From an uncultured Cytophagia bacterium (GTDB taxonomy: Bacteria; Zhuqueibacterota; Zhuqueibacteria; Thermofontimicrobiales; Thermofontimicrobiaceae), in contig CAYYMH010000004.1 of the NCBI GenBank assembly GCA_964472785.1, positions 66,995-130,994 on the forward strand: DNA of 64,000 bases, given 5' to 3'. How positions within the stretch are numbered: the first letter of the stretch is position 1; the number at the start of each line of letters is the position of its first letter. The notes under the pieces were generated by a model. That model searched no databases, was not told the DNA's origin, and worked only from the letters and a program-made list of their open reading frames with translations. This document shows, one piece after another, positions 1-64,000 of the stretch. The translations under genes were made by a program, and so were the position numbers.

Positions 1-401
1 TCTGCGATTGCCATGCCCACACTGGTTCCAATCCCCTGTCCGAGCGGTCCGGTAGTCATCTCTACACCGAATGCGAATCCGTATTCGGGATGCCCGGCGG
101 TCTTACTGTGTAACTGCCGAAAATTTTTGATGTCCTCGAGACTGAGATCGTATCCCATCACATGAAGAGTGGCATACAATAACATGGAGGCATGACCAGC
201 AGAAAGTACAAGCCGATCTCGATTAGGCCAATCCGGATTTTCCGGATTGAATTTTAAGAATTCATTGTAGATTGTAAAACTCAACGGCGCTAATGCCATC
301 GCAGTTCCCGGATGACCTGAATTCGCTTGCTGAACCGCATCCATTGATAGCGTACGGATTGTGTTGACAATTAATTGTTTGTCAGAATTTTTTAACTCCA
401 T
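1..401 (-). CDS. tkt: Transketolase, N-terminal part (runs off the window start)
   Basis: Manual translation from ATG at 401 gives [39 protein letters not shown], the canonical transketolase N-terminus. Not in the ORF track. Confidence 0.95.
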
Positions 402-592
402 AACCACCCTCAATTCATTTTTTTATGAGAATCGACCACAAGAACCACGTTGAAAAAGTCGAAACTCATTATTCAATTCTTATCAGATCAAACATCCGAT
501 AAGAGGCTCTAACTTTTTGAAAAAACTATTTATTAACTAACGTTCAAATAATGCATCGCGTTCCGTTATTTCAGTGTTGATCAGAAATTATT

Positions 593-1264
593 TCATTGTT
601 TACTAATGATAAAATCATCATAAAATGCTTCGGCTTTGCCACCGGTATTATCGCCGTCACTCATCACAGCAATTGCCCCGACTTTAAGTGGATCATCGCC
701 GAAAATCCGCTGATAATCCTGATACACATTTCGTTTTTCAGTAATCCAATAACCGAGACTATCTCTGCCGCTCTGAACGGCAATCATCACCACATTTTTC
801 GGCAACCAGGGATTTGGATGACTCTCCCCTTTCGGCAATTTACGTGCCCAAATGTAGCTGATTGTTTTTGTATTCCATTTCAAAAATTTGGGAAAAACAA
901 CATACACGCGTGCGCCGTAATCATCGGTCTCTTTCTGATGCACGTCGCCTCTTTCCGATATATGAGTGACCTTCCATCGCCAGCTCAAGAACGGATATTC
1001 TTTTACATCATATTTTATTTCCTTGTACAGACCAGAAGCAGCGCTATCAGCCTCTGCTTTTAAAACAAAATTGGTATCTTCATTGACAATCGAATAAGAT
1101 GTATTCCCGACAAAACTTTTTTCCTCCCAGCCGGTAATTTGATTTTCTATTTGAGAATCCGCCGAAAATTGGTCAATTACTCGATTAAAAACTTGACTGT
1201 AAATTTTTGTAGTTTGAAAAGACAAAAATACGATAAGAAAAATTATTAATATTCGATTCATCAT
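593..1264 (-). CDS. DUF3047 domain-containing exported protein
   Basis: Motifs WRWKV, DDYGARVYVVF, W..EKRNVY.DY and AVMSDGDNTG. Hydrophobic signal peptide after MMNR; likely start 1264 (track ORF extends to 1324). Confidence 0.8.
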   Translation of the reverse strand: MMNRILIIFLIVFLSFQTTKIYSQVFNRVIDQFSADSQIENQITGWEEKSFVGNTSYSIVNEDTNFVLKAEADSAASGLYKEIKYDVKEYPFLSWRWKVTHISERGDVHQKETDDYGARVYVVFPKFLKWNTKTISYIWARKLPKGESHPNPWLPKNVVMIAVQSGRDSLGYWITEKRNVYQDYQRIFGDDPLKVGAIAVMSDGDNTGGKAEAFYDDFIISKQ

Positions 1265-1298
1265 CTTTAAATCCTTTGTCTGATTTTCAATATGTTCA

Positions 1299-2057
1299 TT
1301 AAGAGGGATTATTTTTTTGGTCATTCCGAGTTATCAATGGTACGATATAGCTATCTTCAAATGGTGAAGCATAATTCAATCCCAATTTTCGATAGACTGA
1401 AACCGGGATTCCAATATCTGCCAGAAATAAATGACCTGTTTTTCCTTTCAAAAGACCGAGCTTTGGCAATGCGAGAGTCATTGTCCAGCCTGAATGAATA
1501 AATTCCCCTAAAGCACTGCCGTCATTCGCATCGATTCCGGATGGTAAATCCAGCGACAGAATCGGCGCTCCTGCCTGATTCGCCCACTGAATTAATTCCA
1601 AAGTAATTCCCGTTGGCGGTCCTTTCAAACTGTAACCGATTAACGCATCGATAACAAAATCATACGAGTCGTCATTTAGCTGATAAGTACCAATTTCATG
1701 TCCGAACGTTGAATGAAATACTTTCCGTTGAAACGCAGTGACTTCCGCGAGCCCTGAAGCGTTTGTCAGACACAGATTCACCTGTGCGTTTCGGTTGGAA
1801 AGATGTCTGGCTGCACAAATGCCTCCACCACTATTCCCGCCTGTACCGGCTATTACTAAAATACGTGCTTTGTTCCAATGATCTCCCAGCAATTTAATTG
1901 TCAGCTCTGCCAAATTCCGACCAGCGTTCTCCATCATTTGAAATAAGTTCGGACCAGTCTGCTCCATAGCAATGCGATCAATTTCCTGCATTTGTCCAGC
2001 GCTAACTGCCGGGACGTGTATTCCTGTTTCTGTATAAAATTTTTGCATTTTGCTCAA
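1299..2057 (-). CDS. nnrE: NAD(P)H-hydrate epimerase (YjeF N-terminal domain)
   Basis: MMENAG, GTGGNSGGG, DALIGYSL, SLDLPSG and TLALPK motifs. Confidence 0.85.
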   Translation of the reverse strand: MSKMQKFYTETGIHVPAVSAGQMQEIDRIAMEQTGPNLFQMMENAGRNLAELTIKLLGDHWNKARILVIAGTGGNSGGGICAARHLSNRNAQVNLCLTNASGLAEVTAFQRKVFHSTFGHEIGTYQLNDDSYDFVIDALIGYSLKGPPTGITLELIQWANQAGAPILSLDLPSGIDANDGSALGEFIHSGWTMTLALPKLGLLKGKTGHLFLADIGIPVSVYRKLGLNYASPFEDSYIVPLITRNDQKNNPS

Positions 2058-2141
2058 GACTAATTAATTTTTCTCGTTTCTGAAAGGATTTAGTTCAGTA
2101 AATTAAATCTAATCTTTGCCAGCTCGCCTCAAATCACTGTT

Positions 2142-3986
2142 TCAATCTTTTTTACCCAATGCCCGATCCAGGTTGAACGCTGCGCTGATTAACGCTAAAT
2201 GAGTAAACGCCTGCGGAAAATTACCCAATGCTTCACCACTGGCGCCAATTTCTTCGCCGTACAAACCGAGATGATTCGCATATCCCAACATTTTTTCAAA
2301 AATCAGCCGAGCCTCCTCCAGCCGATCGGAATCAAACCGACCCGCGCGTGACAATGCTTCCACCAGCCAGAACGAACAAATGGTAAACGTTCCTTCATCG
2401 CCTTTTAAGCCATCGGGCGCCTCTGTTACATCGTAACGGTAAACCAGACTGTTGGAAACCAGTCCGCCTTTTTCCGGAGATTGATTTATAGCGTTCAGAG
2501 TTTTAATCATCCTCGGATCGGTTGGCGACAGAAAGAATACCAGCGGCATCATTAAATTTGACGCATCCAAAGTATTGCTGCCATAGCTCTGTACAAACGC
2601 TTCACGATCCGGACTCCAACCTTTTTTCATAATTTCTTCATAGATTTCATCACGGCATTTTAGCCAGCGGTCATGATCGGCCGGAAAAGAACGTTTATTT
2701 GCAAGACGTATGGCTCGATCCACAGCCACCCAGCACATTAATTTTGAATAAACAAAATGTCTTTTCCCACCACGTACTTCCCAGATCCCCTCATCCTCCT
2801 TGTTCCAATTCTCACACACATAATTGACCAAACGTCGCAAAGATGTCCACATATCGTAGGAAATCGGACTACCATATTTATTGAACAGATAGACTGAGTC
2901 CATCAACTCACCGTAAATATCCAATTGTAATTGATTATAAGCGCCGTTACCGACACGAACCGGTTTTGATCCTTTGTAACCTTTGAGATGATCCAAAATT
3001 TCTTCTTTCAACTCGTGACGTCCGTCAATGCCATACATCAATTGCAGGGAACCGTCTGGGTTCATTTCTTTGGTTCTTTTTTCAATCCAATTCATAAAAT
3101 GTGCTGCTTCATCGGTGAAACCAATGCGAAGTAATCCATAAAGCGTAAATGCAGCATCCCGGATCCAAGTGTACCGATAGTCCCAATTCCGTTCTCCGCC
3201 GACGCTTTCCGGCAAACTACAGGTCGGCGCTGCGACAATCGCGCCTGTCGGTTCGTAGGTTAATAATTTCAATGTCAGAGCAGAGCGATGAACCATTTCC
3301 CGCCAGCGGCCTGTATAGGTACATTTTGATATCCATCGACGCCAGTAATCTACAGTTTCTGTGAATAGCTCGTGAACAGCATCATGTGACGGACACACGG
3401 GACATGATGCATTCGATTTTGCTTCTTCCAATACGAAAACAGCTTTTTCCCCTTCAGCTAAATCAAAATCCGCAGTAGCGCCACTTCCATCAGCCTTTAG
3501 AGAGACATCTGTTTTTAACCACAAGCTCAATTTTTCAGAATTAAAGTAAGCGCCGTTTTCACTGACCGTTAATTCATGTTGATCTCGGGCATAATTAAAC
3601 GCCGGATAACATGCAACGTTGAATGTCATTTTACCTCTAACCACGTTGACCAAACGTATCAATCTGTGGTGCTTTTGTTTCTCGCCTGTGTTTTCAACAG
3701 GCATAAAATCAGTAATTTCAGCCACACCATCGGAACAAAGAAATCGGCTAATGAGCACATTTGTTTCGGGCCAATAAAATTGTTTGTATGTTACCTTTTC
3801 CCGTTTCAGCGAAATTTGAAAAAACCCGCCCTTTTCGTCATCCAGAATCGAAGCGAAAATACTGGGCGAGTCAAAATGCGGAAAGCATAACCAGTCAATT
3901 GAACCATTTATTCCGACCAAAGCCAGGGTGTGCATATCCCCGATGATACCATAATTTTCGATGGGTTGGTAAGCCATTTTTAACAT
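2142..3986 (-). CDS. Glycoside hydrolase family 15 (glucoamylase/trehalase-like)
   Basis: [27 protein letters not shown] and [13 protein letters not shown] motifs; N-terminal [21 protein letters not shown]. Confidence 0.93.
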
Positions 3987-4052
3987 CCTTTTGGTTTTAT
4001 GTGCTAAATGGTGTCTATCCGAAAAATACCAAAATAGACCTCACCTTGAGGA

Positions 4053-4175
4053 GCTGTATCAAAAGTTAACTTGTAGTGACGAATTTATTCGTCAAATCCC
4101 ACATTCTGTATGGAGCGAATAAATTCGCTACTACAAATTGGGCTAAACATCTTGCATCGGGACTTTTGATACAGC
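4053..4175. mobile_element. MITE-like cassette: 14-bp perfect terminal inverted repeats around a REP doublet
   Basis: GCTGTATCAAAAGT (4053-4066) and ACTTTTGATACAGC (4162-4175). Inside are two inverted hairpins, TTGTAGTGACGAATTTATTCG (4071-4091) and CGAATAAATTCGCTACTACAA (4116-4136). Confidence 0.7.
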
Positions 4176-4190
4176 CCCTGAACAGACGTT

Positions 4191-4231
4191 CCCCTTCTCC
4201 ATTTGGGAGAAGGGGTTAGGGGATGAGGTCT
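4191..4231. repeat. REP-like hairpin element CCCCTTCTCC-ATTTG-GGAGAAGGGG
   Basis: 10-bp perfect stem followed by TTAGGGGATGAGGTCT. Confidence 0.6.
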
Positions 4232-4357
4232 AACATAATAAAATTTGAAAATATCATCCCAATTGCCGATTTCGGTTTTTTCGTACGCACAGTAAATAGA
4301 AATTTAGTGAACTGTAAAATACTTATCATTGATAAACTGAGTAGTGTGATATTTCAA

Positions 4358-5206
4358 TCAACCGCCGGTTGCGAACCCCGGATAAAGCGTCATCCCACCA
4401 TCTACAATCAAACTGGTTCCGTGGACATAATCCGCCTGATCTGAGGCTAACCAGACGACCGCCCTGCCGATATCGTCCGCTTCACCGATGCGATTGTAAG
4501 GAATCAAAGACATTAAATCCTGATATGCCTTTTCCGTATCCCAGGCAGCTTTATTAATTGGTGTTTTAATAGCGCCGGGCGCTACGCTATTTACGCGAAT
4601 ACGATAAGCGCCAACTTCCTGGGCAATCGATTTCATCAGCAGCATTACTCCACCTTTGGATGCTGCATAATTGGCATGTCCTGCCCATGGTATGATTTCA
4701 TGCACTGAACTGATAAAAATAATTTTTCCCGCTGCACAGGATATTTCCTCAACAACGCCACGACTTTTAAATTCTCTAACCGCTTCCCGTGCGCATAAAA
4801 ACGACCCATTGAGATTGACACCGATCACCGCATTCCATTGATCCATTGTCATCTCATCAAACGGCGCATCGCGTTGAATACCTGCGTTGTTCACTAAAAT
4901 ATCAATTGTACCAAACTTTTCCTTCATCTCAGCGAACATCTTCTTAACCTGTTTTTCATCGGATACGTCCGCCTTGTGAGCGTAAGCCTGACGACCTGCC
5001 GATTTGATGCTCTCGACAACTTCCTGAGCGGCTTCTTCACCGACAATGTAATTGACCACTATATCTGCTCCGGCTTGCCCCAACGCCATGGCAATTCCTT
5101 TACCAATACCAGAATTGGCACCGGTAACTAATGCCTTTTGGCCTTTCAGATTTTTTTCCATTGAAGGCTTTGGCATCACCACATCCGGAATTTTATTATT
5201 GCTCAT
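4358..5206 (-). CDS. gdh: Glucose 1-dehydrogenase-like SDR oxidoreductase
   Basis: TGANSGIG, NNAG and YAASKGG motifs; C-terminal VDGGMTLYPGF typical of glucose 1-dehydrogenase family SDRs; adjacent to the GH15 gene. Confidence 0.8.
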   Translation of the reverse strand: MSNNKIPDVVMPKPSMEKNLKGQKALVTGANSGIGKGIAMALGQAGADIVVNYIVGEEAAQEVVESIKSAGRQAYAHKADVSDEKQVKKMFAEMKEKFGTIDILVNNAGIQRDAPFDEMTMDQWNAVIGVNLNGSFLCAREAVREFKSRGVVEEISCAAGKIIFISSVHEIIPWAGHANYAASKGGVMLLMKSIAQEVGAYRIRVNSVAPGAIKTPINKAAWDTEKAYQDLMSLIPYNRIGEADDIGRAVVWLASDQADYVHGTSLIVDGGMTLYPGFATGG

Positions 5207-5239
5207 ATTCGAGCTCCATTAATTTTTAAAAATATTTTA

Positions 5240-5986
5240 TTAAATAAATGCCTTGAGTTCACTCCCTGCGGCTTCATCCACATACCAATCCAAAATGCCA
5301 GATTTTGGATTGACACACGCTGCCGGTAACGCGTTAATCTCTTTTTTCGAAATCAAAATTTTATTTACTAATTCTCTTTTCCTTTTCCCTGTAACGAGAA
5401 ATGACACCCGCTTTGCTTGATTGATGGTTTTTAAAGTCAGCGAAATCCTCTTTTGTCCTGTTAACGGGTGTTGAGTTACGGTGGTTATATTCTGGTTATT
5501 AAATTCGTTTTTTGAATTCGGAAAAATTGAAGCGGTATGTCCATCCTCTCCCATGCCTAAAAAAATCCAGTCAAATTGCGGTACCTCGTCACGATTCTTT
5601 GGGGCGATACGATCAACTAACCGATGATAACGAGTGGCCTCTGTCTCAGGATCATTTTCCCCTTTGATCCGGTAGATATTTCTTTCAGGAATATTAGTTT
5701 GATTGAGCAGAGTTTTCTCGGTCATCCCATAATTGCTCTCTGCATCTTCGGGTGGTACGCAGCGTTCATCACCCCAAAAAAATTGGACATATTTCCAGCA
5801 GATATGATCGTTCATGTCACGTTCGACCAACGCCTTAAAAAACTGTTGGGGCGTCGATCCCCCAGAAATTGCAATAAACATTGCTTGCTCATTAGCCGCG
5901 AAATCATTCACTTTTTTTTGAAATTCAATTGCTAACGACTCGGCTAATTCATTAGCCGATTTGAATATTTTTATCTGTGGTTTCAT
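5240..5986 (-). CDS. pgl: 6-phosphogluconolactonase
   Basis: ISGGSTP, FWGDERCV and LGMGEDGHTASIFP motifs; likely start ATG 5986, right after the zwf stop. Confidence 0.93.
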   Translation of the reverse strand: MKPQIKIFKSANELAESLAIEFQKKVNDFAANEQAMFIAISGGSTPQQFFKALVERDMNDHICWKYVQFFWGDERCVPPEDAESNYGMTEKTLLNQTNIPERNIYRIKGENDPETEATRYHRLVDRIAPKNRDEVPQFDWIFLGMGEDGHTASIFPNSKNEFNNQNITTVTQHPLTGQKRISLTLKTINQAKRVSFLVTGKRKRELVNKILISKKEINALPAACVNPKSGILDWYVDEAAGSELKAFI

Positions 5987-5987
5987 G

Positions 5988-7523
5988 CTATAGTTTGCAA
6001 TATCCTTTGTCTTCTGTTTTGCTCTCACAGGGAAAATGCCAATCTTCATCTGCTTCATCAATCAGATTTCCGGCTTCTTTTGGTCCCCACGATCCTGCCG
6101 GATAGCCATACAATTCAATGTCAGGATTTTTCTCCCAGGCATCCAAAATCGGTGTGATAAATTCCCAACATGCTTCAACAGCATCAGCCCGGGCATATAA
6201 AGTTGGATCACCCAACAAACAATCCAGCAACAAACGCTCATACGCTTCCGGCAACGATTTTCCTCCCAGATCAGCATAGTGAAAATCCATATCAACCGCC
6301 TGAATATTAAATCCGGCTCCCGGTACCTTCATACCAAATTTAAGCGAAATTCCCTCATCCGGCTGAATGCGAATAATCAATTGATTGTCTGTAATTTGAC
6401 ATTCAGACTCTTTTTTGAATAAAGAATGCGGTGTTTTTTTGAAATGAATGACGACTTCAGTGACACGATCCGGCAGCCGTTTTCCAGTGCGAATATGAAA
6501 GGGGACATCGCCCCAACGCCAGTTATCAATAAAGAATTTCATCGCGACAAATGTCTCTGTTCGTGAATCAGAAGGCACATTTTCTTCTTCCCGATAACCT
6601 GCAATCTGATCCCCATTAATCTTTGATGAAACATATTGTCCGCGAACGACTTGCCTGGGTACATTTTCCATTTTTATAGGGCACAAAGCCTGAAAATTTT
6701 TTACCTTCTCATTTCTCACCGAATTTGCCTCGAATTTAACCGGCGGTTCCATGGCAATCGTAGCAACGACCTGTAAGAGATGATTTTGAACCATATCCCG
6801 CAGCGCTCCTGCTCCGTTATAATATTTGCCTCGCTTTTCCACACCTATAGACTCTGCTGCGGTAATCTCGATGTGATGTATATAATTTCGATTCCACAGC
6901 GGTTCAAAAATACCATTTGCAAAACGCAGCGCCAAGATATTTTGAACAGTCTCTTTACCCAAATAATGGTCAATTCTGTAAATCTGACGTTCATCAAAAT
7001 TTTTTAATAACTTCCTGTTCAGTTCTTTAGCCGTATTTAAATTATATCCAAATGGTTTTTCCAGTACGATGCGCTTCCTCCCGTGATCCTCATCCTGTTT
7101 GTTCAAACCAACTTTTGCCAGATTATCACCGATCGTTCCAAATAATGACGGCGTTGTTGACAGGTAATAAATGAAGTTACCTTCACTTTGATAATCGCTA
7201 TCCAGTTGTGTGAGTTTTGATTTTAACTTTTTAAAATCATCGAGATTTTTAGAGTCAGCTACTGTATAATAAATATTTTTCAAAAATTTACCCCGAAAAT
7301 CGTCGCTGACTCCAGTATTTTTGTAGAATTGTTTTAGTGAGCCTTCCATCGATTCACGGAATGATTCATCACTAAAATTTGTCCGACCGGTTCCGACAAC
7401 CGCGAATTGTTCCGGTAATAAATCCCTTAAATATAAATCAAACAACGCGGGCATCAGTTTTCTCTTTGTTAAGTCCCCGGATGCACCAAAAATAACAATG
7501 ATCGAATTTTCTGGTTTTTGCAT
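5988..7523 (-). CDS. zwf: Glucose-6-phosphate 1-dehydrogenase
   Basis: GASGDL and RIDHYLGKE motifs; GAGG Shine-Dalgarno before ATG 7523. Confidence 0.97.
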   Translation of the reverse strand: MQKPENSIIVIFGASGDLTKRKLMPALFDLYLRDLLPEQFAVVGTGRTNFSDESFRESMEGSLKQFYKNTGVSDDFRGKFLKNIYYTVADSKNLDDFKKLKSKLTQLDSDYQSEGNFIYYLSTTPSLFGTIGDNLAKVGLNKQDEDHGRKRIVLEKPFGYNLNTAKELNRKLLKNFDERQIYRIDHYLGKETVQNILALRFANGIFEPLWNRNYIHHIEITAAESIGVEKRGKYYNGAGALRDMVQNHLLQVVATIAMEPPVKFEANSVRNEKVKNFQALCPIKMENVPRQVVRGQYVSSKINGDQIAGYREEENVPSDSRTETFVAMKFFIDNWRWGDVPFHIRTGKRLPDRVTEVVIHFKKTPHSLFKKESECQITDNQLIIRIQPDEGISLKFGMKVPGAGFNIQAVDMDFHYADLGGKSLPEAYERLLLDCLLGDPTLYARADAVEACWEFITPILDAWEKNPDIELYGYPAGSWGPKEAGNLIDEADEDWHFPCESKTEDKGYCKL

Positions 7524-7696
7524 GTTATTCCTCAATTTACGGATCGACTATTTGTAACAATCAGAACATTTTCTTTGCCACAAAGACCCCAAGACTCAAA
7601 GTTACACAAAGAAATACATATTTAAAAATGTTCTATTCTAACAGTCTAATTTGCTTTTTTTGTATCTTCGAAACTTCAGGGCTGAACAGGAACCGA

Positions 7697-8386
7697 CTAT
7701 TTTTTTAAACAAGTTACTCCTTTTTTGCCGGCAATAATCACCTCATCTGCCATCCCTAAAAACAAGCCGTGTTCCACAATCCCGGCTCGATACTTTAAAA
7801 TCGAACTTAATTCATAATAGTCTAAATTTCCTGAGGCATGAAAATCAAGAATAAAATTTCCCTGATCAGTTTTAAAAACAGCTCCATTTTTATTCGTTCG
7901 AATTGTCACCTGATGACCAATGGTTTCAAGGTATTTTTTACTCGCTAAGTATCCAAATGGAACAACCTCAACCGGTATCGGTGATTTTTTCCCTAACTCG
8001 TTTACCAATTTTGTCTCATCAACAGCGACAAGAAAGCGTTCGCTGCTTTGAGCTAATATTTTTTCTCGTAACAGCGCCCCTCCACCCCCTTTTATTAAAT
8101 TCAAATCACGATCCACTTCATCAGCCCCATCAATCGTTAAATCAATTTGCGGATATTTGTCCATGTTGCTCAAATGAATTCCAAATTCTTGAGCGAATCT
8201 TTCGGTCTGTTTTGAACTGGGGATTCCGACAATCGATTTTAATTCTCCCTCACGAATTCTTTTCCCTAATTCGCGCAGCATAAAAAAGACCGTACTTCCA
8301 GATCCCAAACCGAGAATCATCCCGGATTTTACATAATCCAGCGACTTAATCGCTGCCTGTTTTTTATAAGTATCGACATTATTCAT
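7697..8386 (-). CDS. rpiA: Ribose-5-phosphate isomerase A
   Basis: GLGSGST, DGADE and KGGGGALLREKI motifs. Confidence 0.96.
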   Translation of the reverse strand: MNNVDTYKKQAAIKSLDYVKSGMILGLGSGSTVFFMLRELGKRIREGELKSIVGIPSSKQTERFAQEFGIHLSNMDKYPQIDLTIDGADEVDRDLNLIKGGGGALLREKILAQSSERFLVAVDETKLVNELGKKSPIPVEVVPFGYLASKKYLETIGHQVTIRTNKNGAVFKTDQGNFILDFHASGNLDYYELSSILKYRAGIVEHGLFLGMADEVIIAGKKGVTCLKK

Positions 8387-8414
8387 TTTAATATCGCATG
8401 AAATGTAACGAACG

Positions 8415-9143
8415 TTATTTTAAAAATTCTCCCGCTACCTTCATCAGGTGTTTAGGATTTTCCACGATCCACTTTTTATCAATAATATTGCTTTCAACTA
8501 TTGCCTGTTTTGTAAATTCATTGGTTACCACAATCGTCTTCATCCCTGCGTTTTTTGCCGCCTTAACACCATTGAGCGAATCTTCAATAACCAGGCAATG
8601 TGTTGGTTTGACATCTAACTCGTCTGCCACTAATTGATAAATTTCAGGATCGGGCTTACCTGCCGATACATCATCACGCGTCGCGATAAATTCAAAAAAA
8701 TCAGCCAAAGCCAGAATTTGCAAAACTTTCTTTGTCTGCTCGCAGTGGGACATGGTTGCCAGTCCGGTTTTCAATCCTTTTGATCGTACTATTTTGAGCA
8801 GATTCATATTATAGGGACAAAGATATTTTTTCATCAATTTCGTATCATTGAGAAACGTTTGGTAAATTTTTAATCTGACCTGAACGAATGCCTGCCAAGC
8901 CGTTTTGACGCCAAATTCTTCCATTCTTTTTTCGGCTGCACTTTTCAAATTAAACTTATTCATCAAATGGAGGGCAACCTCCTTCCGCGAAAGCCCAACG
9001 ACATTTTTAAATTCGGCAATGATTTCTGATTCATTGAGTTTACTTTCTGATAAGTGCATTGCTGCTTCGGCGTATGATTTTGCTTTTAATATTTCCGTCT
9101 GAACCAGCGTTCCGTCCAGATCAAATATTACCGCTTCAATCAT
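8415..9143 (-). CDS. HAD-superfamily phosphatase (beta-phosphoglucomutase-like, subfamily IA)
   Basis: DLDGT, KPDP and EDS motifs; start overlaps the upstream stop by 4 nt. Confidence 0.88.
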   Translation of the reverse strand: MIEAVIFDLDGTLVQTEILKAKSYAEAAMHLSESKLNESEIIAEFKNVVGLSRKEVALHLMNKFNLKSAAEKRMEEFGVKTAWQAFVQVRLKIYQTFLNDTKLMKKYLCPYNMNLLKIVRSKGLKTGLATMSHCEQTKKVLQILALADFFEFIATRDDVSAGKPDPEIYQLVADELDVKPTHCLVIEDSLNGVKAAKNAGMKTIVVTNEFTKQAIVESNIIDKKWIVENPKHLMKVAGEFLK

Positions 9144-9997
9144 AATACAATTTCTCCAATCGTCAATATTGCCACAAAAAAGAACAGGAAGCCAAGCCCC
9201 TTTTCCAAATAATGTTGTGGAATTTTCCTCGATAGCACTGAACCGAGCTGCGCACCAATAATGACTCCCGGCACACTAAATATCACAATATTAAACACTG
9301 TTTGCAATGTGGCTTCGCCATACGTCACAAATTTATAAAAATGTCCGATCGACGCCAGGAGTACGGTAACCGAGATTACAAAAACACTGGTTGCGACTGA
9401 AACGGCACTGGGAACCCGGCAGCGTTGGAGTAAAAAATAACCGTTTAGTTCACCAAGTCCAGTCGAAATCATTCCCACAAATAAGCCGCCGATGCCAGCA
9501 ATAAACCTGCCCTGATTTTTATTGCAAACCGTATAGCATATTTTTTCATTATCCTTTGTAATCAAACACGTTTCCGCTTTTTCTCCGCCATAGTCTTTTT
9601 CTATTTGCTCATCCAACAACTTCACCAGGTGAGGCTTCGGCGAACGCAGAAAACTGGCTGATACAGCAAACAAACCCATGCCAAATATTGCTTTCAAGAC
9701 ATCTGCTTCGATCGCGCCCGATGCCCAGGTACCAATCAACGCCAACGGAACCGTACCCATCAACAGCGCCAGTCCCAACTTATAATCAATTAATTTTTTG
9801 TGCGCGTAAGCGTAAAATCCACTGGCAAAACCAAAGACTTCTGTAATCAGACCAGTGCCGATCGCAATTTCAGGTGATAGCCGCAAGCCCAGCATAAAGA
9901 ATGGAGCAAAAAACGTAGCTCCGCCGACACCGGACGCCATGGCAATAGTGGCAAATAGTAAAGAAGCTGGAAACACAAACCAATATTCGAACGTCAT
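9140..9997 (-). CDS. Sulfite exporter TauE/SafE family membrane protein
   Basis: GVGGATFFAP and STGLGE repeats; about 8 hydrophobic segments; GAQLGS motif. Confidence 0.85.
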   Translation of the reverse strand: MTFEYWFVFPASLLFATIAMASGVGGATFFAPFFMLGLRLSPEIAIGTGLITEVFGFASGFYAYAHKKLIDYKLGLALLMGTVPLALIGTWASGAIEADVLKAIFGMGLFAVSASFLRSPKPHLVKLLDEQIEKDYGGEKAETCLITKDNEKICYTVCNKNQGRFIAGIGGLFVGMISTGLGELNGYFLLQRCRVPSAVSVATSVFVISVTVLLASIGHFYKFVTYGEATLQTVFNIVIFSVPGVIIGAQLGSVLSRKIPQHYLEKGLGFLFFFVAILTIGEIVL

Positions 9998-10055
9998 TTA
10001 CTGTTCCTATTTTTTATTTCATTCGATCCGCCTTTACCGCACCTGTTTATTGGAA

Positions 10056-11495
10056 CTATTTTCCAATTATTTTTCTCACAAACTTCACCACCGCATTATC
10101 AGTTAATCGCGCCGCAAAAGCCTGAGTTGCGGGTCGCTTTACCATGTCACCATAGGTCGGATAAATATGGATCATCTTCTGAATTTTGTGAAATGGGATG
10201 CCCAGAGATTTCGCAAGCTGGGCTTCATGCAAAAGATCAGCCGCGCGCTCACCGATAATATGAATACCGAGCAGATTTCCACCTTTGCCAACAACAAACT
10301 TGCTCATTCCCGTAGTCTCCAAATCAGTTTTTGCCCGATCAACTTTCTCATAATTGAATGTGTAAACTTTGACTTTTTTACCGTATTTTTCCCGGGACTC
10401 CTGTTCGGTTAAGCCAGCATGAGCAAACTCAGGATCAGTAAAAGTTGACCACACAATATTTTCGTAATTTACTTTTCGTTTGATCGGTAACGGTAAAACT
10501 GCATTCGGTACAGCAATGCCAGCGTGGTATTCAGCAATATGGCTGAACTGATAAGACCCGATGACATCGCCCAAAGCATAAATATTTTTCGCAGTCGTGC
10601 GCAATGTTTGATCCGTTTTAATTCCTTTTTGGGAATATTCCACACCGGCATTCTCCAAATCCAATCCATCCACATTGGGTCGCCTGCCCACTGCAATCAG
10701 CACGTTGTCAGCCTCAATCTCTTTATCATTACCATTTTGATTGTTTTTTACGGAAACAACAACCTTGTCTCCCTTTTTTGCAAGCGCCATTGCTCTGGAT
10801 TGGGTCAAAAATTCGACCCCATCGTCAACCATTCGATCCATGAGAATTTTAACTAATTCACGGTCTTCCCGAGAAAGGATGTGGTCAGTCATTTCAACTT
10901 GAGTGACTTTTACACCCAACCGGCTTAGTGCAGATGCCATCTCGGTTCCGATGGGTCCGCCGCCAATAATGATGATGGATTCAGGAAGTTTGTCCAGTTC
11001 AAAAATATTTTCATTGGTTAAATATGGGACGTCTTCTATCCCCTCAATAGGCGGAACAAAAGGACTGGACCCGGTTGAAATGATAAATTTATTTGAAGAA
11101 ATCGTCTGGTCACCAATTTTCAAATGGTGATTATCGATAAATTTTGGAGATCCAATAAATACGTTAATCCCCATGTCTTCAAACACTTCAGGCTTCTCTT
11201 CCTCGTACACCTGCTCGCGAATTTTCCGAACATGCGCCATCACATTGTCCGTATTTAATTCCATCTTTCCAGCAACTGTTAACCCGTATTTTTCGAGTTT
11301 CTTTACATGATCGGCAATCTCACTGGATTTGATTAACGCCTTGCTGGGCACACATCCGTACCAGGTACAATCCCCACCTATTTTTTTCTTTTCAATAAAA
11401 GCAACTTTTTTCCCCAATCTATTTCCAAGTATCGCTGAACTGATTCCTCCAGAACCCGCTCCGATAACCGTTAAATCATAGTCATAGTTAGCCAT
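10056..11495 (-). CDS. Class I pyridine nucleotide-disulfide oxidoreductase (MerA/Lpd-like, no metal-binding C-terminal CC)
   Basis: GAGSGG, redox-active GGDCTWYGCVPSK, GGGPIG and HIYPT motifs; no HMA domain and no terminal Cys-Cys. Confidence 0.88.
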   Translation of the reverse strand: MANYDYDLTVIGAGSGGISSAILGNRLGKKVAFIEKKKIGGDCTWYGCVPSKALIKSSEIADHVKKLEKYGLTVAGKMELNTDNVMAHVRKIREQVYEEEKPEVFEDMGINVFIGSPKFIDNHHLKIGDQTISSNKFIISTGSSPFVPPIEGIEDVPYLTNENIFELDKLPESIIIIGGGPIGTEMASALSRLGVKVTQVEMTDHILSREDRELVKILMDRMVDDGVEFLTQSRAMALAKKGDKVVVSVKNNQNGNDKEIEADNVLIAVGRRPNVDGLDLENAGVEYSQKGIKTDQTLRTTAKNIYALGDVIGSYQFSHIAEYHAGIAVPNAVLPLPIKRKVNYENIVWSTFTDPEFAHAGLTEQESREKYGKKVKVYTFNYEKVDRAKTDLETTGMSKFVVGKGGNLLGIHIIGERAADLLHEAQLAKSLGIPFHKIQKMIHIYPTYGDMVKRPATQAFAARLTDNAVVKFVRKIIGK

Positions 11496-11509
11496 TTCAA
11501 AACTCCTAT

Positions 11510-11815
11510 TTACGTTTCATTTTCATCATTTATTTTTTTAAATTCCCAAATCATCGGTACAATCATCATAATCATCAAAGCGACAACCGTGCTAATTAAA
11601 AAGCTCAAACCTAAAGAAATATCAGTAACAAGTAGAAAATGTAAAAACCTTTCTGCAGCCACGAACAATCCTATTAGCACGACAACTGCAAAAAGCCAGT
11701 TGCGAAATCGAATTTGATTTCCGCAGGAAGGACAAGTAAATTTACCCCAATTATCCCAACCTTTGATAATAGAAACCGGTCCGATTTTCATTCCACATTC
11801 AGGACATTTACCCAT
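11510..11815 (-). CDS. Small membrane protein with an N-terminal zinc-ribbon (CPEC...CPSC)
   Basis: Two CxxC pairs then two hydrophobic helices; GGAG Shine-Dalgarno before ATG 11815. Confidence 0.7.
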   Translation of the reverse strand: MGKCPECGMKIGPVSIIKGWDNWGKFTCPSCGNQIRFRNWLFAVVVLIGLFVAAERFLHFLLVTDISLGLSFLISTVVALMIMMIVPMIWEFKKINDENET

Positions 11816-11842
11816 TTTTATCTCCAATATTTAATTATTCAA

Positions 11843-12019
11843 TGTTTGAACGAAAACTCTAATTTTTGTCATTTTGAGGAGTACCTCGTCAAGCTCGGCA
11901 TAAACTCCACCACGAAAAATCTCATCCCACTAAGTGCTTGTCTATGTTAGGCTTATTGGTGTGAAATTCTTCATCCGCCGAAGGCGGATTCAGAATGACA
12001 TTTTGTTTTCGTTTAATCA
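11843..12019. repeat. REP doublet (TGTCATTYTGA...TCAGAATGACA) inside imperfect outer inverted repeats
   Basis: TGTCATTTTGA 11867-11877 and TCAGAATGACA 11990-12000; hairpin ATCCGCCGAAGGCGGAT; outer TGTTTGAACGAAAAC 11843-11857 vs GTTTTCGTTTAATCA 12005-12019 (13/15 match). Confidence 0.65.
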
Positions 12020-12070
12020 TTACTTATCAATTTCATAAAGTTAATTCATAACTTCCCATCTAATATAAAA

Positions 12071-12781
12071 CTACATTCGTTCGGGAACAGGCGTTTTTAT
12101 ATTCTTCCGTTTTTTAATTTTTTTAAAAATTGTCGGTATGAACATAAGTAAAATGAATATTCCCAACGCAACAAAAAACTGCACGGAAATGATGTTATCT
12201 AAAGAACTACCAAGCATCGCATTAATGAAGCCGCCAGGAGCCATTCCAATAAATGAAGCAATGAAAAAGTCTCGAAATTTAATTTTCGAAAGTCCGGCTC
12301 CAAAGTTTACTGCATCGTATTGAAAAAGAGGAATCAATCGCATGAAGATCATCATTCGAAATCCGTTTTTTTCGATGCTATCATCGAATGATTTGATACG
12401 CCCTTTGTGAAGCCATTCAAAATGTTCGATAAATTTTCTGCCGAAAACCCGGGCGATCATAAACGAAAGTGATGCACCCAAGGTCGCCCCTATTAAAATA
12501 TAAATCGTTCCGAACCACTTTCCAAAAGCCAAACCACCTGCGAGTGACATGACTCCGACAGGAATCACAAGCACTGCACCGCGAAGCGCATAAATGACCA
12601 TAAAAACGATCGGCGCCCAGATACCAAAACTTAAAATGAAATCACGAATTTTTTCAGGTTTGAAGTCCGATATTTTCAAAGGTGTTAATCTGAATACAAT
12701 CGCTATGATTGCTATAATTGCCATCAGTATCAGAATCCTGATCCATTTATTCATTTTATTACCGCTATCTTGTTGTTCCAT
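12071..12781 (-). CDS. TVP38/TMEM64 (DedA/VTT, SNARE-associated) membrane protein
   Basis: LAGGLAFG, GATLGASLSF and MRLIPLFQYDAVNFGAG motifs. Confidence 0.9.
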   Translation of the reverse strand: MEQQDSGNKMNKWIRILILMAIIAIIAIVFRLTPLKISDFKPEKIRDFILSFGIWAPIVFMVIYALRGAVLVIPVGVMSLAGGLAFGKWFGTIYILIGATLGASLSFMIARVFGRKFIEHFEWLHKGRIKSFDDSIEKNGFRMMIFMRLIPLFQYDAVNFGAGLSKIKFRDFFIASFIGMAPGGFINAMLGSSLDNIISVQFFVALGIFILLMFIPTIFKKIKKRKNIKTPVPERM

Positions 12782-12831
12782 CGTATTACTCCGTATGAGT
12801 TATTTTTGAATAGTCATATTAAATACTATTT

Positions 12832-13524
12832 TCATTTTCCCAAATCTACATACTTGGTATTTGGATTATCCAACTTCCATTGTCTCCACGTGGTCAACGT
12901 TGACGGAATTTCATCGACGACCTGATCCGCGTACAAACCGCTGATACAAACAAGCGGCGTGCTTCCTTCTTTGAAATTCACATACGGATACCATATACTT
13001 TCGGTCTGATGATCGTACAGTAAAAACGTTCTCTCATAAGTCCACCCACTGGGAGCAAAGGTTAATGTTTCGCCTTCAATGTCACGGCTGTACACGACAG
13101 CCAAATTTTCCAGCGGTCAGTAATTAACCGAAACATTAAGCCCGCCAATTCTATCGTTCACAACTTCATGGCTCGCCAATATCTGCACAGGATAAGCCCT
13201 CACATCATCATTAATATTTACTCCAATGACAGAAATTCCAGAATTGTCACTGGGGTATCCATTCATCCCTTCAGATATGACTTGCGGGAAATTAATTGGC
13301 TGAATTGCATTCGGACCAAGTCCATAATTAAATTTTCCCGGCTCTAATCCGTACTCTTTCACCGCATGGGTAATATCCCATTCTTTACCAGTTCTGTCAG
13401 TAATTGTGACCTGATTATTGGTATCATCCTCTGTTATGTCAGAATTTGTGCTACTTTTATTTTTACAGGACTGTGCGATCAAAACAACTAAAGTAATGAT
13501 CAAAAACATTTTGAATAATTTCAT
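12832..13524 (-). CDS. DUF3179 (seleno)lipoprotein, 230 aa, with Sec at codon 136 (joins two track ORFs across an in-frame TGA)
   Basis: Track ORFs 13117-13524 and 12832-13104 are in the same frame, separated only by TGA CCG CTG GAA AAT. Read-through gives VSVNY-U-PLENLAVVYSR, matching the DUF3179 VTYCPL motif. Downstream SGWTY...YDHQTESIW matches the family. Lipobox-like IAQSC. Confidence 0.85.
13086..13119 (-). promoter_or_regulatory. Bacterial SECIS-like element
   Basis: mRNA reads UGA, 14 nt, then GGCUGU-CGUGU-ACAGCC: a perfect 6-bp stem with G then U in the apical loop, the loop starting 20 nt after UGA. Confidence 0.7.
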
Positions 13525-13543
13525 CTGATTTTCTCCTTAATAA

Positions 13544-14260
13544 TTAAGCTTTAAATGAAAATTCCCGTTCAAATAATTTTTTTAAAATCGTATACGTTTT
13601 TTTCTTATAAAAAAATTGATGTTCTAAATTGCGTCTTTTCAGATGCTCCCACAAAGCGACTAAATCATCATAGGTATCGATATCATATTTCATTTCCAAT
13701 TGGGCAATTTCCAAATCTTTTTTTTGTGCACAATTTATTGTTTGCTGAAACACAATACTCGTGCTCCAATCGATATATTTGAACAATACCGGATAAAATT
13801 TAGTCGAACCGATCAAATAATAACCTCCGTCGTTAGCAAGCCCTAAAACGATATCGTTCTCATCCAATGCCGTAAAGCCGCGAATAATTGTGGTTTTATC
13901 CAAAGTCGGAATATCACTCCCGATCAACAATACCTTTTCGTAACCTTCATCAAAAATTTCACGCATGGCATTGGACATTTTTTCTCCCAGATCACGACCG
14001 TGCTGCTGATAATAATCCAAATCATCTCCCAGCCAATTTTTGATCATCTCATCAGCATGAGACGGTGTGTAAAACCATTTGACATCACAAAACTTGACAT
14101 CTTTGAACAGTTCAGCCAAATCCTCAACCATTGCCTGATATAATTCCAGCGACTCCTCCGGCGCTAATTGGGGTTGAAGCCGGGTTTTTACATTGCCGTA
14201 CTCTGGTGCTTTTATAAATATAATTAATGCATTATTTTTTTTTGATGTTGTGCCATTCAT
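13544..14260 (-). CDS. TIGR04282-type transferase (DUF2064, GT-A-like; 'rSAM/selenodomain-associated transferase 1')
   Basis: FIKAPEYGNVKTRL, QHGRDLGEKM, LIGSDIP, LGLANDGGYYLIG and DIDT..DL motifs. Confidence 0.88.
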   Translation of the reverse strand: MNGTTSKKNNALIIFIKAPEYGNVKTRLQPQLAPEESLELYQAMVEDLAELFKDVKFCDVKWFYTPSHADEMIKNWLGDDLDYYQQHGRDLGEKMSNAMREIFDEGYEKVLLIGSDIPTLDKTTIIRGFTALDENDIVLGLANDGGYYLIGSTKFYPVLFKYIDWSTSIVFQQTINCAQKKDLEIAQLEMKYDIDTYDDLVALWEHLKRRNLEHQFFYKKKTYTILKKLFEREFSFKA

Positions 14261-14368
14261 AATTTAAACACCTTATCTTCAGTCTGTATTGTAATAAAAT
14301 ACAATTATTATGGTTGTCAATCAGAATTTACAATTAGACTTTTATTTGAACCAATAGTATTTATATTT

Positions 14369-14902
14369 TTAATTGACAAAAAAAGCAGATTCCAATCTGC
14401 GCCCTGCCTTGATTACTCTTTTAGATGCATCATCAACCAGAAAGTTGCTTGAGTTTACCTCCGTATTGTTTAAAACAAGCTTATTTACATCAATAGGCTC
14501 TGAAAAAGAATGAATCAGTCTTTCAACTTTTTGGATGGCTTTCTCAATTGCAGTCTTTATGTCAGGCTCACTGAGCGGGCTTTGCAGATAAACTTCCGCC
14601 ATTTGCTGGCATTCATTGAAAATTTCTGTGGCAGGTTTTGGCGTGACGCCTGAATTCTCAAGTAATTTTAATGTATCATATTCATAGCGAATCTGATTTT
14701 TTAGGTGCATTTGGCTGCCGGTATTCAGCCGCAGGACTGACCTTAATGACGGTGCTCGAAGCAGAAAATTAATATTGTATTTACCCTGAGCCAAAAATTC
14801 GACAGTCATGTCTTCGGATTTTTTAACGCCAAATATTTCTTTTATCTCGCTTAATTTCGTGTATTCCCAAGCAATTAATAAAAAGTGATTTTCATTTCCC
14901 AT
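14369..14902 (-). pseudogene. Truncated aminoglycoside-phosphotransferase-like kinase remnant
   Basis: Has N-lobe FLAQGKYNINF...RLNTGSQMHLKNQIRYEY and a Brenner-like NTEVNSSNFLV, but only 177 aa: the middle region seems deleted and there is no downstream DWE-type motif. Confidence 0.55.
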
Positions 14903-14964
14903 AATTATCCACGTTTTTTTTAAATGAAAAGTATCATCTATTTTATTTTTCGCAGAGATGAAAA

Positions 14965-14987
14965 TGCCATTGAAGCGGTCAATGGCA
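14965..14987. repeat. Intergenic perfect hairpin TGCCATTGA-AGCGG-TCAATGGCA
   Basis: 9-bp perfect inverted repeat; REP-like or terminator-like. Confidence 0.45.
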
Positions 14988-15108
14988 AATTGAATTCTTT
15001 ATTTAAATCCGATTGAAATTTTGAAACATAGAAAATTTTGTATTTCGAATTGAATGCCTCAAACGTTAAAAAATATTTTTCACCAAATCCTTGCTGATAG
15101 CTAATCGC

Positions 15109-15798
15109 TTACTTAAATTCATACCACTGGGCCAACGTATCCGGTGAAAAACCTAATTTGTAACCAATCTGCAATAGCCAATTTCTGAATAAATTCTTCG
15201 CTTTGCCCTCTTCAATCCAGCGGCGTGCAGAGGTGTTAATCCTGTAAGGTAAAATAATGACATCCCCTTCTTTCTTCAGTCGACTGCAAAAATCCATGTC
15301 CTCCATGAGTGGAATCTCTTTGTAACCGCCAATTTTCTGAAATACATTCCGGCGAACAAAAATTCCCATATCCCCGTAGAACGTATTTAGTAAATGATTT
15401 TTTAAATTGGACATCACTTCCACAGTTCGAAAAAACCATCCCACCTCGTCCAGATTATACTCAAAAGCACCGCCAACAATGCGCTCGTTCAAAAATAACT
15501 TTTTAACAGCATTTATCGAATGTGGATGTGGGGTTACATCGGCGTGCAAAAACCATAAAATATCACCGGCAGCTAATTTTGCACCGGCATTCATTTGTGC
15601 ACCTCTGCCGCGTGGCGCCTGAATAACGTTGGCATATTTCTTGGCTATTTTTACCGTATCATCTGCGCTGTTTGCATCTGCGACTATAATTTCGAGGGTG
15701 CTATCCAACTGGTGCAAATAATGCAAAAGTGAACCGATGTTTTCCTCTTCATTCAACGTCGGAATAATCACTGATATTTTAATTTTGGATGTCGTCAT
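15109..15798 (-). CDS. TIGR04283-type GT2 glycosyltransferase ('rSAM/selenodomain-associated transferase 2')
   Basis: SVIIPTLNEEENI, RGAQMNAGA, WFLHAD, YGDMGIFVRR, PLMEDMDF and TSARRW motifs. Confidence 0.9.
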   Translation of the reverse strand: MTTSKIKISVIIPTLNEEENIGSLLHYLHQLDSTLEIIVADANSADDTVKIAKKYANVIQAPRGRGAQMNAGAKLAAGDILWFLHADVTPHPHSINAVKKLFLNERIVGGAFEYNLDEVGWFFRTVEVMSNLKNHLLNTFYGDMGIFVRRNVFQKIGGYKEIPLMEDMDFCSRLKKEGDVIILPYRINTSARRWIEEGKAKNLFRNWLLQIGYKLGFSPDTLAQWYEFK

Positions 15799-15857
15799 CT
15801 ATAAAAGCGGCTTGAGTTTTTTCCGTTTCCGTTTTCATTCCTATAAAAGTCGCTAAA

Positions 15858-15956
15858 TCAAAAACTAACTGTATGACCGAGCCAAAATACAAATAAAAGA
15901 ACAACCACATGCAAAATCCACCAACCGATCCTGCCTCTGATAAAATATTTAAGCAT
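15858..15956 (-). CDS. Unannotated 32-aa membrane peptide MLKYFIRGRIGWWILHVVVLLFVFWLGHTVSF
   Basis: ATG 15956 preceded by GGAGGT (overlapping the upstream gene's last codons); single hydrophobic helix; TGA at 15858-15860. Confidence 0.7.
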   Translation of the reverse strand: MLKYFIRGRIGWWILHVVVLLFVFWLGHTVSF

Positions 15957-15959
15957 GAC

Positions 15960-16430
15960 TTACCTCCATAAAAAATGTCCGGCTGCAAAAATGACTGCAA
16001 CGTAAATAAAATGTTTGATCCACCAAAGTGTCGTGAACATCCGCCCTAAACCTGACGGGTAATAATGGGCTAAAACGCGTTGCGCAATAAACAGTTTGGC
16101 TAATAAGATGAAAATATCAGCCAATGTGGTTTTTAAAAGTAGATTCCCAATCGTCAAAGGACTGGGTAATGCCGACAAGCTAAACGTTGCCATGATGACC
16201 GTACCGAAAATAACCCCAAATCCGTTAATCAAATAGCCGATGATGACCGTCTTTTTTGAATTGAGCAAAAATGGCACAATGATCACATTCAGCAATCCGA
16301 AAATGAAAGGAATAAAATTTGCCGGATTGGCCTCTACAATCGGATGAATCCGCAAATGCAGCAGCCAGCCACCCAATGAAATGAGTATCAAAGCCCAGAT
16401 GTACTGATGAATCTCCTTTTTGAATAACAT
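15960..16430 (-). CDS. Hypothetical integral membrane protein (about 5 TM)
   Basis: Hydrophobic ORF with GAGG Shine-Dalgarno; LGGWLLHLRIHP segment. Confidence 0.75.
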   Translation of the reverse strand: MLFKKEIHQYIWALILISLGGWLLHLRIHPIVEANPANFIPFIFGLLNVIIVPFLLNSKKTVIIGYLINGFGVIFGTVIMATFSLSALPSPLTIGNLLLKTTLADIFILLAKLFIAQRVLAHYYPSGLGRMFTTLWWIKHFIYVAVIFAAGHFLWR

Positions 16431-16656
16431 GCTTTTTACCTCACATTTTAATTTACTTTTTTAAACTGTTTACTTTACAAAATTTGCCACGAAAACCCCA
16501 AGACACGAAGAAATAATAAGTTATAAGGAATTTATTTTTAAAGCCAGTTATATCTTATTCACATACTATTAATGTTTTAATTATTTTTTTCTTCGAGTAT
16601 TCCTGACTTGGAGACAAAAAAAATTTCAAATTCAAAAAGCTGGAGTCAAAATATTT

Positions 16657-17430
16657 TTAAAACCAAAACATTCGGAAAATATTAAAACCTAACCGATAAT
16701 CATTATCAGCAATATCCAGATCGCCGCCGGAAACATACATATCGGTCGTTAATCCAATGGCATTGGTAATCACGACTTGAAAAACGTGCCCGCCTATTTT
16801 ATAATCCAGACCTGCGCCCCAACTGTTCGTCTTTTGTTTGTATCCGTCAACCACTGGAACCCATTCACCGATCAAAGCTAAATTATCGAAAAGCAAAAAT
16901 CGCCCACCGACGCCCAACGAAAACGTATCTTCCGACAGCGGATTCCCATAATTGGTATTTGTTGAAAAACCCGGAACTAAAATGATCGTAATCGAATTGC
17001 TTAGCTGACGCGAAATGAGCGCCTGAATATTAAATTTCATATTTTCAGAACGCCACACGTGCTCGCAGGGCTCAGGTTCAGTGAACAGACTGCCTCCTCC
17101 GTTCAGTCCAAACGAAAAAGGCCAGTCGCCTTGCTCGATTGGTAGCCATTTGAGTGATAATTCGAACTCGTGCTTGGTATTCGCATGTCCCAAGCTCAGG
17201 CTCAAATTATCACGGATTCCAAACCCCAAACTGATAAAAATGGAAGCAGGTCCATTCAAACCAAAATAAGTATCGTACCCACTACGAATCGTCGGATAGA
17301 ATCGGTGCGACACCCGAAACAACACATCCTTTTTGTCAAGCATTTTCGTTGTTGGCAGATTTATCAGTCGGGTCGCACTAAAATCCGGATCGAAAAATCG
17401 GTTTACTTCTTCTTTAGTTCCGGACTGGTC
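16657..17430 (-). CDS. DUF5777 family outer-membrane beta-barrel (C-terminal frame of a frameshifted fusion)
   Basis: Frame is open upstream of the track start, reading DQSGTKEEVNRFFDPDFSATRLINLPTTKM. Has FRVSHRF, GGHVFQVVITN and C-terminal GFNIFRMFWF. No signal peptide or RBS of its own. Confidence 0.8.
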   Translation of the reverse strand, partial: DQSGTKEEVNRFFDPDFSATRLINLPTTKMLDKKDVLFRVSHRFYPTIRSGYDTYFGLNGPASIFISLGFGIRDNLSLSLGHANTKHEFELSLKWLPIEQGDWPFSFGLNGGGSLFTEPEPCEHVWRSENMKFNIQALISRQLSNSITIILVPGFSTNTNYGNPLSEDTFSLGVGGRFLLFDNLALIGEWVPVVDGYKQKTNSWGAGLDYKIGGHVFQVVITNAIGLTTDMYVSGGDLDIADNDYRLGFNIFRMFWF

Positions 17431-17912
17431 TTTTTTTTTTCAGGTTTTTCTAATTTGATTGTTTCTTTTACCGCTTCCGGTTCTTTCAAACTGAAAATCC
17501 ATTTTTCGATGATTTCAATTTCCTCATCCACCAATGGTGGCGCTTCCACCGGCATTCTGTTGTCAACGATACCTTCCCCGCCTTTTACTTTCATCAAAAG
17601 ATAGCTCCGCTCCGGTCGTTTTGTGTCCACTAATTTCAATGTATCTATTTGCAAACTGGGAACATTGACAATCGCTTCGACAAATTTATCATCCTCAAGA
17701 TTCAACTTTTTCTTGGGATATTTGCCCCGATGACATCCGGCAACACTACAATGTTTTTTAAAAACAACTCTGACATCATTTAGCAGTTGCTCTTGTTTGA
17801 CTTGCTCCTTCGTATGCTTTTCTGATTTTGCTTTATCCTGATTATCGTTGGCAAAAATAATCCCTATTACGATCAAGGAAAAGACAAGAAAAATTGAAAT
17901 AATTTTTTTCAT
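17403..17912 (-). CDS. Exported c-type cytochrome-like domain (CSVAGCH; planctomycete cytochrome c-like), N-terminal frame of the fusion
   Basis: Signal peptide MKKIISIFLVFSLIVIGIIFA; CX4CH motif; SYLLMKV...RMP (axial Met candidate); GGAG Shine-Dalgarno. Confidence 0.75.
   Translation of the reverse strand: MKKIISIFLVFSLIVIGIIFANDNQDKAKSEKHTKEQVKQEQLLNDVRVVFKKHCSVAGCHRGKYPKKKLNLEDDKFVEAIVNVPSLQIDTLKLVDTKRPERSYLLMKVKGGEGIVDNRMPVEAPPLVDEEIEIIEKWIFSLKEPEAVKETIKLEKPEKKKTSPELKKK
17430..17440 (-). other. Slippery site: A10 run containing A_AAA_AAG
   Basis: mRNA GAA AAA AAA AAG ACC; a -1 shift or one extra A continues as GAC CAG TCC into the DUF5777 frame. Confidence 0.6.
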
Positions 17913-17934
17913 GGTAACGCTCCATTTTTGGTTG

Positions 17935-18366
17935 TTAATTTTGTTCAGCCCCTTTATCAATCCAGTTTCGAATCAACTGGATTTCATCATCGCTCAAGGC
18001 TGACTTGTTTATCGGCATCTTTTGGGTGCCACTGGTTTGACGTCCTTCAATTTTGATCACCAAATAGCTGTTCTCCGCATCTGACGGCTTAACCAGCAAT
18101 AAATCTTGCTCCTGCGATGAAGGTTGATTGACAAGGTGATCGTATGTATTTCCCTCTGACAAGTCCAAACCAGAAGCAGCGGCTGCTGAACTGTGACAGC
18201 CTGCAATAGCACAGTTCGCAGTAAAAATTGGCTGAATATCATTTGCAAAAGATGGATTTTCCTTGACACCATTATCCGGCGACGTCGGACAATCCTCTTT
18301 GCCGCAGCCAATCCACAAAAAGTGCGAAATACAAGCTATAAAAATAATTAATGTGAACTTTTTCAT
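17935..18366 (-). CDS. Lipoprotein with a cytochrome c-like domain (CAIAGCH)
   Basis: Lipobox LWIGC; CX4CH motif; SYLVIKIEG...KMP; paralogous to the next gene's N-terminal domain. Confidence 0.75.
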   Translation of the reverse strand: MKKFTLIIFIACISHFLWIGCGKEDCPTSPDNGVKENPSFANDIQPIFTANCAIAGCHSSAAAASGLDLSEGNTYDHLVNQPSSQEQDLLLVKPSDAENSYLVIKIEGRQTSGTQKMPINKSALSDDEIQLIRNWIDKGAEQN

Positions 18367-18405
18367 GTCTCAAACTCGCTTTGTTAAAAAAAGATTGTGT
18401 AAACA

Positions 18406-18966
18406 TTATTTAGTGAATTCATTATCGAAAAAATTATCACTCAGTGGATTCCTTTGCCTGGGCGCTCTGGATCTTTTTTGCAGGTCTTCGCTCAAGTCAT
18501 CCATATTGCCCTCGTAACCTACGGCGATCATCACAATTACTTCATACTCATCAGGCAGATTAAATTCTTCTTTAATCACATCGGGTTTAAAACCCGCCAT
18601 CGGTCGAGCCACTAAATTAAGCTCGGTCGCCTGAAGTAAAATATTCTGAACAGCCATACCCACGTCAAATTGATAATATTGTCTTCCGTCTTTGAGTTGA
18701 CAATCTAAATCTGGTTTCGAAAATGCCGCGATGAGCAAAGGCGCTTTTTCTGCCCAGCTATTCCCCTTTGATAACGCTGTTCTTCCCTTTTCCAACGCTG
18801 ATTCTGATGTCAAAAAAAGGAAACGCCACGGCTGATTGTTGAAACAGGATGCGGAAAGCTGAGCCGCATTTTTTATTTTGTCAATTATCTCATCAGACAA
18901 AGGTTCATTTGAAAAAGCCCGCGAAGCCTTTCGTTTGTTCAATATTTCCAAAATGTGTGTTGACAT
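18406..18966 (-). CDS. Nitroreductase family protein
   Basis: RKASRAFS, ASCFNNQPWRF, DVGMAVQNILLQATELNL and PMAGF motifs. Confidence 0.9.
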   Translation of the reverse strand: MSTHILEILNKRKASRAFSNEPLSDEIIDKIKNAAQLSASCFNNQPWRFLFLTSESALEKGRTALSKGNSWAEKAPLLIAAFSKPDLDCQLKDGRQYYQFDVGMAVQNILLQATELNLVARPMAGFKPDVIKEEFNLPDEYEVIVMIAVGYEGNMDDLSEDLQKRSRAPRQRNPLSDNFFDNEFTK

Positions 18967-18988
18967 AACCTCCCCTATTATTTTAATT

Positions 18989-19183
18989 TTATTTGGGTTG
19001 TTTTACTTTGCACGTTGAAATACCCAGCGGAACATAGAGACCACATTTTCCGACCAATGCAGTGATAATTGGTATTAATCCGATAAGTCCCCACCAGCTA
19101 TTTGCAACGATGCCGACCATGATAATTGCAAAACCGAGAATTACACGCACGATTCTGTCGAGTGTACCGACATTCTTTTTCAT
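18989..19183 (-). CDS. DUF2892 (YgaP-like) small membrane protein
   Basis: NVGTLDRIVR...CGLYVPLGISTC signature. Confidence 0.88.
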   Translation of the reverse strand: MKKNVGTLDRIVRVILGFAIIMVGIVANSWWGLIGLIPIITALVGKCGLYVPLGISTCKVKQPK

Positions 19184-19224
19184 CTGACTTTGCTCCTGTT
19201 TGATAATCTGAATTTTTATATATA

Positions 19225-19304
19225 CGGATTTAAGGCATCAGCCTTTTACATTAATTTGGAATTAAGGCGTCATTTTATTGAATACCTAAATCGGATTTAA
19301 GGCA
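19225..19304. repeat. Three spaced direct repeats GGAWTTAAGGCR
   Basis: CGGATTTAAGGCA 19225-19237, GGAATTAAGGCG 19258-19269, CGGATTTAAGGCA 19292-19304. Confidence 0.6.
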
Positions 19305-19349
19305 GCTGTGTTTAAAATCCTGACGGATTAATTCCGGAACGCTTGAGCT

Positions 19350-20153
19350 CTACTTGATCAAAATACATTTCTTTGTTTGATAACTGTCTTGAAATTTCAC
19401 CTGATAAACATAAATGCCTGATGGAACGTCTTGTCCGTTAAAGTCGCTGCCATCCCATTCAAACCTGAATTGTCCGGCTTGACTGTGATTTTGTTGAGCT
19501 TCAAAAACCATTTCACCGCTCAAATTATAAATTCGAATAAGCACATTATCCGCATCATCAATCTGGTAGCGAATCATCGTACTTGAATTGAACGGATTCG
19601 GATAATTTTGATAAACTGTGAATTGTTCCGGGATATTGGATTTGTTCATTGCTACATTCGTCCCGCTTTTTTGGGCTGTTTTTTCTGCTGTCGGTGTCGG
19701 ATCGTCTCCTGACGTGCCAAAATTCCCGTTAACCGCATTGCCGGTAAAATTGAATGTCACCGATTCGACATCCGCGCCGGGAGCAACCCAACCCACATTC
19801 CAGTTCCTCGCATTTGAGTTGGAATGTGTTGCTTCGCCACTTTGAATTTTTGCGTTATTTCCGGGATTGGACAATGTCCCAGCAGAAACTTTCAAATTAA
19901 AGCCTCCTTTGCTGCCAACTGGACCGCCAGTTACTGTAATTGCCAGTGTGTAGGTTTCTCCTGAAACGTATCCATCGGTGAAGATATCGGGAGTTGCATT
20001 CAACGTTATAGCAGAATTTCCTTCTGATAACGAACCGTGACATGTACAACCGGACGTCGTGACACCTGTCTTACCAGATGAGCTTGAAATCAAATAACTC
20101 GTAAATCCAACCAATAAAATGCCCACGAACAATAATGATATTTTGTTATCCAT
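19350..20153 (-). CDS. Secreted Reeler-like (choice-of-anchor V-like) protein with a T9SS-type/FlgD C-terminal domain
   Basis: Signal peptide; GCTCHG motif; GGFNLKVSAGTL...ATH; C-terminal YQNYPNPFNSST...WDG.D..G..VPSGIYVY. Confidence 0.7.
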   Translation of the reverse strand: MDNKISLLFVGILLVGFTSYLISSSSGKTGVTTSGCTCHGSLSEGNSAITLNATPDIFTDGYVSGETYTLAITVTGGPVGSKGGFNLKVSAGTLSNPGNNAKIQSGEATHSNSNARNWNVGWVAPGADVESVTFNFTGNAVNGNFGTSGDDPTPTAEKTAQKSGTNVAMNKSNIPEQFTVYQNYPNPFNSSTMIRYQIDDADNVLIRIYNLSGEMVFEAQQNHSQAGQFRFEWDGSDFNGQDVPSGIYVYQVKFQDSYQTKKCILIK

Positions 20154-20191
20154 TTTTCATCTCCAATGAAAGGTAAAAAATAAGTGAGAAT

Positions 20192-20920
20192 TTAACTTGA
20201 TACGATCTCAGTGAATTTCTTTTCCACATCTTTCCAGTTGATGATTTCAAAAATGTTACTGACGAATTCAGATCTCCTGTTTTGATATTTCAAGTAATAA
20301 GCATGTTCCCAGACATCGATCACCAGTAACGGAACAGCGCCCCACTGCGTCAGATTCTGATGCTTTTCCGCCTGGAGAATAACTAATTTTTGCATAGCCA
20401 CGCTGAAAGCAAAAACACCCCATCCTGATCCTTCCACTGCATTGGTGGCGCTGATCAGGTGCGACTTGAATGTTTCAAAACTTCCAAACTCCGCATTGAT
20501 GGCTTTTGCCAAATCTCCGCTCGGTGTACCACCACCATCTGGCGATAAATTTTGCCAAAAAATGGTGTGCAAAATATGACCGGAGCCGTGGAAAGCAAGA
20601 TCCCGTTCCAAATGCTTAATGGCTGAAAAATCACCGTTCTTCTGCGCTTCTGCAATTTTCAACTCTGTTTTATTCAGTCCTTTTACGTAACCCGCATGAT
20701 GTTTATCGTGATGGAGACGCATGGTTTGTTCATCAATTACCGAATCAAGCGCATCATAGGCATAAGGCAAAGGCGGTAGTTCATGTGTTCCGGGAGCCTT
20801 CGCTTCTGCAGCAAAAAGCTGGGATGCACTTCCAAAATTGTTCAACGCTTGCCCGCCTAACAGGATGGCGCCTCCACCAATACTCGCTTTTTTTAAAAAT
20901 TCTCTTCTATTTTCTGACAT
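20192..20920 (-). CDS. sod: Fe/Mn superoxide dismutase with a twin-arginine (Tat) signal
   Basis: NRREFLKK Tat motif; LPPLPYAYDAL, HHDKHH, GSGW and DVWEHAYY motifs; AAGGAG Shine-Dalgarno before ATG 20920. Confidence 0.93.
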   Translation of the reverse strand: MSENRREFLKKASIGGGAILLGGQALNNFGSASQLFAAEAKAPGTHELPPLPYAYDALDSVIDEQTMRLHHDKHHAGYVKGLNKTELKIAEAQKNGDFSAIKHLERDLAFHGSGHILHTIFWQNLSPDGGGTPSGDLAKAINAEFGSFETFKSHLISATNAVEGSGWGVFAFSVAMQKLVILQAEKHQNLTQWGAVPLLVIDVWEHAYYLKYQNRRSEFVSNIFEIINWKDVEKKFTEIVSS

Positions 20921-21084
20921 GATGTGCTCCTTTCGAAAATAATTACATTCAAAATTTAGTGAATCTTCTGCCACAATGTCTCGAAGACACCAAGAAAAAC
21001 GTTACTCCTTTTTTAACTTCGAGTCTTGGAGCCTTTGTGGCAAATAAAACTCTTGATAATTATAAACTTATTACAAATAAAAAT

Positions 21085-21137
21085 GGGACTGATTGCCACG
21101 CCTTTGAAAAAATACAAATGAATAGCCAATCAATCCC
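21085..21137 (-). terminator. Possible terminator or structured RNA between the porin and sod genes
   Basis: Minus strand GGGATTGATTG...CAATCAGTCCC stem followed by ATTTTTATTT; the loop is unusually long. Confidence 0.3.
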
Positions 21138-21146
21138 CTTAAAAAT

Positions 21147-22364
21147 TTAGAATCCTGAAACCATACCAAAAGTCATCCGATTCAAATCATTCTCCAAATC
21201 TCTGGTATATTCAGCAATCAGCCGCAAATTTGTCGATAACAGATAGGTTCCGCTCAACGTTGCGGTTTCATATTTTTTTGCGAGCTGACCATTGATGTGA
21301 AAGTCAACATCAGATTCCATTTTGTTGTACAAAAAGGTGAAATAATAACGTGACTTGTCTAATTGCGGTGAAAAAACAACTTCTGCCACCGTTCCTTTTG
21401 ACTCAATCTCTTTAGCATCCTCAATAAATAGCGGATTGCTATCTTTCCGAATCAGATACTGAGCGGTAATATCAATGGGCCCAATACTGATTGTAAAATC
21501 AGGTCCCATATACGATAATTCATTTTCTGCGTTAGCAACGACATTATCATCTTCTCCCGACACTTTTTCTTTACCCGTGTAATAGAATCCACCGATGCTC
21601 ATAAAATCACCGATGCTCTGATTGATCCGCACGCCAAAATTTTTGAACGAATCATTATCAAATTTTGTTGTTACATCAGCTTCCTGTTTTCCATTGCCAT
21701 TGACTACCATTCCGATTACACCGGTTCCGGTTTGTTCCACACCGTAAGCCAGCATCACTCCCCGATCATAAGCCAGATTTGTCCCGGATAATCCGAAATG
21801 TTGTTTGTAGATAAAGTAGTCTTCGAACGTTAAACGCAGCTCGCGTTTCATCAATGGATCTGAAGTTTGAAATTGTCCGACCATAATGTCCAAATTTGTT
21901 TTGAACACATTGTTAAAATGGATATACGCATCTTCGATTCCGGCAACCTCGCCCCGTTCAGACATGTAAAAATAGAAATAGTAGCCGATGTTTTTGTAAA
22001 GCGCTCCGCCGGACATGAATTTCAATCCCCAGGGCATCTGTAAATCTTTATCCACTTTCTGATCTTCGTCGTATTGCGCGTATGCATCAAAACGAACCGA
22101 GATCGGGAAGTCTTTGTTTAACCACAGTAAATCATCTCCGGCAGTCACGTAATCCCGCTCCTTTTCGTCTTCCTGGATAATAAAACCTTCGCCTGCAAAT
22201 TCATCTCCGTACGGTTTTAAGCGGGGAAATGGTGCATGGCAGGTTGTGCAGGAAATTTTATAACGGCGCGCAAACGCCGGTATTGCTTGAGAGCTTTGTG
22301 TAATGAAAAGTGAGCACACAAAAGTCACCAAAATAATGAACAATACTGATTTTTTAAATTCCAT
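21147..22364 (-). CDS. Outer-membrane porin-like beta-barrel with an N-terminal CxxCH (AIPAFARRY..CTTCH family)
   Basis: Signal peptide; IPAFARRYKISCTTCHAPFPRL; alternating beta-strand pattern; terminal Phe; GGAGG Shine-Dalgarno before ATG 22364. Confidence 0.75.
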   Translation of the reverse strand: MEFKKSVLFIILVTFVCSLFITQSSQAIPAFARRYKISCTTCHAPFPRLKPYGDEFAGEGFIIQEDEKERDYVTAGDDLLWLNKDFPISVRFDAYAQYDEDQKVDKDLQMPWGLKFMSGGALYKNIGYYFYFYMSERGEVAGIEDAYIHFNNVFKTNLDIMVGQFQTSDPLMKRELRLTFEDYFIYKQHFGLSGTNLAYDRGVMLAYGVEQTGTGVIGMVVNGNGKQEADVTTKFDNDSFKNFGVRINQSIGDFMSIGGFYYTGKEKVSGEDDNVVANAENELSYMGPDFTISIGPIDITAQYLIRKDSNPLFIEDAKEIESKGTVAEVVFSPQLDKSRYYFTFLYNKMESDVDFHINGQLAKKYETATLSGTYLLSTNLRLIAEYTRDLENDLNRMTFGMVSGF

Positions 22365-22576
22365 TATGACCTCCGTTAAATTTTTGATTACCAAACACTT
22401 TTTAAGAATCCGATAAATTGCCACAGATATTTTCATATAAACACGGATTTTAAAAAGTATCTATTACATTAAGTTTTTCAAATCATGATAAATCTGAAAA
22501 AATCCGTGTTAGTCCGTGGCAGGAAAAAAAGTGTTCGGCTGTGAGTTGAATTATCAGATTTTTTCGAAAAACACAA

Positions 22577-23956
22577 TTACTCGTAAACTTCGATCCACGT
22601 CGATGCCGTGTTGACCAGAATTCTTTCACTTTCCTCTTCGGGAACTCCCAAATATTTTGCCACAGGTTCAACTAATTTTTGGTAATACATTACAGCTTTA
22701 AACGTTACTTTACCGACAGGTATATCTTCGGGTAATTCCCAGGTGAATGTCTCAATTTTGGTTTCGCGCGGACCGATTCGATAATCCACACCAAGCGATG
22801 CTGTGTTCCACTGCATGATCGTCATCCGACCTTGCGGATCAAAATATGGCATGCGAAAAATCCGGTTCCCAATTGGCACGCCATCTCGCTGAACACCTTT
22901 AAAATCCGGGTCTTGTTTGGGAATGCCCATATCCTGATAAGCCAGCACATCCGCAGCTATGATATATTCTTCTCCTTCAAATCCTTTTTTATCCACCGGC
23001 AAATGGTACTCTTTTCCATTGGCATCTGTCGCTGTTACATGCAGCCACACAATGCGATCTTCGACTGAACCGGTCGGAAATTTATGGCCTGTTTTGGCAT
23101 TAAATAGCTGGACTTTAACAACGGCAACATCATCATACTCAATTTCCCGTTCCTCCGGATGCATCCTCAATTCTATCGTACCGGCGATTTTTCCAGGATC
23201 GTGGGCGCCATGAAACAGGTGTTGTGAAACCATACTCTCTTCAGCCATTTTTGCGTTTTTTCCCCATGCTTTGGGCATGTGACATTGATGGCACGGTACT
23301 CCCTCTTCAGCATAAGGTCCTTCTTTCCATTCAATGTGAGTTGATTTTACCCAAATACCAAAGGGCGACTTTTCGTTATGGCAATTCGCGCAAAACTCTG
23401 CCTGTTGCATAAAATCACTTTCTTCCGTGTCATGATGCGGCGATTCCAAACCGGGCTTGTTGCCCCATTTTTTCAGCCCCGGCTGCGACACATAACTGAA
23501 GTTGAAGGGTACATCTTCACCTTTGTAACTGTTAAAGGGTACATCTTCACCTTTGTAACTGTTAATGGTGTGACATACATCGCAGCTCACACTCTCGTTG
23601 GCTCGAGAATTTTCTTCAGGCCGTGGCGGTGGCACATCCCCGGCTAAAAATGCAAGCGGGGCATGGCAGCCGTTACAGCCATGGGATACAGACAAAAATT
23701 TCTCGTCCACTTTGCCGTGAGCAACTGCCAGATCGAAATATTCAATCTCGTCCCAGTGATGCGTATAAGCCTGCGACATCATCGACTGCTGCCATTGGTA
23801 ATAAATATCCACGTGGCAACTTTTGCACGCTTCCGGCTTTTCGTACTGATCGTACGATTTTGTGCCCAGCGCTTCTTCACCTGCAGGCAAATCCTGGCCG
23901 AATATTATCGCCGGACAAAATAACATCAGTAGCATCGAAATTTTTAATCGATTCAT
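22577..23956 (-). CDS. Periplasmic pentaheme c-type cytochrome
   Basis: Five CxxCH motifs (CKSCH, CNGCH, CDVCH, CANCH, CHQCH); signal peptide; C-terminal domain with GHKFPTG; AGGAG Shine-Dalgarno before ATG 23956. Confidence 0.88.
   Translation of the reverse strand: MNRLKISMLLMLFCPAIIFGQDLPAGEEALGTKSYDQYEKPEACKSCHVDIYYQWQQSMMSQAYTHHWDEIEYFDLAVAHGKVDEKFLSVSHGCNGCHAPLAFLAGDVPPPRPEENSRANESVSCDVCHTINSYKGEDVPFNSYKGEDVPFNFSYVSQPGLKKWGNKPGLESPHHDTEESDFMQQAEFCANCHNEKSPFGIWVKSTHIEWKEGPYAEEGVPCHQCHMPKAWGKNAKMAEESMVSQHLFHGAHDPGKIAGTIELRMHPEEREIEYDDVAVVKVQLFNAKTGHKFPTGSVEDRIVWLHVTATDANGKEYHLPVDKKGFEGEEYIIAADVLAYQDMGIPKQDPDFKGVQRDGVPIGNRIFRMPYFDPQGRMTIMQWNTASLGVDYRIGPRETKIETFTWELPEDIPVGKVTFKAVMYYQKLVEPVAKYLGVPEEESERILVNTASTWIEVYE
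23505..23565. repeat. Perfect 30-bp tandem duplication inside the cytochrome gene (NSYKGEDVPF x2)
   Basis: AAGGGTACATCTTCACCTTTGTAACTGTTA repeated at 23505 and 23535. Confidence 0.95.
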
Positions 23957-24120
23957 TTCAAGGCTCCTATTTAATTTTAGCACATAGTAATCCGTCGAAA
24001 AACGAATTTAAGAATAACGCTCAAAATTATTTTAAAAATTACACACATGTTCGACTGATGACTAACTTGTTGAACATTGACGTCTTACCTTTTAAGCAGA
24101 ACGCTGATCGCTAATTTAAT

Positions 24121-24882
24121 TTACAATAAAAGCCACAAGCTGACTCCCATGACGATCATTCCTACCATAACACCGAGAATCGGTACATGTTCAGAATCGA
24201 ATGATTTGGCTACTGGCACCAGTTCATCCAGGGAAATCGAAACCATAATTCCTGCGACTACCGCCAAAACCCACCCCAGTAAAGCGGATGATAAAAATGG
24301 TAATAAAATCAAGGCAGCGATGCCAGCGCCGATGGGTTCACTGACGCCAGACAAAAATGAATAAAAAAAGGCTTTTTTCCGACTACCGGTCGCAGCGTAA
24401 ATGGGCGCAGAGACAGCTAATCCTTCGGGAATATTGTGAATTGCAATGGCGATAGCAATTGCGAAACCCAAATTGATATCTTCCAAAGCCCCGGCGAAAG
24501 TAGCCAACCCTTCCGGGAAATTATGAATTCCGATTCCCACTGCAACCAGGATACCAGTGCGCATTAATTCGTCGCTGGTGCCATCTTGTTTGTGATCAAT
24601 GTGGCCAATGTATTCGTGTGGCAATAAGACATCAATCAAGAAAAAACTACCCATTCCGATAAAAAAGGCAATGTGGGCATTGAGGAAGCCAATATCTTGA
24701 ATACTGCCCTGAAGCAGCTCAACAAATGATACTAAAATCATCACGCCGGCAGAAAATCCGAGCGTGAAAGCCATAAATTTGGGTCCCGGTTTACGAACTG
24801 CCAGACCCAAAACACTGCCAATTGTTGTTGCCAGACCGGCGCCGGTTGTCAAGAGTAATGCAATAAATATCTCGTGCCCCAC
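24121..24882 (-). CDS. zupT: ZIP-family zinc transporter
   Basis: GFSAGVM, IGIHNFPEG and AIAIHNIPEG motifs; AAGGAG Shine-Dalgarno before GTG 24882. Confidence 0.92.
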   Translation of the reverse strand: MGHEIFIALLLTTGAGLATTIGSVLGLAVRKPGPKFMAFTLGFSAGVMILVSFVELLQGSIQDIGFLNAHIAFFIGMGSFFLIDVLLPHEYIGHIDHKQDGTSDELMRTGILVAVGIGIHNFPEGLATFAGALEDINLGFAIAIAIAIHNIPEGLAVSAPIYAATGSRKKAFFYSFLSGVSEPIGAGIAALILLPFLSSALLGWVLAVVAGIMVSISLDELVPVAKSFDSEHVPILGVMVGMIVMGVSLWLLL

Positions 24883-25018
24883 AAAAGCTCCTTTGCTTTT
24901 ATCCTTATTGTTAATGGAAAATTGATGTGCTGGGAAGTTAATCCGTAACATTTTAAAATCTAATATTTAAAGAAATAAATTACGCATTAACTCCCCCATA
25001 GTGATCGAAACAACGCGC

Positions 25019-25393
25019 TTACGCTTTCCACAAACCATGCAGATTACAATATTCGCGAGCTGATACATTATCAGCTTTAATCTTGAATGTTGCTTCGGGT
25101 TGATCGCCGGGTTTCAGAAATTTGCGGTACACTTTTCCGTCAGCAATTAATTCGATAAATTCGATATAATGCTTCTCCTCCATCGGATGGGCAACACTGC
25201 CAACTTTCACCGTGACTGAGTCCGCACTTTTTTCAATCACCGGCACGTGTTTTTCTTTTGCCGCGTCTACTGTATTTTCTTTGAGTAATTTCATCGGCTC
25301 TCCGCAGCAAACCAACTCACCTGCGCCGGTATGAAGCACTTCCACAATATTACCGCAAACTTCACACTTGTAAATCTGATTTAATGCTGTCAT
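25019..25393 (-). CDS. dfx: Desulfoferrodoxin (2Fe superoxide reductase)
   Basis: YKCEVCGN...[21 protein letters not shown] and YCNLHGLW motifs. Confidence 0.96.
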
Positions 25394-25442
25394 ATTTCTC
25401 CTCCTGATTTTATGGTTGATTGTTTCATTTAAAAAAGTGAAC

Positions 25443-25904
25443 TTAACTATTTTCTAGTTCTAATATTTTCACCAATTCTGCTGGTTCCAGACGGAACTTG
25501 CTACCTTTACCCTCAAAGAATCCATGCTCCCGAATCATGTGAACGTGGAGTTGTGAATATTGAATAGTTTTATCCAATTTTTTATTTTTTACATGGGCAA
25601 ATATTTTATGATGCAACCGTTTCTCACCAAACGGTGATGGCATCATGCCTCTGTCCCATCTAATTTTAACTGTGAAATCTCCCAAGTCAACTTCAGACTC
25701 CAGTCCTTTTTTGCCTTCTTCAATGAAATATTGTAATCGATCGGCAATCTGTTCACGTGTCACACCAAGTTTGTCCAATGTTCTCTGGTCAGCCTCGATA
25801 ATATCGTGAACGTGCCGACTATCATCTCCCAAAAACCCGTCTTTGGTGATGGCGCCGGGTTCAAATTCCTTTCGCTGAATTTTTTCATCCGGAGTTTGTT
25901 TCAT
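25443..25904 (-). CDS. Hypothetical protein, 153 aa
   Basis: Open ORF with an AAGGA Shine-Dalgarno; GFLGDD...DIIEAD and [11 protein letters not shown] motifs; no recognised family. Confidence 0.75.
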
Positions 25905-26111
25905 GGCAAATTTTCCTTTTTACTTACTTAATGGAATACACTTTTCTTTTGCCACGGATTCACACGGATTTTCACAGATATCAAACTGAAAAATAATATT
26001 TAGTATTCTCCCAAAAAATCTGTGCTTATCTGTGAAAATCAGTGGCAAAAAATTCAATGTTCTTTTGACTTTGTAAATCCTGTTCATCCTGTTATCCTGT
26101 CAAATATTAAA

Positions 26112-27221
26112 CTAAGCAAACGGATCGAAAAACGTTCGGTCGCCGGTGATTTTGTATTTTTCAAGGACTTTGATACACGCATTGATCATACCCGGACTAC
26201 CGCACAAATATCCCTGCACATTGGACGTGTCGATTTCTTTCAAATAGTTTTCAAGCGGTTCAGTAATCAGACCTGTTTCACCATTCCAGTCATCTTCTGG
26301 ATCAGGGCTGGAAAGCGCTGGTACAAAATTAAAGTTGGGAATATTTTTCTCGAATGCCTTCATTTCATCGACGTAAAACAGATCCCTTTTCTGATTCGCA
26401 CCAAAAAAGTATGTCACCTTCCGATCGATTTTTTCATTGTCAATCTTATGTAAAAGGGAAACCATCGGCGCCATGCCCGAACCACCAGCGATCATAATAA
26501 TTTCCCCATCACCTTCACGCAGGTAAAAATCCCCCATTGGACCGACGATCTTCACATCATCGCCCTCTTTCAAATGTTCATGTACCCAGGTTGTACAAAT
26601 ACCGCCTTCAACCAAGCGGATCATCAGCTCAACATATTTTTTTTCAAAACTGGGAGAGCTCGCAGAATAGGCACGGGACACGCTTTCTTTAACGCCGTCA
26701 TACGGCTGTGTTTGCAGTTGAACGTACTGACCTGCTTTGAAATTAATTTCTGGCGGATCAATCAAATCCAACCGCAGCAGTTTGATATCATAAGTCAAAT
26801 CCTTTAGCGCAGCAACTTTCGTTTTAAACTCTTTAATATTGAAAAGCTCATCCGGGATTTCGATTTTAATATCCTGCTTAACCTTCACCTGGCAGGCCAA
26901 GCGAACTTCATCCTGAATTTCTTCTTTCGTAAGCATCGGCTCTTCCGTGGGAAGCAGCGGTCCGCCACCTTCAACAATTTTGCATTTACAGTAAGCACAG
27001 GTACCCCGTCCGCCACATGCGGATGGTAAAAATATTTTCTGAGAACTGAGCGATGACAGCAACGTCGCTCCACCAGTCACTTCCAATTCTTTCTCATCAT
27101 TGATGGTAATTTTACACTCGCCGTAGTTTGCCAAATATCGTTCAGCAATAACCAGTAAAATCGCTAAAACCCCACTTATGCCAACCATTGCGGCTGTTGT
27201 CAAAATGATTTTCGCAACCAT
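26112..27221 (-). CDS. nqrF: NqrF-like 2Fe-2S/FAD/NAD(P)H oxidoreductase with an N-terminal membrane anchor
   Basis: N-terminal TM; SACGGRGTCAYC...C; SRAYS; AGGSGMAP; CGSPGM. Confidence 0.82.
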   Translation of the reverse strand: MVAKIILTTAAMVGISGVLAILLVIAERYLANYGECKITINDEKELEVTGGATLLSSLSSQKIFLPSACGGRGTCAYCKCKIVEGGGPLLPTEEPMLTKEEIQDEVRLACQVKVKQDIKIEIPDELFNIKEFKTKVAALKDLTYDIKLLRLDLIDPPEINFKAGQYVQLQTQPYDGVKESVSRAYSASSPSFEKKYVELMIRLVEGGICTTWVHEHLKEGDDVKIVGPMGDFYLREGDGEIIMIAGGSGMAPMVSLLHKIDNEKIDRKVTYFFGANQKRDLFYVDEMKAFEKNIPNFNFVPALSSPDPEDDWNGETGLITEPLENYLKEIDTSNVQGYLCGSPGMINACIKVLEKYKITGDRTFFDPFA

Positions 27222-27242
27222 GTTTTTATCCCAATTTTCGCA

Positions 27243-27833
27243 TTATTGAATTTGTACAATCCCTGAAAAACCGATAAACGCCATTGCCATGATGCCTGTT
27301 ATAATCAGCGCTATTCCGGCGCCCTGCAAAGCCGAGGGGATCTGCTTTTCGTTGATCCGTTGCCTGATGCCTGCCATTGCTAAAATTGCCAGCATCCAGC
27401 CGATCCCACTTCCGGCGCCAAAAAACACGCTCTGGATGAACGTATATTTTCGGATAACCATAAAAAGTGACACGCCCAGAATCGCACAGTTCACAGTAAT
27501 CAGCGGCAGAAATATCCCGAGATTCAAATAAAGCACTTCGGAGAACCGCTCAATAATCATTTCCAGCAACTGCACAGCAGAAGCAATGATAATAATAAAC
27601 GTAATGTAGCGCAGGTACTCAATCTGTAGCGGCTCCAGCACATAATAATAAACGATGTAATTTAAAGCCGAGGTAATGGTTAAAACGAAAACAACGGCTA
27701 ATCCCAAACCGAGCGAGGTTTTCACCTGTTTTGAAACGGAGAGAAATGAACACATCCCCAAAAAATAAACCAAAAGAATATTCCCTGTAAAAATGGACGC
27801 GAAAAAAATAATCCAGGGTGATAATCCTTCCAT
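27243..27833 (-). CDS. nqrE: Na+-NQR subunit E-like
   Basis: FLGMCSFLSVSKQVKTSLGLG and LPLITVNCAILG motifs. Confidence 0.88.
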   Translation of the reverse strand: MEGLSPWIIFFASIFTGNILLVYFLGMCSFLSVSKQVKTSLGLGLAVVFVLTITSALNYIVYYYVLEPLQIEYLRYITFIIIIASAVQLLEMIIERFSEVLYLNLGIFLPLITVNCAILGVSLFMVIRKYTFIQSVFFGAGSGIGWMLAILAMAGIRQRINEKQIPSALQGAGIALIITGIMAMAFIGFSGIVQIQ

Positions 27834-27844
27834 CGAATTAACTC

Positions 27845-28489
27845 CTATTTTTCAGAATGAGAAATTTTCATGACAGATAAATTATTGCTCACCCAAATAA
27901 ACAGCGCGAGCATAAAGAAACCGCCGGGTGCCATAATCATAAACGCCCACTGAACCCAGCCTTCCGAATATCCGATCGCATGCATCAATGGATCCATAAC
28001 TTGAAATCCCAGTATAGTACCGAAGCCTAACAATTCTCTGAAGAATGCAATCACTAACAGCACATACGAGTAGCCGACACCGGACATAACGCCATCCAAA
28101 AAAGCCATTGAAGGCTTGTTTGACGAGGCGAACGCCTCCAGTCTGCCCATGATGATGCAGTTGGTAATGATAAGGCCGACATACGGCCCCAACGCTTTAC
28201 TGATATTGGGAACGTAAGCCTTCAGCACCACATCCACGATCACGACAAAGCTGGAGATGATCAGGGTCTGCACCATCATGCGTATTCGGGACGGAATAAT
28301 ATTTCTAAGCAGAGACACAGTGAGCGAAGAAAAAGCAGTCACAAAAATCAGTCCCAGTCCCATGATTAGTGTGTTCAGAAAAATATTGGTCACCGCCAGA
28401 GTCGAGCAAATTCCCAAAATTTGCACCGTGACGGGGTTATTACTCCACAAATCTTCTTTAATTATTTCCAGTGAGTTTTTCGCTGGCAT
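27845..28489 (-). CDS. nqrD: Na+-NQR subunit D-like
   Basis: NNPVTVQILGICSTLAVT and VGLIITNCIIMGRLEAFA motifs. Confidence 0.88.
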   Translation of the reverse strand: MPAKNSLEIIKEDLWSNNPVTVQILGICSTLAVTNIFLNTLIMGLGLIFVTAFSSLTVSLLRNIIPSRIRMMVQTLIISSFVVIVDVVLKAYVPNISKALGPYVGLIITNCIIMGRLEAFASSNKPSMAFLDGVMSGVGYSYVLLVIAFFRELLGFGTILGFQVMDPLMHAIGYSEGWVQWAFMIMAPGGFFMLALFIWVSNNLSVMKISHSEK

Positions 28490-28643
28490 AGTTTTCCTCG
28501 AACATTTATTGATGAATTATAGAAATCTTTTTTCACAGTTAAATTTCAATTTATTGCCAAAAAGCTATGAGATACAAAGTTTTCATTTCACATCACTGAC
28601 TTCCTTTGTTTGAGCCTCCGTGCCTTAATGGCATAAACACAAA

Positions 28644-29411
28644 TTATGACAATTTTGCTCGGATTAAATCTTTGTTTTTTTCGATCAACTTCAAATAAAA
28701 TTTCAAATCTGTTTCCAGCATCTTGAGTACACCATTGCAGGTCTGCGTTGCACCGGTGATCGCTTGAAAGCTATTGGTTGATTTTTCAAAATTCGTCTGC
28801 TTTTTTTCACCTACCATGACAAAAGCCGGCTCCGCACTCTGTTCATCCTTTAATTTAGTCAGATCAAGATTTCGGAAATAATATTTAAATTCCTTCTCAA
28901 GAATTCGCGCGCCTAATCCCGGTGTTTCAACCTGTTCGGTAAAATCAATACCCACCATTTTCCTCAAATCTGCTGAAATCGCACCTACCCCAGTAATGGT
29001 ACCCCAGAGACCTTTTCCCTTCATTCGAAACCCGTAAGCAGTGATGTCATCATTCTCATCCAAACGAACGTAAATCAGCACGGAATCACCCCATGAAAGA
29101 AAGCTATTTTTGAGCAGACTTCTCAAGTCTTCAGGAAATGATAATTTTACAGTCTCCAACTTTTCATTATATTTTTTCAGCACCTGATCTTCTTGCCACG
29201 GTATGTCACTGGTCGTGGCGGTCTTCGACAAGTCTTGCTCTTGAACGCCATCCGGAAAAATATTGAATGAATAGAGAATCGATTTATACTGCAAAATTTT
29301 TTGATTTTGAACAATTTGATCTCTGGTTTTTTCATTCACATAAGCCAAAGCAGATATGAACACTGCAGTGATAATCACCATAAAAATAACAGTAAAGATC
29401 GCTTTTCTCAT
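28644..29411 (-). CDS. nqrC: NqrC/RnfG-like FMN-binding subunit
   Basis: N-terminal TM; GKGLWGTI, ETPGLGARI and ITGAT (covalent FMN motif). Confidence 0.85.
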   Translation of the reverse strand: MRKAIFTVIFMVIITAVFISALAYVNEKTRDQIVQNQKILQYKSILYSFNIFPDGVQEQDLSKTATTSDIPWQEDQVLKKYNEKLETVKLSFPEDLRSLLKNSFLSWGDSVLIYVRLDENDDITAYGFRMKGKGLWGTITGVGAISADLRKMVGIDFTEQVETPGLGARILEKEFKYYFRNLDLTKLKDEQSAEPAFVMVGEKKQTNFEKSTNSFQAITGATQTCNGVLKMLETDLKFYLKLIEKNKDLIRAKLS

Positions 29412-29412
29412 A

Positions 29413-30429
29413 TTATCCCTTTTTCGTTGACTTATTCTTTTTATAACTATTTACACTATAATCAATAATAGGTCCGAACATATTTCCCAACAGCACAGCA
29501 AACGTCAAACCTCCGGCAAAAAGTGAAAATGATTTAATAATAACGGTTAACAATCCAATCAGGGCAGCATAAATCCACTTTCCAATATCGGTTCGTGCCG
29601 ATGAAACCGGGTCAGTGACCATATAAAAGCCGCCGAGAACTGCGCCACCGGAAAGGAGTCCAAATAACGGACTCGACACTTGATCCGGAAAAATGAGGTG
29701 AAAAATAAAATGAGATAAAACAAACGAAACAAAGAAACTAACCACGAGTTTCCAGTTAGCATTTTTTTTGAAAACGATGTAGAGTCCGCCGATCAGCAAT
29801 AGCAATGCTGATGTTTCGCCTAAAGAACCGCCCCCGATTTGAGTGATTTCACCAAACTTCTCAAACTGTCCATTGATATTTCCCAGGAAAAGTTGCCAAT
29901 AATTGGGCAAAGTTGTTGCGCCGGATTTGAATGCGCTGGCTGGTGTTGCCGATGTTATCGAAGAAAGATAGTCTCCGGCTGCCGAAAATCTCCAGCTTGC
30001 GAACCCAGCCGGAAAGTCTGAAAAATTAGCAGCAGGAACCCAGATATTTGTCATGTGCACCGGAAACGTAATATAGACAAAGGCGCGACCGACTAATGCC
30101 GGATTGAACGGATTATTACCAAATCCACCGAACGCCATTTTTCCGAACATAATGCCGAACAATGCGCCAAGAACAACCATATAAAAAGGAAGTGTCGGCG
30201 GCACGATTAACCCGTACAACATCCCGGTGACCAGAGCCGCTTCTGTTATTTTGCCATTTTTTCCGCGCACAAAAAACCATTCGGTTACCACGCACGTGAT
30301 TATTGACAGTGCAACAATCGCCAGGCTCCGCCAACCGAAAAAATAGATTCCACCGACCAATGCCGGAAAAAGTGCCATAACCACATTGCGCATGACTTTC
30401 TGTTTTTGAAAATCCAATTTTAATATCAT
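29413..30429 (-). CDS. nqrB: NqrB/RnfD-like membrane subunit (short, RnfD-length)
   Basis: FGGFGNNPFNPALVGRAF, ITSATP (FMN site), GGSLGETS and TDPVSS motifs; 338 aa. Confidence 0.85.
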   Translation of the reverse strand: MILKLDFQKQKVMRNVVMALFPALVGGIYFFGWRSLAIVALSIITCVVTEWFFVRGKNGKITEAALVTGMLYGLIVPPTLPFYMVVLGALFGIMFGKMAFGGFGNNPFNPALVGRAFVYITFPVHMTNIWVPAANFSDFPAGFASWRFSAAGDYLSSITSATPASAFKSGATTLPNYWQLFLGNINGQFEKFGEITQIGGGSLGETSALLLLIGGLYIVFKKNANWKLVVSFFVSFVLSHFIFHLIFPDQVSSPLFGLLSGGAVLGGFYMVTDPVSSARTDIGKWIYAALIGLLTVIIKSFSLFAGGLTFAVLLGNMFGPIIDYSVNSYKKNKSTKKG

Positions 30430-30479
30430 TTTATTCCTTCATTATAAAAGAATTTACATATTACCAGATCGTTATCGCA

Positions 30480-30827
30480 TTAAAATGTAATGACTTCATA
30501 TCCCTTTTCAATGTATCGCCGAATACTCGGATGACCGGACATCTCATCACACAGCGTCAAATCCTGCTCAAGCGCAGCATCAAGAGCGCCTGTTTTGGCA
30601 GCGCATGCTTTGCACACGCAGTCGATCAATTCGATCTTTTTGATTTTTTGGTATAAATTTGCAAAGGGTTTTGCAGGATCAGCTAATTCTTTTATTTGCT
30701 TTGTTGCAGTGCCTTCGATGATTATTTTGACGTCGTAATTATTTTCATGCAAATCAATCGCATTCAAAAGGACATGCGCAAAGCACATGGGTTCACCGTT
30801 GAATGCAAAAAGCGCATATCGTTTCAT
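30480..30827 (-). CDS. DsrE family protein
   Basis: FAFNGEPMCFAHVLLNA, CVCKACA and MSGHPS motifs; likely start ATG 30827 after GAGG. Confidence 0.8.
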   Translation of the reverse strand: MKRYALFAFNGEPMCFAHVLLNAIDLHENNYDVKIIIEGTATKQIKELADPAKPFANLYQKIKKIELIDCVCKACAAKTGALDAALEQDLTLCDEMSGHPSIRRYIEKGYEVITF

Positions 30828-30903
30828 TATTACACCTCTCCTAAATATGATACCTAAAATTCTAAAATGAAAAATTTCACTTCGCTTCAATTTGTTATTT
30901 ACT

Positions 30904-30962
30904 ATGGAGTGAATCGCCTTTATGCGATTCATTTTGCAATGCATAAAGGCATTGCACTCCAT
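30904..30962. repeat. REP doublet with ATGGAGTG ends
   Basis: ATGGAGTG-AATCGC CTTTAT GCGATT-C...TGCAATGC ATAAAG GCATTG-CACTCCAT; two inverted hairpins. Confidence 0.7.
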
Positions 30963-31102
30963 TCATTTAAAAAATCAACAATTTAACATTTGAAGTAATA
31001 AACTCAATTTAGAAATTTAGGTGATACGCTAAGTACGCTAACAGCTAAAAGTTGAGTGCAATCCGATATTCGGAATGCACTCTTTATCAAATCAAACATG
31101 AA

Positions 31103-31678
31103 TTACCAGTTCTCACCTAATAATTCAAAATAAGCCTGCGGATGCGCGCACGCCGGGCAGGTTTGCGGGGCTTCTGTGCCTTCGTGCAGGTAACCACAGT
31201 TCAAACAACGCCACACAACTTTTTCTTCTCTTTTGAAGACTTTCTTGGCTTCAATGTTATTCAGTAAATCACGATATCTTTTTTCATGCTGCTTTTCCGC
31301 AACCGACACCGCTTCAAATATTTTTGCTACTTCTTCGAATCCTTCTTCACGCGCAACATTAGCAAACTCTGGATACATTGTCGTCCACTCATAATTCTCG
31401 CCGCCGGCTGCTGCCATCAAATTTTCAGCAGTTGTGCCAATCACACCAGCCGGGAAAGATGCCTGAATTTCAGTTTCGCCACCTTCCAGATGCTTAAAAA
31501 AGCGTTTGGCATGTTCGCGTTCCTGATTTGCTGTTTCTTCAAAAATTTGCGCAATCTGAACATAGCCCTCTTTTTTCGCTTTGCTGGCGAAATAAGTGTA
31601 ACGGTTTCGCGCCTGGGATTCACCCGCAAATGCGGCTAATAAATTTTTCTCTGTTTGAGTGCCTCTTACACTTTTCAT
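31103..31678 (-). CDS. rbr: Rubrerythrin
   Basis: [22 protein letters not shown] and C-terminal CLNCG...CPAC rubredoxin-like domain. Confidence 0.96.
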
Positions 31679-31760
31679 TCACGAACCTCCTGATTAATCG
31701 TTCATAGTTTAACATGTTATTTTTATTTTGTTTTTTTATAATTTAACGATTTTTATTGAA

Positions 31761-32759
31761 TTAATCAAGCTGTACTTTATCTTTGAAAACATTATGGACA
31801 TAATACGTATAAAGCAAAACCAACGGCATACCGATGATGGCAATGATCAGCATAATTTTCAACGTTAATTCCGAAGACGATGCGTTGTAAATGGTGAGGC
31901 TTAATACCTCATTGGTGGCTCTCACCAAATTCGGAAAATGGATCGAACCAACAATACCAAACAATCCGATAAACGAAAGCGAAGTCATCTGAAATGCACG
32001 TTTATCAGCTTCTTTCTTTAATGCGGATTTTAGCAACCACCAGCCAGCAAGTACGACAATTGTCGAAATCCATGCGAATAGACTTTTTCCTGCACCCGGC
32101 ACATAGATAAATGCTAAAACCGATGAAAGCAGGAAAAGAACGATAAAAGAATTCCATAATTTTCTGCTGACCTTCCTGGCTTCGGTTTGAATCTCTCCGG
32201 AATTTTTTAACGCCGCATACGTGCTGCCCTGCAATAGTATCGCATTCAAACCAAGCAGACCCACAGCCAGCGGAAACGGTCTTAGCAGGGTGAAGAAATT
32301 TCCGGTAAATTCCATACGACCATCCAAAGGAACCCCGACAATCACATTGCCGAGCGCGACGCCGTAGAGCAGAGATGGCAAAAAACTACCGACAAGAAAC
32401 GTCCACTCCCACACGTTCTGTCGTTCCGAATCATAGGCATAAAACTCAATTGAAGCCGCCCGTAAAATCAGCGCAAAAAGAACCAGCATCAGCGCCAAAT
32501 AAAAACCGCTGAAAACTGTAGCATAGGCATGCGGAAATGATGCGAACAGCGCACCACCGCCAGCCAATAACCAGACTTCGTTTCCGTCCCAAAACGGTCC
32601 GATGGTGTTGAGCAACGCGCGTTTCTGCTTTTCATTTTTCGCTAAAACACGAAATAGCGACCCGATTCCCAAATCAAATCCGTCGAGCAAGGCGTATCCC
32701 ATTAAGAGGACGCCGATGAGAATGTACCAAATCGTTCTGAAAAGATCATGCAATTCCAT
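31761..32759 (-). CDS. cydB: Cytochrome bd ubiquinol/menaquinol oxidase subunit II
   Basis: DGFDLGIG and PFWDGNEVWL motifs. Confidence 0.95.
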   Translation of the reverse strand: MELHDLFRTIWYILIGVLLMGYALLDGFDLGIGSLFRVLAKNEKQKRALLNTIGPFWDGNEVWLLAGGGALFASFPHAYATVFSGFYLALMLVLFALILRAASIEFYAYDSERQNVWEWTFLVGSFLPSLLYGVALGNVIVGVPLDGRMEFTGNFFTLLRPFPLAVGLLGLNAILLQGSTYAALKNSGEIQTEARKVSRKLWNSFIVLFLLSSVLAFIYVPGAGKSLFAWISTIVVLAGWWLLKSALKKEADKRAFQMTSLSFIGLFGIVGSIHFPNLVRATNEVLSLTIYNASSSELTLKIMLIIAIIGMPLVLLYTYYVHNVFKDKVQLD

Positions 32760-32774
32760 TTCCGTCCTCCTCTT

Positions 32775-34100
32775 TTAATATTGATAAGTTGAAATTTTAG
32801 CCGGGCCTTTTTTGACTATTTTTAACATGAGTTTGATAAAAGCATAAAAAAGTATTGAATAAATCAAAATGAACATAATGAGCGTAAATAAGATCTGACC
32901 GGCAGGCACAACTTTTGAAGCCGCATCCGACGTCTTCAATATGCCATAAACTGCCCAGGGCTGTCTTCCGATTTCCGCAGCTAACCATCCAGTTTCGTTT
33001 GCAATATGAGGCAAAGGAATCGAAAATAAAAGCACGAACAAATACCATTTGGTGTTAATCAGTTTTTTTCGGACTAAAAGATAGATACCGATAAATGAAA
33101 TGAGGATAAAATAGACACCTAAGCCGATCATTATGTGGTAAACACCAAAAGTGACCAGAACCGGCGGGCGCTCATCAACAGGGAATTCCTTTAAGCCGAG
33201 AATCTCTGCATTCGTGTCTCCGAACACGAACAGGCTCAATAATTTTGGAAAACCAACCTCCAGATGCGTGACTTCATTTTCCTCATCCGGAATTCCAAAC
33301 ACGCTCAAATTGGCGCCGCGTTGCGTTTCCCACAATCCTTCATACGCTGCTAATTTAGCGGGTTGGGTTTCTGCCACCTGAACAGCATGCGCATGCCCGG
33401 TAAAAAGCTGAAAAATGCTGGTGACAATGAAAATTACCAGCGAGATTGTGATCAATCTTTTCGCCTGTTCGGTAAATTGTTTTTTGATCAAATACCAGGC
33501 ACTAATGCCGGCAGCCATCAATGAACCGGTTATCCAACTGGCAACGATCACATGAATGAATCGCTCAATAGTGGAATGATTAATCGCAGCCTCCCAAAAA
33601 TTTGTGAGTACTGCACGACCACCGACCATTTCAAAACCGGCTGGTGTTTGCATGAATGAATTGGCGATTATAATCCATAATCCGGACAGATGAGCGCCAA
33701 AAAAAACCATAAATGCGGAGAAGAAATACATTTTTGGGGACACTTTATTCCTGCCGAAAACCATCACCCCCAGAAAGATCGACTCCATAAAAAAAGCTAA
33801 AATACCTTCGGCTGCCAACGGCGCTCCGAAAACATCGCCGACCACCCGCGAATATTCTGACCAGTTCGTACCAAAGGCAAATTCCAGTGTAATACCGGTA
33901 GCCGTTCCCAGTACAAAAATCAGCGCCACCATTTTAACTAAAAAATCGGATATTGTTTTGTAGATTTCATCATTGCGTTTGAGATACAATCCTTCAACAA
34001 TGAGCAGAATGAGCGTAAGTCCAAGAGTCAGCGGTGGAAAAATAAAATGAAAACCGGCAGCAACCCCAAACTGAATTCGGGACAGCATAACAACATCCAT
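32775..34100 (-). CDS. cydA: Cytochrome bd oxidase subunit I
   Basis: HFIFPPLT, EFAFGTNW, QPAKLAAYEG and GWLAAEIGRQPW motifs. Confidence 0.96.
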   Translation of the reverse strand: MDVVMLSRIQFGVAAGFHFIFPPLTLGLTLILLIVEGLYLKRNDEIYKTISDFLVKMVALIFVLGTATGITLEFAFGTNWSEYSRVVGDVFGAPLAAEGILAFFMESIFLGVMVFGRNKVSPKMYFFSAFMVFFGAHLSGLWIIIANSFMQTPAGFEMVGGRAVLTNFWEAAINHSTIERFIHVIVASWITGSLMAAGISAWYLIKKQFTEQAKRLITISLVIFIVTSIFQLFTGHAHAVQVAETQPAKLAAYEGLWETQRGANLSVFGIPDEENEVTHLEVGFPKLLSLFVFGDTNAEILGLKEFPVDERPPVLVTFGVYHIMIGLGVYFILISFIGIYLLVRKKLINTKWYLFVLLFSIPLPHIANETGWLAAEIGRQPWAVYGILKTSDAASKVVPAGQILFTLIMFILIYSILFYAFIKLMLKIVKKGPAKISTYQY

Positions 34101-34130
34101 GGATCACTCCAATTTAGTTAATCAATTCAT

Positions 34131-34550
34131 TTATTTAGTTTGCATTTCTTTGTCAAGGCAATCTTTGCAAATACCTTTAAAATATCCGTGTACTTCCTCA
34201 ATCTTGTGTTCGCCTGAAATAATCGTATTCAGATGAGGACACTCAATATCGATGTCAATAATTTTCGAACATCGTTTGCATAAAAAATGGTGATGATTTT
34301 GAGTTACAATATCATAACGATGTTCCGAGCCTGTGATTGTCAATGTATTAACCAAGCCTTTTTTATCAAACACGTCTAATGTATTGTAGATCGTTGTTTT
34401 TGATAAAGTGGGCACCTTATCATACAGCGCCGCATAAATCATGTCCGCTGTTGGATGCTCGTGTTTTTGTAGCAGATATTCCAAAATTTTTATCCGCTGG
34501 AACGTTGGCTTTATTCCCCGATGAAGTAACATATTCTTCAAATTTTGCAT
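34131..34550 (-). CDS. fur: Fur/PerR family transcriptional repressor
   Basis: HPTADMIY, TIYNTL, HHHFLCKRC and CKDC motifs; PerR-like given its neighbours (inference). Confidence 0.88.
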   Translation of the reverse strand: MQNLKNMLLHRGIKPTFQRIKILEYLLQKHEHPTADMIYAALYDKVPTLSKTTIYNTLDVFDKKGLVNTLTITGSEHRYDIVTQNHHHFLCKRCSKIIDIDIECPHLNTIISGEHKIEEVHGYFKGICKDCLDKEMQTK

Positions 34551-34611
34551 GTTAACCCACTTTCACGGTGTTTTATCTATAATTTATGAAAATTGATCGG
34601 GCTTTTCCGAT

Positions 34612-36738
34612 TCATTTTGTTTTCAAGTTGAATTTGTCATTGTAATAAGTCAGAAAATCAGCGACTTGAGTTATAGGCGCCTGACAACTCTGGTTTTCAC
34701 AAATATACATTTTGCTCTGCTCATCTTTTGGATATTTACCCTCAAATAATTTGAACCTATCCAACCGAGCCTTATCCTTGTCAGTAAAATGAACATCGAG
34801 CAAGCCGACCACCTTATTCGGAAAATAGAGTTTTGATATCAGAGAAATCATCTCATCCGTCTTTTTCGTTCCCCGCTTTCCCGAAATGACGATTTCATTG
34901 GTATCAGACCAGAAGCTCTCCAAAACTGTCAACAGATAAGTAAACGACAATGGATACTTTTCGAGTTGTGCGGTCACTGTTTTTATTGTTCGCTCTGTCT
35001 TCTTTTTTAAAGAAAAATCACCTGTGAATTGGCTTAACCGAATGAGATTTGCTGCTGCGACCGAATGTCCCGACGGGATGACATTGTCATGAATTTTCCG
35101 GGTTCGTACCAATATTTCGTCCTGATCCGATGCTGTGAAGAAAAACCCGCCATCGGATTCGTCCCAAAATTTTTCCATCATGAGCTGATTGATTTTTACC
35201 GCTTCGATCAGATAATATGGATCAAACGATGATTCATAAAAATCAATCAATGCAGCGACGAAAAATGCATAGTCCGTGAGATAACCCGGAATCGTTTTCT
35301 GCTTTTTATCGCCAAGTCGAAAAACCGTATTATTACCGAAGGCATTTTTCAGTAAATTATCGATCGCACTTTGAGCAATCTTTAAATATTTATCTTCCCG
35401 AACAACCTGATAAGCCTTACAAAATGCGGAAATCATCAAGCTGTTCCACGCCGTGATGATTTTTGTGTCTGTCATTGGTGGTGTACGTTTTGTTCGCTCT
35501 GCTAATAATTTACCGCGATGTTGCTTCAATTTGGAATTCAATTCGTCCGATGAAAGCTCAAATTGTGTTGCTAACTCTTCAATATCACGTACGATGTGCA
35601 AAATATTTTTACCGTCCCAATTTCCCGGAGTCGTAACATCGTAAACCGCACAGACGATTTTAGCCTCTTCCTCACCCAAAATCTGCTCAATTTCTTTTCG
35701 ATCCCAGACATAATATTTCCCTTCTTCGCCTTCACTATCAGCATCCTGTGCCGAATAAAACCCACCGTTTTCAGCAGTCATTTCTCGCATGACATAATCG
35801 AGTGTATGCCGCGCAATCTGCTCGTAAAATGGATTCTGCGTTATCTGAAAAGCCTCGAGATATGCATTGGCTAATAATGCGTTGTCGTACAACATTTTTT
35901 CAAAATGCGGTACCAGCCATTTCTCGTCTGTCGAATAACGGTGAAAGCCGCCGCCCAACTGATCGTAAATGCCACCATTCGCCATGTGCTGTAGCGTGGT
36001 TTCGACCATTTTGAGCGTTGTCTCGTTTTTGGTGTTAAAATAATAACGCAGCAAAAACGACAAAGTCGTTGCCTGCGGAAATTTGGGTGCAGCACCAAAC
36101 CCGCCAAATTTTTCGTCAAAATTTCGTGTCAATTCTTGAAAAGCATTGTGCCATATTTTAGGTGTTGCCAGCGTAGCTGATGGACTCATCCGATTATATA
36201 TTTTGATATGCCGCGCAATTTCATCGGCGCTTTTAAAAATCTGCCCCCGCTGGTTTTGCCAGACTTGAATAATCTGGAGCAAAATATTCTTAAATCCAAC
36301 ACGGCCCCATCGATCCTCCGGAGGAAAATATGTTCCGCCAACAAACGGCTGCAGATCAGGCGTCAACCAAAGTGAAAGCGGCCAGCCGCCACTGCCGGTC
36401 ATCATTTGAACTGCGTTCATGTAAATTTCATCAATATCAGGCCGCTCTTCCCTGTCCACTTTGATATTAATAAAATTCTCATTCAGGATATCGGCTATTT
36501 TAGGTTCGGAAAAAGACTCCTGTTCCATGACATGACACCAGTGACAGGCAGAATATCCGATAGAAAGAAAAATCGGTTTATTTTGTTTTCGGGCAGATTG
36601 AAGCGCTTCTTTTCCCCAGGGATGCCAATCTACCGGATTATGGGCGTGTTGCAGCAAATAGGGACTTGTCTCATGGATTAAGTGGTTGGTATTCTGTCCG
36701 GTGTTTAATTTATTTTTATTTCTATCTTGATCAACCAT
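34612..36738 (-). CDS. YyaL/SSP411 family thioredoxin-domain (DUF255) protein
   Basis: [22 protein letters not shown] and [11 protein letters not shown] motifs. Confidence 0.92.
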
Positions 36739-36746
36739 AATCTATT

Positions 36747-36980
36747 TTACTTCTTTTTCTTTTTCACATACGCCCGGTATTCGTCGCCATTTTGTTCAAT
36801 GCCTAAAAATTCATGTCCTGTAATTTTACACCAGTTGGGCATATCTTCCACAATTCCTTTATCGTCCGATACAATTTCCAGGACTTCATCTTCTTGTAAA
36901 TCACTGATTTTTTCCGCTGTCTTAATAATCGGCATCGGACAAAACAATCCCAAACAATCTATGCTATGATCAAATTTCAT
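36747..36980 (-). CDS. tusA: TusA/SirA family sulfur carrier
   Basis: DCLGLFCPMPII and DMPNWC motifs. Confidence 0.9.
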   Translation of the reverse strand: MKFDHSIDCLGLFCPMPIIKTAEKISDLQEDEVLEIVSDDKGIVEDMPNWCKITGHEFLGIEQNGDEYRAYVKKKKK

Positions 36981-36997
36981 ATTGTCATTTCCTCTGA

Positions 36998-37480
36998 CTA
37001 AATGAAAAGTGTAAAATCACTTTCTTTTGCATCGGCTAAAAAGGATGTCACACCGGCAACCCGAGACACCTCAGGAATCAGCGATTCTTCAGTTATTCCC
37101 AGCACATTCATGCTGGTTGAACAGGCCGTTAAATTGACGCCCATCTGATGTGCCATGGAAATCATTTCTTTCAACTCAGGCATTTTCGATTTTTTCATCA
37201 GTTGCTTCATCATTTTGGCGCCGGCTCCCATCATGTTCAGTTTTGAAATCGGACGTTTTGAAGGTCCAGGTTTAACCATGATGCCAAATAGGCGTCGCAT
37301 CCATCCTAATCCTCTGACACGTACCCCTTCCTGTTGCAATAGTTTTAAACCCCAAAAGGTAAAAAACATATTGACCTTCATTCCGGAGGCGGCAGCACCG
37401 TTAGCGATGATAAAGCTGGCGGTGATTTTATCCAAATCGCCGCTGAAGACAATAATTGATACTGCATTTTTTTCATTCAT
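36998..37480 (-). CDS. DsrE/DsrF/DrsH-like (DrsE_2) protein
   Basis: IIVFSGDLDK, MFFTFWGL and ACSTSM motifs. Confidence 0.88.
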   Translation of the reverse strand: MNEKNAVSIIVFSGDLDKITASFIIANGAAASGMKVNMFFTFWGLKLLQQEGVRVRGLGWMRRLFGIMVKPGPSKRPISKLNMMGAGAKMMKQLMKKSKMPELKEMISMAHQMGVNLTACSTSMNVLGITEESLIPEVSRVAGVTSFLADAKESDFTLFI

Positions 37481-37494
37481 AGTTATTTATTTTT

Positions 37495-37923
37495 TTAGTG
37501 ATTTTCATCTGAATCATGATCTGATGCTAATTTTAATTCGAATGGCGGTTTAATCCCCTGCCTCTCATAATAATCCGCCAAAGACCGGTGTAGTGCCTCT
37601 TCTGCCAGCACCGAACAATGACGTTTTACTTTGGGCAATCCACCGAGAGCAACAGTCACTGTTTTGTTGGTCACCTTCAACGCCTCTTCAATTTTCTTTC
37701 CTTTAATCATTTCCGTTGCCATACTGCTACTGGCAATCGCCGCACCGCAGCCAAACGTTTTAAATTTTGCATCCACGATCACGTCATTCTCTATTTTCAA
37801 ATACATTTTCATGATGTCGCCACACGCCGGATTTCCTACCGATCCGATTCCGTTTGCATCCTCCAGTTCACCGACGTTTCTCGGATTCATGAAATGATCC
37901 ATCACTTCTTTGCTGTAATCCAT
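37495..37923 (-). CDS. iscU: Fe-S cluster scaffold IscU/NifU-N
   Basis: GNPACGD, FGCGAAIASSS and LPKVKRHCS motifs. Confidence 0.95.
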   Translation of the reverse strand: MDYSKEVMDHFMNPRNVGELEDANGIGSVGNPACGDIMKMYLKIENDVIVDAKFKTFGCGAAIASSSMATEMIKGKKIEEALKVTNKTVTVALGGLPKVKRHCSVLAEEALHRSLADYYERQGIKPPFELKLASDHDSDENH

Positions 37924-37989
37924 TTTTTCCCTTTCTTTCTCGCTTTAAAATAAAATTAACGAATTAACTGTTATTATGTGAACTAAATT

Positions 37990-39153
37990 CTATTTATTAT
38001 ACAAGGGTGACATCTGTCGTAACCGCTCCACGATCGAGGGCAGTTTTTCTATCAGCAATTGCACATCCTGCTCGCTGTTGTCAATTCCCAAAGTGAATAA
38101 AATCGTGCCGTTGGCAATCTCGTGAGATTCACCAATCGCTAATAAAACGTGTGAAGCCTTTAAAGCTTTTGACGTGCACGCCGAACCACTGGAGGCAACG
38201 ATGTTGTCTGTGCCTAAAAATAATAAAATCGACTCCCCTTCGATATATCGAAAGCCAAAATTCACATTATTGGGCAGTCGCTGCTCGCGATGGCCGTGTA
38301 AAAAAACTTCTTCAATTTTCTCTTCGATGCCATCAATCAATAAATCACGCAATGATTTGACCTGGTCGATTCTTTTGTCCATATCTCGTTGCGCCAACTC
38401 CGCTGCCTTGCCCATTCCAACGATTCCCATCACATTTTCAGTTCCAGCTCTCCGCCCGTTTTCCTGAATGCCGCCATGAATTAGCGGATGAATTCTCGTT
38501 CCTTTTCGGACGTACAATCCGGCGACACCTTTGGGTCCGTAAAAATTGTGACTGCCGAAACTAATCAGGTCGGCATTGAGCTTGTCCACATCAACCGGGA
38601 CAGTCCCGACTGTTTGAATGCCGTCGGAATGAAAAAGCACATCTTTTTCTTTCACCATCCGACTGATCTCTTCAAGCGGCTCAATGGTACCGATTTCATG
38701 ATTAGCGTGCATGATTGACACGAGAATGGTTGTATCGGTGATTGCTTTTTTAACATCATCCGGATCGATCAGTCCGTTTTTATCGACCGGCACTTCGGTG
38801 ACTTCAAAGCCTAATTTTTGTAAATATTGGGCTGTTTGAAGAACGGAAAAATGTTCAATCGCCGAGACAACGATGTGATTTCCTTTTTTCTGATTGGCAA
38901 ACGCAGCGCCCTTAATAGCAAAATTGTTGGACTCGCTGCCCGATGCGGTGAAAATGATTTCTGTGGGTGAAGCATTGATCAGCGTTGCCACATGTTCTCT
39001 GGCTTGTTCAACCGCCTGCTTTGCCTGCTTACCCTGCTCATTCATGCTGGATGGATTCCCGAAAATGTCTGATAAAAATGGTTTCATGCTTTCCACAACT
39101 TCAGGCAATGGCTGGGTCGCAGCCACATGATCAAAATTTATTAACTTACTCAT
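37990..39153 (-). CDS. iscS: IscS/NifS-like cysteine desulfurase homolog (PLP Lys replaced by Asn)
   Basis: SSGSAC loop and RAGTEN motif present, but SHNFYGPKG instead of xHKxxGPKG. Confidence 0.88.
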   Translation of the reverse strand: MSKLINFDHVAATQPLPEVVESMKPFLSDIFGNPSSMNEQGKQAKQAVEQAREHVATLINASPTEIIFTASGSESNNFAIKGAAFANQKKGNHIVVSAIEHFSVLQTAQYLQKLGFEVTEVPVDKNGLIDPDDVKKAITDTTILVSIMHANHEIGTIEPLEEISRMVKEKDVLFHSDGIQTVGTVPVDVDKLNADLISFGSHNFYGPKGVAGLYVRKGTRIHPLIHGGIQENGRRAGTENVMGIVGMGKAAELAQRDMDKRIDQVKSLRDLLIDGIEEKIEEVFLHGHREQRLPNNVNFGFRYIEGESILLFLGTDNIVASSGSACTSKALKASHVLLAIGESHEIANGTILFTLGIDNSEQDVQLLIEKLPSIVERLRQMSPLYNK

Positions 39154-39154
39154 C

Positions 39155-39874
39155 TTAACCTCGATTTGCGTTTATTTCTTTTTGGATAAATGTGATGTCA
39201 CGAAGCGGGCGGCAATCTTTCGGACACACTTTCACACAGACAGCATGTTTGTCGCAGGCAAATACCCCGTTTTCTTTGTTGCTAAAATCGATGCGTTCAT
39301 CCGTATTCTTATCCCGCGGATCAAATAAATGCCGATAAATCTGAACGGATGTCGCCGGTCCGATGAATTCCGGCATTTCAGCCATCTTGGGACAGTCGGA
39401 AACGCAGCAGGCGCATTTGATGCAGTCCGCGGAACGGCTGAGCTGATCGTACAAATTTTTATCTAAATTTTCCTGATAATTCATGCGCTCATCCGGCACC
39501 TCTTTTTCCCGAACCAGCCAGGGCATCGTTGATTTGATCTCGCTCCAAAATGGTCGCTTGTCCACTACCAGATCCTTTATCACGCCCATTGTTGAAAGTG
39601 GCTCTAAAGTAATCGTATCGGATTCTTTCAATAATTCGCCCACCTGGGTTTTACATGCCAGTCGCGCGGTTCCGTTAATCCGAATCGCGCAGGTTCCGCA
39701 GATTGCGCCACGACAGGAATAGCGATACGCCAGCGTCCCATCCTGTTCTTCGTGAACCTGATGCAGCACTTCCAGCACAGACATACCGGGTTCATTCCTC
39801 ACCGAATACTCAACCAGACGACCCGATTCTTCTTTTTCCGGATTAAAGCGAAAAATTTTGACCAGAATGTCCAT
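39155..39874 (-). CDS. sdhB: Succinate dehydrogenase/fumarate reductase iron-sulfur subunit
   Basis: SCRGAICGTC...C, CIKCACCVSDCP and CDKHAVCVKVCP motifs. Confidence 0.92.
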   Translation of the reverse strand: MDILVKIFRFNPEKEESGRLVEYSVRNEPGMSVLEVLHQVHEEQDGTLAYRYSCRGAICGTCAIRINGTARLACKTQVGELLKESDTITLEPLSTMGVIKDLVVDKRPFWSEIKSTMPWLVREKEVPDERMNYQENLDKNLYDQLSRSADCIKCACCVSDCPKMAEMPEFIGPATSVQIYRHLFDPRDKNTDERIDFSNKENGVFACDKHAVCVKVCPKDCRPLRDITFIQKEINANRG

Positions 39875-39975
39875 TCAATCTTATTCCTATTTTTTTATTA
39901 TTCAGTTCGCTCTCTATTGCTAAATTTAATTCTCTGTTTTCTCTGTGCCTCGGTTGCATAATACAATTACCAACC

Positions 39976-41673
39976 TCAATAACGTATCTCGTCTAACGGT
40001 TCAATATCCTCGATCACCACATCTTTGTAACTTAATTCAGGTTCCCCTTTTTGATTTTTCTTCATGAGCGTATGTTTCAAAAATTGCTGATTATCCATTT
40101 CCGGATAATCCTCCCGAAAATGTGCGCCCCTGCTTTCTTTTCTGGCAATTGCTCCCTCCGCCACAATCCTCGCCAAATCCAGCATGTCGCCTAACTCAAG
40201 CGCACGAAGTAGATTAAGATTATAAATACTGCCTTTATCACGAACGCTTACATTTTGATACCTCTCTTGCAACTGTGTGATTTTCGCCAAACCTTCTCGC
40301 ATCAAAGTTTGATTACGGAAAATACCAAAGCCTTTGATCATCGCCTGTTCCATTTCAGCGCGGAGCGAAGCAACTTGTTCACCGCGCTCCCGATCCAACA
40401 ATGCCTTTATCCGCTGATCTTCATTTTTCAGACTCGTTTTTGAGTAATTCTGCAAATCATTTTCCACAGCAAAGTTGAGCGCTTCCCTGCCGGCGTGCAA
40501 ACCGAAAACCACGGTTTCCAGCAAAGAATTTCCACCCAGACGATTTGCACCGTGAACACTGACACAACTGCATTCACCGGCTGCAAATATCCCCGGAACG
40601 ATAGTTTGAGTTTTCACATTCACATCAATCCCTCCCATCGTATAATGTACTGTCGGTCGGATCGGAATCGGTTCTTTCACCGGATCAACGCCGGCAAAAT
40701 GGATGGCAATTTCCCGAATCTGGGGTAGCCGGTTTTTGATTTTTTCCTCACCAAGATGACGCAGGTCGAGATGCACATATTTATCGTTAATGCCTCTGCC
40801 CTGCTGAATCTCCAAATGGATGGAACGTGCGACAAAATCTCTCGGAGCCAATTCCATAAATTTAGGAGCATACTTTTCCATAAAACGCTCGCCATTCGCA
40901 TTAATCAAATAACCGCCTTCACCGCGGGCGCCTTCAGTAATCAAAATGCCGTTCAGCAAACCAGTGGGATGAATTTGAAAAAATTCGAAATCCTTGATCG
41001 AAATTCCGGCATGATAAGCCAATGCCATCCCGTCTCCCGTATTAATCAGTGCATTTGAACTTTGACCATAAATCCGACCGGCACCACCGGTGGCCAATAC
41101 TAACGCTTTTCCCCGGATAAAATGAAATTCACCGTTCACAAAATCGTAAACAACCACTCCCTTAAATTTTCCATCTTCCACGATCAGTGTGGTGACAAAG
41201 TGCTCCCAGAGCATGGGGATATTTTGTTTCATTGCCTGTTCGTAAAGCGTGTGCAACAAATTGTGTCCGGTCTTGTCTGCTACAAAACAGGTTCTGTTGC
41301 GGCTCTGTCCCCCGAAAGCCCGTTGCGCAATCGTGCCATCTTCATTTCGATTAAAAAGTGCGCCGTATTTATCGAGTCGGGCAATTGCATCTTTCGCTTC
41401 GCTGCACAGGACTCTCGCTGCATCCTGATCCGCTAAAAACCAGGAACCTTTGACAGTGTCGTACTGATGCCCTTTCCAGCTATCATCAAACCGAATTGCC
41501 GCATTAATACCACCCTGAGCAGCACCGGAATGTGAACGTACCGGATGTACTTTAGAGATAAGGGCAATTTTGACAGATTTATCGCGTTCACGTGCTTCAA
41601 GCGCTGCGCTCAAACCCGCAAGTCCGGCACCAACAATAAGAATATCGTAAGCATGGTCTTCTGATATGTGCAT
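39976..41673 (-). CDS. sdhA: Succinate dehydrogenase/fumarate reductase flavoprotein
   Basis: [35 protein letters not shown] and [11 protein letters not shown] motifs. Confidence 0.94.
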
Positions 41674-41733
41674 TTATTTTAGCTCCGAAAATTTCGCTTT
41701 TTTTTAACTTCCGACGGAGATTTTGAATTGACC

Positions 41734-41955
41734 TTAAACTGCCTGAACATCTGTGACTTCGGGAACCATCTCCTGGAGATTTTTTTTGATCCCGTGTTGC
41801 AAAGTCATTTGGGACATGGGACATCCGAAACATGCTCCCTCAAGTCTGACCTTGACGACACCATTGTCATCAACTGAGATTAGTTTTACATCTCCGCCGT
41901 CCGCCTGTAATGATGGCCTGATTTTTTCCAATGCTTTTTCGATTTTTTCTCTCAT
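41734..41955 (-). CDS. NifU C-terminal domain (Nfu) protein
   Basis: IRPSLQADGGDV...GACFGCPMSQMTL. Confidence 0.92.
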   Translation of the reverse strand: MREKIEKALEKIRPSLQADGGDVKLISVDDNGVVKVRLEGACFGCPMSQMTLQHGIKKNLQEMVPEVTDVQAV

Positions 41956-42012
41956 GATACTTCCTCTAATTTGTAGTTACATTCGAATTTGTAATTGTTA
42001 CAATCTGTAACT

Positions 42013-42041
42013 AATATAACATTATATTGAAACAAAGTCAA
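42013..42041 (-). promoter_or_regulatory. Sigma70-type promoter for the nfu-sdhAB-isc run
   Basis: Minus strand TTGACT-17 nt-TATATT with an extended -10 TG; overlaps the palindrome AATATAA-CA-TTATATT. Confidence 0.6.
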
Positions 42042-42192
42042 GGAGTTTTTAAAATTTTCATTCGCCTTAATTAAAAAATTTTATTGACATTAATAGTAAA
42101 ACTTGTAAATTATGCATATACAAATTAACTTGAATTAAAAAAGCTAAGCGCATTTTATCTCATCCTTTTAAAATAATTGCGGAGAACTTCCA

Positions 42193-43809
42193 GTGAAAAT
42201 TAAATTGATCACATTTTTTGTTTTATTGGTAATCCTTTTCCACTGCGCCGTAACTCCTCCTCCCGTTGAGGAACGTCCGCCAATAATCCCTGAAAAGATG
42301 CCAGAAGTTCGCATTGGGATGTCTGAAAAGCTGGACTTTCTGAATTTTGAATCAAATGGTAAAATTGAAATTTTCCAGGATGCCAAACCAATCGCACAAA
42401 CAGTCCTTTGGAATAAAAAGTGGCGCGTGGAAATTCGTAACGCCCAACCAGCTAACATTACTTATCGGCTGCAATACAAAGAATTTGATACTGAGTTTGA
42501 AGCTCGCCAAATTCGGGATAAATATTTTGCTCTCGGATTGCCGGTTATAGTGGAACAATTTAAGAAAAGAAAATTTCAAGACGGAGAAATCAAATTCGTG
42601 AATACTTTTCCTGTTTTGTTAAAACCTGAATTTGAAACGGCGGATCAGGCTTATCAATATCAATGGACAATTCGGGACAAAATAACAGCGGTGGCGCTGC
42701 CTTTTATTAAAACGCCGCAGCAGGGCGAGGTTGTATTGAAAAATGTGGAATCCGGGAAATCGATCAGCCAAAATTTAAGAATGGTCATCCGCGGGGATCA
42801 ATTTACGATCAAATTACCTGCTGCAGAAGGTTTCCATTTTGAAAGCGAGCTGGTCCGAACCTATCGTAATCAAATCGAATTTATTATTGATCGCTTTGGC
42901 AAACTCACTATCGTTAATGTACTGCCAATTGAAACTTATCTGATGGGCGTCGTCGGATCGGAAATGCAAGAAAAATTTCCGCTCGAATCACTCAAAGCAC
43001 AGGCTGTCACCGCTCGAGGATACACGCTCGCCCGCATCGGAAAGCAGCACCGGCTTTCACCATTTGATCTTTGCGACGAGGTTCATTGTCACGTTTATGG
43101 CGGAATTGATCGTGAATCACCCAAAGTCACCAAAGCCGTCATGGAAACAAGTGGCAGAGTACTTCTTTACAAAGATAAAATATGCGATACATTTTATGCT
43201 GGCGTCTGTGGCGGACACACGGAAAATAACGAGAATGTTTGGGAAGGAGAACCCCAGGCTTATCTCACGGGCAAACTGGATGCAAAGTTAAATAACCTTC
43301 CCGATGGTTTCCTTCAAAATGAAGAGAATGTCCGGCTTTGGATTGAGAATAAGCCCGAGGTATTTTGTAACACACAAGACAAAGATGTTCCGGATTATTT
43401 GGAATACACTAAAAAATATTTTCGTTGGCAAGTTCGCTACACTCAATCCGAATTAAGCCAAATTATTCGCCAGAAAACCGGTCAAAATATTGGTACATTG
43501 ATCGAGATCATCCCGGTTTTGCGAGGCGTGTCCGGCAGGTTAGTTGAAGTCAAACTACACGGTACAAATAAAACAATCTCGATTGAGAAAGAATTAGAAA
43601 TCCGAAAAGCCCTCTCGGAAAATTATTTGTACAGCGCCTGTTTTGTTGTTGACAGAGACAGAAGTGACTTCATCTTAAAAGGAGCCGGCTGGGGACACGG
43701 CGTTGGTATGTGTCAAACCGGAGCCGCAATGATGGCACTGAAGGATTATAATTATCAGCAAATTTTAAAACACTATTATTCCGCAGCAGACATTGTCAAA
43801 TTGTATTAG
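42193..43809 (+). CDS. SpoIID/LytB domain lipoprotein (lytic transglycosylase)
   Basis: Lipobox ILFHC; ETYLMGVVGSEM, LKAQAVTAR, CDEVHCHVYGG, GWGHGVGMCQ and ILKHYY motifs. Confidence 0.9.
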   Translation: MKIKLITFFVLLVILFHCAVTPPPVEERPPIIPEKMPEVRIGMSEKLDFLNFESNGKIEIFQDAKPIAQTVLWNKKWRVEIRNAQPANITYRLQYKEFDTEFEARQIRDKYFALGLPVIVEQFKKRKFQDGEIKFVNTFPVLLKPEFETADQAYQYQWTIRDKITAVALPFIKTPQQGEVVLKNVESGKSISQNLRMVIRGDQFTIKLPAAEGFHFESELVRTYRNQIEFIIDRFGKLTIVNVLPIETYLMGVVGSEMQEKFPLESLKAQAVTARGYTLARIGKQHRLSPFDLCDEVHCHVYGGIDRESPKVTKAVMETSGRVLLYKDKICDTFYAGVCGGHTENNENVWEGEPQAYLTGKLDAKLNNLPDGFLQNEENVRLWIENKPEVFCNTQDKDVPDYLEYTKKYFRWQVRYTQSELSQIIRQKTGQNIGTLIEIIPVLRGVSGRLVEVKLHGTNKTISIEKELEIRKALSENYLYSACFVVDRDRSDFILKGAGWGHGVGMCQTGAAMMALKDYNYQQILKHYYSAADIVKLY

Positions 43810-43816
43810 TAAATCC

Positions 43817-44716
43817 GTGAACGTAATATTTCTTTTTATTGATGGCGTTGGAATTGGTCAACGGAACAGAAAGACAAACCCATTCGCCGATCAACAGATC
43901 AGCATTTTCAACCATTTTTTGTCAGATCAATTTCCGAAAAAAGTTAGATTTGATGGACTGGTAAAATCCATCACAGCCGATCTGGGTTTGGAGGGACTTC
44001 CGCAAAGTGCAACAGGTCAAACCGCGTTGTTCACCGGCAAAAATGCAGCAGAAATTTTGGGCTACCATAAGAGTGGTTTTCCGAATGAAACTTTGAGATC
44101 ACTGTTAGAAAAATTTTCGATTTTTGCACGGTTAAACTCAGCTGGGAAGAAATCCTGTTTCATAAATGCCTACCGTCCAATATTTTTCGAAAAGGGGCCG
44201 GAAAAATTAATCCGCTACCTTTCCGTTACGAGCATCATGAACTGGAAAGCCGGATTCACATTTTTCGATTTTGAAGATTTAAATAATAAACGTTCAATTT
44301 ATCATGATTTCACAAACAGAGAATTACAAAAAAAGGGATTTGAGATACAGGAATTTTCGTCTGAGATTGCTGGTAAAATTTTAGCGGTAACCAGCTCAAA
44401 ATTCGACCTTAGTCTCTACGAATATTTTTTAACAGACCGAGCGGGTCACGCGCAAAAACTCGAACAAGCGGTGAATCTAATAATTGAATTGGAACGCTTT
44501 ATTTTTACTGTTTTAAAAAACATTAATTTGTCCAAAACTTTGTTAATTCTCACCAGCGATCACGGGAATATCGAGGATTTATCCAGAAGGACGCATACAA
44601 GGAATCCTGTACCGATAATCTGTTGGGGGTGTCACAAAGAACAATTTCTAAAATCGACATCCTCAATTCTGGACGTCACGCCCACGCTGGTCAAACTTTT
44701 TACTGAAGAAATGTAA
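43817..44716 (+). CDS. Metalloenzyme (alkaline phosphatase superfamily; phosphoglycerate mutase/phosphopentomutase-like)
   Basis: FIDGVG, PQSATGQT, TDRAGH, TSDHGNIED and HTRNPVP motifs; likely GTG start at 43817. Confidence 0.82.
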   Translation: MNVIFLFIDGVGIGQRNRKTNPFADQQISIFNHFLSDQFPKKVRFDGLVKSITADLGLEGLPQSATGQTALFTGKNAAEILGYHKSGFPNETLRSLLEKFSIFARLNSAGKKSCFINAYRPIFFEKGPEKLIRYLSVTSIMNWKAGFTFFDFEDLNNKRSIYHDFTNRELQKKGFEIQEFSSEIAGKILAVTSSKFDLSLYEYFLTDRAGHAQKLEQAVNLIIELERFIFTVLKNINLSKTLLILTSDHGNIEDLSRRTHTRNPVPIICWGCHKEQFLKSTSSILDVTPTLVKLFTEEM

Positions 44717-44847
44717 CAAACTTCGGAGTTTTTAATTTTCAATGGTAAATTTTCAATCGGAACAAACAATGGGAACTACTAAATTAAGCGGTCGTAAAAT
44801 CATTTCAATTTTACTCAAATAAAATAATCAATAACCGATTCAAATAA

Positions 44848-47676
44848 ATGAGCGAACAGAAAAATATCTTTATTAAAGGCGCCCGGGAACATAATCTGAA
44901 AAATATCGATGTGGAAATACCGCGGGATAAATTCGTTGTCATCACCGGGCTTTCCGGGTCGGGAAAATCGTCTCTGGCATTTGACACGATTTATGCGGAA
45001 GGGCAAAGGCGCTACGTGGAATCGCTATCTGCTTATGCCCGCCAATTTCTCGGATTGATGGAAAAACCGGATGTCGATTACATCGAAGGACTCTCTCCTG
45101 CCATCTCAATTGAACAGCGATCTGCAAGCAAAAATCCGAGATCAACGGTCGGCACCGTTACCGAGATTTACGACTACTTGAGATTGCTATTTGCCCGCAT
45201 CGGGAAACCGTATTGCTATAATTGCGGAAAACCGATCCAGCGACAGACTGTGCAGCAGATTGTGGATCAGGTGATGGATTTACCAAAATCCACTAAGATT
45301 CAGGTACTGGCTCCGGTGGTTCGCGGCAGAAAAGGTGAGTACCGGGAAATTTTTGAGGAAGCCAGCAGAGACGGGTTCGTTCGCGTTCGTGTTGACGGCG
45401 AAATGCACGATCTTGAAGAAGAGATAAAGCTGGATAAATACAAAAAACACAACATCGAAATTATCGTCGACCGATTGGTGATCGAACCGGATATCAGCGG
45501 AAGACTCACAGAATCGGTCGAAACTGCGCTACATCTGGCTTCAGGCATTGTACTGATTCATCAGCTCGATGGCGAGGAATTATTTTTCAGTGAACATTTT
45601 GCCTGCATCGATTGCGGTATTTCATATGAGGAATTAGCGCCCCGGATGTTTTCGTTTAACAGCCCATACGGCGCATGTCCGACATGCAATGGATTGGGCA
45701 CAATCACTGAAATCGATCCTAACCTGATCATTCCGGACAAAACAAAATCCGTCAATGAGGGCGCGATCAAACCGTGGGGAGAAGCCCGGGAAGGTTGGTA
45801 CTTCAGTCAGTTGGCGTCGCTGGCGAAAAAGTACGGATTTGAAATGGACACTCCGTTTGACTCGCTTTCGTCGGAGCATCAGCACACTATTTTGTATGGC
45901 AGTAAAGGTGAAGAAGTGCACATGGTTTACAGTCGAAATAACGGGAAAGCTCATGCTGAATTTACCACCGAATATGAAGGTGTCATCCCAAATCTGCAGC
46001 GGCGCTATCACCAAACCAGTTCAAATTATATTCGAAACTGGATTGAAAGTTTTATGAACGTCAAAAAATGTGCTGATTGCGGCGGTTCCCGTTTGAAAAG
46101 AGAGTCAATGGCTGTGAGAATCGGTGACTTCAACATTCACCAAATCACCCAACTGTCCGTAAAAAAGACAGCGGATTTCTTTTCAAAAATAAAGTTAAAT
46201 AAGAGACAAGAGCAAATCGCTCATCAAATCTTGAAAGAGATCAATGCCCGGTTACATTTTTTGATTAATGTCGGATTGGATTACCTGACCCTGGAACGAA
46301 GTGCTGGCACGCTTTCCGGCGGCGAAGCGCAGCGCATTCGATTAGCAACCCAAATCGGGTCTCAATTAATGGGTGTACTTTATATTTTGGATGAGCCCTC
46401 GATTGGACTGCATCAGCGGGATAACAAAAAGCTTATCCAGACGCTTCACGAGCTGCGCGATTTGGGAAATACAGTCATCGTCGTCGAGCACGATCAAGAG
46501 ACCATTGAAAGCGCGGACTACGTGGTTGACTTGGGTCCTCATGCTGGCGAAAATGGTGGCAAAATTGTCGCTGTAGGCACACCTCAAATTATCAAGGAAC
46601 ATAATAAATCGATAACCGGCCAATATCTCTCCGGGACAAAAAGTATCCCCATTCCGGAAACTCGTCGAAAACAAAACAACCGAAATCTGGAAATCTTCGG
46701 TGCGGCGGGAAATAACCTGAAATCGCTTAATGTAAAAATTCCATTAGGGATATTTATCTGTGTGACCGGCGTATCCGGTTCTGGAAAAAGCACGCTCATT
46801 AATGAAACGTTGTACCCCATTCTGTTAAGAAAATTCTATCAGGGGAAAAAGAATCCGCTTCAGTACGACAAACTTATGGGATTTGAATTTATCGACAAAG
46901 TGATCGATATTGACCAGTCCCCGATTGGCCGGACGCCACGTTCCAATCCGGCGACTTACACTGGTGTATTCACCTATATTCGCGATCTGTTCGCTCAATT
47001 ACCCGAAGCAAAAATTCGCGGCTACAAACCCGGACGTTTCAGCTTTAACGTCAAAGGGGGTCGTTGCGAAGCCTGTCAGGGCGACGGGATCATCAAAATC
47101 GAAATGCACTTTTTGCCAGACATTTACGTGACCTGTGAAGTCTGCAAAGGAAAACGGTACAACCGGGAAACACTCGAAATCAAATACCGCGGAAAATCCA
47201 TCGCTGACATTCTCGATATGTCCGTAGCACAGGCCATGGAATTCTTCAAAAAAATCCCCAAAATTCATCGCAAATTAAAAACATTGTCGGACGTCGGACT
47301 GGGCTACATTCGATTAGGTCAGCAGGCGACAACGCTTTCCGGCGGAGAGGCACAGCGTGTTAAACTTGCTACCGAGCTATCAAAAATCAGCACCGGAAAG
47401 ACGGTTTATATTCTGGACGAACCCACAACCGGACTGCACTTTGAAGACATTAAACTGCTACTCAACGTTCTCAACCGTCTTGTCGAAAAGGGAAACACAG
47501 TGATCGTTATCGAACACAATCTGGATGTGATCAAAACCGCAGATTACATTATTGATCTGGGTCCGGAAGGCGGAGACGACGGTGGCAGGATTGTTGCAAC
47601 CGGTACACCGGAACAGATTGCCAAAGAACGTTCCTCATACACGGGTCAATTTTTAAGTAGCATTTTATCGCTGTGA
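44848..47676 (+). CDS. uvrA: Excinuclease ABC subunit A
   Basis: Two ABC cassettes ([26 protein letters not shown] x2) and zinc fingers. Confidence 0.98.
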
Positions 47677-47761
47677 CATTCTGTTTTTCACAGCGATAAT
47701 AAATTCGGGGCGTTCTTTCAAGAAAATCAAGCAAATACAAATTATTTTTTATAATAATTGC

Positions 47762-47790
47762 TTGACTTTTTAAATAAATTTTGTTATTAT
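47762..47790 (+). promoter_or_regulatory. Sigma70-type promoter
   Basis: TTGACT-17 nt-TATTAT with an extended -10 TG, upstream of the rsbW-like gene. Confidence 0.55.
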
Positions 47791-47938
47791 TATTTTGTAT
47801 TGCGGGTGTTTTTAATCTTTACATGAAATACACAACTCCTTGGGTCTAATTCTCGGAATTGCTTCTGTATTTGGTTAATTTTGAGGGTTGATAGATTTTA
47901 TCTAATTATATAAATTAGCATAAGATAGGAAGCAATAC

Positions 47939-48436
47939 GTGATGTTAGATCTCTTCACCCCTAAAATCGTTGTGCCCGCAAAATCCGATTATCTGCCTGT
48001 ACTCAGAAACTTCGTTTCACAGATCGGTAAAAAATATCGATTCACCAAGCATGAGATCAATGCCTTTAAAATTTCCATCGATGAAGCCTGCACTAATATC
48101 ATTAAACATGGATATAAAGAAAAAAACAACGGATCGATTACCCTAAAAGTGCGCATTAAAAATGACCGGTTGATTTTAGAGCTGATCGATCACGGAAAAA
48201 GTTTTGATCCTAACACGATCCACGATCCTAATATTTCAAGCTATGTTCAAAATGGGAAAAAAGGCGGCTTGGGAATTTTTATTATGCGGAAATTTTTGGA
48301 TGCCATCGAGTACGAGGTTTCAAGCTTGGGCAATATTCTCCGTCTCACAAAACTAAGACAAGTCAGATCAGCAGAGCCAGTATTTCCAATTTTATCAGCA
48401 CTGCGAAGAATGAAAGAGCGGATATTCCAAACGTGA
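47939..48436 (+). CDS. Anti-sigma factor/Ser kinase (RsbW/SpoIIAB-like HATPase_c)
   Basis: DEACTNIIKHGY, DHGKSFDP and GGLGIFIMRKFLD motifs. Confidence 0.88.
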   Translation: MMLDLFTPKIVVPAKSDYLPVLRNFVSQIGKKYRFTKHEINAFKISIDEACTNIIKHGYKEKNNGSITLKVRIKNDRLILELIDHGKSFDPNTIHDPNISSYVQNGKKGGLGIFIMRKFLDAIEYEVSSLGNILRLTKLRQVRSAEPVFPILSALRRMKERIFQT

Positions 48437-48479
48437 ATTCATAAAACAGGTTAATGGCCGCTCAAGTTTTTGATTAATT

Positions 48480-48533
48480 ATGGAGTGCATCGTCTGTGAT
48501 GATGCATGCATTGACGCAGTCGATGCATTTCAA
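48480..48533. repeat. Degenerate REP doublet with an ATGGAGTG end, between convergent genes
   Basis: ATGGAGTGCATCGTCTGTGATGATGCA followed by the inverted TGCATTGACGCAGTCGATGCATTTCAA. Confidence 0.6.
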
Positions 48534-48557
48534 ATAACTATTTTAAAAATCAGAAAG

Positions 48558-49403
48558 TTATTTCAATAATATCAATGGCTGGCACTTTTTGCAAAAAAAA
48601 CTGCTCCGCTGTTTTTGCCGGATTCGCTGCACTTCCGATCCGCAACTATAACAGGGCTCCCCTTCCCTGCCGTAAACCATGATCATTTTTTGAAACTCAC
48701 CTTCGATATTGTACAGGCTGCGGAAGTTCTGTTTGCCGTTGCCCAAAGAAGTGCCCATTTTTTCGACAGCAGCCCGGAGAACATCAGGTACAAACTCAAA
48801 TATCGTCTTTATTTCAGCATCAGATAGTGTGTCCACCCGACGCTGAGGATGAATCTTGCAGCGAAATAAAATCTCGTTGGCATAAATATTTCCGATGCCC
48901 GCAATCTTGGATTGATCCATCAAAAATGATTTCACATCCAACTTTGACTTTCGAATCATGGATTCGAGCCGCTCCAATTGCCAATCTTCACTCAGCGGTT
49001 CAAGACCAAAATTTTTTTGCCAGTTATCCTTTTCATCACAATTCAAAAACACCAACGTTCCCAACGCTCTGGTGTCATTAAATTGCAGACTACTCCCCGA
49101 TTTAAAATAAATAATCGTCCGGGAATAGGCATCCAAATCGGGCTTTTGATTAGACCATATCAGTTTGCCGGTCATCCGCAAATGAATAACTAACTGACAA
49201 TCATCCGCAAAATCAATCACAATAAATTTTCCTTTACGGTTAATTTCTTTTATGGTTTTGCGCTTGATTTGTTTGGGAATCAAATCCGGATCATTCTGTT
49301 TCCACTGATCGGTACGCATAATTTCTACTTTATCAATTTTTTGTCCAATAATATTTTTTCTCAATTGACTGACAATGGTTTCGACTTCCGGGAGTTCTGG
49401 CAC
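48558..49403 (-). CDS. mutM: Formamidopyrimidine-DNA glycosylase
   Basis: PELPEVET, HLRMTG, GIGNIYANE and a C-terminal zinc finger. Confidence 0.96.
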   Translation of the reverse strand: MPELPEVETIVSQLRKNIIGQKIDKVEIMRTDQWKQNDPDLIPKQIKRKTIKEINRKGKFIVIDFADDCQLVIHLRMTGKLIWSNQKPDLDAYSRTIIYFKSGSSLQFNDTRALGTLVFLNCDEKDNWQKNFGLEPLSEDWQLERLESMIRKSKLDVKSFLMDQSKIAGIGNIYANEILFRCKIHPQRRVDTLSDAEIKTIFEFVPDVLRAAVEKMGTSLGNGKQNFRSLYNIEGEFQKMIMVYGREGEPCYSCGSEVQRIRQKQRSSFFCKKCQPLILLK

Positions 49404-49468
49404 GTTATCTGTCCTCCGTTTTTCTTAAAATCATTGACCACTGCGGTAAAAATTCGCCAACAAAAACC

Positions 49469-49497
49469 TTGACTTGAAGTTCTAAATTCATTAAATT
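49469..49497 (+). promoter_or_regulatory. Sigma70-type promoter
   Basis: TTGACT-17 nt-TAAATT. Confidence 0.5.
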
Positions 49498-49546
49498 AGC
49501 GGTTCTTAAAATATAATTTAGCGTGGACTTTTTGAATAGTTATTAA

Positions 49547-49990
49547 ATGTTAGATAAATCGATTTTGTTTCAGGCAAAATCTTTTTTATGCTGGGACAAA
49601 TTTCATGAGTTGACGATTAAACTCGTCCCGATTCAGGAGACTGTCGGATTTTTTTATCCGCCGCAGAACGACTTGTCATCGATTGTGATTTTTTATCAAT
49701 CGGCGCAAAATGATGTGACAAAATCGCTGTGCTTTTTGTTTCACGAAATCGGACATTATGTTCAGTGGGAATTATCAAAAGATGCCAAAGAAGAACGTTC
49801 GTTTTTCGAGCTGATGCAAATCGACAAGGGAACCAAAAAAGTAGAATTTGAACGTGAGGCATGGATTCGCGGCAGAGCCTTAATTGAAGAATTTTTAAAT
49901 ACAAACGGAACTGAAACGAATTCTGTTCTGGATAAATATGATGAAATGAGCGTGATTAGTTTAAAAAGTTATCAAACCGAAAAGAATTGA
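49547..49990 (+). CDS. Hypothetical protein with an HExxH motif (ImmA/IrrE-like metallopeptidase fold possible)
   Basis: LFHEIGHY followed by EREAW. Confidence 0.6.
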   Translation: MLDKSILFQAKSFLCWDKFHELTIKLVPIQETVGFFYPPQNDLSSIVIFYQSAQNDVTKSLCFLFHEIGHYVQWELSKDAKEERSFFELMQIDKGTKKVEFEREAWIRGRALIEEFLNTNGTETNSVLDKYDEMSVISLKSYQTEKN

Positions 49991-49999
49991 GAGGAAACT

Positions 50000-51481
50000 A
50001 TGCAGTTAAAAACATTGCTGGATGAACTGGACGAAAAGAAGATTCACGGACAAATTGATGACATCGACATTGAAGGTGTCGTTTATGACCCATTGCGTGT
50101 GGAAGCCGGATTTTTGTACGTTGCGATCAATATTTATACCCAATTGGACAAAATCGAAATTCCGGAAGGTCATGATAAAGTGGATGACGCAGTGAAGGCA
50201 GGCGCTGCCGCAGTTATTGTGCAGGAAGACAAGGGAAAAGACATTCAAGTTCCGGACAACGTTGTCAAAGTTGTGGTGCCCGATTCCCGATATGCCTTAG
50301 CCAAAGTCGCCAATAAATTTTATGATTTCCCGTCAGAAAAAATGAAAATGATCGGCATTACCGGAACCAACGGCAAAACGACAACAACCCATATCGTCGA
50401 AAGCATTTTACTCGAAAAATATCGCACTGGTCTTATCGGAACCCTCTATTATAAAATCAATGATAAAATCCACAAATCCAAAGATACCACACCGGAACCG
50501 CCTGATTTGCAGGAAATTTTTACCAATATGGTGAATGAAAATGTGGATTATTGCGCGATGGAAGTTTCTTCACACGGCATTGATTTTTTCCGTGTGGAAG
50601 GTGTGAATTATAACGTCGCCCTGTTCACGAATCTTTCACAGGATCATCTGGACTATCACAAAACTATGGACCATTATTTGAAGACCAAGAAAAAATTATT
50701 TCAGTGGCTGGATGATAACGATCATGCCATCGCCAATATCGATGATCCGCATGGCCTGGAATTTCTGGATGTCTCCGCAGCAAAGCCGATTTCGTTTGGC
50801 ATCAAAAAACAGGCGGATGTGATGGCAAAAGACATTGAATTCAACATCAAAGGCACCAAATATCGTCTGGCAACGCCGATCGGGGAAATTGACATTGATC
50901 AAAAATTGGTCGGTTTATTCAATGTGTACAACAGTTTAGGCGCTGTTGCCGTAGCCATTTCCCAGGGATTCACTCTTGAAGAAATTAAACGCGGATTGGA
51001 ACAAAACATCGTTGTCTCTGGTAGATTTGAATTAGTGGATAAGGGGCAGCCTTTTTCCGTTGTCGTCGATTATGCGCACACACCGGACGGTATGGAAAAC
51101 GTGCTCAGTTTAGCTGAAACCTTAAACGCCAATCGCGTGATCACTGTTTTCGGTTGTGGCGGCGATCGCGATAAGGAGAAGCGCCCAATCATGGGAGAAA
51201 TTGCAGATAAGTACAGCGACGTCGTCGTCCTTACCGCAGATAATCCACGCAACGAAGAGCCAGAGCAAATTATCAGCGAAATTTCCACCGGCATTAAAGG
51301 CGCGAAAACTTTCAAAGTGGTGGATCGGCGTGAAGCAATAAAATTCGCTATCGATCATGCCGAGGAAAATGATATCATATTAATTTTAGGAAAAGGACAC
51401 GAAACCACGCAAACGTTGAAAGATAAAACGCTTCATTTCAACGACGTCGAAGAAGCGGAAAATATTTTAAAATCGCTGTAA
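50000..51481 (+). CDS. murE: UDP-N-acetylmuramoyl-L-alanyl-D-glutamate--diaminopimelate ligase (stand-alone)
   Basis: GTNGKTTT, MEVSSHG, TNLSQDHLDYH, DYAHTPDG, CGGDRD, DNPR and GKGHE motifs. Confidence 0.88.
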   Translation: MQLKTLLDELDEKKIHGQIDDIDIEGVVYDPLRVEAGFLYVAINIYTQLDKIEIPEGHDKVDDAVKAGAAAVIVQEDKGKDIQVPDNVVKVVVPDSRYALAKVANKFYDFPSEKMKMIGITGTNGKTTTTHIVESILLEKYRTGLIGTLYYKINDKIHKSKDTTPEPPDLQEIFTNMVNENVDYCAMEVSSHGIDFFRVEGVNYNVALFTNLSQDHLDYHKTMDHYLKTKKKLFQWLDDNDHAIANIDDPHGLEFLDVSAAKPISFGIKKQADVMAKDIEFNIKGTKYRLATPIGEIDIDQKLVGLFNVYNSLGAVAVAISQGFTLEEIKRGLEQNIVVSGRFELVDKGQPFSVVVDYAHTPDGMENVLSLAETLNANRVITVFGCGGDRDKEKRPIMGEIADKYSDVVVLTADNPRNEEPEQIISEISTGIKGAKTFKVVDRREAIKFAIDHAEENDIILILGKGHETTQTLKDKTLHFNDVEEAENILKSL

Positions 51482-51574
51482 GAGTCTCTTAATTTTTACA
51501 TGGCTAAAGCGCAATATCGTTATTTTCGGACACATAAAAATCGTGCATTCACCAATTTTGGGATTATGATGAAC

Positions 51575-53443
51575 ATGAAAAGATTTAGAAATTTTGGCAC
51601 ATTTTACATTTTAACATTAATATTATCAATAACATTCTTTTGTGAAAAGAAATCACCAGAGCCAATCGTCGGTCGGGTGGGAAAAACAACCTTGCCAGTC
51701 TCCGAATTTAGGGATCGATTCGAATTGACACCTCATATTCTTCAAACCCAAAACGAGCAGCAAAACAAAATAAATGTTTTGGCTTCGTTACTGGGAGAGA
51801 AACTATTAGTCGAGGAAGCGCGCCGCCGAAAACTTCACAAAGATGAAAAATATCAAACTTTTATCACAGAAATGGAAAAGGAAGCTGTTGTTGAAAAATT
51901 GTTTGAAGAAGAAATCGCTTCCAAAATTGAAATCACTGAGCAGGAACTGAAAAAAGGTTACGTTCGCTCGCAGATCGATTTATCATTGAAAGTACTCACT
52001 TTTGACAGTTTAGGTCAGGCAATCGCCGCAAAGTACCAGATTGATCAGGGAAAATCAATGACCGAAGTCAAGCGGGAATTTCAAACCGACACATTCATAT
52101 CAGCGGATTCGATACTCACGCTGGATATGGAATGGGGTGAAGCCCATCCTAAATTGGAAGACACTGCTTATAATTTGAAGCCAAACCAAGTGTCTGATCC
52201 TGTTTTTGTGGAAGGTCGCTATTTTATTTTAAAATTAACAGACCGACGCGGAAACATATTCGCGACTGAAGCTGATTATCTACGCCAGGTACCTTCGATT
52301 CGAAAAAAAATTAAACAGCGTAAACGGGCCCAGATGTTCAGTCAGTATTTTCATGATTTAATGAAAGGAAAAGAAGCCCGGGTCGCCCACGAAATGTTCG
52401 ATTTTGTTGCCGCTGAGTTAGGAAAGGCTTACGGCATTAGCGACACCCTTTCAAAAAAATCACCGGAATTACCGGACGCTTTAACTGATTCATTATCTGA
52501 GGAAAGCTTTGTCGATCGTCTTAACGAGACATTCATTCGATTTAATGACGGTACCGAATGGTCTGTGGAGGACTTTATCAAAAGGATAATCATCGGACCG
52601 TATAAACTCAACATTAAAACGAGAAATGCGTTCAGAAACAGTTTGAACCGGGCAATAAAACGGATGATTGAGTTTGAAACGTTAGCCAAAGAGGGACGAG
52701 AAAAGGGTTATGATAAAACATATTATGTCGATTATCAAACGAAGATGTGGGGAGACTCCTTTCTGGGTCAGATCATGCGGCAAAATATCATTGATACAGT
52801 AACTTTCACGCCAGAGGAGATTGAATACCATTATCAAAACAATAAAAGTGAATATTCCGGTCCGGACATGGTCAAACTTCACGAAATCCTGGTCGATGAT
52901 AAATCACTGGCTGAAGATATTCTCAAACGCATTAAAAACGGTGCTGACATGAAAAAATTAGCCCGTAAATACAACAAACGAGAACTGAGCATAAAAACAG
53001 ATGGTGTGATGGGCTATTTCACGACATCTGCGCTGGGGAAAGTCGGAGAAGCTGCAAAGCAACTGGACATCGGCGAAATCGGCGGTCCGATAAGAACCGA
53101 GAAAAATCAGTATTCTGTGTTCAAGATTTTGGATAAAAGAGAAGCCGGTCCCCTGCCCCTGGAGCAAGTTTGGGATGACGTTAAAAAAGATGCGTTGGCA
53201 GAAAAACAGCAGCGGTTGATCGACGGATTCCTGAGTCAAAAAACCGAAGATTATGAAATTGAAATTAACCGGTCTGTGCTGGATACCCTGGAAACGACAC
53301 AGATAAATGCGCTGATTTTAAAACGTCACTATGCGAATCGGACGGCTGCACCTACTGTGCAACCGTTGAATTTATCCCACCGTTGGCAAAATTATATCGA
53401 TGAAATTTATCCAAAAAAACCAGCTTCGGAAAATCAGAAATAG
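51575..53443 (+). CDS. PpiC/SurA-type peptidyl-prolyl isomerase lipoprotein
   Basis: Lipobox-like ITFFC; HEILVDD..LAEDI...GADMKKLARKY...DGVMGY parvulin motif. Start uncertain (track start 51500). Confidence 0.75.
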   Translation: MKRFRNFGTFYILTLILSITFFCEKKSPEPIVGRVGKTTLPVSEFRDRFELTPHILQTQNEQQNKINVLASLLGEKLLVEEARRRKLHKDEKYQTFITEMEKEAVVEKLFEEEIASKIEITEQELKKGYVRSQIDLSLKVLTFDSLGQAIAAKYQIDQGKSMTEVKREFQTDTFISADSILTLDMEWGEAHPKLEDTAYNLKPNQVSDPVFVEGRYFILKLTDRRGNIFATEADYLRQVPSIRKKIKQRKRAQMFSQYFHDLMKGKEARVAHEMFDFVAAELGKAYGISDTLSKKSPELPDALTDSLSEESFVDRLNETFIRFNDGTEWSVEDFIKRIIIGPYKLNIKTRNAFRNSLNRAIKRMIEFETLAKEGREKGYDKTYYVDYQTKMWGDSFLGQIMRQNIIDTVTFTPEEIEYHYQNNKSEYSGPDMVKLHEILVDDKSLAEDILKRIKNGADMKKLARKYNKRELSIKTDGVMGYFTTSALGKVGEAAKQLDIGEIGGPIRTEKNQYSVFKILDKREAGPLPLEQVWDDVKKDALAEKQQRLIDGFLSQKTEDYEIEINRSVLDTLETTQINALILKRHYANRTAAPTVQPLNLSHRWQNYIDEIYPKKPASENQK

Positions 53444-53563
53444 TTTTTTTAAATTTAGCAAAACTAATTATTGCGACGAATTTTGGTCTCCCATTGGCAT
53501 AAAATTTGAGACATTTTTGACAAATAATCCTGATATCGCGGCGCAGAGGAACTACCTGACATT

Positions 53564-54310
53564 ATGGAACTAAAAGTTGATTTTCACTGTCACACATCGG
53601 ATGATTTGGTTGAAACAGCAGTCAGTGGGCGTACCAATTTACCCTCACCATTTCAACTCATCGACCTCGCGGTTAAACAAAATTTTGATGCAATTTCCAT
53701 CACTCACCACGGTATTATTTATCGCAACGAAAAAGTAAACGAATACGCTCGTCAAAAAGGGCTGTTGCTAATTCCCGGCACCGAGGCATTCATCGAACGA
53801 AAACATGTGCTGCTTATTAATTATCCCATGGTCAAACCATTTAAAAAATATACTGACTTATGCACATACAAACGCGAGGATGGTCTCATTATTGCTCCCC
53901 ATCCTTTTTATATTTTGGGGAAATGCGTCGGTCAAAATTTAATCAAATATATCGACTGTTTCGACGCGATCGAATACAGCCGCTTTCATTTTAAATTCAT
54001 CAACCCGGCGGAAAAAGCACTGCGTGTGGCGCGAAAATATAACAAACCATTAGTTGGCTGCTCAGACGCTCATAAGCCCTATCAATTCGGTACAACATTT
54101 TCCATTGTCGATGCTGAAGAAAAATCTGTAACAGCTACCATCCGAGCCGTTAAACAAGGAAAGGTGAATTATGTCAGCATCAACGAGTCACTGCTTAATT
54201 TCACCAAAGATTTCTTATGGACAGTGAAGACTTTTCCGCTGGATGTTCATAATTTCGGCAGCCGGGTAATAAATACATTTTTCAACAATTCTCATTTTTA
54301 TAAAAAATAA
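53564..54310 (+). CDS. PHP domain phosphoesterase
   Basis: DFHCHT, THH, GTE, PHP and GCSDAH metal-binding motifs. Confidence 0.85.
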   Translation: MELKVDFHCHTSDDLVETAVSGRTNLPSPFQLIDLAVKQNFDAISITHHGIIYRNEKVNEYARQKGLLLIPGTEAFIERKHVLLINYPMVKPFKKYTDLCTYKREDGLIIAPHPFYILGKCVGQNLIKYIDCFDAIEYSRFHFKFINPAEKALRVARKYNKPLVGCSDAHKPYQFGTTFSIVDAEEKSVTATIRAVKQGKVNYVSINESLLNFTKDFLWTVKTFPLDVHNFGSRVINTFFNNSHFYKK

Positions 54311-54377
54311 CCATATTCTTCGGTTAACCCAGCATTCTGTTCAATAATAAGCAATCGGCCGGAAACACACAATTCCC

Positions 54378-54405
54378 TTGACATTTACCAAAAAATTGTT
54401 AATAT
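54378..54405 (+). promoter_or_regulatory. Possible sigma70 promoter
   Basis: TTGACA-16 nt-TAATAT. Confidence 0.4.
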
Positions 54406-54450
54406 TTTGATAATTTTAATTTCACCTCACAATAAAAGGAGCGTGTTCCA

Positions 54451-54864
54451 ATGAAAAAACATATCGAATTTTTAGGCATTGCTTACATTGTTTACAATGT
54501 ATTGACGATATTGACCATTTTAATTGTGATGATCATCTTATTCGGATTAGGCGTTTTTGTGGATCAGGCACAATTTCGCTATCATCATCCCTGGCATGGC
54601 CCCGGTGGAATCGAAATTATTCTTGTGATTGTGTTTAGTATCTTAGCGCTGTTCCTCTTCCTCTCGATTCCGGGAATTATTGCCGGGATTGGTTTATTGA
54701 AAAAAAGTAGTTGGTCCCGAGTTTTAACATTGATATTGGGATGCTTCAATTTGCTTAACATTCCCTTTGGCACAGCCCTAGGCGTTTACACGATCTGGGT
54801 GCTGCTTCAGGAAGAAACCATATCAATATTGAGCGGCAAAGAAGTAATTCAGAAAAAGACGTGA
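54451..54864 (+). CDS. Hypothetical membrane protein (about 3-4 TM)
   Basis: AGGAG Shine-Dalgarno; IPFGTALGVYTIWVL motif. Confidence 0.8.
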   Translation: MKKHIEFLGIAYIVYNVLTILTILIVMIILFGLGVFVDQAQFRYHHPWHGPGGIEIILVIVFSILALFLFLSIPGIIAGIGLLKKSSWSRVLTLILGCFNLLNIPFGTALGVYTIWVLLQEETISILSGKEVIQKKT

Positions 54865-54904
54865 ATCATTTTTTCACTTTAAACGTACGTTTACTTTAAA
54901 AATA

Positions 54905-55693
54905 ATGAAAGAGACGATGAATATCAACCGATTAAATATTGCAAAAAACTGGCTGCCACGTTACACGGGTATGCCTCTCGACGAATTTGGTGATTATATC
55001 TTGCTGACGAACTTCCGCAGTTACCTGAAAAACTTTGCTGATAAGTTTAATTGCAATGTCTATGGCGAAGACCGTCCCATGCAAGCAGCAACAAACAATG
55101 AGGGCTTAACCATTATCAATTTCGGCATCGGATCAGCTAATTCAGCCACAATAATGGATTTGTTATTTGCTCGTCATCCGAAAGGTGTTTTATTCTTGGG
55201 AAAATGTGGCGGTTTGAAAAAATCCAGTGAAATCGGTCATTTTATTTTGCCCATTGCCGCGATTCGCGGGGAGGGTACGAGCAATGAATATTTTCCTCCG
55301 GAAGTGCCCGCGCTCCCCTCTTTCAAGTTACATAAATTTATCTCTGAAAAAATTGTTAATCACGGTTACGACTATCGCACCGGCGTTGTTTATACAACAA
55401 ACCGCCGTCTTTGGGAACATGACAAGGTTTTCCTGAAACGTTTGCAGGACATGACCTGTATCGCCATTGACATGGAAACTGCGACCGTTTTTATTGTCGG
55501 ACATTATAACGAAATTGCTCGCGGCGCACTACTTTTGGTATCAGACGTTCCGATTACACCGGATGGCGTGAAAACCGAACGCATGGATCAATACGTCAGC
55601 AAAGAATGGTCAAAAATACACTTGCAAATCGGCATTGAAGCGATGACAGAAATCGGCAAGGAAGGCGAAAAGATAAAACATTTCAGATATTAA
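54905..55693 (+). CDS. amn: AMP nucleosidase (short Bacteroidota-like form)
   Basis: NWLPRYTG, INFGIGSANSA, LGKCGGL, IRGEGTS and DMETAT motifs. Confidence 0.9.
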   Translation: MKETMNINRLNIAKNWLPRYTGMPLDEFGDYILLTNFRSYLKNFADKFNCNVYGEDRPMQAATNNEGLTIINFGIGSANSATIMDLLFARHPKGVLFLGKCGGLKKSSEIGHFILPIAAIRGEGTSNEYFPPEVPALPSFKLHKFISEKIVNHGYDYRTGVVYTTNRRLWEHDKVFLKRLQDMTCIAIDMETATVFIVGHYNEIARGALLLVSDVPITPDGVKTERMDQYVSKEWSKIHLQIGIEAMTEIGKEGEKIKHFRY

Positions 55694-55714
55694 TTTACAC
55701 ATGGATAAATAAAT

Positions 55715-55918
55715 ATGAATTGGATTCTCTGGCCTTTCCGGGCACTTTGGAGATTCGTCACCGCGATTCTTGAATTAGCCGGTCGCCTGATAGCGGCGAT
55801 TGTCGGCATTGTATTTATCATCGTTGGCGCATTTTTAATTTTTTCTGTCATTGTCGCACCAATCGGCATCGCATTACTTATCTTAGGTATTTTACTTTTG
55901 GTACGGAGCTTGTATTAA
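55715..55918 (+). CDS. Small hypothetical membrane protein
   Basis: 67-aa hydrophobic ORF directly after amn. Confidence 0.7.
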   Translation: MNWILWPFRALWRFVTAILELAGRLIAAIVGIVFIIVGAFLIFSVIVAPIGIALLILGILLLVRSLY

Positions 55919-55993
55919 TCTTCCCGGATTACGATAAACCATATTTTTTTTATATTTATTGTTGAAAAAAAGTCACTTTCCATTGGAGGCAAC

Positions 55994-58078
55994 ATGAAAT
56001 TTCGCTTTCATTTTTCATTTGTAATCTTGATCCTCATTTTGAGCAATTCAATCTCTGCTCAAAATGCACCCTGGCACCATCAAACGCTGGTCGCCGATAG
56101 CATCGTCAATGCATTCATCGATGAGGTATCCGGTGAAATCGCCATGAACCATTGCGTCGAGATGTCAGCTTACAACCGCAATCGCCCGGTATCAGAGTAC
56201 CGGCAAAATTATTTAGAAGCAGACTATGTTTTTGACAAAGCAAAAGCATTCAAATTCGACCGGGTGGAGTTTGAATATTTTAAAGCCGATTCGATCTGGG
56301 ACGGCGAAGTGGGTGAACTCTGGGAAGTTTCTCCGCGCAAAAATCGGAAAATTGCCGATTACGACAACATGACTGCTGTGCTGGCGCGAGGCAGTCAAAC
56401 AACAGATGTCACCGCCGAACTTATTTATGTCGGTAACGGCGCGTTTGATGCAGATTATGACAGTATCGACGTTGCCGGTAAAATTGTGCTGGGCTACGCT
56501 TCAGTCGGTCGATTGCATTATCAGGCTGTCCAAAGAAGAAATGCCGCAGGCGTGATTTCCTTTTCATCAAGCAGGCCGCTGGAAAGTCCGGAACAAATCC
56601 CCTGGCACAGCATTTACAGCCGCGAAGGCAACCCAACCTTTGGCTTCAATCTGGATCAATTTCGCGGCATGGAATTGCGCAATCGACTCGAACGCGGTGA
56701 GAAAATAAAAATGCGCGCCATTGTCAAATCTTTGGTGCAGCCGAACCGTCACAATGTGGTGTGGGCGGATATTACCGGAAGCGATTTACCGGACGAATCC
56801 GTTATTTTGTGCGCCCATCTTTTTGAGGGCATCGTCAAACAAGGCGCTAACGACAACATCAGTGGCAGTGCTGTGCTGCTCGAAGTTGGCAGAACGATTC
56901 AGCAGCTCATCCAAAACAGAGTGATCGAACGTCCCCGCCGCACTATTCGCTTTCTCTGGATTCCTGAATTCTCCGGCTCGATTCCATGGGTGAATGAGCA
57001 CTTGGATTTGATCGAATCCACACTGGTCAACATTAATCTGGACATGGTCGGTTTACATCTTTCGAAAAGCTACAGCCGCTTCAACCTGGAACGCACCCCA
57101 TTCTCACGCCCAAGTTATCTGAATGACGTGATTGAAAGTGTCATGGATTACGTGAATCAGACAAACTGGGAAACACTGCACAACCGCAGTTTCACAAATC
57201 CTATTTTAGCGCCAACCGGTTCACGGGAACCATTTTATCAAAATATCGATTTCCATTACGGCGCATCCGATCACGTGGTTTTCAACGACTGGGGTGTCGG
57301 CGTGCCGGCAGTGATGCTGATCACCTGGCCCGATCTTTGGTATCACTCCTCTGAAGACCGTCCGGACAAATTGGATGCCACTCAATTGAAACGAGCCGGT
57401 TTTATCAGTGCTCTTTCAGCCTACATTATTGCTGCTGCGGATGAGACGATTGTGCTCCGAATGGCATCGGAAATTTACAGCAACGGACTGAAACGATTGG
57501 GCAATGAATATCAGCGGGCTGCCGAAATACTGACCTTCCGAAAAACAGAATCATTAACACCGGTTTTCAAACGTTCACAAAATATTATTCAGATCGCCGC
57601 TGATCTTGAAAATCGTACCTTGCTGTCATTGTTGGAACTGGCGCCGAAAAGTCAACCGATTTCACAACAGATCAATTTTTCCACAAATTCAATTACCACG
57701 GTGATCGAGCCACAGTTGCAAAATCAGTTGATCCAGCATTACCATCATCTTTGTAAATTGAACGGAATACTGGCTGAGTTTCCGACACTGTCCGCCACCG
57801 AACAGAAGGCAAAAACGATAATTCCCCAACCAACATCTAAAGTGAAAGGCTATTTTCAAAGAGAGTGGATCAATGATGTTGTCGAAAAGTCAGTCCGCGA
57901 CAGTTTGACGACAATCAGTTGGCGCAAAACCCGGGAATTGCGGAATCTGATTGACGGAGAGCGCGACGCTTTGGAAATCAAAAATGTGCTCGATGCCGAG
58001 TATGAGCAGCCCACGGAAATGGAAGAGGTGTTTAATTATTTGGAATTACTGAAACGGGCTGGATTGATTACAATGTAA
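55994..58078 (+). CDS. M28-family metallopeptidase with a PA domain
   Basis: Signal peptide; PA-like GKIVL region; AH, GANDNISG, NLDMVG, SDH.VF and YHSSEDRPD motifs. Confidence 0.82.
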   Translation: MKFRFHFSFVILILILSNSISAQNAPWHHQTLVADSIVNAFIDEVSGEIAMNHCVEMSAYNRNRPVSEYRQNYLEADYVFDKAKAFKFDRVEFEYFKADSIWDGEVGELWEVSPRKNRKIADYDNMTAVLARGSQTTDVTAELIYVGNGAFDADYDSIDVAGKIVLGYASVGRLHYQAVQRRNAAGVISFSSSRPLESPEQIPWHSIYSREGNPTFGFNLDQFRGMELRNRLERGEKIKMRAIVKSLVQPNRHNVVWADITGSDLPDESVILCAHLFEGIVKQGANDNISGSAVLLEVGRTIQQLIQNRVIERPRRTIRFLWIPEFSGSIPWVNEHLDLIESTLVNINLDMVGLHLSKSYSRFNLERTPFSRPSYLNDVIESVMDYVNQTNWETLHNRSFTNPILAPTGSREPFYQNIDFHYGASDHVVFNDWGVGVPAVMLITWPDLWYHSSEDRPDKLDATQLKRAGFISALSAYIIAAADETIVLRMASEIYSNGLKRLGNEYQRAAEILTFRKTESLTPVFKRSQNIIQIAADLENRTLLSLLELAPKSQPISQQINFSTNSITTVIEPQLQNQLIQHYHHLCKLNGILAEFPTLSATEQKAKTIIPQPTSKVKGYFQREWINDVVEKSVRDSLTTISWRKTRELRNLIDGERDALEIKNVLDAEYEQPTEMEEVFNYLELLKRAGLITM

Positions 58079-58116
58079 ATTGCCCCCTTTTTAAATAAAA
58101 TCTTTTGCTATACCAT

Positions 58117-58180
58117 GCAAAGCCGCAAAATGCACAAAATTTTTAAAAAATATTTTTCTTGGCGATATTTGCGGCTTTGC
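58117..58180. repeat. 13-bp perfect intergenic inverted repeat GCAAAGCCGCAAA / TTTGCGGCTTTGC
   Basis: 58117-58129 and 58168-58180. Confidence 0.7.
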
Positions 58181-58214
58181 GTGATAATAACTGTTTAAAA
58201 TCAGGAGTAAATAA

Positions 58215-60632
58215 ATGACTTACCGAAGAATATTGATTGTTCTTTTATTTTCAATTTGTTATGTCAGCAGCGGAATTAGCCAATCAGAGGAACCATCCGA
58301 AAAACTGGATCAGCTTACTGTCGAAAAGATTATGCGCGATCCCCGGTGGATTGACAGCTCACCGAATGGTATTTATTGGTCTGATGATAGTAAATACATT
58401 TACTTCGACTGGAATCCGGAAAATGCCCCGGATGATTCTCTTTATCGAGTTCCAGTGAATGGCGGCGAGCCTGAAAAAGTCTCAATCGAGGATCAAAAAA
58501 ATCTTCCCTCGCGATGGGGCGATGAGAATCGATCATTCACCAAAAAAGTCTATCAGAAAAATGGTGACATTTTTTTATTGGACATCAAAAAAGGAATCAC
58601 AGAACAGCTCACCAATACGCTGGAACGTGAGTCTGATACCCGATTTTCTTTTGATGAAAAGAAAATCATTTTTGAAAAAGACGACAATCTATTTTTCTGG
58701 CATTTGGAGAAAAAACACGTCACTCAACTCACCGATTTCCGTTCCAGTTCAAAAAAAGATGACGACAAAAAACCGGATTCTAAACAGGAACAGTGGTTAA
58801 AACAGGAGCAATTGAAGCTATTTGAAGTATTAAAAGCCCGGAAAGAAAAAAGTGACATGCAGAAGGAAGCCCGAAAAAAATTTGAGCCTGAACGTCCCAA
58901 AGAAATTTACATCGGCAAACAGCGCGTCAGCAATACCCAGTTGAGCCCGGATGAACGATTTGTCACATTTAACTTGAGCCGGCGCGCCAGCGGTGTTAAA
59001 AATACGGTTGTGCCCAATTACGTGACCGAATCCGGTTTTACTGAAGATCTGCCTACCCGATCAAAAACCGGCACGCCTCAGGGCATACAAAAATTTATGA
59101 TTTACAACATCGAAAAGGATTCTGTATTTGAGGTCAAAACCGACCATCTCCCTAATATTTTCGATCAACCGGAATTTTTAGAGGTTGAAACGGACACCAT
59201 AGCACAGGAGACTGCAAAAATCCATTCTGATAAAGAAAAGCAAAAACCAAGACCGGTTTATTTTTACGGACCGCTCTGGTCAGATGACGGGAAAAAGGCG
59301 GTCATGGCGCTGCGGTCTCAGGATAATAAAGATTATTGGATCGTGCAACTATTTCCCGAAACTGCCAAACTCAAACCGCTCTATCATCATCACGATGAAG
59401 CGTGGATCGGCGGACCGGGCGTCAATTTCTGGCGGCTCGAACAAATGATGGGTTGGATGCCGGACAACCGCCGGATTTGGTTCCAGTCAGAGGAGAGCGG
59501 ATTCAATCATCTGTACACGCTCGATATTTCAGATGGTACTAAAAAGCAACTTACGCAAGGCAATTACGAAATCTACTCGCCGCACATGTCGCGGGATAAA
59601 AAGTACTGGTATTTCAGCGCCAATAGAACACATCCCGGAGAACGGCATTTTTATCGCATGAATTTGGACGGAATACAGTTAACCCAAATCACGACGCCGA
59701 CAGGTCACAATCGGATCTATTTATCGCCGGATGAAAAAACACTGGCAGTGCGCTATTCCTACACCAACAAACCTTGGGAATTATTTATCCAAAAAAACAA
59801 ACCGGGCGCGACCATGACACAGCTCACCCACTCGGTCAGTAACGAATTTCAATCCTATCCCTGGCGTGACCCGAAAATTGTCACCTTCCAAGCCAGCGAC
59901 AGCGCTGAAGTTTACGCGCGGCTTTATCAACCGAAAGATGATCAAGCCAACCAGAAAGCCGTCATTTTTGTGCACGGCGCCGGGTATTTGCAAAACGCTC
60001 ACAAATGGTGGAGCAGTTATTTTCGGGAGTACATGTTCCATAATTTATTAGCAGATCGCGGCTACACGGTTCTGGACATCGACTATCGCGGCAGCGCCGG
60101 TTACGGACGCGACTGGCGCACGGCGATTTACCGACACATGGGCGGAAAAGACCTGTCCGATCAGGTGGACGGCGCCCGGTTTCTGGTTGACAACTACGGT
60201 ATTAATCCGAACCGAATCGGAATTTACGGCGGCTCTTACGGCGGATTTATTACGCTGATGGCCATGTTCACCGAACCGGATGTTTTTGCTGCCGGCGCTG
60301 CACTGCGTCCGGTTACGGACTGGTCGCATTACAGCCACTGGTACACTTCCAACATTTTGAACGTGCCCACTGCCGACAGTTTGGCGTACGCGCGCAGCTC
60401 TCCCATTTATTTTGCCGAAGGACTGAAAGGAGCGCTGCTCATCTGCCACGGCATGATCGACCGCAACGTCCATTTTCAGGATGCGGTCAGATTGGCGCAG
60501 CGGCTGATCGAATTGGGCAAGGAAAACTGGGAACTGGCAGTCTATCCGCTGGAAGGACACAGCTTCAGAGAATCCAGCAGTTGGACCGATGAGTACAAGC
60601 GGATTTTGAAGCTGTTTGAGGAGAATTTGTAA
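58215..60632 (+). CDS. S9 family (prolyl oligopeptidase/DPP IV-like) serine peptidase
   Basis: Signal peptide; beta-propeller region; GGSYGG nucleophile; HGMIDRNV (Asp); EGHSF (His). Confidence 0.92.
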   Translation: MTYRRILIVLLFSICYVSSGISQSEEPSEKLDQLTVEKIMRDPRWIDSSPNGIYWSDDSKYIYFDWNPENAPDDSLYRVPVNGGEPEKVSIEDQKNLPSRWGDENRSFTKKVYQKNGDIFLLDIKKGITEQLTNTLERESDTRFSFDEKKIIFEKDDNLFFWHLEKKHVTQLTDFRSSSKKDDDKKPDSKQEQWLKQEQLKLFEVLKARKEKSDMQKEARKKFEPERPKEIYIGKQRVSNTQLSPDERFVTFNLSRRASGVKNTVVPNYVTESGFTEDLPTRSKTGTPQGIQKFMIYNIEKDSVFEVKTDHLPNIFDQPEFLEVETDTIAQETAKIHSDKEKQKPRPVYFYGPLWSDDGKKAVMALRSQDNKDYWIVQLFPETAKLKPLYHHHDEAWIGGPGVNFWRLEQMMGWMPDNRRIWFQSEESGFNHLYTLDISDGTKKQLTQGNYEIYSPHMSRDKKYWYFSANRTHPGERHFYRMNLDGIQLTQITTPTGHNRIYLSPDEKTLAVRYSYTNKPWELFIQKNKPGATMTQLTHSVSNEFQSYPWRDPKIVTFQASDSAEVYARLYQPKDDQANQKAVIFVHGAGYLQNAHKWWSSYFREYMFHNLLADRGYTVLDIDYRGSAGYGRDWRTAIYRHMGGKDLSDQVDGARFLVDNYGINPNRIGIYGGSYGGFITLMAMFTEPDVFAAGAALRPVTDWSHYSHWYTSNILNVPTADSLAYARSSPIYFAEGLKGALLICHGMIDRNVHFQDAVRLAQRLIELGKENWELAVYPLEGHSFRESSSWTDEYKRILKLFEENL

Positions 60633-60677
60633 GATTATCGATTGGCTTAACTCAAAGTGCTATCATTTTAGTTTGGA

Positions 60678-60831
60678 ACTATATCAAAAGTTCAATTTAC
60701 TGTCACTCCTGCGTATGTGACCGAAGGAAGTACCTGTGGTACAGGAATCCCATAATCCGATAAATTTTGTGGAGATTCCGGGACAATCCCGGAATGACAT
60801 GTTAACTCGGGATTTTTACGTTTGATACAGT
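60678..60831. mobile_element. Second MITE-like cassette with CTGTATCAAAAGT-type ends around a different REP doublet
   Basis: ACTATATCAAAAGT 60678-60691 vs ACGTTTGATACAGT 60818-60831 (12/14 inverted match); inner TGTCACTCC...GGAATCC and GGAGATTCCGGGACAATCCCGGAATGACA. Confidence 0.6.
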
Positions 60832-60885
60832 CCTAATAACCACTGCCGTCGGTTTCAAAGTTTACTAATTGAAAATAGCGACATT

Positions 60886-60955
60886 TATATTTCGTCCCTA
60901 CGGGACTCCGCTTTTTTTTGTAATTGGCTATAAATATTTACTCGCTAACGCGACT
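60886..60955. repeat. Two REP-like units (ATATTTCGTCCCTACGGGAC type)
   Basis: TATATTTCGTCCCTACGGGACT and the degenerate CTATAAATATTTACTCGCTAACGCGACT. Confidence 0.5.
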
Positions 60956-61095
60956 TTTTTTATGAGCTATTTTGATATTGTGATAAGATCTATTAGCAAC
61001 TCGAAAACTTAAGGACCAATAGGCACGATATATTTAATCCGTGAAAATCCGTGCCAATCTGTGGCTAAAAAAAAACAAAACACCCCAACTTTCCC

Positions 61096-61124
61096 TTGCA
61101 TCTTTCTTTCAGATATTGTATTAT
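61096..61124 (+). promoter_or_regulatory. Possible sigma70 promoter of the CHAT-NB-ARC-TPR gene
   Basis: TTGCAT-17 nt-TATTAT, with TG immediately before the -10. Confidence 0.45.
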
Positions 61125-61186
61125 TTGATATAAATTTTTCGAAATTCTTTTACTGTTCTGCTGAAAATAAAAAAGAGGGGCTTACC

Positions 61187-64000
61187 GTGATTACTATTCT
61201 CGACTTTCAGATAACAGCCAAATCCGAAAATAACTTTGCACTGGAAATCTTCCAACGCGACAGCAGCCAGCCGCTGGCAAAAACCAAGTTCGAGTTCCAA
61301 CTGGATTACATGACCGACTTTCAACTGAACCAGCTCGAATTTGACGGCAGAGATCCGGCAGGGCGGTTTGACCGGCTAAAGGAGTTCGGCAAAACACTGT
61401 ATCAAAAATTGTTCACCCCGGAGGTTGAAAAAATTTGGGAGGAATACAAAACCGACAGTGATTTTTTGGTGCTCTGCCTGCGCATCGATCCCGAAACATC
61501 GGGGCTGGAAAAGCTGCCCTGGGAGACGCTGAACAATGGCGAGGAATTTATTGCCGCGGGCGCGAAAACCGGCATGTCGCGGCTGCCGCTGGACATCGCG
61601 CCGCAAAAAACGCTGGACCCAATTCCCCGACCGCTCAACATGTTGGCGCTGGTCTCCAGTCCGATGGATTTAGGTGATGGTGAACGGCTGAACATGGAGC
61701 AGGAACAGGAACATCTGCTGCGGGCAGTCAACGATCCGGCTGGCGCGGGACGCATCGATTTGACCATCGAGGACGAAGCCAAACTTTCGCTGCTGGAAGC
61801 GGAACTGGAAAACGGTTACGCGATTCTGCACTACAGCGGACATGGCTTTTTTGACGAATCCGGCGGCGGACTGCTGCTGGAAAACGACCGCGGCAACAAG
61901 CGCACCACCGGTACCGCGGAAATTTTGGACTCGCTGCAAAAAGGAGAAAAATCGCTGCGTTTAGCCGTGCTCTCCGGCTGTCAGACCGCGCGCACGCTGG
62001 ACAGCGCAGGATTCGCAGATTTAGCCCGCGGACTGATCCGGCGGCGCCATTTGCCCGGTGTGATCGCCATGCAGTTTTCCCTGTCCGATACTGCCGGAAT
62101 GCTGTTTGCCCGCACCCTGTACGAAAAAATCGCTGCGGATCAATCGCTGGAAATCGCGGTGAGCAGCACCCGGCGGGAACTGCTGCGCAGCGATGAAAAT
62201 GTCGTTCGTGCCGATGCGTTTGCACCGGTGCTGCTGACCAGTTGCGGCGAATGCCTGCACACAACAGAACCGGAAACAGCCGACGCCGGCGACGATTTGG
62301 ACATCGATTTCAGTTTTTATCTGCAACTGCCGCAGCTCAAAACCCGGTTTTACGGCAGGCGCAAGGAATACCGCGCCATCCGCGACGGGCTGATCGGGAA
62401 AGATCACCGGCTGGTGATGATTCACGGCATCGGCGGTATCGGTAAAACCGCACTTGCCAGTCACGCGGCTGCCCGGCTCAAAGATCATTTCAAAGGCGTG
62501 TACGCGTTCGACTGTTCCACGGGCGCGCTGTCGCCGGAGAGTGTGCTGCTGGAGCTGCACCGCTATCTAAAACTGCGCGGCGTGAAAGCGCTGGAACAAC
62601 TGCTGCATGCTTCGCTCAAGCCGGCGCAATTGGGCACGTTTCTGGGACAGGTGCTCTGCCAACTGCCATTGCTGCTGATTTTTGATAACTTCGAGAGCCA
62701 GCTCACGGACACGACAAACGGGCACGCCATCCGCGACGATAATCTGCGCGTTTTTCTCAACACGCTGGTGAAAACCACTGAGTCCGGCACCCGCTTTATT
62801 TTCACCAGCCGCTACCTGTTCGATTTGGACGAAAAACGGATCGGTGATGTGATCACGCTGCCGCTGCACGATTTGAGTTTAGCCGAGGCACTGGGGTTGA
62901 TGCAGAAACTGCCCCACCTGTCCCATTCGTCGCACGAAAACAAACTCGCTGCCTTTGAAAAATTCGGCGGTCACCCCTACGCCCTGATCGCGCTGGACCG
63001 CCACTGCGGGGAAGCGCCGCTGGACAAAATTCTCCAAGACGCCCGGTCTGTAAAAAAAGAGCTGCGCGGCTTTCTCGCCATCGAGCTCAATTATAAAAAA
63101 TTGAGCGACCGCAGCCGGGAACTGCTCAATAAATTGGCTGCATTCAAAAAACCAGTGGAACTGGCGGCAGCGGAATGGGTGATGGGTGAGAAGGTAAAAC
63201 TGGGTAAGGATTTTTTGGACAAATTAAACAGAGACGAAATGCCCGATGAATTGAAAAAAATGTCTGATGAAGAATTATTAAAAACATTTGAAGAATACCT
63301 TCCGGAGCAGCGCCGCGCCGAAGACATGAGCCAGCCCATCCGCGAACTGATCAACTGGGGCGTGCTCACGCCGATCTTTGATGACGGAAAAATGCAGGCG
63401 TTGGCAGTGCACAGCCTGGTGCGCGATTTCTGCCGGGATTCGCTCACTCATAAAGTTTGGAAACAGCACCTGATCGATGCGGCAGCTTATTTCACCAATC
63501 AGACCAAACTGGTGAGTCATGACGAAAAATCACCGGCAGCCGTGTTCACTGAAATGGAGGCTTTTGATCTGCTGGTTGAAGCGGAGGAATTTGAGGAGGC
63601 AGCAAATTTGTTAGTAGATGCTCACGAATTAATCAGCCGCTGGGGATTTGACCGCTATCTGGAAAGCCGGTATTTGCTGTTGTTTAAAAAAGTGGATCGA
63701 AAAACTGAACCAGCTTTAATCCATAATCATGCTATGTTATTGGGCCATCGCGGCGATTTCGGGGCGGCGCTGGAAGGGTACCAAAAATCACTGAAAATTG
63801 AAGAGGAACTTGGCAACAAAGCCGGCGTGGCACAATCGCTCCATCAAATCGGCTATATCCATTACCAGCGCGGCGATTACCCGGCGGCGCTGGAAGGGTA
63901 CCAAAAATCACTGAAAATTTTTCAGGATATTGGAGATAAAGCCAGCATTTCAGCCGCGCTCCATCAAATCGGCATGATCCATCAACACCGCGGCGATTAC
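61187..64000 (+). CDS. CHAT (caspase-like) protease - NB-ARC/STAND NTPase - TPR protein, partial (runs off the window end)
   Basis: Manual translation from GTG 61187 (GAGGGG Shine-Dalgarno) is open to the window end. It shows LPWETL, HYSGHG (His, 61841) and LSGCQTA (Cys, 61979), then GIGGIGKT, LLIFDNFE, FIFTSR, GGHPYAL and VHSLVRD, then 40-aa TPRs (AALEGYQKSLKI...LHQIG). Confidence 0.9.
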   Translation, partial: MITILDFQITAKSENNFALEIFQRDSSQPLAKTKFEFQLDYMTDFQLNQLEFDGRDPAGRFDRLKEFGKTLYQKLFTPEVEKIWEEYKTDSDFLVLCLRIDPETSGLEKLPWETLNNGEEFIAAGAKTGMSRLPLDIAPQKTLDPIPRPLNMLALVSSPMDLGDGERLNMEQEQEHLLRAVNDPAGAGRIDLTIEDEAKLSLLEAELENGYAILHYSGHGFFDESGGGLLLENDRGNKRTTGTAEILDSLQKGEKSLRLAVLSGCQTARTLDSAGFADLARGLIRRRHLPGVIAMQFSLSDTAGMLFARTLYEKIAADQSLEIAVSSTRRELLRSDENVVRADAFAPVLLTSCGECLHTTEPETADAGDDLDIDFSFYLQLPQLKTRFYGRRKEYRAIRDGLIGKDHRLVMIHGIGGIGKTALASHAAARLKDHFKGVYAFDCSTGALSPESVLLELHRYLKLRGVKALEQLLHASLKPAQLGTFLGQVLCQLPLLLIFDNFESQLTDTTNGHAIRDDNLRVFLNTLVKTTESGTRFIFTSRYLFDLDEKRIGDVITLPLHDLSLAEALGLMQKLPHLSHSSHENKLAAFEKFGGHPYALIALDRHCGEAPLDKILQDARSVKKELRGFLAIELNYKKLSDRSRELLNKLAAFKKPVELAAAEWVMGEKVKLGKDFLDKLNRDEMPDELKKMSDEELLKTFEEYLPEQRRAEDMSQPIRELINWGVLTPIFDDGKMQALAVHSLVRDFCRDSLTHKVWKQHLIDAAAYFTNQTKLVSHDEKSPAAVFTEMEAFDLLVEAEEFEEAANLLVDAHELISRWGFDRYLESRYLLLFKKVDRKTEPALIHNHAMLLGHRGDFGAALEGYQKSLKIEEELGNKAGVAQSLHQIGYIHYQRGDYPAALEGYQKSLKIFQDIGDKASISAALHQIGMIHQHRGDY
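63763..63919 (+). repeat. 120-bp-period TPR-encoding nucleotide repeats
   Basis: 37 identical nt (GGCGGCGCTGGAAGGGTACCAAAAATCACTGAAAATT) at 63763 and 63883; CTCCATCAAATCGGC and CGCGGCGATT also recur at 120-nt spacing. Confidence 0.9.

What the first reader, a model, noticed from the sequence alone, without database searches (positions are those of the whole stretch)
8415..15798. TIGR04283/TIGR04282 transferase cluster with a selenoprotein, disulfide reductase, DedA/TVP38, TauE and HAD, but no radical SAM ArsS or ArsM
The two transferases are usually described with the radical SAM enzyme ArsS (arsenosugar-related, 'rSAM/selenodomain-associated'). Here they flank a kinase remnant and sit with a Sec-lipoprotein, a TVP38 membrane protein, a Zn-ribbon membrane protein, a MerA-like reductase, a TauE exporter and a HAD phosphatase, and they run directly into rpiA-zwf-pgl. 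DUF3047, which I recall as a frequent neighbour of these genes, lies at 593-1264. Inference: an uncharacterised pathway for glycosylating, reducing and exporting a chalcogen or metalloid (S/Se/As) compound, fuelled by NADPH and pentose phosphates.
Basis: inference. Interest (0 to 1): 0.6.

Follow-up and report, generated by a model that had tools for sequence, protein, structure and literature searches.

The report
ArsS-less "arsenosugar" transferase gene cluster
Genes that databases label as arsenic-sugar synthesis sit here without the arsenic-specific enzymes but with a membrane protein, a disulfide reductase and a selenium-containing lipoprotein, so the set probably has a wider, still unknown job at the cell envelope.

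Summary
TIGR04283 and TIGR04282 flank a truncated APH-type kinase and are followed by a Sec-containing DUF3179 lipoprotein, a VTT/TVP38 protein, a Zn-ribbon membrane protein, a MerA-like flavoprotein disulfide reductase, TauE, HAD and rpiA-zwf-pgl. The 93.5%-complete assembly shows no ArsS, ArsM, TIGR04169 or DUF547.

Lacking ArsS is not unusual. In a phylum sample, 27 of 42 TIGR04282-positive genomes lack it. Two genomes of the same family carry the same cluster with TIGR04169-ArsS-DUF547 in the slot where the window has the kinase remnant.

Partners that recur across phyla, several of them joined by gene fusions:
- TIGR04283
- VTT plus a disulfide reductase (flavin type or HdrD-like)
- DUF547
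- DUF3047
- DUF3179
- an FA_hydroxylase-family gene

The Zn-ribbon protein, TauE and GH15 recur within the phylum. HAD and the pentose-phosphate genes are shared only with the closest relative.

Best reading: an ArsS-less, partly eroded member of a conserved, uncharacterised, membrane-spanning pathway that cannot make arsenosugars by the known route. Its substrate is unknown. The NADPH/pentose fuelling and the export role have no comparative support.

The parts
15109..15798 (-). TIGR04283-family GT2 glycosyltransferase, intact
   Evidence: NCBIfam 246.7 bits (cut-off 182), full-length match 8-226; Pfam Glycos_transf_2. 58-67% identical to the orthologues in G001, G013, G012, G088 and G062.
14369..14902 (-). 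Remnant of an APH/choline-kinase-type kinase (pseudogene). It occupies the slot that holds TIGR04169-ArsS-DUF547 in G013 and G003.
   Evidence: No Pfam or NCBIfam hit. 40% identical to the 335-aa APH of G001, with internal gaps and loss of the C-terminal half. The sequence is identical in a contig of run X2.
13544..14260 (-). TIGR04282 / DUF2064, CofC-like nucleotidyltransferase, intact
   Evidence: 208.9 bits (cut-off 134); all 29 invariant columns of a 14-sequence alignment are present. The closest solved structure is the uncharacterised 3cgx.
12832..13524 (-). Short-form DUF3179 lipoprotein with selenocysteine (U136; TGA at 13117-13119)
   Evidence: Two Pfam DUF3179 half-matches join across the TGA. 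The TGA aligns with the family's invariant Cys of the CPL motif and is kept in G013, G012, G003 and L070. N-terminus carries the LIAQSC lipobox. selA, selB, two selD and tRNA-Sec are in the genome.
13086..13102 (-). SECIS-like hairpin 14 nt after the UGA (6-bp stem, loop CGUGU)
   Evidence: The hairpin is conserved in three orthologues; its third pair is C-G here and G-C there (change on both sides). The 73-nt fold is no more stable than shuffles (z 0.03).
12071..12781 (-). VTT/TVP38-type DedA membrane protein, no cysteine
   Evidence: Pfam VTT_dom 100.1 bits; sequence. 72-76% identical in G001, G012, G003, G088 and G062. Fused to the reductase in L082, to Fe-S/CCG domains in L090, L108, L116 and L127, and to the Zn-ribbon protein in G062.
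11510..11827 (-). Zn-ribbon (CPEC...CPSC) protein with two TM helices; accessory of VTT
   Evidence: TIGR04104 32.6 bits, below the cut-off of 45; sequence. Present in G001, G003 and G088, and as the C-terminal part of the VTT ORF in G062.
10056..11495 (-). NF004991-like flavoprotein disulfide reductase ('MerA-like'), not MerA
   Evidence: NF004991 442.8 bits (cut-off 620); MerA 376.6 (cut-off 454.45). Has the CTWYGC redox pair but no C-terminal Cys pair. 46-61% identical to reductases next to TIGR04282 in other phyla. Matches of 57% identity or more occur only in genomes that have TIGR04282 or ArsS.
9140..9997 (-). TauE/SafE-family permease
   Evidence: Pfam 117.3 bits. Follows the reductase also in G001 and G088, 77% identical in each. 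Not seen in the 80 loci from other phyla.
8415..9143 (-). HAD-IA phosphatase; 4-base overlap with TauE; shared only with G001
5240..8386 (-). rpiA (7697-8386), zwf (5988-7535), pgl (5240-6061): ordinary oxidative pentose-phosphate genes lodged inside the cluster in G000 and G001 only
   Evidence: Equivalog scores are above their cut-offs. Absent from the corresponding clusters of G012, G088 and G062.
2142..3986 (-). GH15 / trehalase-like glycoside hydrolase; possible member
   Evidence: Pfam GH15 + TREH_N. A 44%-identical copy lies inside the G062 cluster, and a GH15-DUF547 fusion lies in L070.
593..1324 (-). DUF3047, N-terminal signal or anchor, beta-jelly-roll
   Evidence: Pfam 198.8 bits. 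Present in 10 of 94 loci, mostly between the two transferases, and fused to the GT2 in L136. Model pLDDT 84.2; resembles CBM11, CBM61, GH11 and GH12. In G001, G012 and G062 it is followed directly by an FA_hydroxylase gene. In G000 that gene lies just outside the window (G000:C4:64516-65298), with transketolase between.

Best explanation
The locus is an ArsS-less, partly eroded member of a widespread, experimentally uncharacterised gene neighbourhood that spans the membrane.

Core parts:
- A CofC-like nucleotidyltransferase (TIGR04282) and a GT2 transferase (TIGR04283).
- A TVP38-type VTT membrane protein, here with a Zn-ribbon accessory, coupled to an NAD(P)H-dependent disulfide reductase.
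- Proteins with an N-terminal signal or anchor (DUF3179, here a selenoprotein; DUF3047; DUF547 in relatives).
- A membrane FA_hydroxylase-family enzyme.

Between the two transferases lies a variable 'feeder' slot. It holds TIGR04169 + ArsS in some relatives and an APH kinase in others. In this genome it holds only a dead kinase.

Inferred mechanism:
1. TIGR04282 activates a phosphorylated small molecule with an NTP.
2. TIGR04283 transfers it to an acceptor at the inner face of the membrane.
3. VTT moves the product or its carrier across the membrane, and the tethered reductase keeps a thiol, disulfide or metalloid centre reduced.
4. The proteins that carry an N-terminal signal or anchor act on it outside.

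HAD and the pentose-phosphate genes are a lineage-specific insertion, not part of the system.

Shown: gene content, absences, conservation, fusions and Sec. Inferred: every catalytic step and the membrane topology.
For: Content and absences.

Same cluster with ArsS in the same family:
- G013: T04283-TIGR04169-ArsS-DUF547-T04282-DUF3179(Sec).
- G003: the same order, running on to VTT and the Zn-ribbon protein over two abutting contigs.
- G001 has APH-DUF547 in the slot.
- The family's TIGR04282 sequences group together (SH-aLRT 94), with ArsS-linked G013 nested inside (quick tree).

Phylum sample of 113 genomes:
- TIGR04282 in 42, ArsS in 17, both in 15.

94 loci:
- T04283 56, VTT 24, reductase 19, ArsS 15, DUF547 11, DUF3047 10, DUF3179 8, APH 5, FA_hydroxylase 5.

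Fusions:
- DUF2064+GT2, DUF2064+ArsS, GT2+DUF3047, reductase+VTT and Fe-S/CCG+VTT.
- VTT+Zn-ribbon.
- GH15+DUF547.

Other support:
- Reductase matches of 57% identity or more occur only in genomes with TIGR04282 or ArsS (6 full-length plus 1 partial).
- DUF3179 lies within 5 kb of TIGR04282 in 11 of 42 positive genomes, in two families.
- G088 has T04283-DUF547-T04282-VTT-Znrib-reductase-TauE-FAhyd and no ArsS.
Against: - No function of any core component has been tested.
- No expression data are available.
- The dead kinase, the missing DUF547 and the loss of DUF3179 in G001 may mean the system is decaying.
- 44 of 71 anchored loci from other phyla have neither ArsS nor VTT/reductase within six genes of TIGR04282, so the family sits in several contexts, for example the Poribacteria and most cyanobacteria.
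- Many loci are cut by contig ends.
- Two terminator-like hairpins lie between T04283 and T04282, although such sites are no more frequent than in shuffles.
- The assembly is 93.47% complete, so ArsS could lie in the missing part.
- Kin are not independent: 8 of the 11 DUF3179 adjacencies come from one family.
Confidence: 0.55

Rival explanations
1. One reading: a dedicated pathway that glycosylates, reduces and exports a chalcogen or metalloid compound (S, Se or As). TauE is the exporter and zwf-pgl-rpiA supply NADPH and pentose phosphate.
For: - The reductase is an NAD(P)H-type disulfide reductase with a CxxxxC pair.
- A Sec protein is an integral partner.
- ArsS-containing versions of the same cluster exist, with ArsM-like methyltransferases beside them in L069, L128, L043 and L155.
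- TauE recurs in G001 and G088.
- The wider region is rich in redox and NADPH genes: SOD, Prx, Grx, TrxR-like, rubrerythrin, transketolase and YjeF_N.
Against: - PPP genes and HAD are absent from the equivalent clusters of G012, G088 and G062.
- TauE was absent from all 71 anchored loci of other phyla.
- No As, Se or S activating enzyme lies in or near the cluster in this genome.
- Sec in DUF3179 is catalytic or redox equipment, not evidence about the substrate.
Confidence: 0.15
2. A decaying relic. After ArsS (and then the kinase and DUF547) were lost, the remaining genes no longer form a working pathway and persist only by chance or for unrelated single-gene roles.
For: - orf177 is a truncated kinase and DUF547 is deleted.
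- G001 keeps only the last 36 codons of DUF3179.
- The slot content differs in every genome of the family.
Against: - Both transferases score above their curated cut-offs over their full length.
- The TGA-containing DUF3179 keeps its frame, and its SECIS-like hairpin carries a change on both sides of one pair.
- VTT, reductase and TauE are 66-81% identical to those of G001 and G088.
- ArsS-less clusters of the same order occur in G088 and G012, and TIGR04282-VTT-reductase loci without ArsS nearby occur in other phyla (L079, L100, L144).
Confidence: 0.15
3. A low-molecular-weight thiol system. The transferases build a glycosylated thiol or its precursor, and the MerA-like enzyme is its dedicated disulfide reductase, by analogy with mycothiol or bacillithiol and their reductases. 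NADPH would come from the adjacent zwf.
For: - The reductase matches mycothione and glutathione reductase models (bit scores 274 and 309, both below their curated cut-offs) and has no MerA C-terminal cysteines.
- TIGR04283 is distantly like GpgS and MftF, which glycosylate small acceptors.
- A HAD phosphatase follows.
Against: - No cysteine ligase or deacetylase was seen in any of the clusters examined.
- The reductase is replaceable by an HdrD-like domain fused to a membrane protein, which points to a membrane-bound substrate.
- HAD and zwf are not conserved with the cluster.
Confidence: 0.1
4. Two unrelated modules, the transferases and the VTT-reductase pair, that merely lie side by side.
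For: No fusion joins a transferase directly to VTT or to the reductase. 44 of 71 loci have TIGR04282 without them.
Against: - VTT or the reductase lies within six genes in 23 of 71 anchored loci from many phyla.
- High-identity reductase orthologues occur only in genomes with TIGR04282 or ArsS.
- Gene order is conserved in G000, G001, G003, G012, G088 and G062.
Confidence: 0.05

Closest known systems
NCBIfam 'arsenosugar biosynthesis' set: ArsS (TIGR04167), ArsM (NF038099), TIGR04282, TIGR04283, TIGR04169. Seen complete in the cyanobacterial locus L069 and, within this family, in G013 and G003.
   Same: Both transferases are bona fide members by curated score. Gene order around them is the same as in the ArsS-bearing relatives. 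VTT and the reductase also accompany the ArsS-bearing form (L069, L093, L128, G062).
   Different: ArsS, ArsM and TIGR04169 are not found in the genome. ArsS is the only enzyme of the set with a demonstrated reaction, the adenosylation of DMAs(III) to DDMAA (passages of PMC13598754). The slot holds a dead kinase. A Sec-DUF3179, TauE, HAD and PPP genes are added.
COG0398 (TVP38-type) DedA proteins fused to pyridine nucleotide-disulfide oxidoreductase domains (passage of PMC10127716; function unknown)
   Same: A VTT-domain protein is paired with the same kind of flavoprotein. The fusion L082 is 51% identical to the window's reductase and 31% identical to its VTT.
   Different: Here they are separate genes with a Zn-ribbon membrane protein between them. 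COG membership of the window's VTT was not tested. The link to TIGR04282/04283 is not mentioned in the passages I read.
Mercuric reductase MerA
   Same: Same fold family, FAD/NAD(P)H domains and the N-terminal CxxxxC redox pair. The best solved relative is a MerA (5x1y, E 4.6e-71).
   Different: Below the MerA cut-off. It has no C-terminal Cys pair, no metal-binding N-terminal domain and no mer genes nearby.
DUF3179 predicted selenoprotein family (tables of PMC9312934 and PMC13188914: motif UxxC/T)
   Same: PF11376 member with Sec at the family's invariant Cys.
   Different: A short form of about 230 aa that lacks the C-terminal half. The motif is U-P-L-E (U-P-L-V or U-P-L-R in relatives), so there is no second Cys or Thr. 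It is a lipoprotein lying directly after TIGR04282.
Kinase - nucleotidyltransferase - transferase head-group pathways (such as LicA/LicC/LicD) and radical adenosylation followed by sugar processing (HpnH/HpnG). Both are recalled from general knowledge and come from no call.
   Same: The order of activities suggested by APH or ArsS, then TIGR04282, then TIGR04283.
   Different: No sequence membership. The analogy is to the logic only.

Membership tests
Arsenosugar biosynthesis pathway (ArsM/ArsS route) | TIGR04283 and TIGR04282 above curated cut-offs | tested here: met
   246.7 against 182 and 208.9 against 134 bits
Arsenosugar biosynthesis pathway (ArsM/ArsS route) | Radical SAM ArsS (TIGR04167) in the genome | tested here: not met
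   Best 38.6 bits against 300 in a 93.47%-complete assembly; tblastn with the G013 ArsS found nothing
Arsenosugar biosynthesis pathway (ArsM/ArsS route) | Arsenite methyltransferase ArsM | tested here: not met
   NF008823 best 49.5 against 263; NF038099 best 22.7 against 400
Arsenosugar biosynthesis pathway (ArsM/ArsS route) | TIGR04169 peroxidase-like partner | tested here: not met
   Best 42.3 against 120 bits, on another contig
Arsenosugar biosynthesis pathway (ArsM/ArsS route) | Production of arsenosugars | not testable with these tools
   Needs As speciation in a culture or an expression host
Mercuric reductase MerA | TIGR02053 score above cut-off | tested here: not met
   376.6 against 454.45
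Mercuric reductase MerA | C-terminal Cys pair for Hg(II) hand-over | tested here: not met
   The C-terminus holds no cysteine. That this feature defines MerA is recalled.
Mercuric reductase MerA | Redox-active CxxxxC | tested here: met
   C43-T-W-Y-G-C48; both Cys are invariant in 8 orthologues
Bacterial selenoprotein (DUF3179) | In-frame UGA at a position that is Cys in homologues | tested here: met
   U136 aligns with the invariant Cys of the CPL motif in 4 Cys forms; TGA is kept in 4 further loci
Bacterial selenoprotein (DUF3179) | SECIS hairpin downstream of the UGA | tested here: inconclusive
   A conserved 6-bp hairpin 14 nt downstream with one change on both sides, but only four sequences, and the fold is no more stable than shuffles
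Bacterial selenoprotein (DUF3179) | selA, selB, selD and tRNA-Sec in the genome | tested here: met
Bacterial selenoprotein (DUF3179) | Selenium in the protein | not testable with these tools
   Needs 75Se labelling or mass spectrometry
TVP38/DedA with a partnered disulfide reductase | VTT domain next to, or fused with, a PNDR | tested here: met
   VTT_dom 100.1 bits; the reductase lies two genes away; fused form in L082
TVP38/DedA with a partnered disulfide reductase | Membership of subfamily COG0398 | not tested
   No COG models were available; NCBIfam gives only weak DedA and UptA hits
APH / choline-kinase-type kinase | Complete catalytic core, including the Mg-binding DWE segment | tested here: not met
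   177 aa against 335-355 aa; alignment columns about 92-168 and everything after the catalytic loop are missing; no Pfam hit

The most novel reading that the evidence does not exclude
TIGR04282/TIGR04283, a VTT flippase-like protein, an obligatory disulfide reductase, DUF547, DUF3047, DUF3179 and an FA_hydroxylase form one undescribed envelope pathway found in many phyla. Its ancestral job is not arsenic handling. ArsS (with TIGR04169) and an APH kinase are alternative feeder modules that plug into the same slot. Each would deliver a 5-substituted ribose or similar sugar, which is nucleotide-activated and transferred to a membrane lipid. The Sec- or Cys-bearing DUF3179 would be a Rieske-like redox or metal protein that works on the product on the outer face. 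On this reading the 'arsenosugar glycosyltransferase' label is a special case of a general lipid head-group pathway.
Probability: 0.2. Interest if true: 0.75.

Novelty: new variant of a known kind. Interest (0 to 1): 0.45.

Why it matters
TIGR04282 and TIGR04283 are named 'arsenosugar biosynthesis' enzymes, and the label is already used as a marker of arsenic metabolism. Two papers do so in the passages I read: a soil metagenome survey (PMC11237643) and an Aromatoleum genome paper (PMC8801600). In my sample, most genomes that carry them have no ArsS.

The comparison gives a concrete parts list of recurrent neighbours, several of them joined by gene fusions, for a system that no paper I could find has studied. 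It ties in two open problems:
- what the TVP38-type DedA proteins fused to disulfide reductases do (raised in PMC10127716);
- which enzymes act after ArsS in arsenosugar and arsenolipid synthesis.

It also places a selenoprotein of unknown function, DUF3179, in a defined context.

The window itself is only one eroded example, so its own interest is moderate.

Tried and rejected
- Complex prediction (reductase with the Zn-ribbon protein) was tried four times. The queue was full, then the tool was declared unavailable. Nothing was folded.
- No RNA holder was listed. All four holders are DNA runs of one microbial-mat study.
- Rfam found no match at E up to 0.1 in 1-23000.
- Promoter- and terminator-like sites are no more frequent than in shuffles, so operon limits rest on spacing only.
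- Foldseek against the PDB gave no match at E up to 0.001 for the DUF3179 model.
- VIA-align gave only Z up to 6.7 to Rieske domains over residues 103-216. That is below the level the tool calls safe, so it is kept as a lead.
- The single-protein scan of genome contigs gave only 2 loci.
- Single-linkage clustering of ORFs merged families through fusion proteins. I replaced it with seed-built HMMs.
- The careful tree did not finish, so the quick tree is used.
- dN/dS was considered and dropped, because orthologues are only 45-81% identical.
- A carotenoid (CruG) or hopanoid (HpnB) glycosyltransferase role was considered and dropped. The scores are about 30 bits against cut-offs of 379-600.

Full report
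WHAT IS THERE

All genes between 1 and 22.4 kb lie on the minus strand. NCBIfam and Pfam scans of 27 ORFs give the following, in order of transcription.
- TIGR04283 GT2 transferase, 15109-15798: 246.7 bits, cut-off 182.
- orf177, 14369-14902: no family.
- TIGR04282/DUF2064, 13544-14260: 208.9 bits, cut-off 134.
- Two half-matches to DUF3179, 13117-13524 and 12832-13104.
- VTT-domain protein, 12071-12781.
- A small CxxC...CxxC protein with two hydrophobic (TM-like) stretches, 11510-11827: TIGR04104 32.6 bits, below the cut-off of 45; sequence.
- A pyridine nucleotide-disulfide oxidoreductase, 10056-11495.
- TauE, 9140-9997.
- A HAD-IA hydrolase, 8415-9143.
- rpiA, zwf and pgl, all above their equivalog cut-offs.
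- A glucose-1-dehydrogenase-like SDR, a GH15/trehalase-like hydrolase, YjeF_N, and DUF3047 at 593-1324.

orf177 is 40% identical to a 335-aa APH-family kinase that occupies the same position in relative G001. Aligned with three full-length homologues, it lacks about 70 columns of the N-lobe and hinge. It also lacks everything after the catalytic loop, including the conserved DWE segment. It is a remnant. A contig from another sample of the same study covers 14381-14830 with no difference, so the truncation is not an accident of one assembly.

WHAT IS MISSING

The assembly (116 contigs, 93.47% complete) has none of the following.
- ArsS: best 38.6 bits against 300.
- ArsM under either model: 49.5 against 263 and 22.7 against 400.
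- TIGR04169: 42.3 against 120.
- DUF547: no match. The control genomes did not ring either, so tblastn is the better test.

The known entry to arsenosugars, ArsS adenosylating DMAs(III) to DDMAA (passages of PMC13598754), is therefore not available. The caveat is the unassembled 6.5%.

THE SELENOPROTEIN

Read with TGA as Sec, the two DUF3179 halves make one 230-aa protein with an LIAQSC lipobox and U at residue 136.
- The same in-frame TGA stands in the orthologues of G013, G012 and G003, and in an unrelated MAG, L070.
- In a 9-sequence alignment it falls on the invariant Cys of the family's CPL motif.
- A 6-bp hairpin with loop CGUGU starts 14 nt after the UGA and is kept in the three orthologues. 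Its third pair is C-G here and G-C there. The 73-nt fold is no more stable than shuffles.
- selA, selB, two selD (one itself with a TGA) and tRNA-Sec are present.
- DUF3179 is already listed as a predicted selenoprotein family with motif UxxC/T (tables of PMC9312934 and PMC13188914). This short form reads U-P-L-E.

THE SAME CLUSTER IN THE FAMILY

I fetched 14 stretches around TIGR04282 matches in 13 relatives and compared them. Four of these 13 relatives belong to the same family.
- G013: Crp - orf - T04283 - TIGR04169 - ArsS - DUF547 - T04282 - DUF3179(Sec) - BioB-like radical SAM.
- G003, over two contigs that abut within DUF547: T04283 - TIGR04169 - ArsS - DUF547 - T04282 - DUF3179(Sec) - VTT - PD-(D/E)XK - Zn-ribbon.
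- G001: T04283 - APH (335 aa) - DUF547 - T04282 - last 36 codons of DUF3179 - VTT - Zn-ribbon - reductase - TauE - HAD - rpiA - gnd - zwf - pgl, then YjeF_N - DUF3047 - FA_hydroxylase.
- G012: T04283 - T04282 - DUF3179(Sec) - radical SAM - VTT - reductase - aminotransferase - FMN reductase - full-length DUF3179 - DUF3047 - FA_hydroxylase.

In the window's own genome the FA_hydroxylase lies 1.7 kb before the window start, after transketolase. Behind it come rubrerythrin, Prx, Grx, an FTR-beta-like gene and a TrxR-like gene.

The segment between the two transferases is thus a variable slot. It holds TIGR04169-ArsS, or APH, or nothing. The window holds the eroded APH form.

In a quick tree of 84 TIGR04282 domains, the five sequences of this family group together (SH-aLRT 94). 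The ArsS-linked G013 is nested as sister of G003 (98). The careful tree did not finish.

HOW COMMON IS THE ArsS-LESS STATE

- Among 41 relatives, TIGR04282 is in 14 and ArsS in 4, with both in 3.
- In a phylum sample of 113 genomes at least 90% complete, TIGR04282 is in 42 and ArsS in 17, with both in 15.
- So 15 of 17 ArsS genomes have the transferase, but 27 of 42 transferase genomes have no ArsS.
- These counts include the unpublished genome G119, which is one of the 27.
- For five loci from other phyla that have no ArsS nearby, the genome holds ArsS elsewhere in 2 (G126, G127). It does not in 3 (G123, a single chromosome record, G124 and G125).

CONSERVED PARTNERS

A profile scan of one genome per species returned 80 loci from many phyla. 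I called ORFs in these, in 13 relatives' loci and in the window, 94 loci in all. The sub-cut-off paralogue L056 was left out. I labelled the ORFs with HMMs grown from seeds.

Loci with each family within the stretch held (up to 10 kb each side, many cut by contig ends):
- T04283 56, VTT 24, reductase 19, ArsS 15, DUF547 11, DUF3047 10, DUF3179 8.
- APH 5, FA_hydroxylase 5, HAD 5, pgl 3.
- TauE 2, Zn-ribbon 2, zwf 2, rpiA 2.

My ORF picker recovered the anchor in 71 of the 80 loci from other phyla; 9 were dropped. Within six genes of the anchor in these 71:
- T04283 40, VTT 17, reductase 13, ArsS 11, DUF547 8, DUF3047 6.
- TauE, Zn-ribbon, zwf and rpiA 0.
- VTT or reductase without ArsS 16, with ArsS 7, ArsS alone 4, none of them 44.

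Fusions tie the parts together (Pfam).
- DUF2064+GT2 in L089. Seven such ORFs by my labels, plus G045.
- DUF2064+radical SAM+DUF3641 in L090.
- GT2+DUF3047 in L136.
- Reductase+VTT in L082.
- 4Fe-4S+CCG (HdrD-like)+VTT in L090, L108, L116 and L127.
- VTT+Zn-ribbon in G062.
- GH15+DUF547 in L070.

VTT is joined to two unrelated kinds of disulfide reductase. That is the strongest hint that reduction of a disulfide-like centre at the membrane is part of the system.

The window's reductase is 46-61% identical to those next to TIGR04282 in other phyla. In the 113 genomes, matches of 57% identity or more occur only in G001, G013, G088, G012 and G062, which all have TIGR04282. A partial match occurs in G007, which has ArsS.

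DUF3179 is in 42 of the 113 genomes, often with in-frame TGA. By comparing the coordinates, it lies within 5 kb of TIGR04282 in 11 of the 42 positive genomes. Three are Sec short forms in this family. Eight are Cys full-length forms in family f6, where a YegS-type lipid kinase lies between.

WITHIN-PHYLUM CHECKS

- G088 (another family, no ArsS): T04283 - DUF547 - T04282 - VTT - Zn-ribbon - reductase - TauE - FA_hydroxylase. TauE is 77%, VTT 75% and the reductase 66% identical to the window's.
- G062 (another class, with ArsS): T04283 - TIGR04169 - ArsS - T04282 - VTT/Zn-ribbon - Dus-like - GH15 (44% identical to the window's) - reductase - DUF3047 - FA_hydroxylase.
- G045: T04283+T04282 fusion - DUF547 - TIGR04169 - ArsS - orf - reductase - PHO4 - methyltransferase.

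So the Zn-ribbon protein, TauE and GH15 recur within the phylum. HAD, rpiA, zwf, pgl, SDR and YjeF_N sit between TauE and DUF3047/FA_hydroxylase only in G000 and G001. I read them as a block lodged inside the cluster.

PROTEIN FEATURES

- The reductase has the CTWYGC redox pair and no cysteine near the C-terminus. It falls below the MerA cut-off (376.6 against 454.45) and is closest to the NF004991 subfamily. It is a disulfide reductase of unknown substrate, not MerA.
- VTT contains no cysteine, so it is not a thiol relay of the DsbD kind.
- TIGR04282 keeps all invariant residues of a 14-sequence alignment. Its only solved relative is the uncharacterised 3cgx.
- TIGR04283 is distantly like dolichol-phosphate-mannose synthase and GpgS.
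- DUF3179 was modelled from 9 sequences (pLDDT 85.9). It has no Foldseek match. VIA-align places residues 103-216 on Rieske domains (Z up to 6.7, below the tool's safe level). The invariant His119 and Sec136-Pro-Leu recall the two Rieske boxes; the Rieske box motifs are recalled. This is a lead only.
- DUF3047 (pLDDT 84.2) is a beta-jelly-roll like CBM11, CBM61, GH11 and GH12 (Foldseek E down to 1.8e-8, TM 0.45-0.53).
- DUF3047 and most DUF547 homologues start with a signal- or anchor-like segment.

HOW IT MOST LIKELY WORKS

Shown: the parts, their conservation, their fusions, the Sec residue and the absences.

Inferred:
1. TIGR04282 activates a phosphorylated compound with an NTP, as its relative CofC does.
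2. TIGR04283 transfers it to an acceptor at the membrane.
3. The feeder slot supplies the compound, through ArsS chemistry or a kinase.
4. VTT moves the product or its carrier.
5. The reductase, held at the membrane by fusion or perhaps by the Zn-ribbon protein, keeps a thiol, disulfide or metalloid centre reduced.
6. DUF3179, DUF3047 and DUF547 act outside.

The lipid flavour is circumstantial. It rests on VTT proteins being scramblases or flippases (PMC10127716), the FA_hydroxylase family, and the lipid kinase next to TIGR04282 in family f6. In this genome the feeder is dead, so either another enzyme feeds the transferases or the system is winding down.

LITERATURE

- TIGR04283 and DUF2064 occur in no paper of the library.
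- TIGR04282 occurs in two, both of which take the arsenic label at face value (passages of PMC8801600 and PMC11237643).
- DUF3179 occurs in three, and only in selenoprotein tables in the two I read.
- DUF3047 and DUF547 have no bacterial study.
- Searches for ArsS, arsenosugar and arsenolipid found no paper on the steps after DDMAA (listings and passages only).
- The fusion of COG0398 DedA with disulfide oxidoreductase domains is noted as unexplained (passage of PMC10127716).
- Supplementary files were not consulted.

LIMITS

- The genome is a metagenome bin from microbial-mat runs of one study, with no RNA run listed.
- Kin are not independent.
- Many loci are truncated.
- My ORF caller is crude.

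Noticed in passing
G000:C4:55000-67600 (L149), just before the window start: Downstream on the same strand lies a run of redox genes: transketolase, FA_hydroxylase, rubrerythrin, CBS, Prx/AhpC, glutaredoxin, ferredoxin-thioredoxin-reductase-beta-like, FAD-linked oxidase, glyoxalase, GltD-like Fe-S flavoprotein and a TrxR-like reductase. With SOD at window 20192-20974, this makes about 35 kb rich in oxidative-stress and NADPH genes.
   Followed up: partly
window 17403-17960, 17935-18366, 18406-18966: Two paralogous secreted proteins carry a C-x4-CH motif (CSVAGCH and CAIAGCH), and a nitroreductase follows. The nitroreductase (63% identical) and one paralogue also follow T04283-T04282 directly in G020 of another family (L035).
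   Followed up: partly
G000:C116 (L150 298-1284): A BioB/HydE-like radical SAM gene on a 1.7-kb contig is 48% identical to the one that follows DUF3179 in G013 and G012. So a radical SAM partner other than ArsS may belong to the family's cluster.
   Followed up: partly
L070 5262-7982: A 906-aa ORF joins a GH15/trehalase-like domain (phmmer E 2e-151 to the window's GH15) to a C-terminal DUF547. It stands beside T04283, T04282, the reductase and a Sec-DUF3179 in an unrelated MAG.
   Followed up: partly
phylum sample: DUF3179 genes with one to three in-frame TGA codons are very common in this phylum. There are dozens of matches, both full-length and short forms, and several genomes have five or more copies.
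   Followed up: no
G000:C63:6030-6953 and C30:2831-3757: There are two selD genes. One has an in-frame TGA, so it is itself a selenoprotein. The other lies in a 742-aa open frame and is probably fused to another domain.
   Followed up: no
L047 10548-10655 (G001): Only the last 36 codons of DUF3179 survive between T04282 and VTT in G001, while the window keeps the gene but has lost DUF547. The two close relatives have eroded different parts.
   Followed up: yes
L144 7606-8472; L153 15835-17215 (G088): An ADP-ribosylglycohydrolase-family gene lies next to the FA_hydroxylase end of the cluster in two unrelated genomes. In G088 it is split into two ORFs.
   Followed up: no
window 12832-12840: The DUF3179 gene ends ...GGA AAA TGA AAA TAG. 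Its stop is itself a TGA, followed one codon later by TAG. Orthologues end differently (FMKP).
   Followed up: no
window 20192-20974 and 21147-22436: The Fe/Mn superoxide dismutase has a 62-residue N-terminal extension, so it may be exported. The 429-aa ORF upstream matches no Pfam or NCBIfam family.
   Followed up: no

Follow-up and report, generated by a model that had tools for sequence, protein, structure and literature searches.

A Conserved In-frame UGA in a Short-form DUF3179 Gene from a 64-kb Metagenomic Contig Segment Very Probably Encodes Selenocysteine

The stretch of DNA analyzed in this study, referred to here as the window, comprises 64,000 nucleotides and contains a co-oriented run of minus-strand genes (8415-15798) that holds a gene of the DUF3179 family divided by an in-frame UGA codon. 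This gene, with the UGA read as selenocysteine (Sec, U), is designated Sec-DUF3179. The features of the run are listed below in the direction of transcription, with the elements of the DUF3179 gene following the gene itself.

15109..15798, minus strand: TIGR04283-family GT2 glycosyltransferase (246.7 bits, cut-off 182)
14369..14902, minus strand: 177-aa ORF between the two transferase genes, with no Pfam or NCBIfam match
13544..14260, minus strand: TIGR04282-family glycosyltransferase-like protein (DUF2064/CofC-like; 208.9 bits, cut-off 134), 19 nt upstream of the DUF3179 gene
12832..13524, minus strand: complete putative Sec-DUF3179 gene, 230 codons plus a TGA stop at 12834..12832
13465..13524, minus strand: predicted signal peptide with the lipobox-like IAQS-C20 (Cys codon 13467..13465; helix at residues 2-20 in the model)
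13117..13119, minus strand: in-frame UGA, codon 136, aligned with the invariant Cys of DUF3179
13086..13102, minus strand: SECIS-type hairpin, separated from the UGA by a 14-nt spacer (-8.9 kcal/mol)
12835..13116, minus strand: post-UGA coding part, 94 codons, with the conserved DUF3179 motifs FAPSGWTY, YD.(E/Q)TES.W, ISG and W..W...P
12071..12781, minus strand: DedA/VTT-domain membrane protein (PF09335, 1.5e-28), 50 nt downstream of the DUF3179 gene
11510..11827, minus strand: TIGR04104-like zinc ribbon, below the cut-off
10056..11495, minus strand: MerA/lipoamide-dehydrogenase-like FAD pyridine-nucleotide disulfide oxidoreductase (PRK06370 subfamily, 1.4e-132, below the equivalog cut-offs)
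9140..9997, minus strand: TauE/SafE-family membrane protein (PF01925, 1.1e-33)
8415..9143, minus strand: HAD hydrolase (HAD families)

When its internal TGA is translated as Sec, the region 13524..12832 (minus strand) yields a single 230-residue product that reads ...NVSVNY-U-PLENLAVVYSR... around the recoded position and, over a longer stretch, ...GGLNVSVNY-U-PLENLAVVYSRDIEGE...; a ribosome-binding site, GGAG, lies ~9 nt 5' of the ATG. Under translation table 11 the same frame appears as two ORFs, 13117..13524 (135 aa) and 12832..13104 (90 aa, with a TTG start), which represent the two halves of the gene, and the true stop is the second TGA, at 12834..12832. A preliminary description of this DNA had proposed that these ORFs are one gene, and the profile search agrees: the read-through product matches Pfam PF11376 (DUF3179) at 9.3e-34 (117.6 bits, cut-off 27) in a single stretch, residues 97-225, that spans the UGA and is limited to positions 26-146 of the 292 in the profile. 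Logan contigs from two separate microbial-mat metagenome runs carry this same sequence across the TGA, with zero variant letters; the runs with the sequence were all DNA runs, and there was no RNA run among them. A scan of the window for further TGA-split ORFs gave no convincing candidate.

Homologues were collected by a search of 5.8 billion proteins and by a scan in which each GTDB species was represented by one genome, from which the best 80 of 586 relatives were kept as a set of loci. Approximately 25 of the homologous proteins are 127-150 aa in length and stop at exactly the UGA column, with endings such as ...VAVVY, ...VAVTY and ...TAVAY, a pattern that is consistent with gene calls cut off at a conserved stop. 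The DNA of two of these truncated homologues has TGA at this point followed by ~90 further conserved codons. Among full-length proteins with Cys at the column, P0003 (227 aa, 45% identity, 94% coverage) has F-C-P-L and is a short-form Cys orthologue, and others read YCPLC (P0026), YCPLT (P0031) and FCEL (P0032). The preliminary description had placed Y-U-P-L exactly where DUF3179 proteins have Y-C-P-L and had suggested aligning homologues for Cys or Sec at this column. In that alignment the codon is TGA in 65, TGC or TGT in 14 and CGC (Arg) in 1 of the best 80 of 586 relatives, C-P-L is present in all 12 of the aligned Cys forms, 10 of which also have the second Cys, and two loci from truncated gene calls, beyond the 80, again have TGA. 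The loci with the Sec form come from genomes labelled Calditrichota, KSB1, Latescibacterota, Gemmatimonadota and Krumholzibacteriia and from many Desulfobacterota; loci from Olavius algarvensis symbionts (L052 and L077) are among the relatives. The highest identity to the window gene in the GTDB-species genome scan, in which the source genome itself was not among the matches, is 50%. When the gene is compared with locus L002, the part before the UGA is 60% identical and the part after it 65%, with a dN of 0.25 and a dS of 1.25 for the latter (dN/dS ~0.2); therefore, the region that follows the UGA is under purifying selection as protein.

A single base change converts TGC or TGT to TGA, and a recent nonsense mutation of a Cys codon, or a sequencing or assembly error at it, would also divide a gene in two. 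A pseudogene or artefact of this kind is, however, difficult to reconcile with a TGA that is present at the same column in several phyla, with the gene calls that end there, with the agreement of the two metagenome runs and with a downstream hairpin that covaries (see below). Conservation of TGA at the column, the covariation and the two-run identity effectively refute this explanation, and we consider it scarcely credible.

The locus with CGC at the Sec/Cys column, L057:2004-2639 from Krumholzibacteriia, has also lost the hairpin and the H-E pair (DVEVVDD) and is probably an inactive or repurposed paralogue. Separately, some genomes of Calditrichota, KSB1, Latescibacterota and unclassified bins have two Sec-DUF3179 paralogues each, on separate contigs or far from each other (L009/L018, L012/L014, L013/L028, L015/L039, L019/L034, L020/L030, L024/L048 and L027/L059).

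The frame is open whichever residue the TGA encodes, which would suit an alternative code or plain read-through, where a reassigned or near-cognate tRNA inserts Trp, Gly or Cys at UGA. Three observations argue against such decoding, which we regard as very improbable. TGA serves as an ordinary stop in the window, where it terminates 7 of 39 long ORFs and is the codon at which the Sec-DUF3179 gene itself ends; the homologues that lack TGA have Cys at the column; and the UGA is accompanied by a SECIS-type hairpin that is weak in the Cys forms.

This hairpin lies within the coding sequence and is formed by the arms GGCUGU (13102..13097, 5') and ACAGCC (13091..13086, 3') closed by the loop CGUGU (13096..13092), so that the RNA 3' of the UGA reads CCGCUGGAAAAUUU-GGCUGU-CGUGU-ACAGCC. 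The perfect stem, the loop and its distance of exactly 20 nt from the UGA are present at 13102..13086 as first described. The published model of the bacterial SECIS element specifies a loop of 3-9 nt and a stem of 4-16 bp, a G within the first two nucleotides of the loop that is usually followed by G or U, a spacing of 16-37 nt, and a minimum free energy (MFE) of -7.5 kcal/mol or lower (PMC13188914). The window hairpin lies within these ranges on all four counts, its loop (C-G-U) having 5 nt, its stem 6 bp, its spacing 20 nt and its MFE a value of -8.9 kcal/mol, and the earlier proposal of bacterial SECIS geometry is thus sustained both by the model and by the covariation described next.

Covariation was assessed in a gap-free alignment of 66 Sec loci and 48 columns. 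In the 6-bp helix, 80.8% of cells pair, as compared with 69.2% in shuffles, and cells in which both partners have changed number 38 against 11.3 expected, a count reached by 0 of 500 shuffles. The covariation score is 0.306 for this register and at most 0.09 for all six slid registers, four of the six pairs covary, and G25 and U26 of the loop are invariant. Variants of the stem include GGCUGU/ACAGCC in the window, GGGUGU/ACACCC in L006 and L007, GACUG/CAGUC in L009, GGCCGC/GCGGCC in L004 and GGGAGU/ACUCCC in L061. In their best register the Sec loci show 89% pairing and a mean MFE of -9.3, whereas the 14 Cys loci show 60% pairing and a mean MFE of -5.7, a weak hairpin. The stem-loop is short, and on folding energy alone it is unremarkable relative to shuffled or context sequence (z = -0.39 to -0.86); the significance of this putative signal rests on the comparison of homologues and not on thermodynamics. 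The conservation of the hairpin could be attributable in part to the amino-acid motif LAAVYSR, a motif that the Cys forms keep in part.

Relative to the E. coli fdhF-type SECIS and the bSECIS consensus (PMC13188914, Fig. 2), the window element is similar in being an in-frame hairpin just after the UGA, in its small apical loop with G and then U at positions 2-3, and in its 20-nt spacing and MFE. It differs in having a stem of only 6 bp with no conserved lower helix, and binding by SelB is a prediction. The Desulfobacterales branch differs from the consensus in its use of a register shifted by 3 nt: in loci L041-L055 the hairpin is GCGGCUG-UGUA-CAGCCGC, with 7 bp and a 4-nt loop, and the peptide LAAVYSR is unchanged. 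A 161-nt contig of another organism, from run X3, matches the window only over 13084..13123, the core of UGA and hairpin, and shows 4 differences there. Among organisms in the mat, no other part of the gene is as strongly conserved in its DNA as this recoding signal.

A second apparent UGA-CCG-CU, located in a hairpin at 14987..14965 that holds UUGACCGCU, was rejected as a recoding site: the surrounding DNA is intergenic, AT-rich and dense in stops. This element (14965-14987, minus strand) is a 9-bp hairpin, UGCCAUUGA-CCGCU-UCAAUGGCA, with a run of U behind it, in the intergenic space that follows the TIGR04283 gene. It probably serves as a terminator in which UGACCGCU occurs by chance, and it does not represent a second Sec site.

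As stated in the preliminary description, the genes for Sec synthesis are absent from the window: ORFs of at least 290 aa, apart from the open-ended ORF at 61061..64000, contain no SelA, SelB or SelD domain, and in the 64 kb ARAGORN finds no tRNA, including tRNA-Sec, and there is no Rfam match. The lack of any sel gene or tRNA-Sec in this 64-kb segment is what would be seen if the gene were a relic, descended from a true Sec gene in an organism that has since lost the Sec machinery, so that the UGA terminates translation and gives a 135-aa fragment or nothing useful. A relic would not readily account for 94 downstream codons that are free of frameshifts and extra stops and are conserved like the upstream part, for the perfect 6-bp stem of the hairpin, or for the same arrangement being kept in the closest relatives, and we judge this explanation improbable. 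A 336-aa AIRS-family protein is encoded ~0.8 kb from Sec-DUF3179 in a related locus (L004:4470-5480), beside a gene for an iron-dependent repressor. It was considered as SelD and rejected, with 76.9 bits against a cut-off of 125, and is below every NCBIfam cut-off (ThiL, HypE and SelD).

On the basis of these comparisons, UGA codon 136 very probably encodes Sec in one intact gene of the DUF3179 family, although the insertion of Sec itself is inferred. The preliminary description had called this a hidden selenoprotein. The selenoprotein part of that claim is supported by the conserved UGA, the frame and the hairpin, but the word "hidden" overstates the novelty because DUF3179 has already been listed as a selenoprotein family: DUF3179 (PF11376), with the motif UxxC/T, is in the tables of prokaryotic selenoprotein families of PMC9312934 (2022) and PMC13188914 (2026), both of which credit Zhang and Gladyshev 2007 (PMC1976440, Olavius algarvensis symbionts). 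For the same reason, the gene is a well-supported added member of a known family together with a correction of annotation.

The window protein nevertheless belongs to a different and shorter branch of DUF3179 (~230 aa, with a lone Sec in UPL[V/A/I/E]), which is clearly of the same family as the listed proteins and has its Sec at the same position. It resembles the listed Sec-DUF3179 in its Pfam family, in the presence of Sec at the invariant Cys column followed by P-L, and in the SECIS hairpin directly downstream. The listed proteins have UxxC/T, whereas UPLE of the window and the 51 short forms (with V, A, I or E) do not conform to this motif and have no resolving Cys. The UPLT form is a branch of ~300 aa that occurs among loci L061-L077, one of which is from an Olavius symbiont, and the nine long Sec forms that were aligned (L062-L077) have UPLT (8) or UPLS (1). 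As compared with the listed proteins, the window protein is ~230 aa in length and has an extra N-terminal module, I-x-D-R-T-G-K-x-W-D-I-T-H-A, and in FCB-type genomes the signal peptide of short-branch members usually includes a Cys at about position 20. The classic Cys DUF3179 proteins with CPLC (e.g. those of Photobacterium, Pontibacter and Sulfidibacter; L074, L075, L064 and L076) are exported and share with the window protein a fold family and the elements H-E...N, C/U-P-L, S-G, Y, D..T-E-S-L-W, G, W and P. They differ in having Cys in place of Sec, a second Cys (CxxC), a length of ~310-450 aa, a second half that is missing from the window protein, and no conserved hairpin.

The residues that are invariant across 42 short forms are Asp43, Ala54, Gly70, Glu120, Sec136 (U136), Pro137, Leu138, Val144, Arg147, Leu154, Ser159, Gly160, Trp161, Tyr163, Phe167, Asp171, Thr174, Trp178, Gly196, Trp213, Trp216 and Pro221. 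Of the conserved elements, H119-E120, N123, U/C-P-L, S-G, Y163, D171, T-E-S-L-W, G196 and P221 are also found in the long Sec forms and in the Cys forms. The position of the second Cys of CPLC is occupied in the short forms by Val (39), Ala (4), Ile (3) or Glu (2), the last being the residue in UPLE of the window. Cys193 (in CISG) was considered as an alternative resolving residue and rejected, being Cys in just 25 of 51 short forms. Because the second Cys of CPLC is replaced and Cys193 is not conserved, the Sec has no conserved partner, as had been anticipated from UPLE in the earlier reading of a Sec that acts alone.

The N terminus has the form of a signal peptide, MKLFKMFLIITLVVLIAQS-C20. 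The segment MKLFKMFLIITLVVLIAQSC with IAQS-C20 fits a PROSITE-style lipobox pattern, AQSC being a non-canonical lipobox; the pattern fits 23 of 55 short forms. A Cys near position 20 is kept in most homologues of the FCB type, and homologues from Desulfobacterota have signal peptides without this Cys; therefore, export is general and lipidation would be specific to a clade. The protein is thus probably exported and lipid-anchored, in line with the extracytoplasmic location that had been proposed from the lipobox. An AlphaFold2 model calculated with 42 sequences is mostly β and has a pLDDT of 94.1 and a pTM of 0.83. A sequence search of solved structures gave no match to the Sec-DUF3179 protein, and in a Foldseek comparison of the model with solved structures the best E was 0.16, with TM < 0.25.

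The flanking genes are conserved to a limited extent. The order TIGR04282-DUF3179-DedA is kept in the two closest relatives, L006 and L007, the latter of which also has TIGR04283 and the MerA-like gene, and the TIGR04282 and DedA neighbors recur in these two loci only. A MerA-like gene is located within 3 kb of Sec-DUF3179 in 6 of 82 loci. Clustering of the flanking ORFs of the 82 loci identified no universal neighbor and no real family present in more than 9 loci, and there is no ArsS-type radical SAM gene among the window ORFs scanned. The 177-aa ORF that separates the two transferase genes has an N-terminal part that resembles a kinase N-lobe by eye and for this reason may be a decayed phosphotransferase gene.

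Expression of the gene is expected to follow the standard bacterial pathway. SelB-GTP-Sec-tRNA(Sec) would bind the hairpin in the coding sequence, 14 nt downstream of the UGA, and the bound SelB complex would deliver Sec to the ribosome at this codon in place of release factor 2. Translation would then continue for 94 codons to the second TGA, which has no such hairpin after it. The product would presumably leave the cytoplasm by the Sec translocon and be acylated at Cys20, with the selenol standing in for the invariant Cys of the family. Because this selenol replaces an invariant Cys and has no CxxC partner, the Sec probably functions outside the cytoplasmic membrane, either as a lone nucleophile or by coordinating a soft metal or metalloid.

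A more specific and speculative possibility, which we consider unlikely as it stands, is that the short lone-Sec DUF3179 is the extracytoplasmic selenol component of a system for handling metalloids or soft metals (As, Se or Hg). Such a role is suggested by a confident model that has no likeness to solved structures, and by the gene run, conserved between this genome and its two closest relatives, in which TIGR04283 and TIGR04282 ("arsenosugar-type" transferases) are found with DedA, the MerA-like reductase and, in the window, TauE. Binding or reduction of the substrate by the Sec might then take place outside the membrane, with the flavoprotein as the electron source inside.

The assignment of Sec to codon 136 leaves the existing picture of selenocysteine decoding unaltered. 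It indicates that the present gene as called, like dozens of database proteins (127-150 aa) that stop at the UGA column, is likely to be a truncated call of one selenoprotein, and it adds Calditrichota, KSB1, Latescibacterota, Gemmatimonadota and Krumholzibacteriia to the Desulfobacterota in which Sec-DUF3179 was known, with the short lone-Sec branch set apart within DUF3179. The conserved neighbors (the MerA-like reductase, DedA and TIGR04282/TIGR04283) provide a lead to function, and the replacement of a single invariant Cys by Sec would single out this residue as the active site in an orphan fold that is exported.

Follow-up and report, generated by a model that had tools for sequence, protein, structure and literature searches.

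Probable programmed recoding at a poly-A run between a putative CX4CH cytochrome domain and a DUF5777 outer-membrane barrel

A gene carried by the window (the whole 64-kb stretch of DNA analysed here) encodes a signal peptide and a putative CX4CH cytochrome domain in one reading frame and a DUF5777 barrel in the -1 frame, the two frames meeting at a run of ten adenines (A10). We consider that this split is real and that it is bypassed by programmed recoding at the A10 run, with a probability of about 0.75 in the absence of read or RNA data. The mechanism, the ratio of the two products and the roles of these products are inferred. The first-pass annotation had proposed the A10 run, with its A_AAA_AAG heptamer, as a site of -1 frameshifting or of transcriptional slippage, and this proposal is supported by the comparison of orthologs and by the analysis of selection.

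The split gene is located on the minus strand (Table 1), and the succession of a signal-peptide and CX4CH frame, an A10 run and a DUF5777 barrel in the -1 frame, as described initially, is confirmed from the sequence and from Pfam. The first frame (ORF1), the predicted short product, begins with the ATG at 17912. Its N-terminus (MKKIISIFLVFSLIVIGIIFA), read from the sequence, is signal-peptide-like and is followed by the motif C55-SVAG-C60-H61. At the junction the zero frame reads ...GAA AAA AAA AAG ACC AGT CCG GAA CTA AAG AAG AAG TAA; the stop TAA (17405-17403) is the ninth codon past AAG, with 8 sense codons between, in agreement with the earlier count. The A10 run is one of just three A/T runs of at least 9 nucleotides in the window, and its heptamer has the phase needed for a -1 shift. 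On the 5' side, a TGA (17442-17440) that abuts the A10 run closes the -1 frame, which is open from 17439 to a stop at 16659-16657. Its translation starts with KKKDQSGTKEEVNRFFDPDFSATRLINLPTTKM. The first ATG of this frame is found at 17343, and ATG, GTG and TTG are absent between the A10 run and this position. The Pfam family DUF5777 (PF19089, gathering cut-off of 23.1 bits) matches the -1 frame over profile positions 1-247 of 247 (E=1.8e-51, 175 bits), and profile position 1 corresponds to residue 20 of the frame (SATRLINLPTT), upstream of the first ATG. The barrel was said to lack a signal peptide of its own, which is borne out, and it also has no start codon (ATG, GTG or TTG) ahead of the first barrel strand. 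The addition of one A to the A10 run gives, as had been predicted for an extra A or a -1 shift, a conceptual protein of 418 aa composed of signal peptide, cytochrome and barrel, which can be aligned over its whole length with about 150 homologues that are fused naturally. The 4.66-Mb genome contains 210 A/T runs of at least 9 nucleotides, and each was tested for the junction of two long ORFs, spurious opposite-strand ORFs being excluded. Only this A10 run (1/210) joins two long ORFs in different frames, which argues that the co-occurrence of the run and the split is not due to chance.

Table 1. Features of the split gene and of its neighbours (positions in the window).
Feature	Position	Strand	Remark
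Lipoprotein-type CX4CH cytochrome, 143 aa	17935..18366	-	Paralogous to the ORF1 domain; upstream partner gene
ORF1, zero frame, 169 aa + stop	17403..17912	-	Signal peptide, putative monoheme CX4CH domain, Lys-rich tail EKKKTSPELKKK*
CX4CH putative haem-binding motif, C55 to H61	17730..17750	-	Read from sequence
A10 slippery run, contains A_AAA_AAG (17436-17430)	17431..17440	-	Proposed site of +1 A slippage or -1 shift
Shift window and dual-coding overlap	17406..17439	-	Between the -1-frame TGA and the zero-frame TAA
ORF2, -1 frame, 260 codons + stop	16657..17439	-	Linker, then DUF5777 barrel (PF19089, residues 20-258)
Multi-pass membrane protein, 156 aa	15960..16430	-	No family assignment; downstream, conserved

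In an alignment of 16 homologues, the residues C55, C60, H61 and M120-P121 are invariant, and both the CX4CH motif and the Met-Pro pair remain invariant in 60 homologues. ORF1 has no significant match in Pfam and only sub-threshold matches in NCBIfam; a profile search against the solved structures of the PDB gave no significant match, with only E=0.23 to a cytochrome c-552. The binding of haem by the CX4CH domain is only inferred. The structure was modelled with AF2 on the natural fused homologue P0005, not on the conceptual fusion of the window. The modelled barrel comprises 14 DSSP strand segments and resembles the porins NanC, KdgM and OmpG, its best fold matches being barrels of 12 or 14 strands. 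Disorder is predicted for the linker (residues 138-164 in the homologue), where the pLDDT is below 30, so altered residues in this region should be tolerated.

About 170 relatives were compared, and a tblastn census detected 163 unique loci, of which about 150 are in a single frame. More than 70 homologues of 390-420 aa span the whole conceptual fusion, and their alignment runs unbroken across the frame junction of the window. Since the more distant orthologs are fused, the fusion protein is, judging from these sequences, the normal product of the family. The closest lineages display the identical split with the A-run kept and with neither an independent barrel start nor a signal peptide. The ortholog comparison suggested by the first-pass annotation (fused genes, or a retained slippery site) thus finds fusion in distant relatives and a split with the A-run in close ones, and the situation that would have refuted the proposal, two separate genes with an independent start for the barrel, was not found in these closest lineages. 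A -1 split occurs in about 10 lineages, each time in the same linker and at a run of A8-A10: the window, L001, the L002 group (L002, L012, L174, L195 and L196), L003/L004, L083, L092, L105, L193, L197 and L198. All the split loci need one additional A or a -1 shift, and no junction is split in the opposite direction. Of the 163 loci of the family, 47 carry the homologous A8-A10 run, and all 10 split lineages have it. The phylogenetic tree requires 7 changes between the fused and split states, at least 6 of them forced by the starred branches, and includes the fused/split sister pairs L063/L105, L186/L092 and L117/L193. The split is fixed within lineages: in the protein clusters, the 4 variants of P0093 each have 256 aa, and among 5.8 billion clusters none of the fused proteins exceeds 71% identity with the L002 barrel.

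Some loci depart from this picture. L193 contains a deletion 22 nucleotides upstream of the run and an additional break in the barrel; its split and that of L197, which has an A8 run where its fused relatives of the L007 clade have A9, could be plain mutations or errors. L077 (Gemmatimonadota) seems at first to be split in the other frame, but its upstream match is the neighbouring lipoprotein cytochrome and its barrel (P0171, 298 aa) is apparently encoded by a gene of its own; this locus was not counted. In L065, from a chromosome-level MAG, the frame is broken within the barrel, which was treated as a probable error outside the pattern. The lineage of the window itself has no close relative, the nearest being at 64%.

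The selection acting on the barrel was estimated from dN/dS, which is 0.077 (at a dS of 0.88) for split/split pairs and 0.096 for a fused pair. The barrel is under the same purifying selection in split and fused genes. The variable sites of five sequences of the L002 lineage were then distributed among codon positions 1/2/3. They amount to 16/6/44 in the upstream zero frame and to 1/0/4 in the zero frame of the overlap; past the zero-frame stop, where they were counted in the -1 frame, they amount to 3/2/9 up to the first ATG and to 16/3/34 in the barrel. The wobble periodicity is that of the zero frame as far as the zero-frame stop and becomes that of the -1 frame just past it, ahead of any start codon. 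None of the 5 variable sites of the overlap falls on a -1-frame third position, for which about 64% is expected, and the 21-nucleotide site GTGGAAAAAAAAACTTTAGAC is invariant in this lineage. Purifying selection is thereby shown for the zero-frame tail as well as for the -1 frame, which has no start. Concerning the run, A9 or A10 persists in loci of 59-68% GC where the other Lys codons are AAA in only 0-39% of cases. In the 14 loci carrying the conserved motif PKKK[LM], this motif never exceeds A6, whereas the linkers of the same loci contain A9 or A10. Finally, the sequence A9-GCCC recurs in different reading phases. From these three observations, the A-run is selected at the nucleotide level. 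An alternative-frame stop with the ending ...KKKP* also recurs in GC-rich lineages.

The split could have been created by an assembly or sequencing error, the real DNA carrying A11 and an ordinary fused cytochrome-barrel gene. Homopolymer undercalls (one-base deletions) are the commonest indel error and the fused form is the norm of the family; moreover, the A10 of the window is based on two assemblies, probably of one sample, the low-depth contigs of the runs X2 and X3 end short of the A10 run, and L001 and some other genomes may derive from long reads. However, two assemblers concur on A10, with an independent Logan contig (run X1 of the source microbial-mat metagenome) at a depth of 16.7, and none of the other 209 long runs of the genome breaks an ORF pair; with a single run in 210 at a frame junction, the assembly is not error-prone at homopolymers. 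That assemblers can call A10 is seen from six fused relatives assembled at this length. The same split is found in at least 10 other lineages (about 20 independent assemblies), and the overlap of the L002 lineage evolves as zero-frame coding sequence, which is incompatible with a truly fused gene. The homopolymer error, put forward at first as the simple alternative, is contradicted by the many assemblies, by the selection on the zero-frame tail and by the clean genome-wide control, and we regard it as very unlikely. The annotation of two genes by gene callers, with assorted internal ATG, GTG or TTG starts, would rather agree with a gene fission or decay, where the cytochrome is a separate gene and the barrel is either decaying as a pseudogene or translated from a start of its own. 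The called starts are nevertheless unconserved, are located inside or past the first barrel strand, and none of them provides a signal peptide, unlike the genuine stand-alone DUF5777 proteins (P0088, P0108, P0117 and P0119), which do carry one. The start-less upstream segment displays the wobble periodicity of the -1 frame, and the barrel is intact, with a full-length Pfam match and strong purifying selection, so that this explanation is hardly tenable.

Tracts of A9-A11 are mutational hot spots, and the DNA has indeed changed between states in the course of evolution, as in the fused/split sister pairs or in L197 (A8) compared with the L007 clade (A9). A phase variation is therefore conceivable, in which replication slippage toggles the fusion of the barrel ON and OFF, the assembled allele being OFF, without any recoding by RNA polymerase or the ribosome. 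Contingency loci differ between near-identical strains, but such variation is not seen here: A9 is invariant in five DNA variants of the L002 lineage, although these diverge by up to 17% over the sites compared, the 13 distinct protein variants of this lineage (cluster P0085) are all split and barrel-only, with no ON allele in the protein collection, and the fused L006/L007/L115-L117 clade (7 members) is likewise invariant at A9. A barrel that is permanently OFF would not hold a dN/dS of 0.08. Phase variation, also raised in the first-pass annotation, fits poorly because the length of the run is invariant within lineages (with L197 as the single exception), and it remains an improbable explanation.

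According to the programmed recoding that we retain, the window would contain one gene for a signal peptide, a CX4CH cytochrome and a DUF5777 outer-membrane barrel, its DNA-encoded frame being deliberately broken at A10, within the disordered linker that separates the cytochrome from the barrel. Without recoding, translation would produce an exported cytochrome domain of 169 aa with a short Lys-rich tail. In a fraction of expression events, the gain of one base-equivalent at A10 would give the 418-aa fusion, either by the addition of an extra A by the RNA polymerase or by a -1 slip of the ribosome on A_AAA_AAA/G. The short product may be a soluble periplasmic cytochrome and the long product a cytochrome anchored by the barrel, possibly an electron conduit, these roles being inferred. 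Of the two mechanisms, we favour transcriptional slippage, without excluding -1 ribosomal frameshifting. Among 8 folded junctions, no shared or significant downstream hairpin was found at frameshift spacing, 5-9 nucleotides downstream (z-scores between -1.0 and +0.2 for 7 of them), and no conserved upstream SD-like stimulator was found at the junctions examined. The lack of such conserved stimulators makes an efficient ribosomal -1 frameshifting less likely; they are not required for transcriptional slippage. One strong hairpin is observed in L083, 27 nucleotides downstream. By analogy with dnaX of E. coli, the presence of tRNA-Lys(CUU) would lower the slipperiness at AAG. The genome encodes both tRNA-Lys(CUU) and tRNA-Lys(UUU), which rules out the E. 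coli-type tRNA argument for A_AAA_AAG.

At the scale of the family, which includes members in KSB1, Aminicenantes, UBP1 and other lineages, the poly-A tract probably represents a conserved and selected recoding signal, and the DNA default would have flipped repeatedly during evolution between a fused gene truncated by slippage and a split gene fused by slippage. An extended hypothesis is that of an ancient cross-phylum switch, in which all the carriers of the run make both a free and a barrel-tethered cytochrome and the flips of the default tune their ratio; slippage of the RNA polymerase, in either direction, would supply the minority form. We propose it tentatively, with slightly less than even chances of being correct.

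Several known systems can be compared with this gene. In the E. coli gene copA, a -1 frameshift at a domain boundary frees the N-terminal metal-binding domain, CopA(Z); the ribosome makes the shift, with the help of an mRNA stimulator. The resemblance concerns the slippery site, which separates two domains of a membrane protein and frees a soluble N-terminal domain binding a metal or a cofactor. The families are different, and the default product of copA is the full-length form. In the T6SS gene tssM1 of Citrobacter rodentium and Yersinia pseudotuberculosis, transcriptional frameshifting occurs at a poly-A run (A11), and the truncated and full-length variants of TssM are both made and both needed (PMC4256274). 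As in the window, the gene of an envelope protein is interrupted just past a long A-run; the frame of tssM1 is restored by additional A's in the transcript, as is proposed here. The present family differs from tssM1 by its composition (a cytochrome and an outer-membrane barrel) and by its run of A9-A10 instead of A11. In addition, its site spans several phyla, in both split and fused DNA configurations, and its slippage is without experimental demonstration. The tau and gamma products of dnaX are obtained by transcriptional slippage at A9 in Thermus thermophilus and by -1 ribosomal frameshifting at A_AAA_AAG in E. coli (PMC1088944). The slippery sequences are the same as here, two products have a common N-terminus, and the homologues arrive at one outcome although their routes and defaults differ. 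In dnaX, the long form is made by default and the short one arises by slippage, as in the fused members of our family with an A-run, whereas the default of the window is the opposite, as in mxiE, and no E. coli-type SD or hairpin stimulators were found. In mxiE of Shigella and in transposases of IS elements, slippage is required for the longer product (PMC1088944); these genes also consist of two overlapping ORFs that are fused by one non-templated nucleotide at a 9-nucleotide A/T run. Here, however, neither a regulator nor a mobile element is concerned, and the fusion attaches a membrane barrel to a periplasmic redox domain. Regarding the architecture, Cyc2 contains a single CXXCH with an upstream PXFAR[Q/K][T/Y] motif and a 16-stranded porin fused at the C-terminus, and no recoding is reported for it in the same source (PMC8406198). 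Both proteins combine a signal peptide, a small cytochrome domain (putative here) with a single haem motif and a fused outer-membrane beta-barrel in about 400 aa. Membership of the Cyc2 family was rejected, as the sequence VVFKKHCSVAGCH has CX4CH and not CXXCH and the PXFAR motif is absent. A Cyc2-type porin of 16 strands was also discarded from the number of strand segments in the model and from its best fold matches.

To our knowledge, few non-mobile bacterial genes depend on programmed slippage (dnaX, prfB, copA, tssM and mxiE). If true, the present case would add a deeply conserved one in the uncultured phyla KSB1, Aminicenantes and UBP1, with a natural evolutionary control, the same site being available in both fused and split configurations. 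If the cross-phylum switch also holds, transcriptional infidelity would set the stoichiometry of an outer-membrane electron-transfer module. Annotation pipelines split or truncate such genes into a "hypothetical protein" and a signal-less DUF5777 protein, so that metabolic reconstructions miss a putative outer-membrane redox protein; "polishing" the A-run as if it were a homopolymer error should be avoided. DUF5777 was mentioned in no paper found by our literature search, which also retrieved no link between transcriptional slippage and outer-membrane cytochromes, and the split gene is not covered by a paper on metal cycling in KSB1. The domain now gains a testable functional context, that of a Cyc2-like but unrelated cytochrome-porin.

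The upstream lipoprotein cytochrome displays weak matches with Cytochrom_C and with SO2930-type dihaem proteins, and is kept directly upstream in L001, L002, L105, L195 and L198. The downstream membrane protein has no match in a Pfam search; a gene for a 155-aa protein occupies the equivalent position in L001, L002, L003, L195 and L196, and the gene of the window probably belongs to the same operon as the split gene. A Cyc2-like gene is also present in the window at 21147-22436, about 3.2 kb from the split gene.

The cytochrome-barrel gene of the window is divided between two reading frames. ORF1, which encodes the cytochrome part, ends in ...GAA AAA AAA AAG ACC AGT CCG GAA CTA AAG AAG AAG TAA. 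After a TGA flush against the A10 run, the -1 frame contains 260 open codons and reaches position 16657. This barrel frame covers the whole Pfam profile DUF5777 (PF19089; E=1.8e-51), and position 1 of the profile lies upstream of the first ATG (17343), before which the frame contains no ATG, GTG or TTG. The addition of one A to the run gives a conceptual protein of 418 aa. The first-pass annotation had described a signal peptide and a CX4CH domain stopped past the A-run, a barrel continuation in the -1 frame without its own start, and a 418-aa product; this description of the site is correct in all details.

Coordinates of the split gene, its neighbours and related linker strings
Feature	Position	Strand	Characteristics
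ORF1	17912 (ATG) to 17405-17403 (stop)	minus	signal-peptide-like N-terminus, C55-SVAG-C60-H61
TGA of the -1 frame	17442-17440	minus	flush against the run
A10 run	17440-17431	minus	
156-aa multi-pass membrane protein	15960-16430	minus	no Pfam family
143-aa lipoprotein-type protein	17935-18366	minus	lipobox WIGC, own CX4CH (CAIAGCH), SYLVIK motif
267-aa protein	19350-20153	minus	N-terminal GCTCHG, C-terminal T9SS sorting domain (Por_Secre_tail / CHU_C)
Cyc2-like 429-aa protein	21147-22436	minus	AIPAFARRY...CTTCH...PRL near N-terminus
468-aa multihaem cytochrome	22577-23983	minus	adjoins the Cyc2-like gene
A9-GCCC in linker, L007	1430-1444		
A9-GCCC in linker, L055			
A9-GCCC in linker, L083	2543-2556		
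A9-GCCC in linker, L105	2292-2305		
A9-GCCC in linker, L198	1099-1112		

With the conceptual protein as query, over 70 proteins with lengths of 390-420 aa were detected; they cover 90-100% of it with 40-55% identity, and the alignment is unbroken across the junction. The 195 homologous loci gathered came from whole genomes, metagenomes and the genomes of GTDB species; to classify them, the cytochrome part and the barrel part were run as separate tblastn queries. Both parts are in one frame in about 150 of the 163 unique loci; on the evidence of these sequences, the fusion is the normal form in the family. Whether orthologs are fused or keep the slippery site had been raised in the first-pass annotation: most are fused, and the nearest relatives are split at the A-run. 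For a homologue that is naturally fused, AlphaFold predicts (mean pLDDT 80.6) a helical N-terminal domain, a linker and a beta-barrel with 14 DSSP strand segments, whose nearest solved folds are the porins NanC, KdgM and OmpG. The linker is predicted to be disordered (residues 138-164, pLDDT below 30) and the A-run falls within it. Stand-alone DUF5777 barrels with their own signal peptide and without cytochrome domain were also detected (P0088, P0108, P0111, P0115, P0117, P0119 and P0120), so that in some organisms the barrel functions without a covalently attached cytochrome.

The nearest relatives share the split type of the window. L001, a closed genome of 5.2 Mb, is split at GAA AAA AAA ACT, all members of the L002 group (L002, L012, L174, L195 and L196) at GTG GAA AAA AAA ACT TTA, and L003/L004 at GTA AAA AAA AAG TCC. 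Among more distant loci, the GC-rich L083, L105 and L198 are all split at GGA AAA AAA AAG CCC and L092 (Aminicenantes) at CAA AAA AAA AAT; L197 is split with A8, its fused relatives having A9, and in L193 the -1 split is likewise rescued at an A9 run. A -1 shift, equivalent to one additional A, is needed in all of the approximately ten split lineages, and the opposite shift in none. On the tree of 156 loci, which contains sister pairs of fused and split genes, the split state changes 7 times, at least 6 of these changes being forced by well-supported branches. L193 (Ga0209636_10030139) has lost 1 nt at a point 22 nt upstream of the A9, and a further stop closes its barrel frame after 91 codons; this locus is possibly a decaying copy or a poor contig. 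In L065 (OY969762.1), a chromosome-level MAG, the frame is broken within the barrel, probably by a sequencing error.

Five sequences from the L002 lineage that align without gaps were used to count variable sites by codon position (1/2/3). In the zero frame, the counts are 16/6/44 for the upstream cytochrome part and 1/0/4 for the 29-nt overlap after the run; in the -1 frame, they are 3/2/9 from the zero-frame stop to the first ATG of the barrel frame and 16/3/34 for the barrel. A synonymous double change, AGG-to-CGA, is included. No variation occurs in the 21 nt surrounding the run in this lineage, although the compared stretches of 570 nt differ at up to 17% of sites. The codon-position pattern indicates that the tail of the short product, TLDK[V/I]KKLKK-stop, is conserved and that the start-less -1 segment is translated, so ribosomes must enter the -1 frame at the run. 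The dN/dS of the barrel is 0.077 (at dS 0.88) and 0.08 for the split pairs L002/L012 and L002/L174, respectively, and 0.096 for the fused pair L007/L006. Selection thus acts on both frames.

The linker contains A8 or longer in 47 of the 163 loci (A9 or A10 in 31), including loci with 59-68% GC, where other Lys codons are AAA in only 0-39% of cases. In the 14 loci whose cytochrome domain has the conserved PKKK[LM] motif, the KKK of this motif is always broken by AAG, the longest A-run there being 3-6, and the linker of these genes has A9 or A10. The string A9-GCCC is common to the linkers of many loci in L035-L198, from different phyla, among them KSB1-family and UBP1 lineages. Its reading phase differs between lineages, the three phases giving K-K-S-P, K-K-K-A or K-K-K-P-stop, which points to conservation of nucleotides rather than of protein. 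GC-rich lineages have A9-GCCC followed by a conserved stop; the resulting ...KKKP-stop ending is common to split genes (zero frame) and fused genes (minus-one-A frame). With the sole exception of L176, run-bearing fused genes contain stops within 4-24 codons in both alternative frames. The comparison shows that the A-run itself is selected.

We estimate at about 0.75 the probability that programmed recoding accounts for the split, and regard this recoding site, in a gene family that is new, as real and conserved, no read or RNA data being available. RNA polymerase would add one A at the run, giving the full cytochrome-barrel protein; alternatively, a -1 ribosomal shift on A_AAA_AAA/G would give an identical protein. 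We favour transcriptional slippage, which is not demonstrated without raw-read or RNA data, because split genes nearly always have at least 9 A's, because no conserved RNA structure was found downstream in the eight junctions folded, because the genome has the tRNA-Lys(CUU) cognate for AAG, and because slippage in both directions would account for the conserved stops in fused members. In many bacterial genomes, selection against slippage starts to show once runs reach nine A's, and this is the length used by Thermus dnaX, mxiE and IS elements (PMC1088944). The closest precedent is tssM1, in which both of the length variants produced from an A11 tract are required (PMC4256274). The class of mechanism is already known, but this instance is new. 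The genome also has a tRNA-Sec gene.

An assembly error in this particular window is very unlikely. An independent Logan assembly of X1, a DNA sequencing run of the source metagenome, also gives A10 (depth 16.7). A10 is assembled in 6 fused relatives as well, so assembly does not systematically shorten runs of this kind. The L002-barrel cluster (90% identity) comprises 13 distinct sequences, all barrel-only calls from NCBI, JGI, ENA and Logan assemblies, the L003 cluster comprises 4 sequences of 256 aa each, and when 5.8 billion clusters were searched with the L002 barrel, no match above 71% identity was a fused protein. Only one of the 210 A/T runs of at least 9 in the genome, this A10, separates two long ORFs in different frames. 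Phase variation is an improbable explanation of the split, and gene fission or decay is scarcely credible. Runs of exactly 9 A/T number 193 in this genome (4.66 Mb, 40% GC), where base composition would predict about 85, and most of the 210 lie outside long ORFs by a crude stop-to-stop test.

In the N-terminal domain, CX4CH and a Met-Pro are invariant among homologues, and similarity to known cytochromes is only sub-threshold. In architecture the protein is comparable to Cyc2, the cytochrome-porin fusion of iron oxidisers; however, the defining motifs of Cyc2 are absent and the best fold matches of the barrel are 12- and 14-strand porins, whereas Cyc2 is of the 16-strand type. The protein is therefore not a member of the Cyc2 family. 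A function, inferred only, as an outer-membrane electron-transfer module is plausible; in it, the anchored form would have the short form as its soluble partner in the periplasm.

The gene is flanked by two conserved genes. The 143-aa lipoprotein-type protein is a paralog of the ORF1 domain, kept directly upstream in KSB1, UBP1 and GC-rich relatives. L001, L002, L003, L195 and L196 each have a 155-aa counterpart of the 156-aa membrane protein at the corresponding place downstream. The 429-aa protein fits the Cyc2 consensus (AXPXFAR[Q/K][T/Y], CXXCH, PXL), except for R at the [Q/K] position, and its C-terminal part is long and beta-rich, indicating a Cyc2-like fused cytochrome-porin about 3.2 kb from the DUF5777 gene. 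A 171-aa neighbour in L001 has the same T9SS sorting domain as the 267-aa protein.

What the first reader, a model, noticed from the sequence alone, without database searches (positions are those of the whole stretch)
26112..30429. Rnf/Nqr hybrid locus: Nqr-type D/E/F with a short RnfD-like B subunit and no A subunit
NqrD (NNPVTVQILGICSTLAVT) and NqrE (FLGMCSFLSVSK) are Nqr-type. The B subunit is only 338 aa and begins like RnfD (VMRNVVMALFPAL), without the longer N-terminal part of canonical NqrB. The F subunit (369 aa) looks like a phthalate/aromatic-oxygenase-reductase-type module with a TM anchor. Established model: Na+-NQR arose from Rnf by recruiting such a reductase. This locus looks like an intermediate architecture, and its electron acceptor is undefined.
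Basis: partly seen in the sequence, partly recalled or inferred. Interest (0 to 1): 0.6.

Follow-up and report, generated by a model that had tools for sequence, protein, structure and literature searches.

The report
NqrA-less NQR-type pump with new subunit
This operon encodes a membrane redox pump related to the sodium-pumping NADH dehydrogenase (Na+-NQR) that lacks subunit A, carries an extra conserved protein of unknown fold, and belongs to a large, uncharacterised sister family found in many anaerobes next to oxygen-defence genes.

Summary
Five co-oriented genes (B, C, D, E, F) sit at 26112-30429. There is no nqrA or rnfC in the locus or in the 93.5%-complete genome. B lacks the two NqrB-specific segments. 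This is not a one-off hybrid. It belongs to a large family: 540 NqrF relatives were found and 80 loci were inspected, from at least 14 phylum labels. In B, D, E and concatenated trees the family is a clade of its own, sister to canonical Na+-NQR. It is nested neither in NQR nor in Rnf. X follows F in 79 of 80 loci that have room for it. It co-occurs with short F in all 33 carrier genomes of the phylum. It has no Pfam family and no PDB fold match. All cofactor ligands of the pump core are conserved. Host genomes sampled from other phyla lack MenA and cytochrome bd. Rubredoxin, rubrerythrin, desulfoferrodoxin or flavodiiron genes flank 30 of 90 loci, against 0 of 36 NQR and Rnf control loci. Best guess: an NADH-driven ion pump that delivers electrons to rubredoxin-type oxygen-defence proteins. 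The acceptor is inferred, not shown. NqrA-less operons were noted in print before but never characterised.

The parts
29413..30429 (-). B subunit (NqrB/RnfD family), 338 aa. It lacks the NqrB N-terminal stretch and the TMH1-2 insert.
   Evidence: T162 (the FMN attachment site) is T in 71 and S in 5 of 76 family members. E50, D273 and D323 align with V. cholerae NqrB E144, D346 and D397.
28644..29411 (-). C subunit (NqrC/RnfG family), 255 aa, with an FMN_bind domain.
   Evidence: T222 is T in 72 and S in 8 of 80 family members.
27845..28489 (-). D subunit (NqrD type), 214 aa.
   Evidence: NF006777 246.7 bits, over its cut-off of 235. C28 and C111 are present in 81 of 81 members and D132 in 81 of 81.
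27243..27833 (-). E subunit (NqrE/RnfA), 196 aa.
   Evidence: C28 and C116 are present in 81 of 81 members. E95 is E in 73 and D in 8 of 81.
26112..27221 (-). F subunit, a short NqrF type of 369 aa: TM helix, 2Fe-2S ferredoxin domain, FAD/NADH (FNR) domain.
   Evidence: TIGR01941 302.7 bits, over its cut-off of 295. Pfam: Fer2, FAD_binding_6, NAD_binding_1. C69, C75, C78, C110 and R183-A184-Y185-S186 are invariant in 30 sequences.
25443..25904 (-). X, a conserved 153-aa soluble protein with no known family or fold. Proposed sixth subunit or dedicated partner.
   Evidence: X follows F in 79 of 80 loci with room for it. It is present in all 33 short-F genomes of the phylum. AF2 model pLDDT 92.9. 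No PDB fold match. No Pfam family.
25019..25393 (-). Desulfoferrodoxin (superoxide reductase). Context gene, same strand.
   Evidence: TIGR00320 225.8 bits.
30480..30962 (-). DsrE-like ORF directly upstream of B. Context gene; its start is uncertain.
   Evidence: PF02635 30.3 bits over residues 72-160. A DrsE_2 relative lies near 5 of 90 loci.
31103..31678 (-). Rubrerythrin. Context gene.
   Evidence: NF045767 315.7 bits.
31761..34100 (-). Cytochrome bd oxidase subunits II and I (cydB 31761-32759, cydA 32775-34100). Context genes.
   Evidence: PF02322 315.1 bits and PF01654 526.4 bits.
34131..34550 (-). Fur-family regulator at the head of the same-strand gene row. Context gene.
   Evidence: PF01475 88.3 bits.

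Best explanation
The locus is a complete six-gene operon, B-C-D-E-F-X, of a third branch of the Rnf/NQR superfamily. Shown by sequence: it has the NQR-type NADH input module (F: FAD and 2Fe-2S) and the conserved four-subunit pump core (D/E with the four cysteines of the intramembrane 2Fe-2S cluster; C and B with the flavinylated threonines; the acidic residues of B, D and E). It has no NqrA/RnfC cap and lacks the NqrB segment that anchors that cap. Inferred from solved NQR and Rnf: electrons run NADH -> FAD(F) -> 2Fe-2S(F) -> 2Fe-2S(D/E) -> FMN(C) -> FMN(B) -> riboflavin(B), and this drives cation (probably Na+) export. Proposed: X binds the soluble part of F, taking over the anchoring role that NqrA has in V. 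cholerae. Proposed: the last electron step goes to a small cytoplasmic iron protein, namely rubredoxin or the rubredoxin-like domains of rubrerythrin and desulfoferrodoxin, and not necessarily to a quinone. On that reading the complex is a membrane-bound, energy-conserving NADH:rubredoxin oxidoreductase that feeds the O2/ROS-detoxifying enzymes of anaerobes. In this organism, which has cydAB next door and MenA-like genes, menaquinone remains a possible alternative or additional acceptor.
For: Family and integrity. Gene order B-C-D-E-F-X is kept in loci from at least 14 phylum labels. Cofactor ligands are conserved in 76-81 family members. The genome holds ApbE flavin transferase, 2 matches, best 277.5 bits. 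Separate clade: concatenated B+D+E tree, 59 loci x 726 columns, rooted on Rnf, gives (f4,(NQR 100*, short 99*) 95*) 100*. The single-gene trees agree. No A: none in the genome. None among 27 of 62 upstream ORFs scanned. 0 of 5 other-phylum host genomes has nqrA over its cut-off. By my reading, 28 of 33 short-F genomes of the phylum have no nqrA. The other 5 have nqrA elsewhere; in the 3 I fetched (G026, G039, G042) it heads a separate canonical operon. X: adjacency in 79 of 80 loci, median gap 12 bp. Co-occurrence in 33 of 33 genomes. 2065 cluster representatives at E<=1e-3. Complex prediction B+F+X: verdict 'weak support', ipSAE 0.40 (runs 0.35, 0.40, 0.43), best of 3 controls 0.00. The control in which F was replaced while B and X were kept also scored 0.00. 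The mark was reached by 116 of 157 solved complexes and 2 of 215 mismatched pairs, but at 0.60 or under by only 18 of those 157 and by both mismatches that passed. The runs agree in at least 72% of contacts and the partner's pLDDT is at least 74. Own alignments and three chains differ from the calibration. Published anchor role: the NqrF soluble domain is held on NqrA, and NqrA is held by NqrB Phe34-Leu54 (PMC9325719, passages). Acceptor not generally a quinone: menA over its cut-off in 0 of 5 host genomes from other phyla. The futalosine marker PF02621 is in 1 of 5, and cytochrome bd in 0 of 5. One of the genomes with none of these is a closed chromosome. Link to O2 defence: within 5 kb, rubredoxin lies at 19 loci, rubrerythrin at 18, desulfoferrodoxin at 17, flavodiiron protein at 8, a rubrerythrin-like protein at 8 and peroxiredoxin at 6 of 90 loci. 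At least one of these lies at 30 of 90 loci, against 0 of 18 canonical NQR and 0 of 18 Rnf loci with equal flanks. The association occurs under 8 phylum labels.
Against: No experiment or expression data exist, and no RNA run is listed. The rubredoxin acceptor rests on gene neighbourhood only. 60 of 90 loci show none of these neighbours, although many contigs are short. Neighbourhood could mean co-regulation under oxidative stress rather than electron transfer. In this genome the single rubredoxin gene lies about 29 kb away, and cydAB is adjacent. Two MenA-like genes score 101.3 and 98 bits against a cut-off of 102.15. So a quinone route is open in this organism. The complex score is weak, and no interface was returned. 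X has no recognisable cofactor motif, and its one well-kept cysteine is a serine in the window's copy. One locus with room for it lacks X (L094). Trees are quick searches with SH-aLRT support only. The careful search did not finish. Canonical NQR was sampled from two phyla only. Ion specificity is not testable from sequence here.
Confidence: 0.4

Rival explanations
1. It is an NqrA-less NADH:menaquinone oxidoreductase. Riboflavin in B reduces membrane menaquinone directly, and in this organism the quinol feeds the adjacent cytochrome bd oxidase. That would make an NADH-to-O2 scavenging chain that also pumps ions.
For: cydAB lies on the same strand 1.3 kb upstream, and a CydA fragment also lies near the operon in L012. 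MenA-like genes score 101.3 and 98 bits in the genome. NqrA carries no cofactor and has no assigned catalytic role, and ubiquinone is listed under NqrB in the solved complex (PMC12174285, passages).
Against: B lacks the N-terminal region that forms the quinone-analogue inhibitor pocket of NqrB. V. cholerae G140-G141 align with C and V in the window's B. Of 5 host genomes from other phyla, 0 has menA over its cut-off and 0 has cytochrome bd. CydA lies near only 1 of 89 related loci. Quinone therefore cannot be the acceptor for the family as a whole.
Confidence: 0.25
2. One reading: the locus preserves the ancestral intermediate architecture on the path from Rnf to Na+-NQR.
For: The branch from the Rnf node is shorter for the short family than for canonical NQR. 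Stem lengths are 0.24 and 0.92. This explains why Rnf models score well on B and E. B lacks the derived NqrB insertions.
Against: The family is a sister clade, not a grade leading to NQR (B tree; concatenated tree). NqrA is held to derive from RnfC, so the common ancestor must have had a C/A subunit, and its absence here is a loss. X is a gain. An operon type with an RnfC-like cap plus an NqrF-like input (f4; L100, L112) branches just outside NQR+short and fits an intermediate better. However, its F nests inside the short-F clade.
Confidence: 0.12
3. It is a decaying remnant of a canonical nqr operon that lost nqrA and no longer works.
For: Missing subunit. C, E and B fall under their NQR equivalog cut-offs.
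Against: All six reading frames are intact. Every cofactor ligand is kept in 76-81 relatives. The same architecture recurs in 80 loci from many phyla with 35-90% identity. The family forms its own old clade.
Confidence: 0.02
4. It is a functional NADH-driven pump of this family, but the acceptor is something else: another soluble redox protein, a flavin or thiol system, or a different acceptor in different hosts. X would then be an assembly or regulatory factor, not a subunit.
For: Other recurrent neighbours are nitroreductase (7 of 90 loci), ferritin/Dps (7), NifU-like (6), cysteine desulfurase-like (6) and DsrE/DrsE (5). X has no cofactor motif. The complex support is only weak.
Against: The tight F-X coupling (median gap 12 bp; 66 of 79 gaps are 30 bp or less) and the strict co-occurrence fit a stoichiometric partner better than a general factor. 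The rubredoxin-type neighbours are the most frequent ones.
Confidence: 0.2

Closest known systems
Na+-translocating NADH:quinone oxidoreductase (Na+-NQR, NqrABCDEF; V. cholerae structures such as 7xk3)
   Same: NqrF-type NADH input (TM helix, 2Fe-2S, FAD). D/E cysteines, flavinylation threonines in B and C, and the acidic residues of B. D and F pass the NQR equivalog cut-offs. Sister position in trees.
   Different: No NqrA. B lacks the N-terminal stretch and the TMH1-2 insert. F is about 40 residues shorter (median 368 against 411) and lacks model positions ~173-200. There is an extra gene X. Hosts are mostly anaerobes, and several lack quinone genes.
Rnf complex (RnfCDGEAB; C. tetanomorphum 7zc6, A. 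vinelandii 8ahx, A. woodii 9eri)
   Same: Same four-subunit core. B has the length of RnfD and passes the rnfD subfamily cut-off. The profile of the family's B scores RnfD 222-238 bits, about as well as V. cholerae NqrB at 243 bits.
   Different: No RnfC and no RnfB in the locus. NADH enters where ferredoxin enters in Rnf. All core subunits fall outside the Rnf clade (100* split). Carriers usually have a true Rnf as well.
NqrBCDEF operons lacking NqrA, noted in Thermotoga thermarum / Pseudothermotoga lettingae (PMC4148951), Clostridium ultunense and Alkaliphilus metalliredigens (PMC5924567) and 'Ca. Izimaplasma' ZiA1 (PMC6256511)
   Same: Same gene order without A. The authors likewise state that the partner of NADH is unknown (passages).
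   Different: Those notes are single-genome remarks. They contain no phylogeny, no mention of a sixth gene and no link to oxygen defence. I did not fetch those operons, so homology to this family is presumed, not tested.
Soluble NADH:rubredoxin oxidoreductase (NROR) systems of anaerobes
   Same: Proposed physiological role: NADH electrons pass to rubredoxin, and from there to rubrerythrin, superoxide reductase and flavodiiron proteins (established knowledge; the papers appear as a listing only).
   Different: NROR is a soluble flavoprotein unrelated in sequence and conserves no energy. The role proposed here is inferred from neighbourhood only.

Membership tests
Canonical Na+-NQR (NqrABCDEF) | NqrA subunit encoded with the operon or elsewhere in the genome | tested here: not met
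   nqrA HMM: 0 matches at E<=0.01 in the 93.47%-complete genome. The ORF upstream of B is DsrE-like.
Canonical Na+-NQR (NqrABCDEF) | NqrB with the N-terminal stretch that anchors NqrA and forms the inhibitor pocket, and nqrB equivalog score | tested here: not met
   Both NqrB-specific segments are absent. nqrB scores 191.5 bits against a cut-off of 349.9. The role of the stretch comes from PMC9325719.
Canonical Na+-NQR (NqrABCDEF) | NqrF: TM helix + 2Fe-2S + FAD/NADH domain | tested here: met
   TIGR01941 302.7 bits, at or over its cut-off of 295. Three Pfam domains. Cys and RAYS residues are invariant.
Canonical Na+-NQR (NqrABCDEF) | Core cofactor ligands (D/E cysteines, FMN threonines in B and C) | tested here: met
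   D C28 and C111 and E C28 and C116 in 81 of 81 members. C T222 is T or S in 80 of 80. B T162 is T or S in 76 of 76.
Canonical Na+-NQR (NqrABCDEF) | Subunits fall inside the canonical NQR clade | tested here: not met
   Sister clade: short 99*, NQR 100*. NQR was sampled from two phyla only.
Canonical Na+-NQR (NqrABCDEF) | Quinone as electron acceptor | not testable with these tools
   Indirect only: quinone and cytochrome bd genes are missing in sampled hosts, while MenA-like genes and cydAB are present in this genome.
Rnf (RnfCDGEAB) | RnfC (FMN, 2x[4Fe-4S], NAD+ site) | tested here: not met
   The best rnfC match in the genome is 52.1 bits against a cut-off of 245.95, and all matches are partial.
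Rnf (RnfCDGEAB) | RnfB polyferredoxin input subunit | tested here: not met
   It is not in the locus; F occupies the position after E. The rest of the genome was not searched for rnfB.
Rnf (RnfCDGEAB) | Core subunits fall inside the Rnf clade | tested here: not met
   A 100* split separates Rnf from short+NQR+f4 in the B, D and concatenated trees.
NqrA-less NqrBCDEF-X family (defined here) | Order B-C-D-E-F without A, short B, short F (~368 aa), X directly after F | tested here: met
   The window's F-X gap is 207 bp, against a family median of 12 bp.
NqrA-less NqrBCDEF operons of the literature (Pseudothermotoga, C. ultunense) | Orthology to those published operons | not tested
   Those operons were not among the loci fetched. 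Only the published gene order was compared.

The most novel reading that the evidence does not exclude
Strict anaerobes in more than ten phyla carry a third, so far uncharacterised branch of the Rnf/NQR pumps. It has dispensed with the NqrA/RnfC cap and acquired a subunit with a new fold (X). It works as an energy-conserving NADH:rubredoxin oxidoreductase, so that detoxifying O2, H2O2 and superoxide through rubrerythrin, superoxide reductase and flavodiiron proteins is coupled to Na+ export instead of wasting the redox energy.
Probability: 0.3. Interest if true: 0.85.

Novelty: new variant of a known kind. Interest (0 to 1): 0.62.

Why it matters
Rnf and Na+-NQR are treated in the passages I read of current reviews (PMC12174285, 2025; PMC4014512, 2014) as the two forms of this pump. 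The NqrA-less form appears only as a puzzled remark in a few genome papers. This work shows three things. The form is a coherent, old and widespread sister family. It has its own extra protein. Its genomic link is to oxygen defence rather than to quinone respiration. That turns the remark into a testable question: what accepts the electrons when there is neither NqrA/RnfC nor a quinone? If the acceptor is rubredoxin-type, anaerobes would gain energy from oxygen detoxification. The family would also be a natural experiment on what NqrA is for, since its function in V. cholerae is still unassigned.

Tried and rejected
- X as a remnant of NqrA or RnfC: hhalign probability is 0.09% against 8 NqrA and 0.34% against 8 RnfC/RnfC-like sequences. 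Rejected as far as sequence profiles can see.
- X against known families and folds. Pfam gave nothing better than E 0.005 in single members of 40. The NCBIfam scan of the window's own X gave none. The PDB sequence profile had a best E of 0.017, to a designed repeat protein. Foldseek on PDB gave 0 matches at E<=1e-3. VIA-align against 48,161 chains gave a best Z of 3.0. ESM Atlas returned only 'hypothetical protein' clusters, one with DUF7919 on 13% of its members.
- Fused forms of X. The one 'longer' hit, P0121 (489 aa), is F residues 1-331, a 9-residue linker, then X from its own Met. It lacks the last 38 residues of F, including invariant residues, so it is probably a deletion or misassembly and was not counted.
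- Other long representatives carry X next to rubrerythrin, nitroreductase, rubredoxin, peroxiredoxin or aldo-keto-reductase pieces. In the one I checked (P0158), the rubredoxin starts with its own Met 6 codons after X and then goes out of frame. These were read as run-through gene calls that show adjacency, not as fusions.
- The orphan X homologue in G097 sits among TonB-receptor and unknown genes, which is uninformative.
- No RNA holder is listed for the operon. Only DNA runs of microbial-mat metagenomes hold it, and read laying was not used.
- The promoter and terminator scan of 24900-34700 gave numbers near shuffled expectation and no clear terminator between F and X.
- The careful (bootstrap) tree of B+D+E did not finish in 500 s (one search was lost), so the quick tree is reported.
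- Literature. 'nqrBCDEF' gave 5 papers. 'lacks NqrA' with Rnf and Nqr gave 0. Six phrasings of 'without NqrA' gave only mutant studies. Nqr + rubrerythrin + Rnf + oxygen + NqrA gave 2 papers, neither making the link in title or abstract (listing only; passages of one, PMC5924567, were read for nqr terms). Rubredoxin + NqrF gave one paper, on Prevotella aerotolerance (listing only).
- Supplements of the papers were not opened.

Full report
**1. What is in the window**

Six genes lie head to tail on the minus strand:

| Gene | Coordinates | Length (aa) |
|---|---|---|
| B | 29413-30429 | 338 |
| C | 28644-29411 | 255 |
| D | 27845-28489 | 214 |
| E | 27243-27833 | 196 |
| F | 26112-27221 | 369 |
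| X | 25443-25904 | 153 |

- B passes the rnfD subfamily cut-off (259.6 against 207.05 bits). It fails nqrB (191.5 against 349.9) and aligns to nqrB only from its residue 37 to model position 123.
- D passes an NqrD equivalog (246.7 against 235) and fails rnfE (170.9 against 213.4).
- E scores almost the same on nqrE (224.4) and rnfA (219.6), both just under their cut-offs.
- C is a weak NqrC/RnfG relative with an FMN_bind domain.
- F passes nqrF (302.7 against 295) in two stretches that skip model positions ~173-200. It has the Fer2, FAD_binding_6 and NAD_binding_1 domains.

The ORF 50 bp upstream of B is DsrE-like, so there is no room for a longer B or for an A gene.

In the window's genome (116 contigs, 93.47% complete):
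- The nqrA model finds nothing at E<=0.01.
- The rnfC model finds only partial matches of 52 bits or less.
- The Rnf-Nqr membrane-subunit model finds only D and E of this locus.

An alignment of B with relatives, 6 canonical NqrB, 2 'f4' B and 5 RnfD shows that B lacks two segments that all 6 canonical NqrB rows have. These are a ~45-residue stretch before TMH1 and a ~31-residue insert between TMH1 and TMH2.

**2. It is a family, not an oddity**
- A scan of one genome per species with B gave 7 related loci.
- A scan with an alignment of F gave 540 relatives, of which the best 80 were kept.
- In these loci the order B-C-D-E-F recurs with 35-90% identity per subunit.
- Median lengths are 333 aa for B and 368 for F, against 411 and 411 in 20 canonical NQR loci.

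Record titles place the 87 loci as follows:

| Label | Loci |
|---|---|
| Spirochaetota | 31 |
| Planctomycetota | 17 |
| Bacillota | 4 |
| Lentisphaerota | 3 |
| Moduliflexota | 2 |
| Kiritimatiellota | 2 |
| Thermodesulfobacteriota | 2 |
| Verrucomicrobiota | 2 |
| Calditrichota, Krumholzibacteriota, Bacteroidota, Cloacimonadota, Atribacterota, Fibrobacterota | 1 each |
| Unassigned (5 titled KSB1) | 18 |

No A or RnfC gene was found in these loci or their genomes.
- I listed 62 ORFs upstream of B. I scanned 27 of them with Pfam, mostly those on the same strand as B. None was NqrA or RnfC.
- Five host genomes from other phyla have no nqrA over its cut-off (0 of 5). The two weak matches lie in ordinary Rnf operons.

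**3. Survey of the window's phylum (167 genomes)**
- By my reading of the nqrF table, 33 genomes carry the short F type (frames of ~370 aa, two stretches).
- Many others carry canonical F (~410 aa, ~700 bits).
- 4 genomes (family f4) carry a third type.
- From the nqrA table, 28 of the 33 short-F genomes have no nqrA at E<=1e-30. The window's own order (families f1, f2, f3) has 0 of 20 other genomes with nqrA.
- The 5 that have nqrA (G026, G027, G028, G039, G042) have it elsewhere. In the three I fetched (G026, G039, G042) it heads a separate canonical operon.
- G026, G027, G039 and G042 also have a true RnfC. At least these four genomes therefore hold Rnf, canonical NQR and the short type side by side.
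- True Rnf is also present in 12 of 13 other genomes of the window's family and in all of G001, G002, G005, G252 and G253. Rnf operons lie in G003 and G004 as well.
- The window's own genome shows none. This may be real or may be a gap in the assembly.

**4. Phylogeny**

Rows were labelled by operon architecture.
- short: 39 of 76 complete related loci, picked to spread over phyla, plus the window.
- NQR: 20 loci from the window's phylum and from the phylum of G001.
- Rnf: 17-18 loci.
- f4: 2 loci.
- Rnf with an FNR-like last gene: 2 loci.

All trees are quick IQ-TREE searches with SH-aLRT support.

| Tree | Result |
|---|---|
| B | Rnf is split from the rest at 100*. The rest is short (99*), NQR (100*) and f4 (100*) in an unresolved three-way fork. 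|
| D | Rnf, then f4, then short+NQR (94). NQR 99*; short as one group only 77. |
| E | (Rnf, f4) against (short+NQR) at 96*. NQR 100* on a long stem; short unresolved. |
| F | One row under 280 aa dropped. Canonical F (92) against short F (85), with the two f4 F inside a 98* short subset. |
| B+D+E concatenated | 59 loci x 726 columns, rooted on Rnf: (f4 100*, (NQR 100*, short 99*) 95*) 100*. |

For the concatenated tree, six long-branch rows were left out (L125, L144, L145, L047, L138, L124). The short group was thinned to 28 rows and NQR to 14.

The careful search with bootstraps was unfinished after 500 s. The claim therefore rests on SH-aLRT and on a limited sample of canonical NQR.

Within these limits the short family is a sister of canonical NQR. 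It is not nested in NQR or in Rnf. Its stem from the Rnf side is short (0.24 against 0.92), which explains the good Rnf scores of B and E.

**5. The sixth gene, X**
- Position: X follows F on the same strand in 78 of 80 related loci that have at least 550 bp after F. It lies 1.4 kb away in one more locus and is missing in one (L094). The median gap is 12 bp, and 66 of 79 gaps are 30 bp or less. In the window the gap is 207 bp.
- Co-occurrence: in the phylum, X is found in 35 of 167 genomes. These are all 33 short-F genomes, one orphan (G097) and one fragment (G024). X is in 0 of the 4 f4 genomes.
- Not found at canonical loci: the ~155-aa ORFs after canonical nqrF are CBS-domain or hemerythrin proteins, not X (4 checked).
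- Family size: the family is large and unnamed. There are 1923 proteins at E<=1e-3 among the candidates scored, and every source name among the 120 listed is 'hypothetical protein'. There are 2065 representatives at 50% clustering, 1066 of them at E<=1e-10.
- Structure: an AlphaFold2 model from 40 sequences is confident (pLDDT 92.9, pTM 0.85). It has three helices, a four-stranded sheet and two more helices. No PDB match was found, no Pfam family, and no profile likeness to NqrA or RnfC.
- Conserved residues: G26, D28, R30, D39, G86, P91, K100, F129, G132 and R138 are invariant. H122 and H127 are nearly so.
- Complex prediction of B+F+X: the verdict was 'weak support'.
  - ipSAE was 0.40 (runs 0.35, 0.40, 0.43). 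The best of 3 controls was 0.00.
  - The mark was reached by 116 of 157 solved complexes and 2 of 215 mismatches. At 0.60 or under it was reached by only 18 of those 157 and by both mismatches.
  - The runs agree in at least 72% of contacts, and the partner's pLDDT is at least 74.
  - The job used my own alignments and three chains, unlike the calibration.
  - The control that kept B and X but replaced F scored 0.00. This points to F as the predicted contact, but no interface was returned.
- The short family has lost NqrA and that NqrB stretch together. A small protein that holds F would fill the gap. This is inference.

**6. The pump core looks functional**

In 76-81 family members:
- D C28 and C111 and E C28 and C116 are present in all 81.
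- C T222 is T in 72 and S in 8 of 80.
- B T162 is T in 71 and S in 5 of 76.
- D D132 is present in 81 of 81.
- E E95 is E in 73 and D in 8.

B E50, D273 and D323 are 93-99% kept. They align with V. cholerae NqrB E144, D346 and D397.

The four cysteines and the FAD motif of F are invariant in 30 sequences. The genome has two ApbE flavin-transferase matches.

**7. Which acceptor?**

Five host genomes from other phyla were tested (G002, G003, G252, G253, G005):
- 0 of 5 has menA over its cut-off; two have sub-threshold UbiA-type matches.
- 1 of 5 has the futalosine-pathway marker PF02621, at 35.5 bits.
- 0 of 5 has cytochrome bd subunit I.
- G252 lacks all three, and its locus comes from a record titled as a chromosome.

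Quinone is therefore unlikely to be the acceptor for the family as a whole.

The window's organism differs. It has MenA-like genes at 101.3 and 98 bits against a cut-off of 102.15, and cydAB lies next to the operon.

I clustered all flanking ORFs of 48 aa or more within 5 kb of 90 loci and named the recurrent clusters by Pfam:

| Neighbour family | Loci of 90 |
|---|---|
| Rubredoxin | 19 |
| Rubrerythrin | 18 |
| Desulfoferrodoxin | 17 |
| Flavodiiron protein | 8 |
| Rubrerythrin-like, 155 aa | 8 |
| Nitroreductase | 7 |
| Ferritin/Dps | 7 |
| Peroxiredoxin | 6 |
| NifU-like | 6 |
| Cysteine-desulfurase-like | 6 |
| DrsE | 5 |

- At least one of rubredoxin, rubrerythrin, desulfoferrodoxin, flavodiiron protein, the rubrerythrin-like protein or peroxiredoxin lies at 30 of 90 loci.
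- The same search around 18 canonical NQR and 18 Rnf operons found 0 and 0. These had mean usable flanks of 9.4 and 9.8 of 10 kb, and many came from the same genomes.
- The association occurs under 8 phylum labels. Kin are not independent, so I give no P value.

The window shows a same-strand row: Fur-family regulator, cydA, cydB, rubrerythrin, DsrE-like ORF, B-C-D-E-F, X, desulfoferrodoxin. A ZIP transporter and, about 4 kb further on, a superoxide dismutase follow on the same strand.

Electrons must leave the riboflavin of B towards something of higher potential than NADH. The most economical candidates are the rubredoxin-type iron centres that these neighbours either are or need. This is a hypothesis from neighbourhood. 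Co-regulation without electron transfer would give the same pattern. In this genome the only rubredoxin gene lies about 29 kb from the operon.

**8. What is known**

NqrBCDEF without NqrA was remarked on in the following, each time with the acceptor called unknown:
- Thermotoga thermarum and P. lettingae (PMC4148951, 2014; passage).
- C. ultunense, P. lettingae and Alkaliphilus metalliredigens (PMC5924567, 2018; passages).
- An NqrBCDEF was also listed for 'Ca. Izimaplasma' ZiA1 (PMC6256511; passage).

The evolutionary study of 2014 (PMC4014512) and the 2025 review (PMC12174285) do not treat this form in the passages I read. I did not read either paper in full, nor their supplements.

My searches found no paper in the held library that does any of the following:
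- describes the family's phylogeny;
- describes a sixth gene;
- links the form to rubredoxin-type proteins.

**9. Verdict**

The locus is a member of a widespread, uncharacterised sister family of Na+-NQR that lacks the cap subunit and has its own extra protein. Its status as a distinct, probably functional NADH-driven pump is well supported (about 0.8). X as a bound partner of F is plausible (about 0.5). A rubredoxin-type acceptor is the best single guess (about 0.35-0.4). Menaquinone is the main rival for this particular organism.

Noticed in passing
L100 (G049:C19:24500-36000) and L112 (G050:C49:9500-19000): A further hybrid operon occurs in one family (f4) of the window's phylum. It has an RnfC-like first gene (478-493 aa; rnfC 235 and 217 bits; the 2x[4Fe-4S] region is kept). 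Then come an NqrB-like B that keeps the N-terminal stretch (nqrB 294 bits), C, D, E and a short NqrF-like F (276 bits). There is no X. It branches just outside NQR+short in the B+D+E tree, but its F nests within short F. It would have an NADH site at both ends, so its reaction is unclear.
   Followed up: partly
L123 (G145:C1:530700-538000) and L131 (G152:C3:822500-829800): Rnf-type operons (C-D-G-E-A) whose last gene is a 284-287-aa plant-type ferredoxin-NADP reductase-like protein, not RnfB.
   Followed up: no
Whole genome G000: The window's genome has no RnfC and no Rnf membrane subunits, while 12 of 13 other genomes of its family have a true RnfC. This is either a loss or an assembly gap (completeness 93.47%).
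   Followed up: no
window 25905-26111: The F-X spacer is 207 bp here, against a family median of 12 bp. It holds short repeated words and no clear terminator. Possibly a small insertion.
   Followed up: partly
window 20192-36738: A long same-strand row of redox and oxygen-defence genes surrounds the operon: a DUF255 thioredoxin-domain protein, a Fur-family regulator, cydAB, rubrerythrin, desulfoferrodoxin, a ZIP transporter, a multihaem cytochrome and an Fe/Mn superoxide dismutase with a long N-terminal extension.
   Followed up: partly
L103 (G039:C87:20000-34800): A canonical nqr operon in which about 5.6 kb with five ORFs (520, 318, 471, 225 and 339 aa) lies between nqrE and nqrF.
   Followed up: no
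P0122 (885 aa), P0148 (2506 aa), P0258 (945 aa): Long proteins with 3-4 stretches that match the X profile and no Pfam family. Their nature is unknown.
   Followed up: no
L146 5897-6397 (G097:C68): An orphan, divergent X homologue (99.6 bits) in a genome with canonical NQR and no short F. It lies among TonB-receptor and unknown genes.
   Followed up: partly
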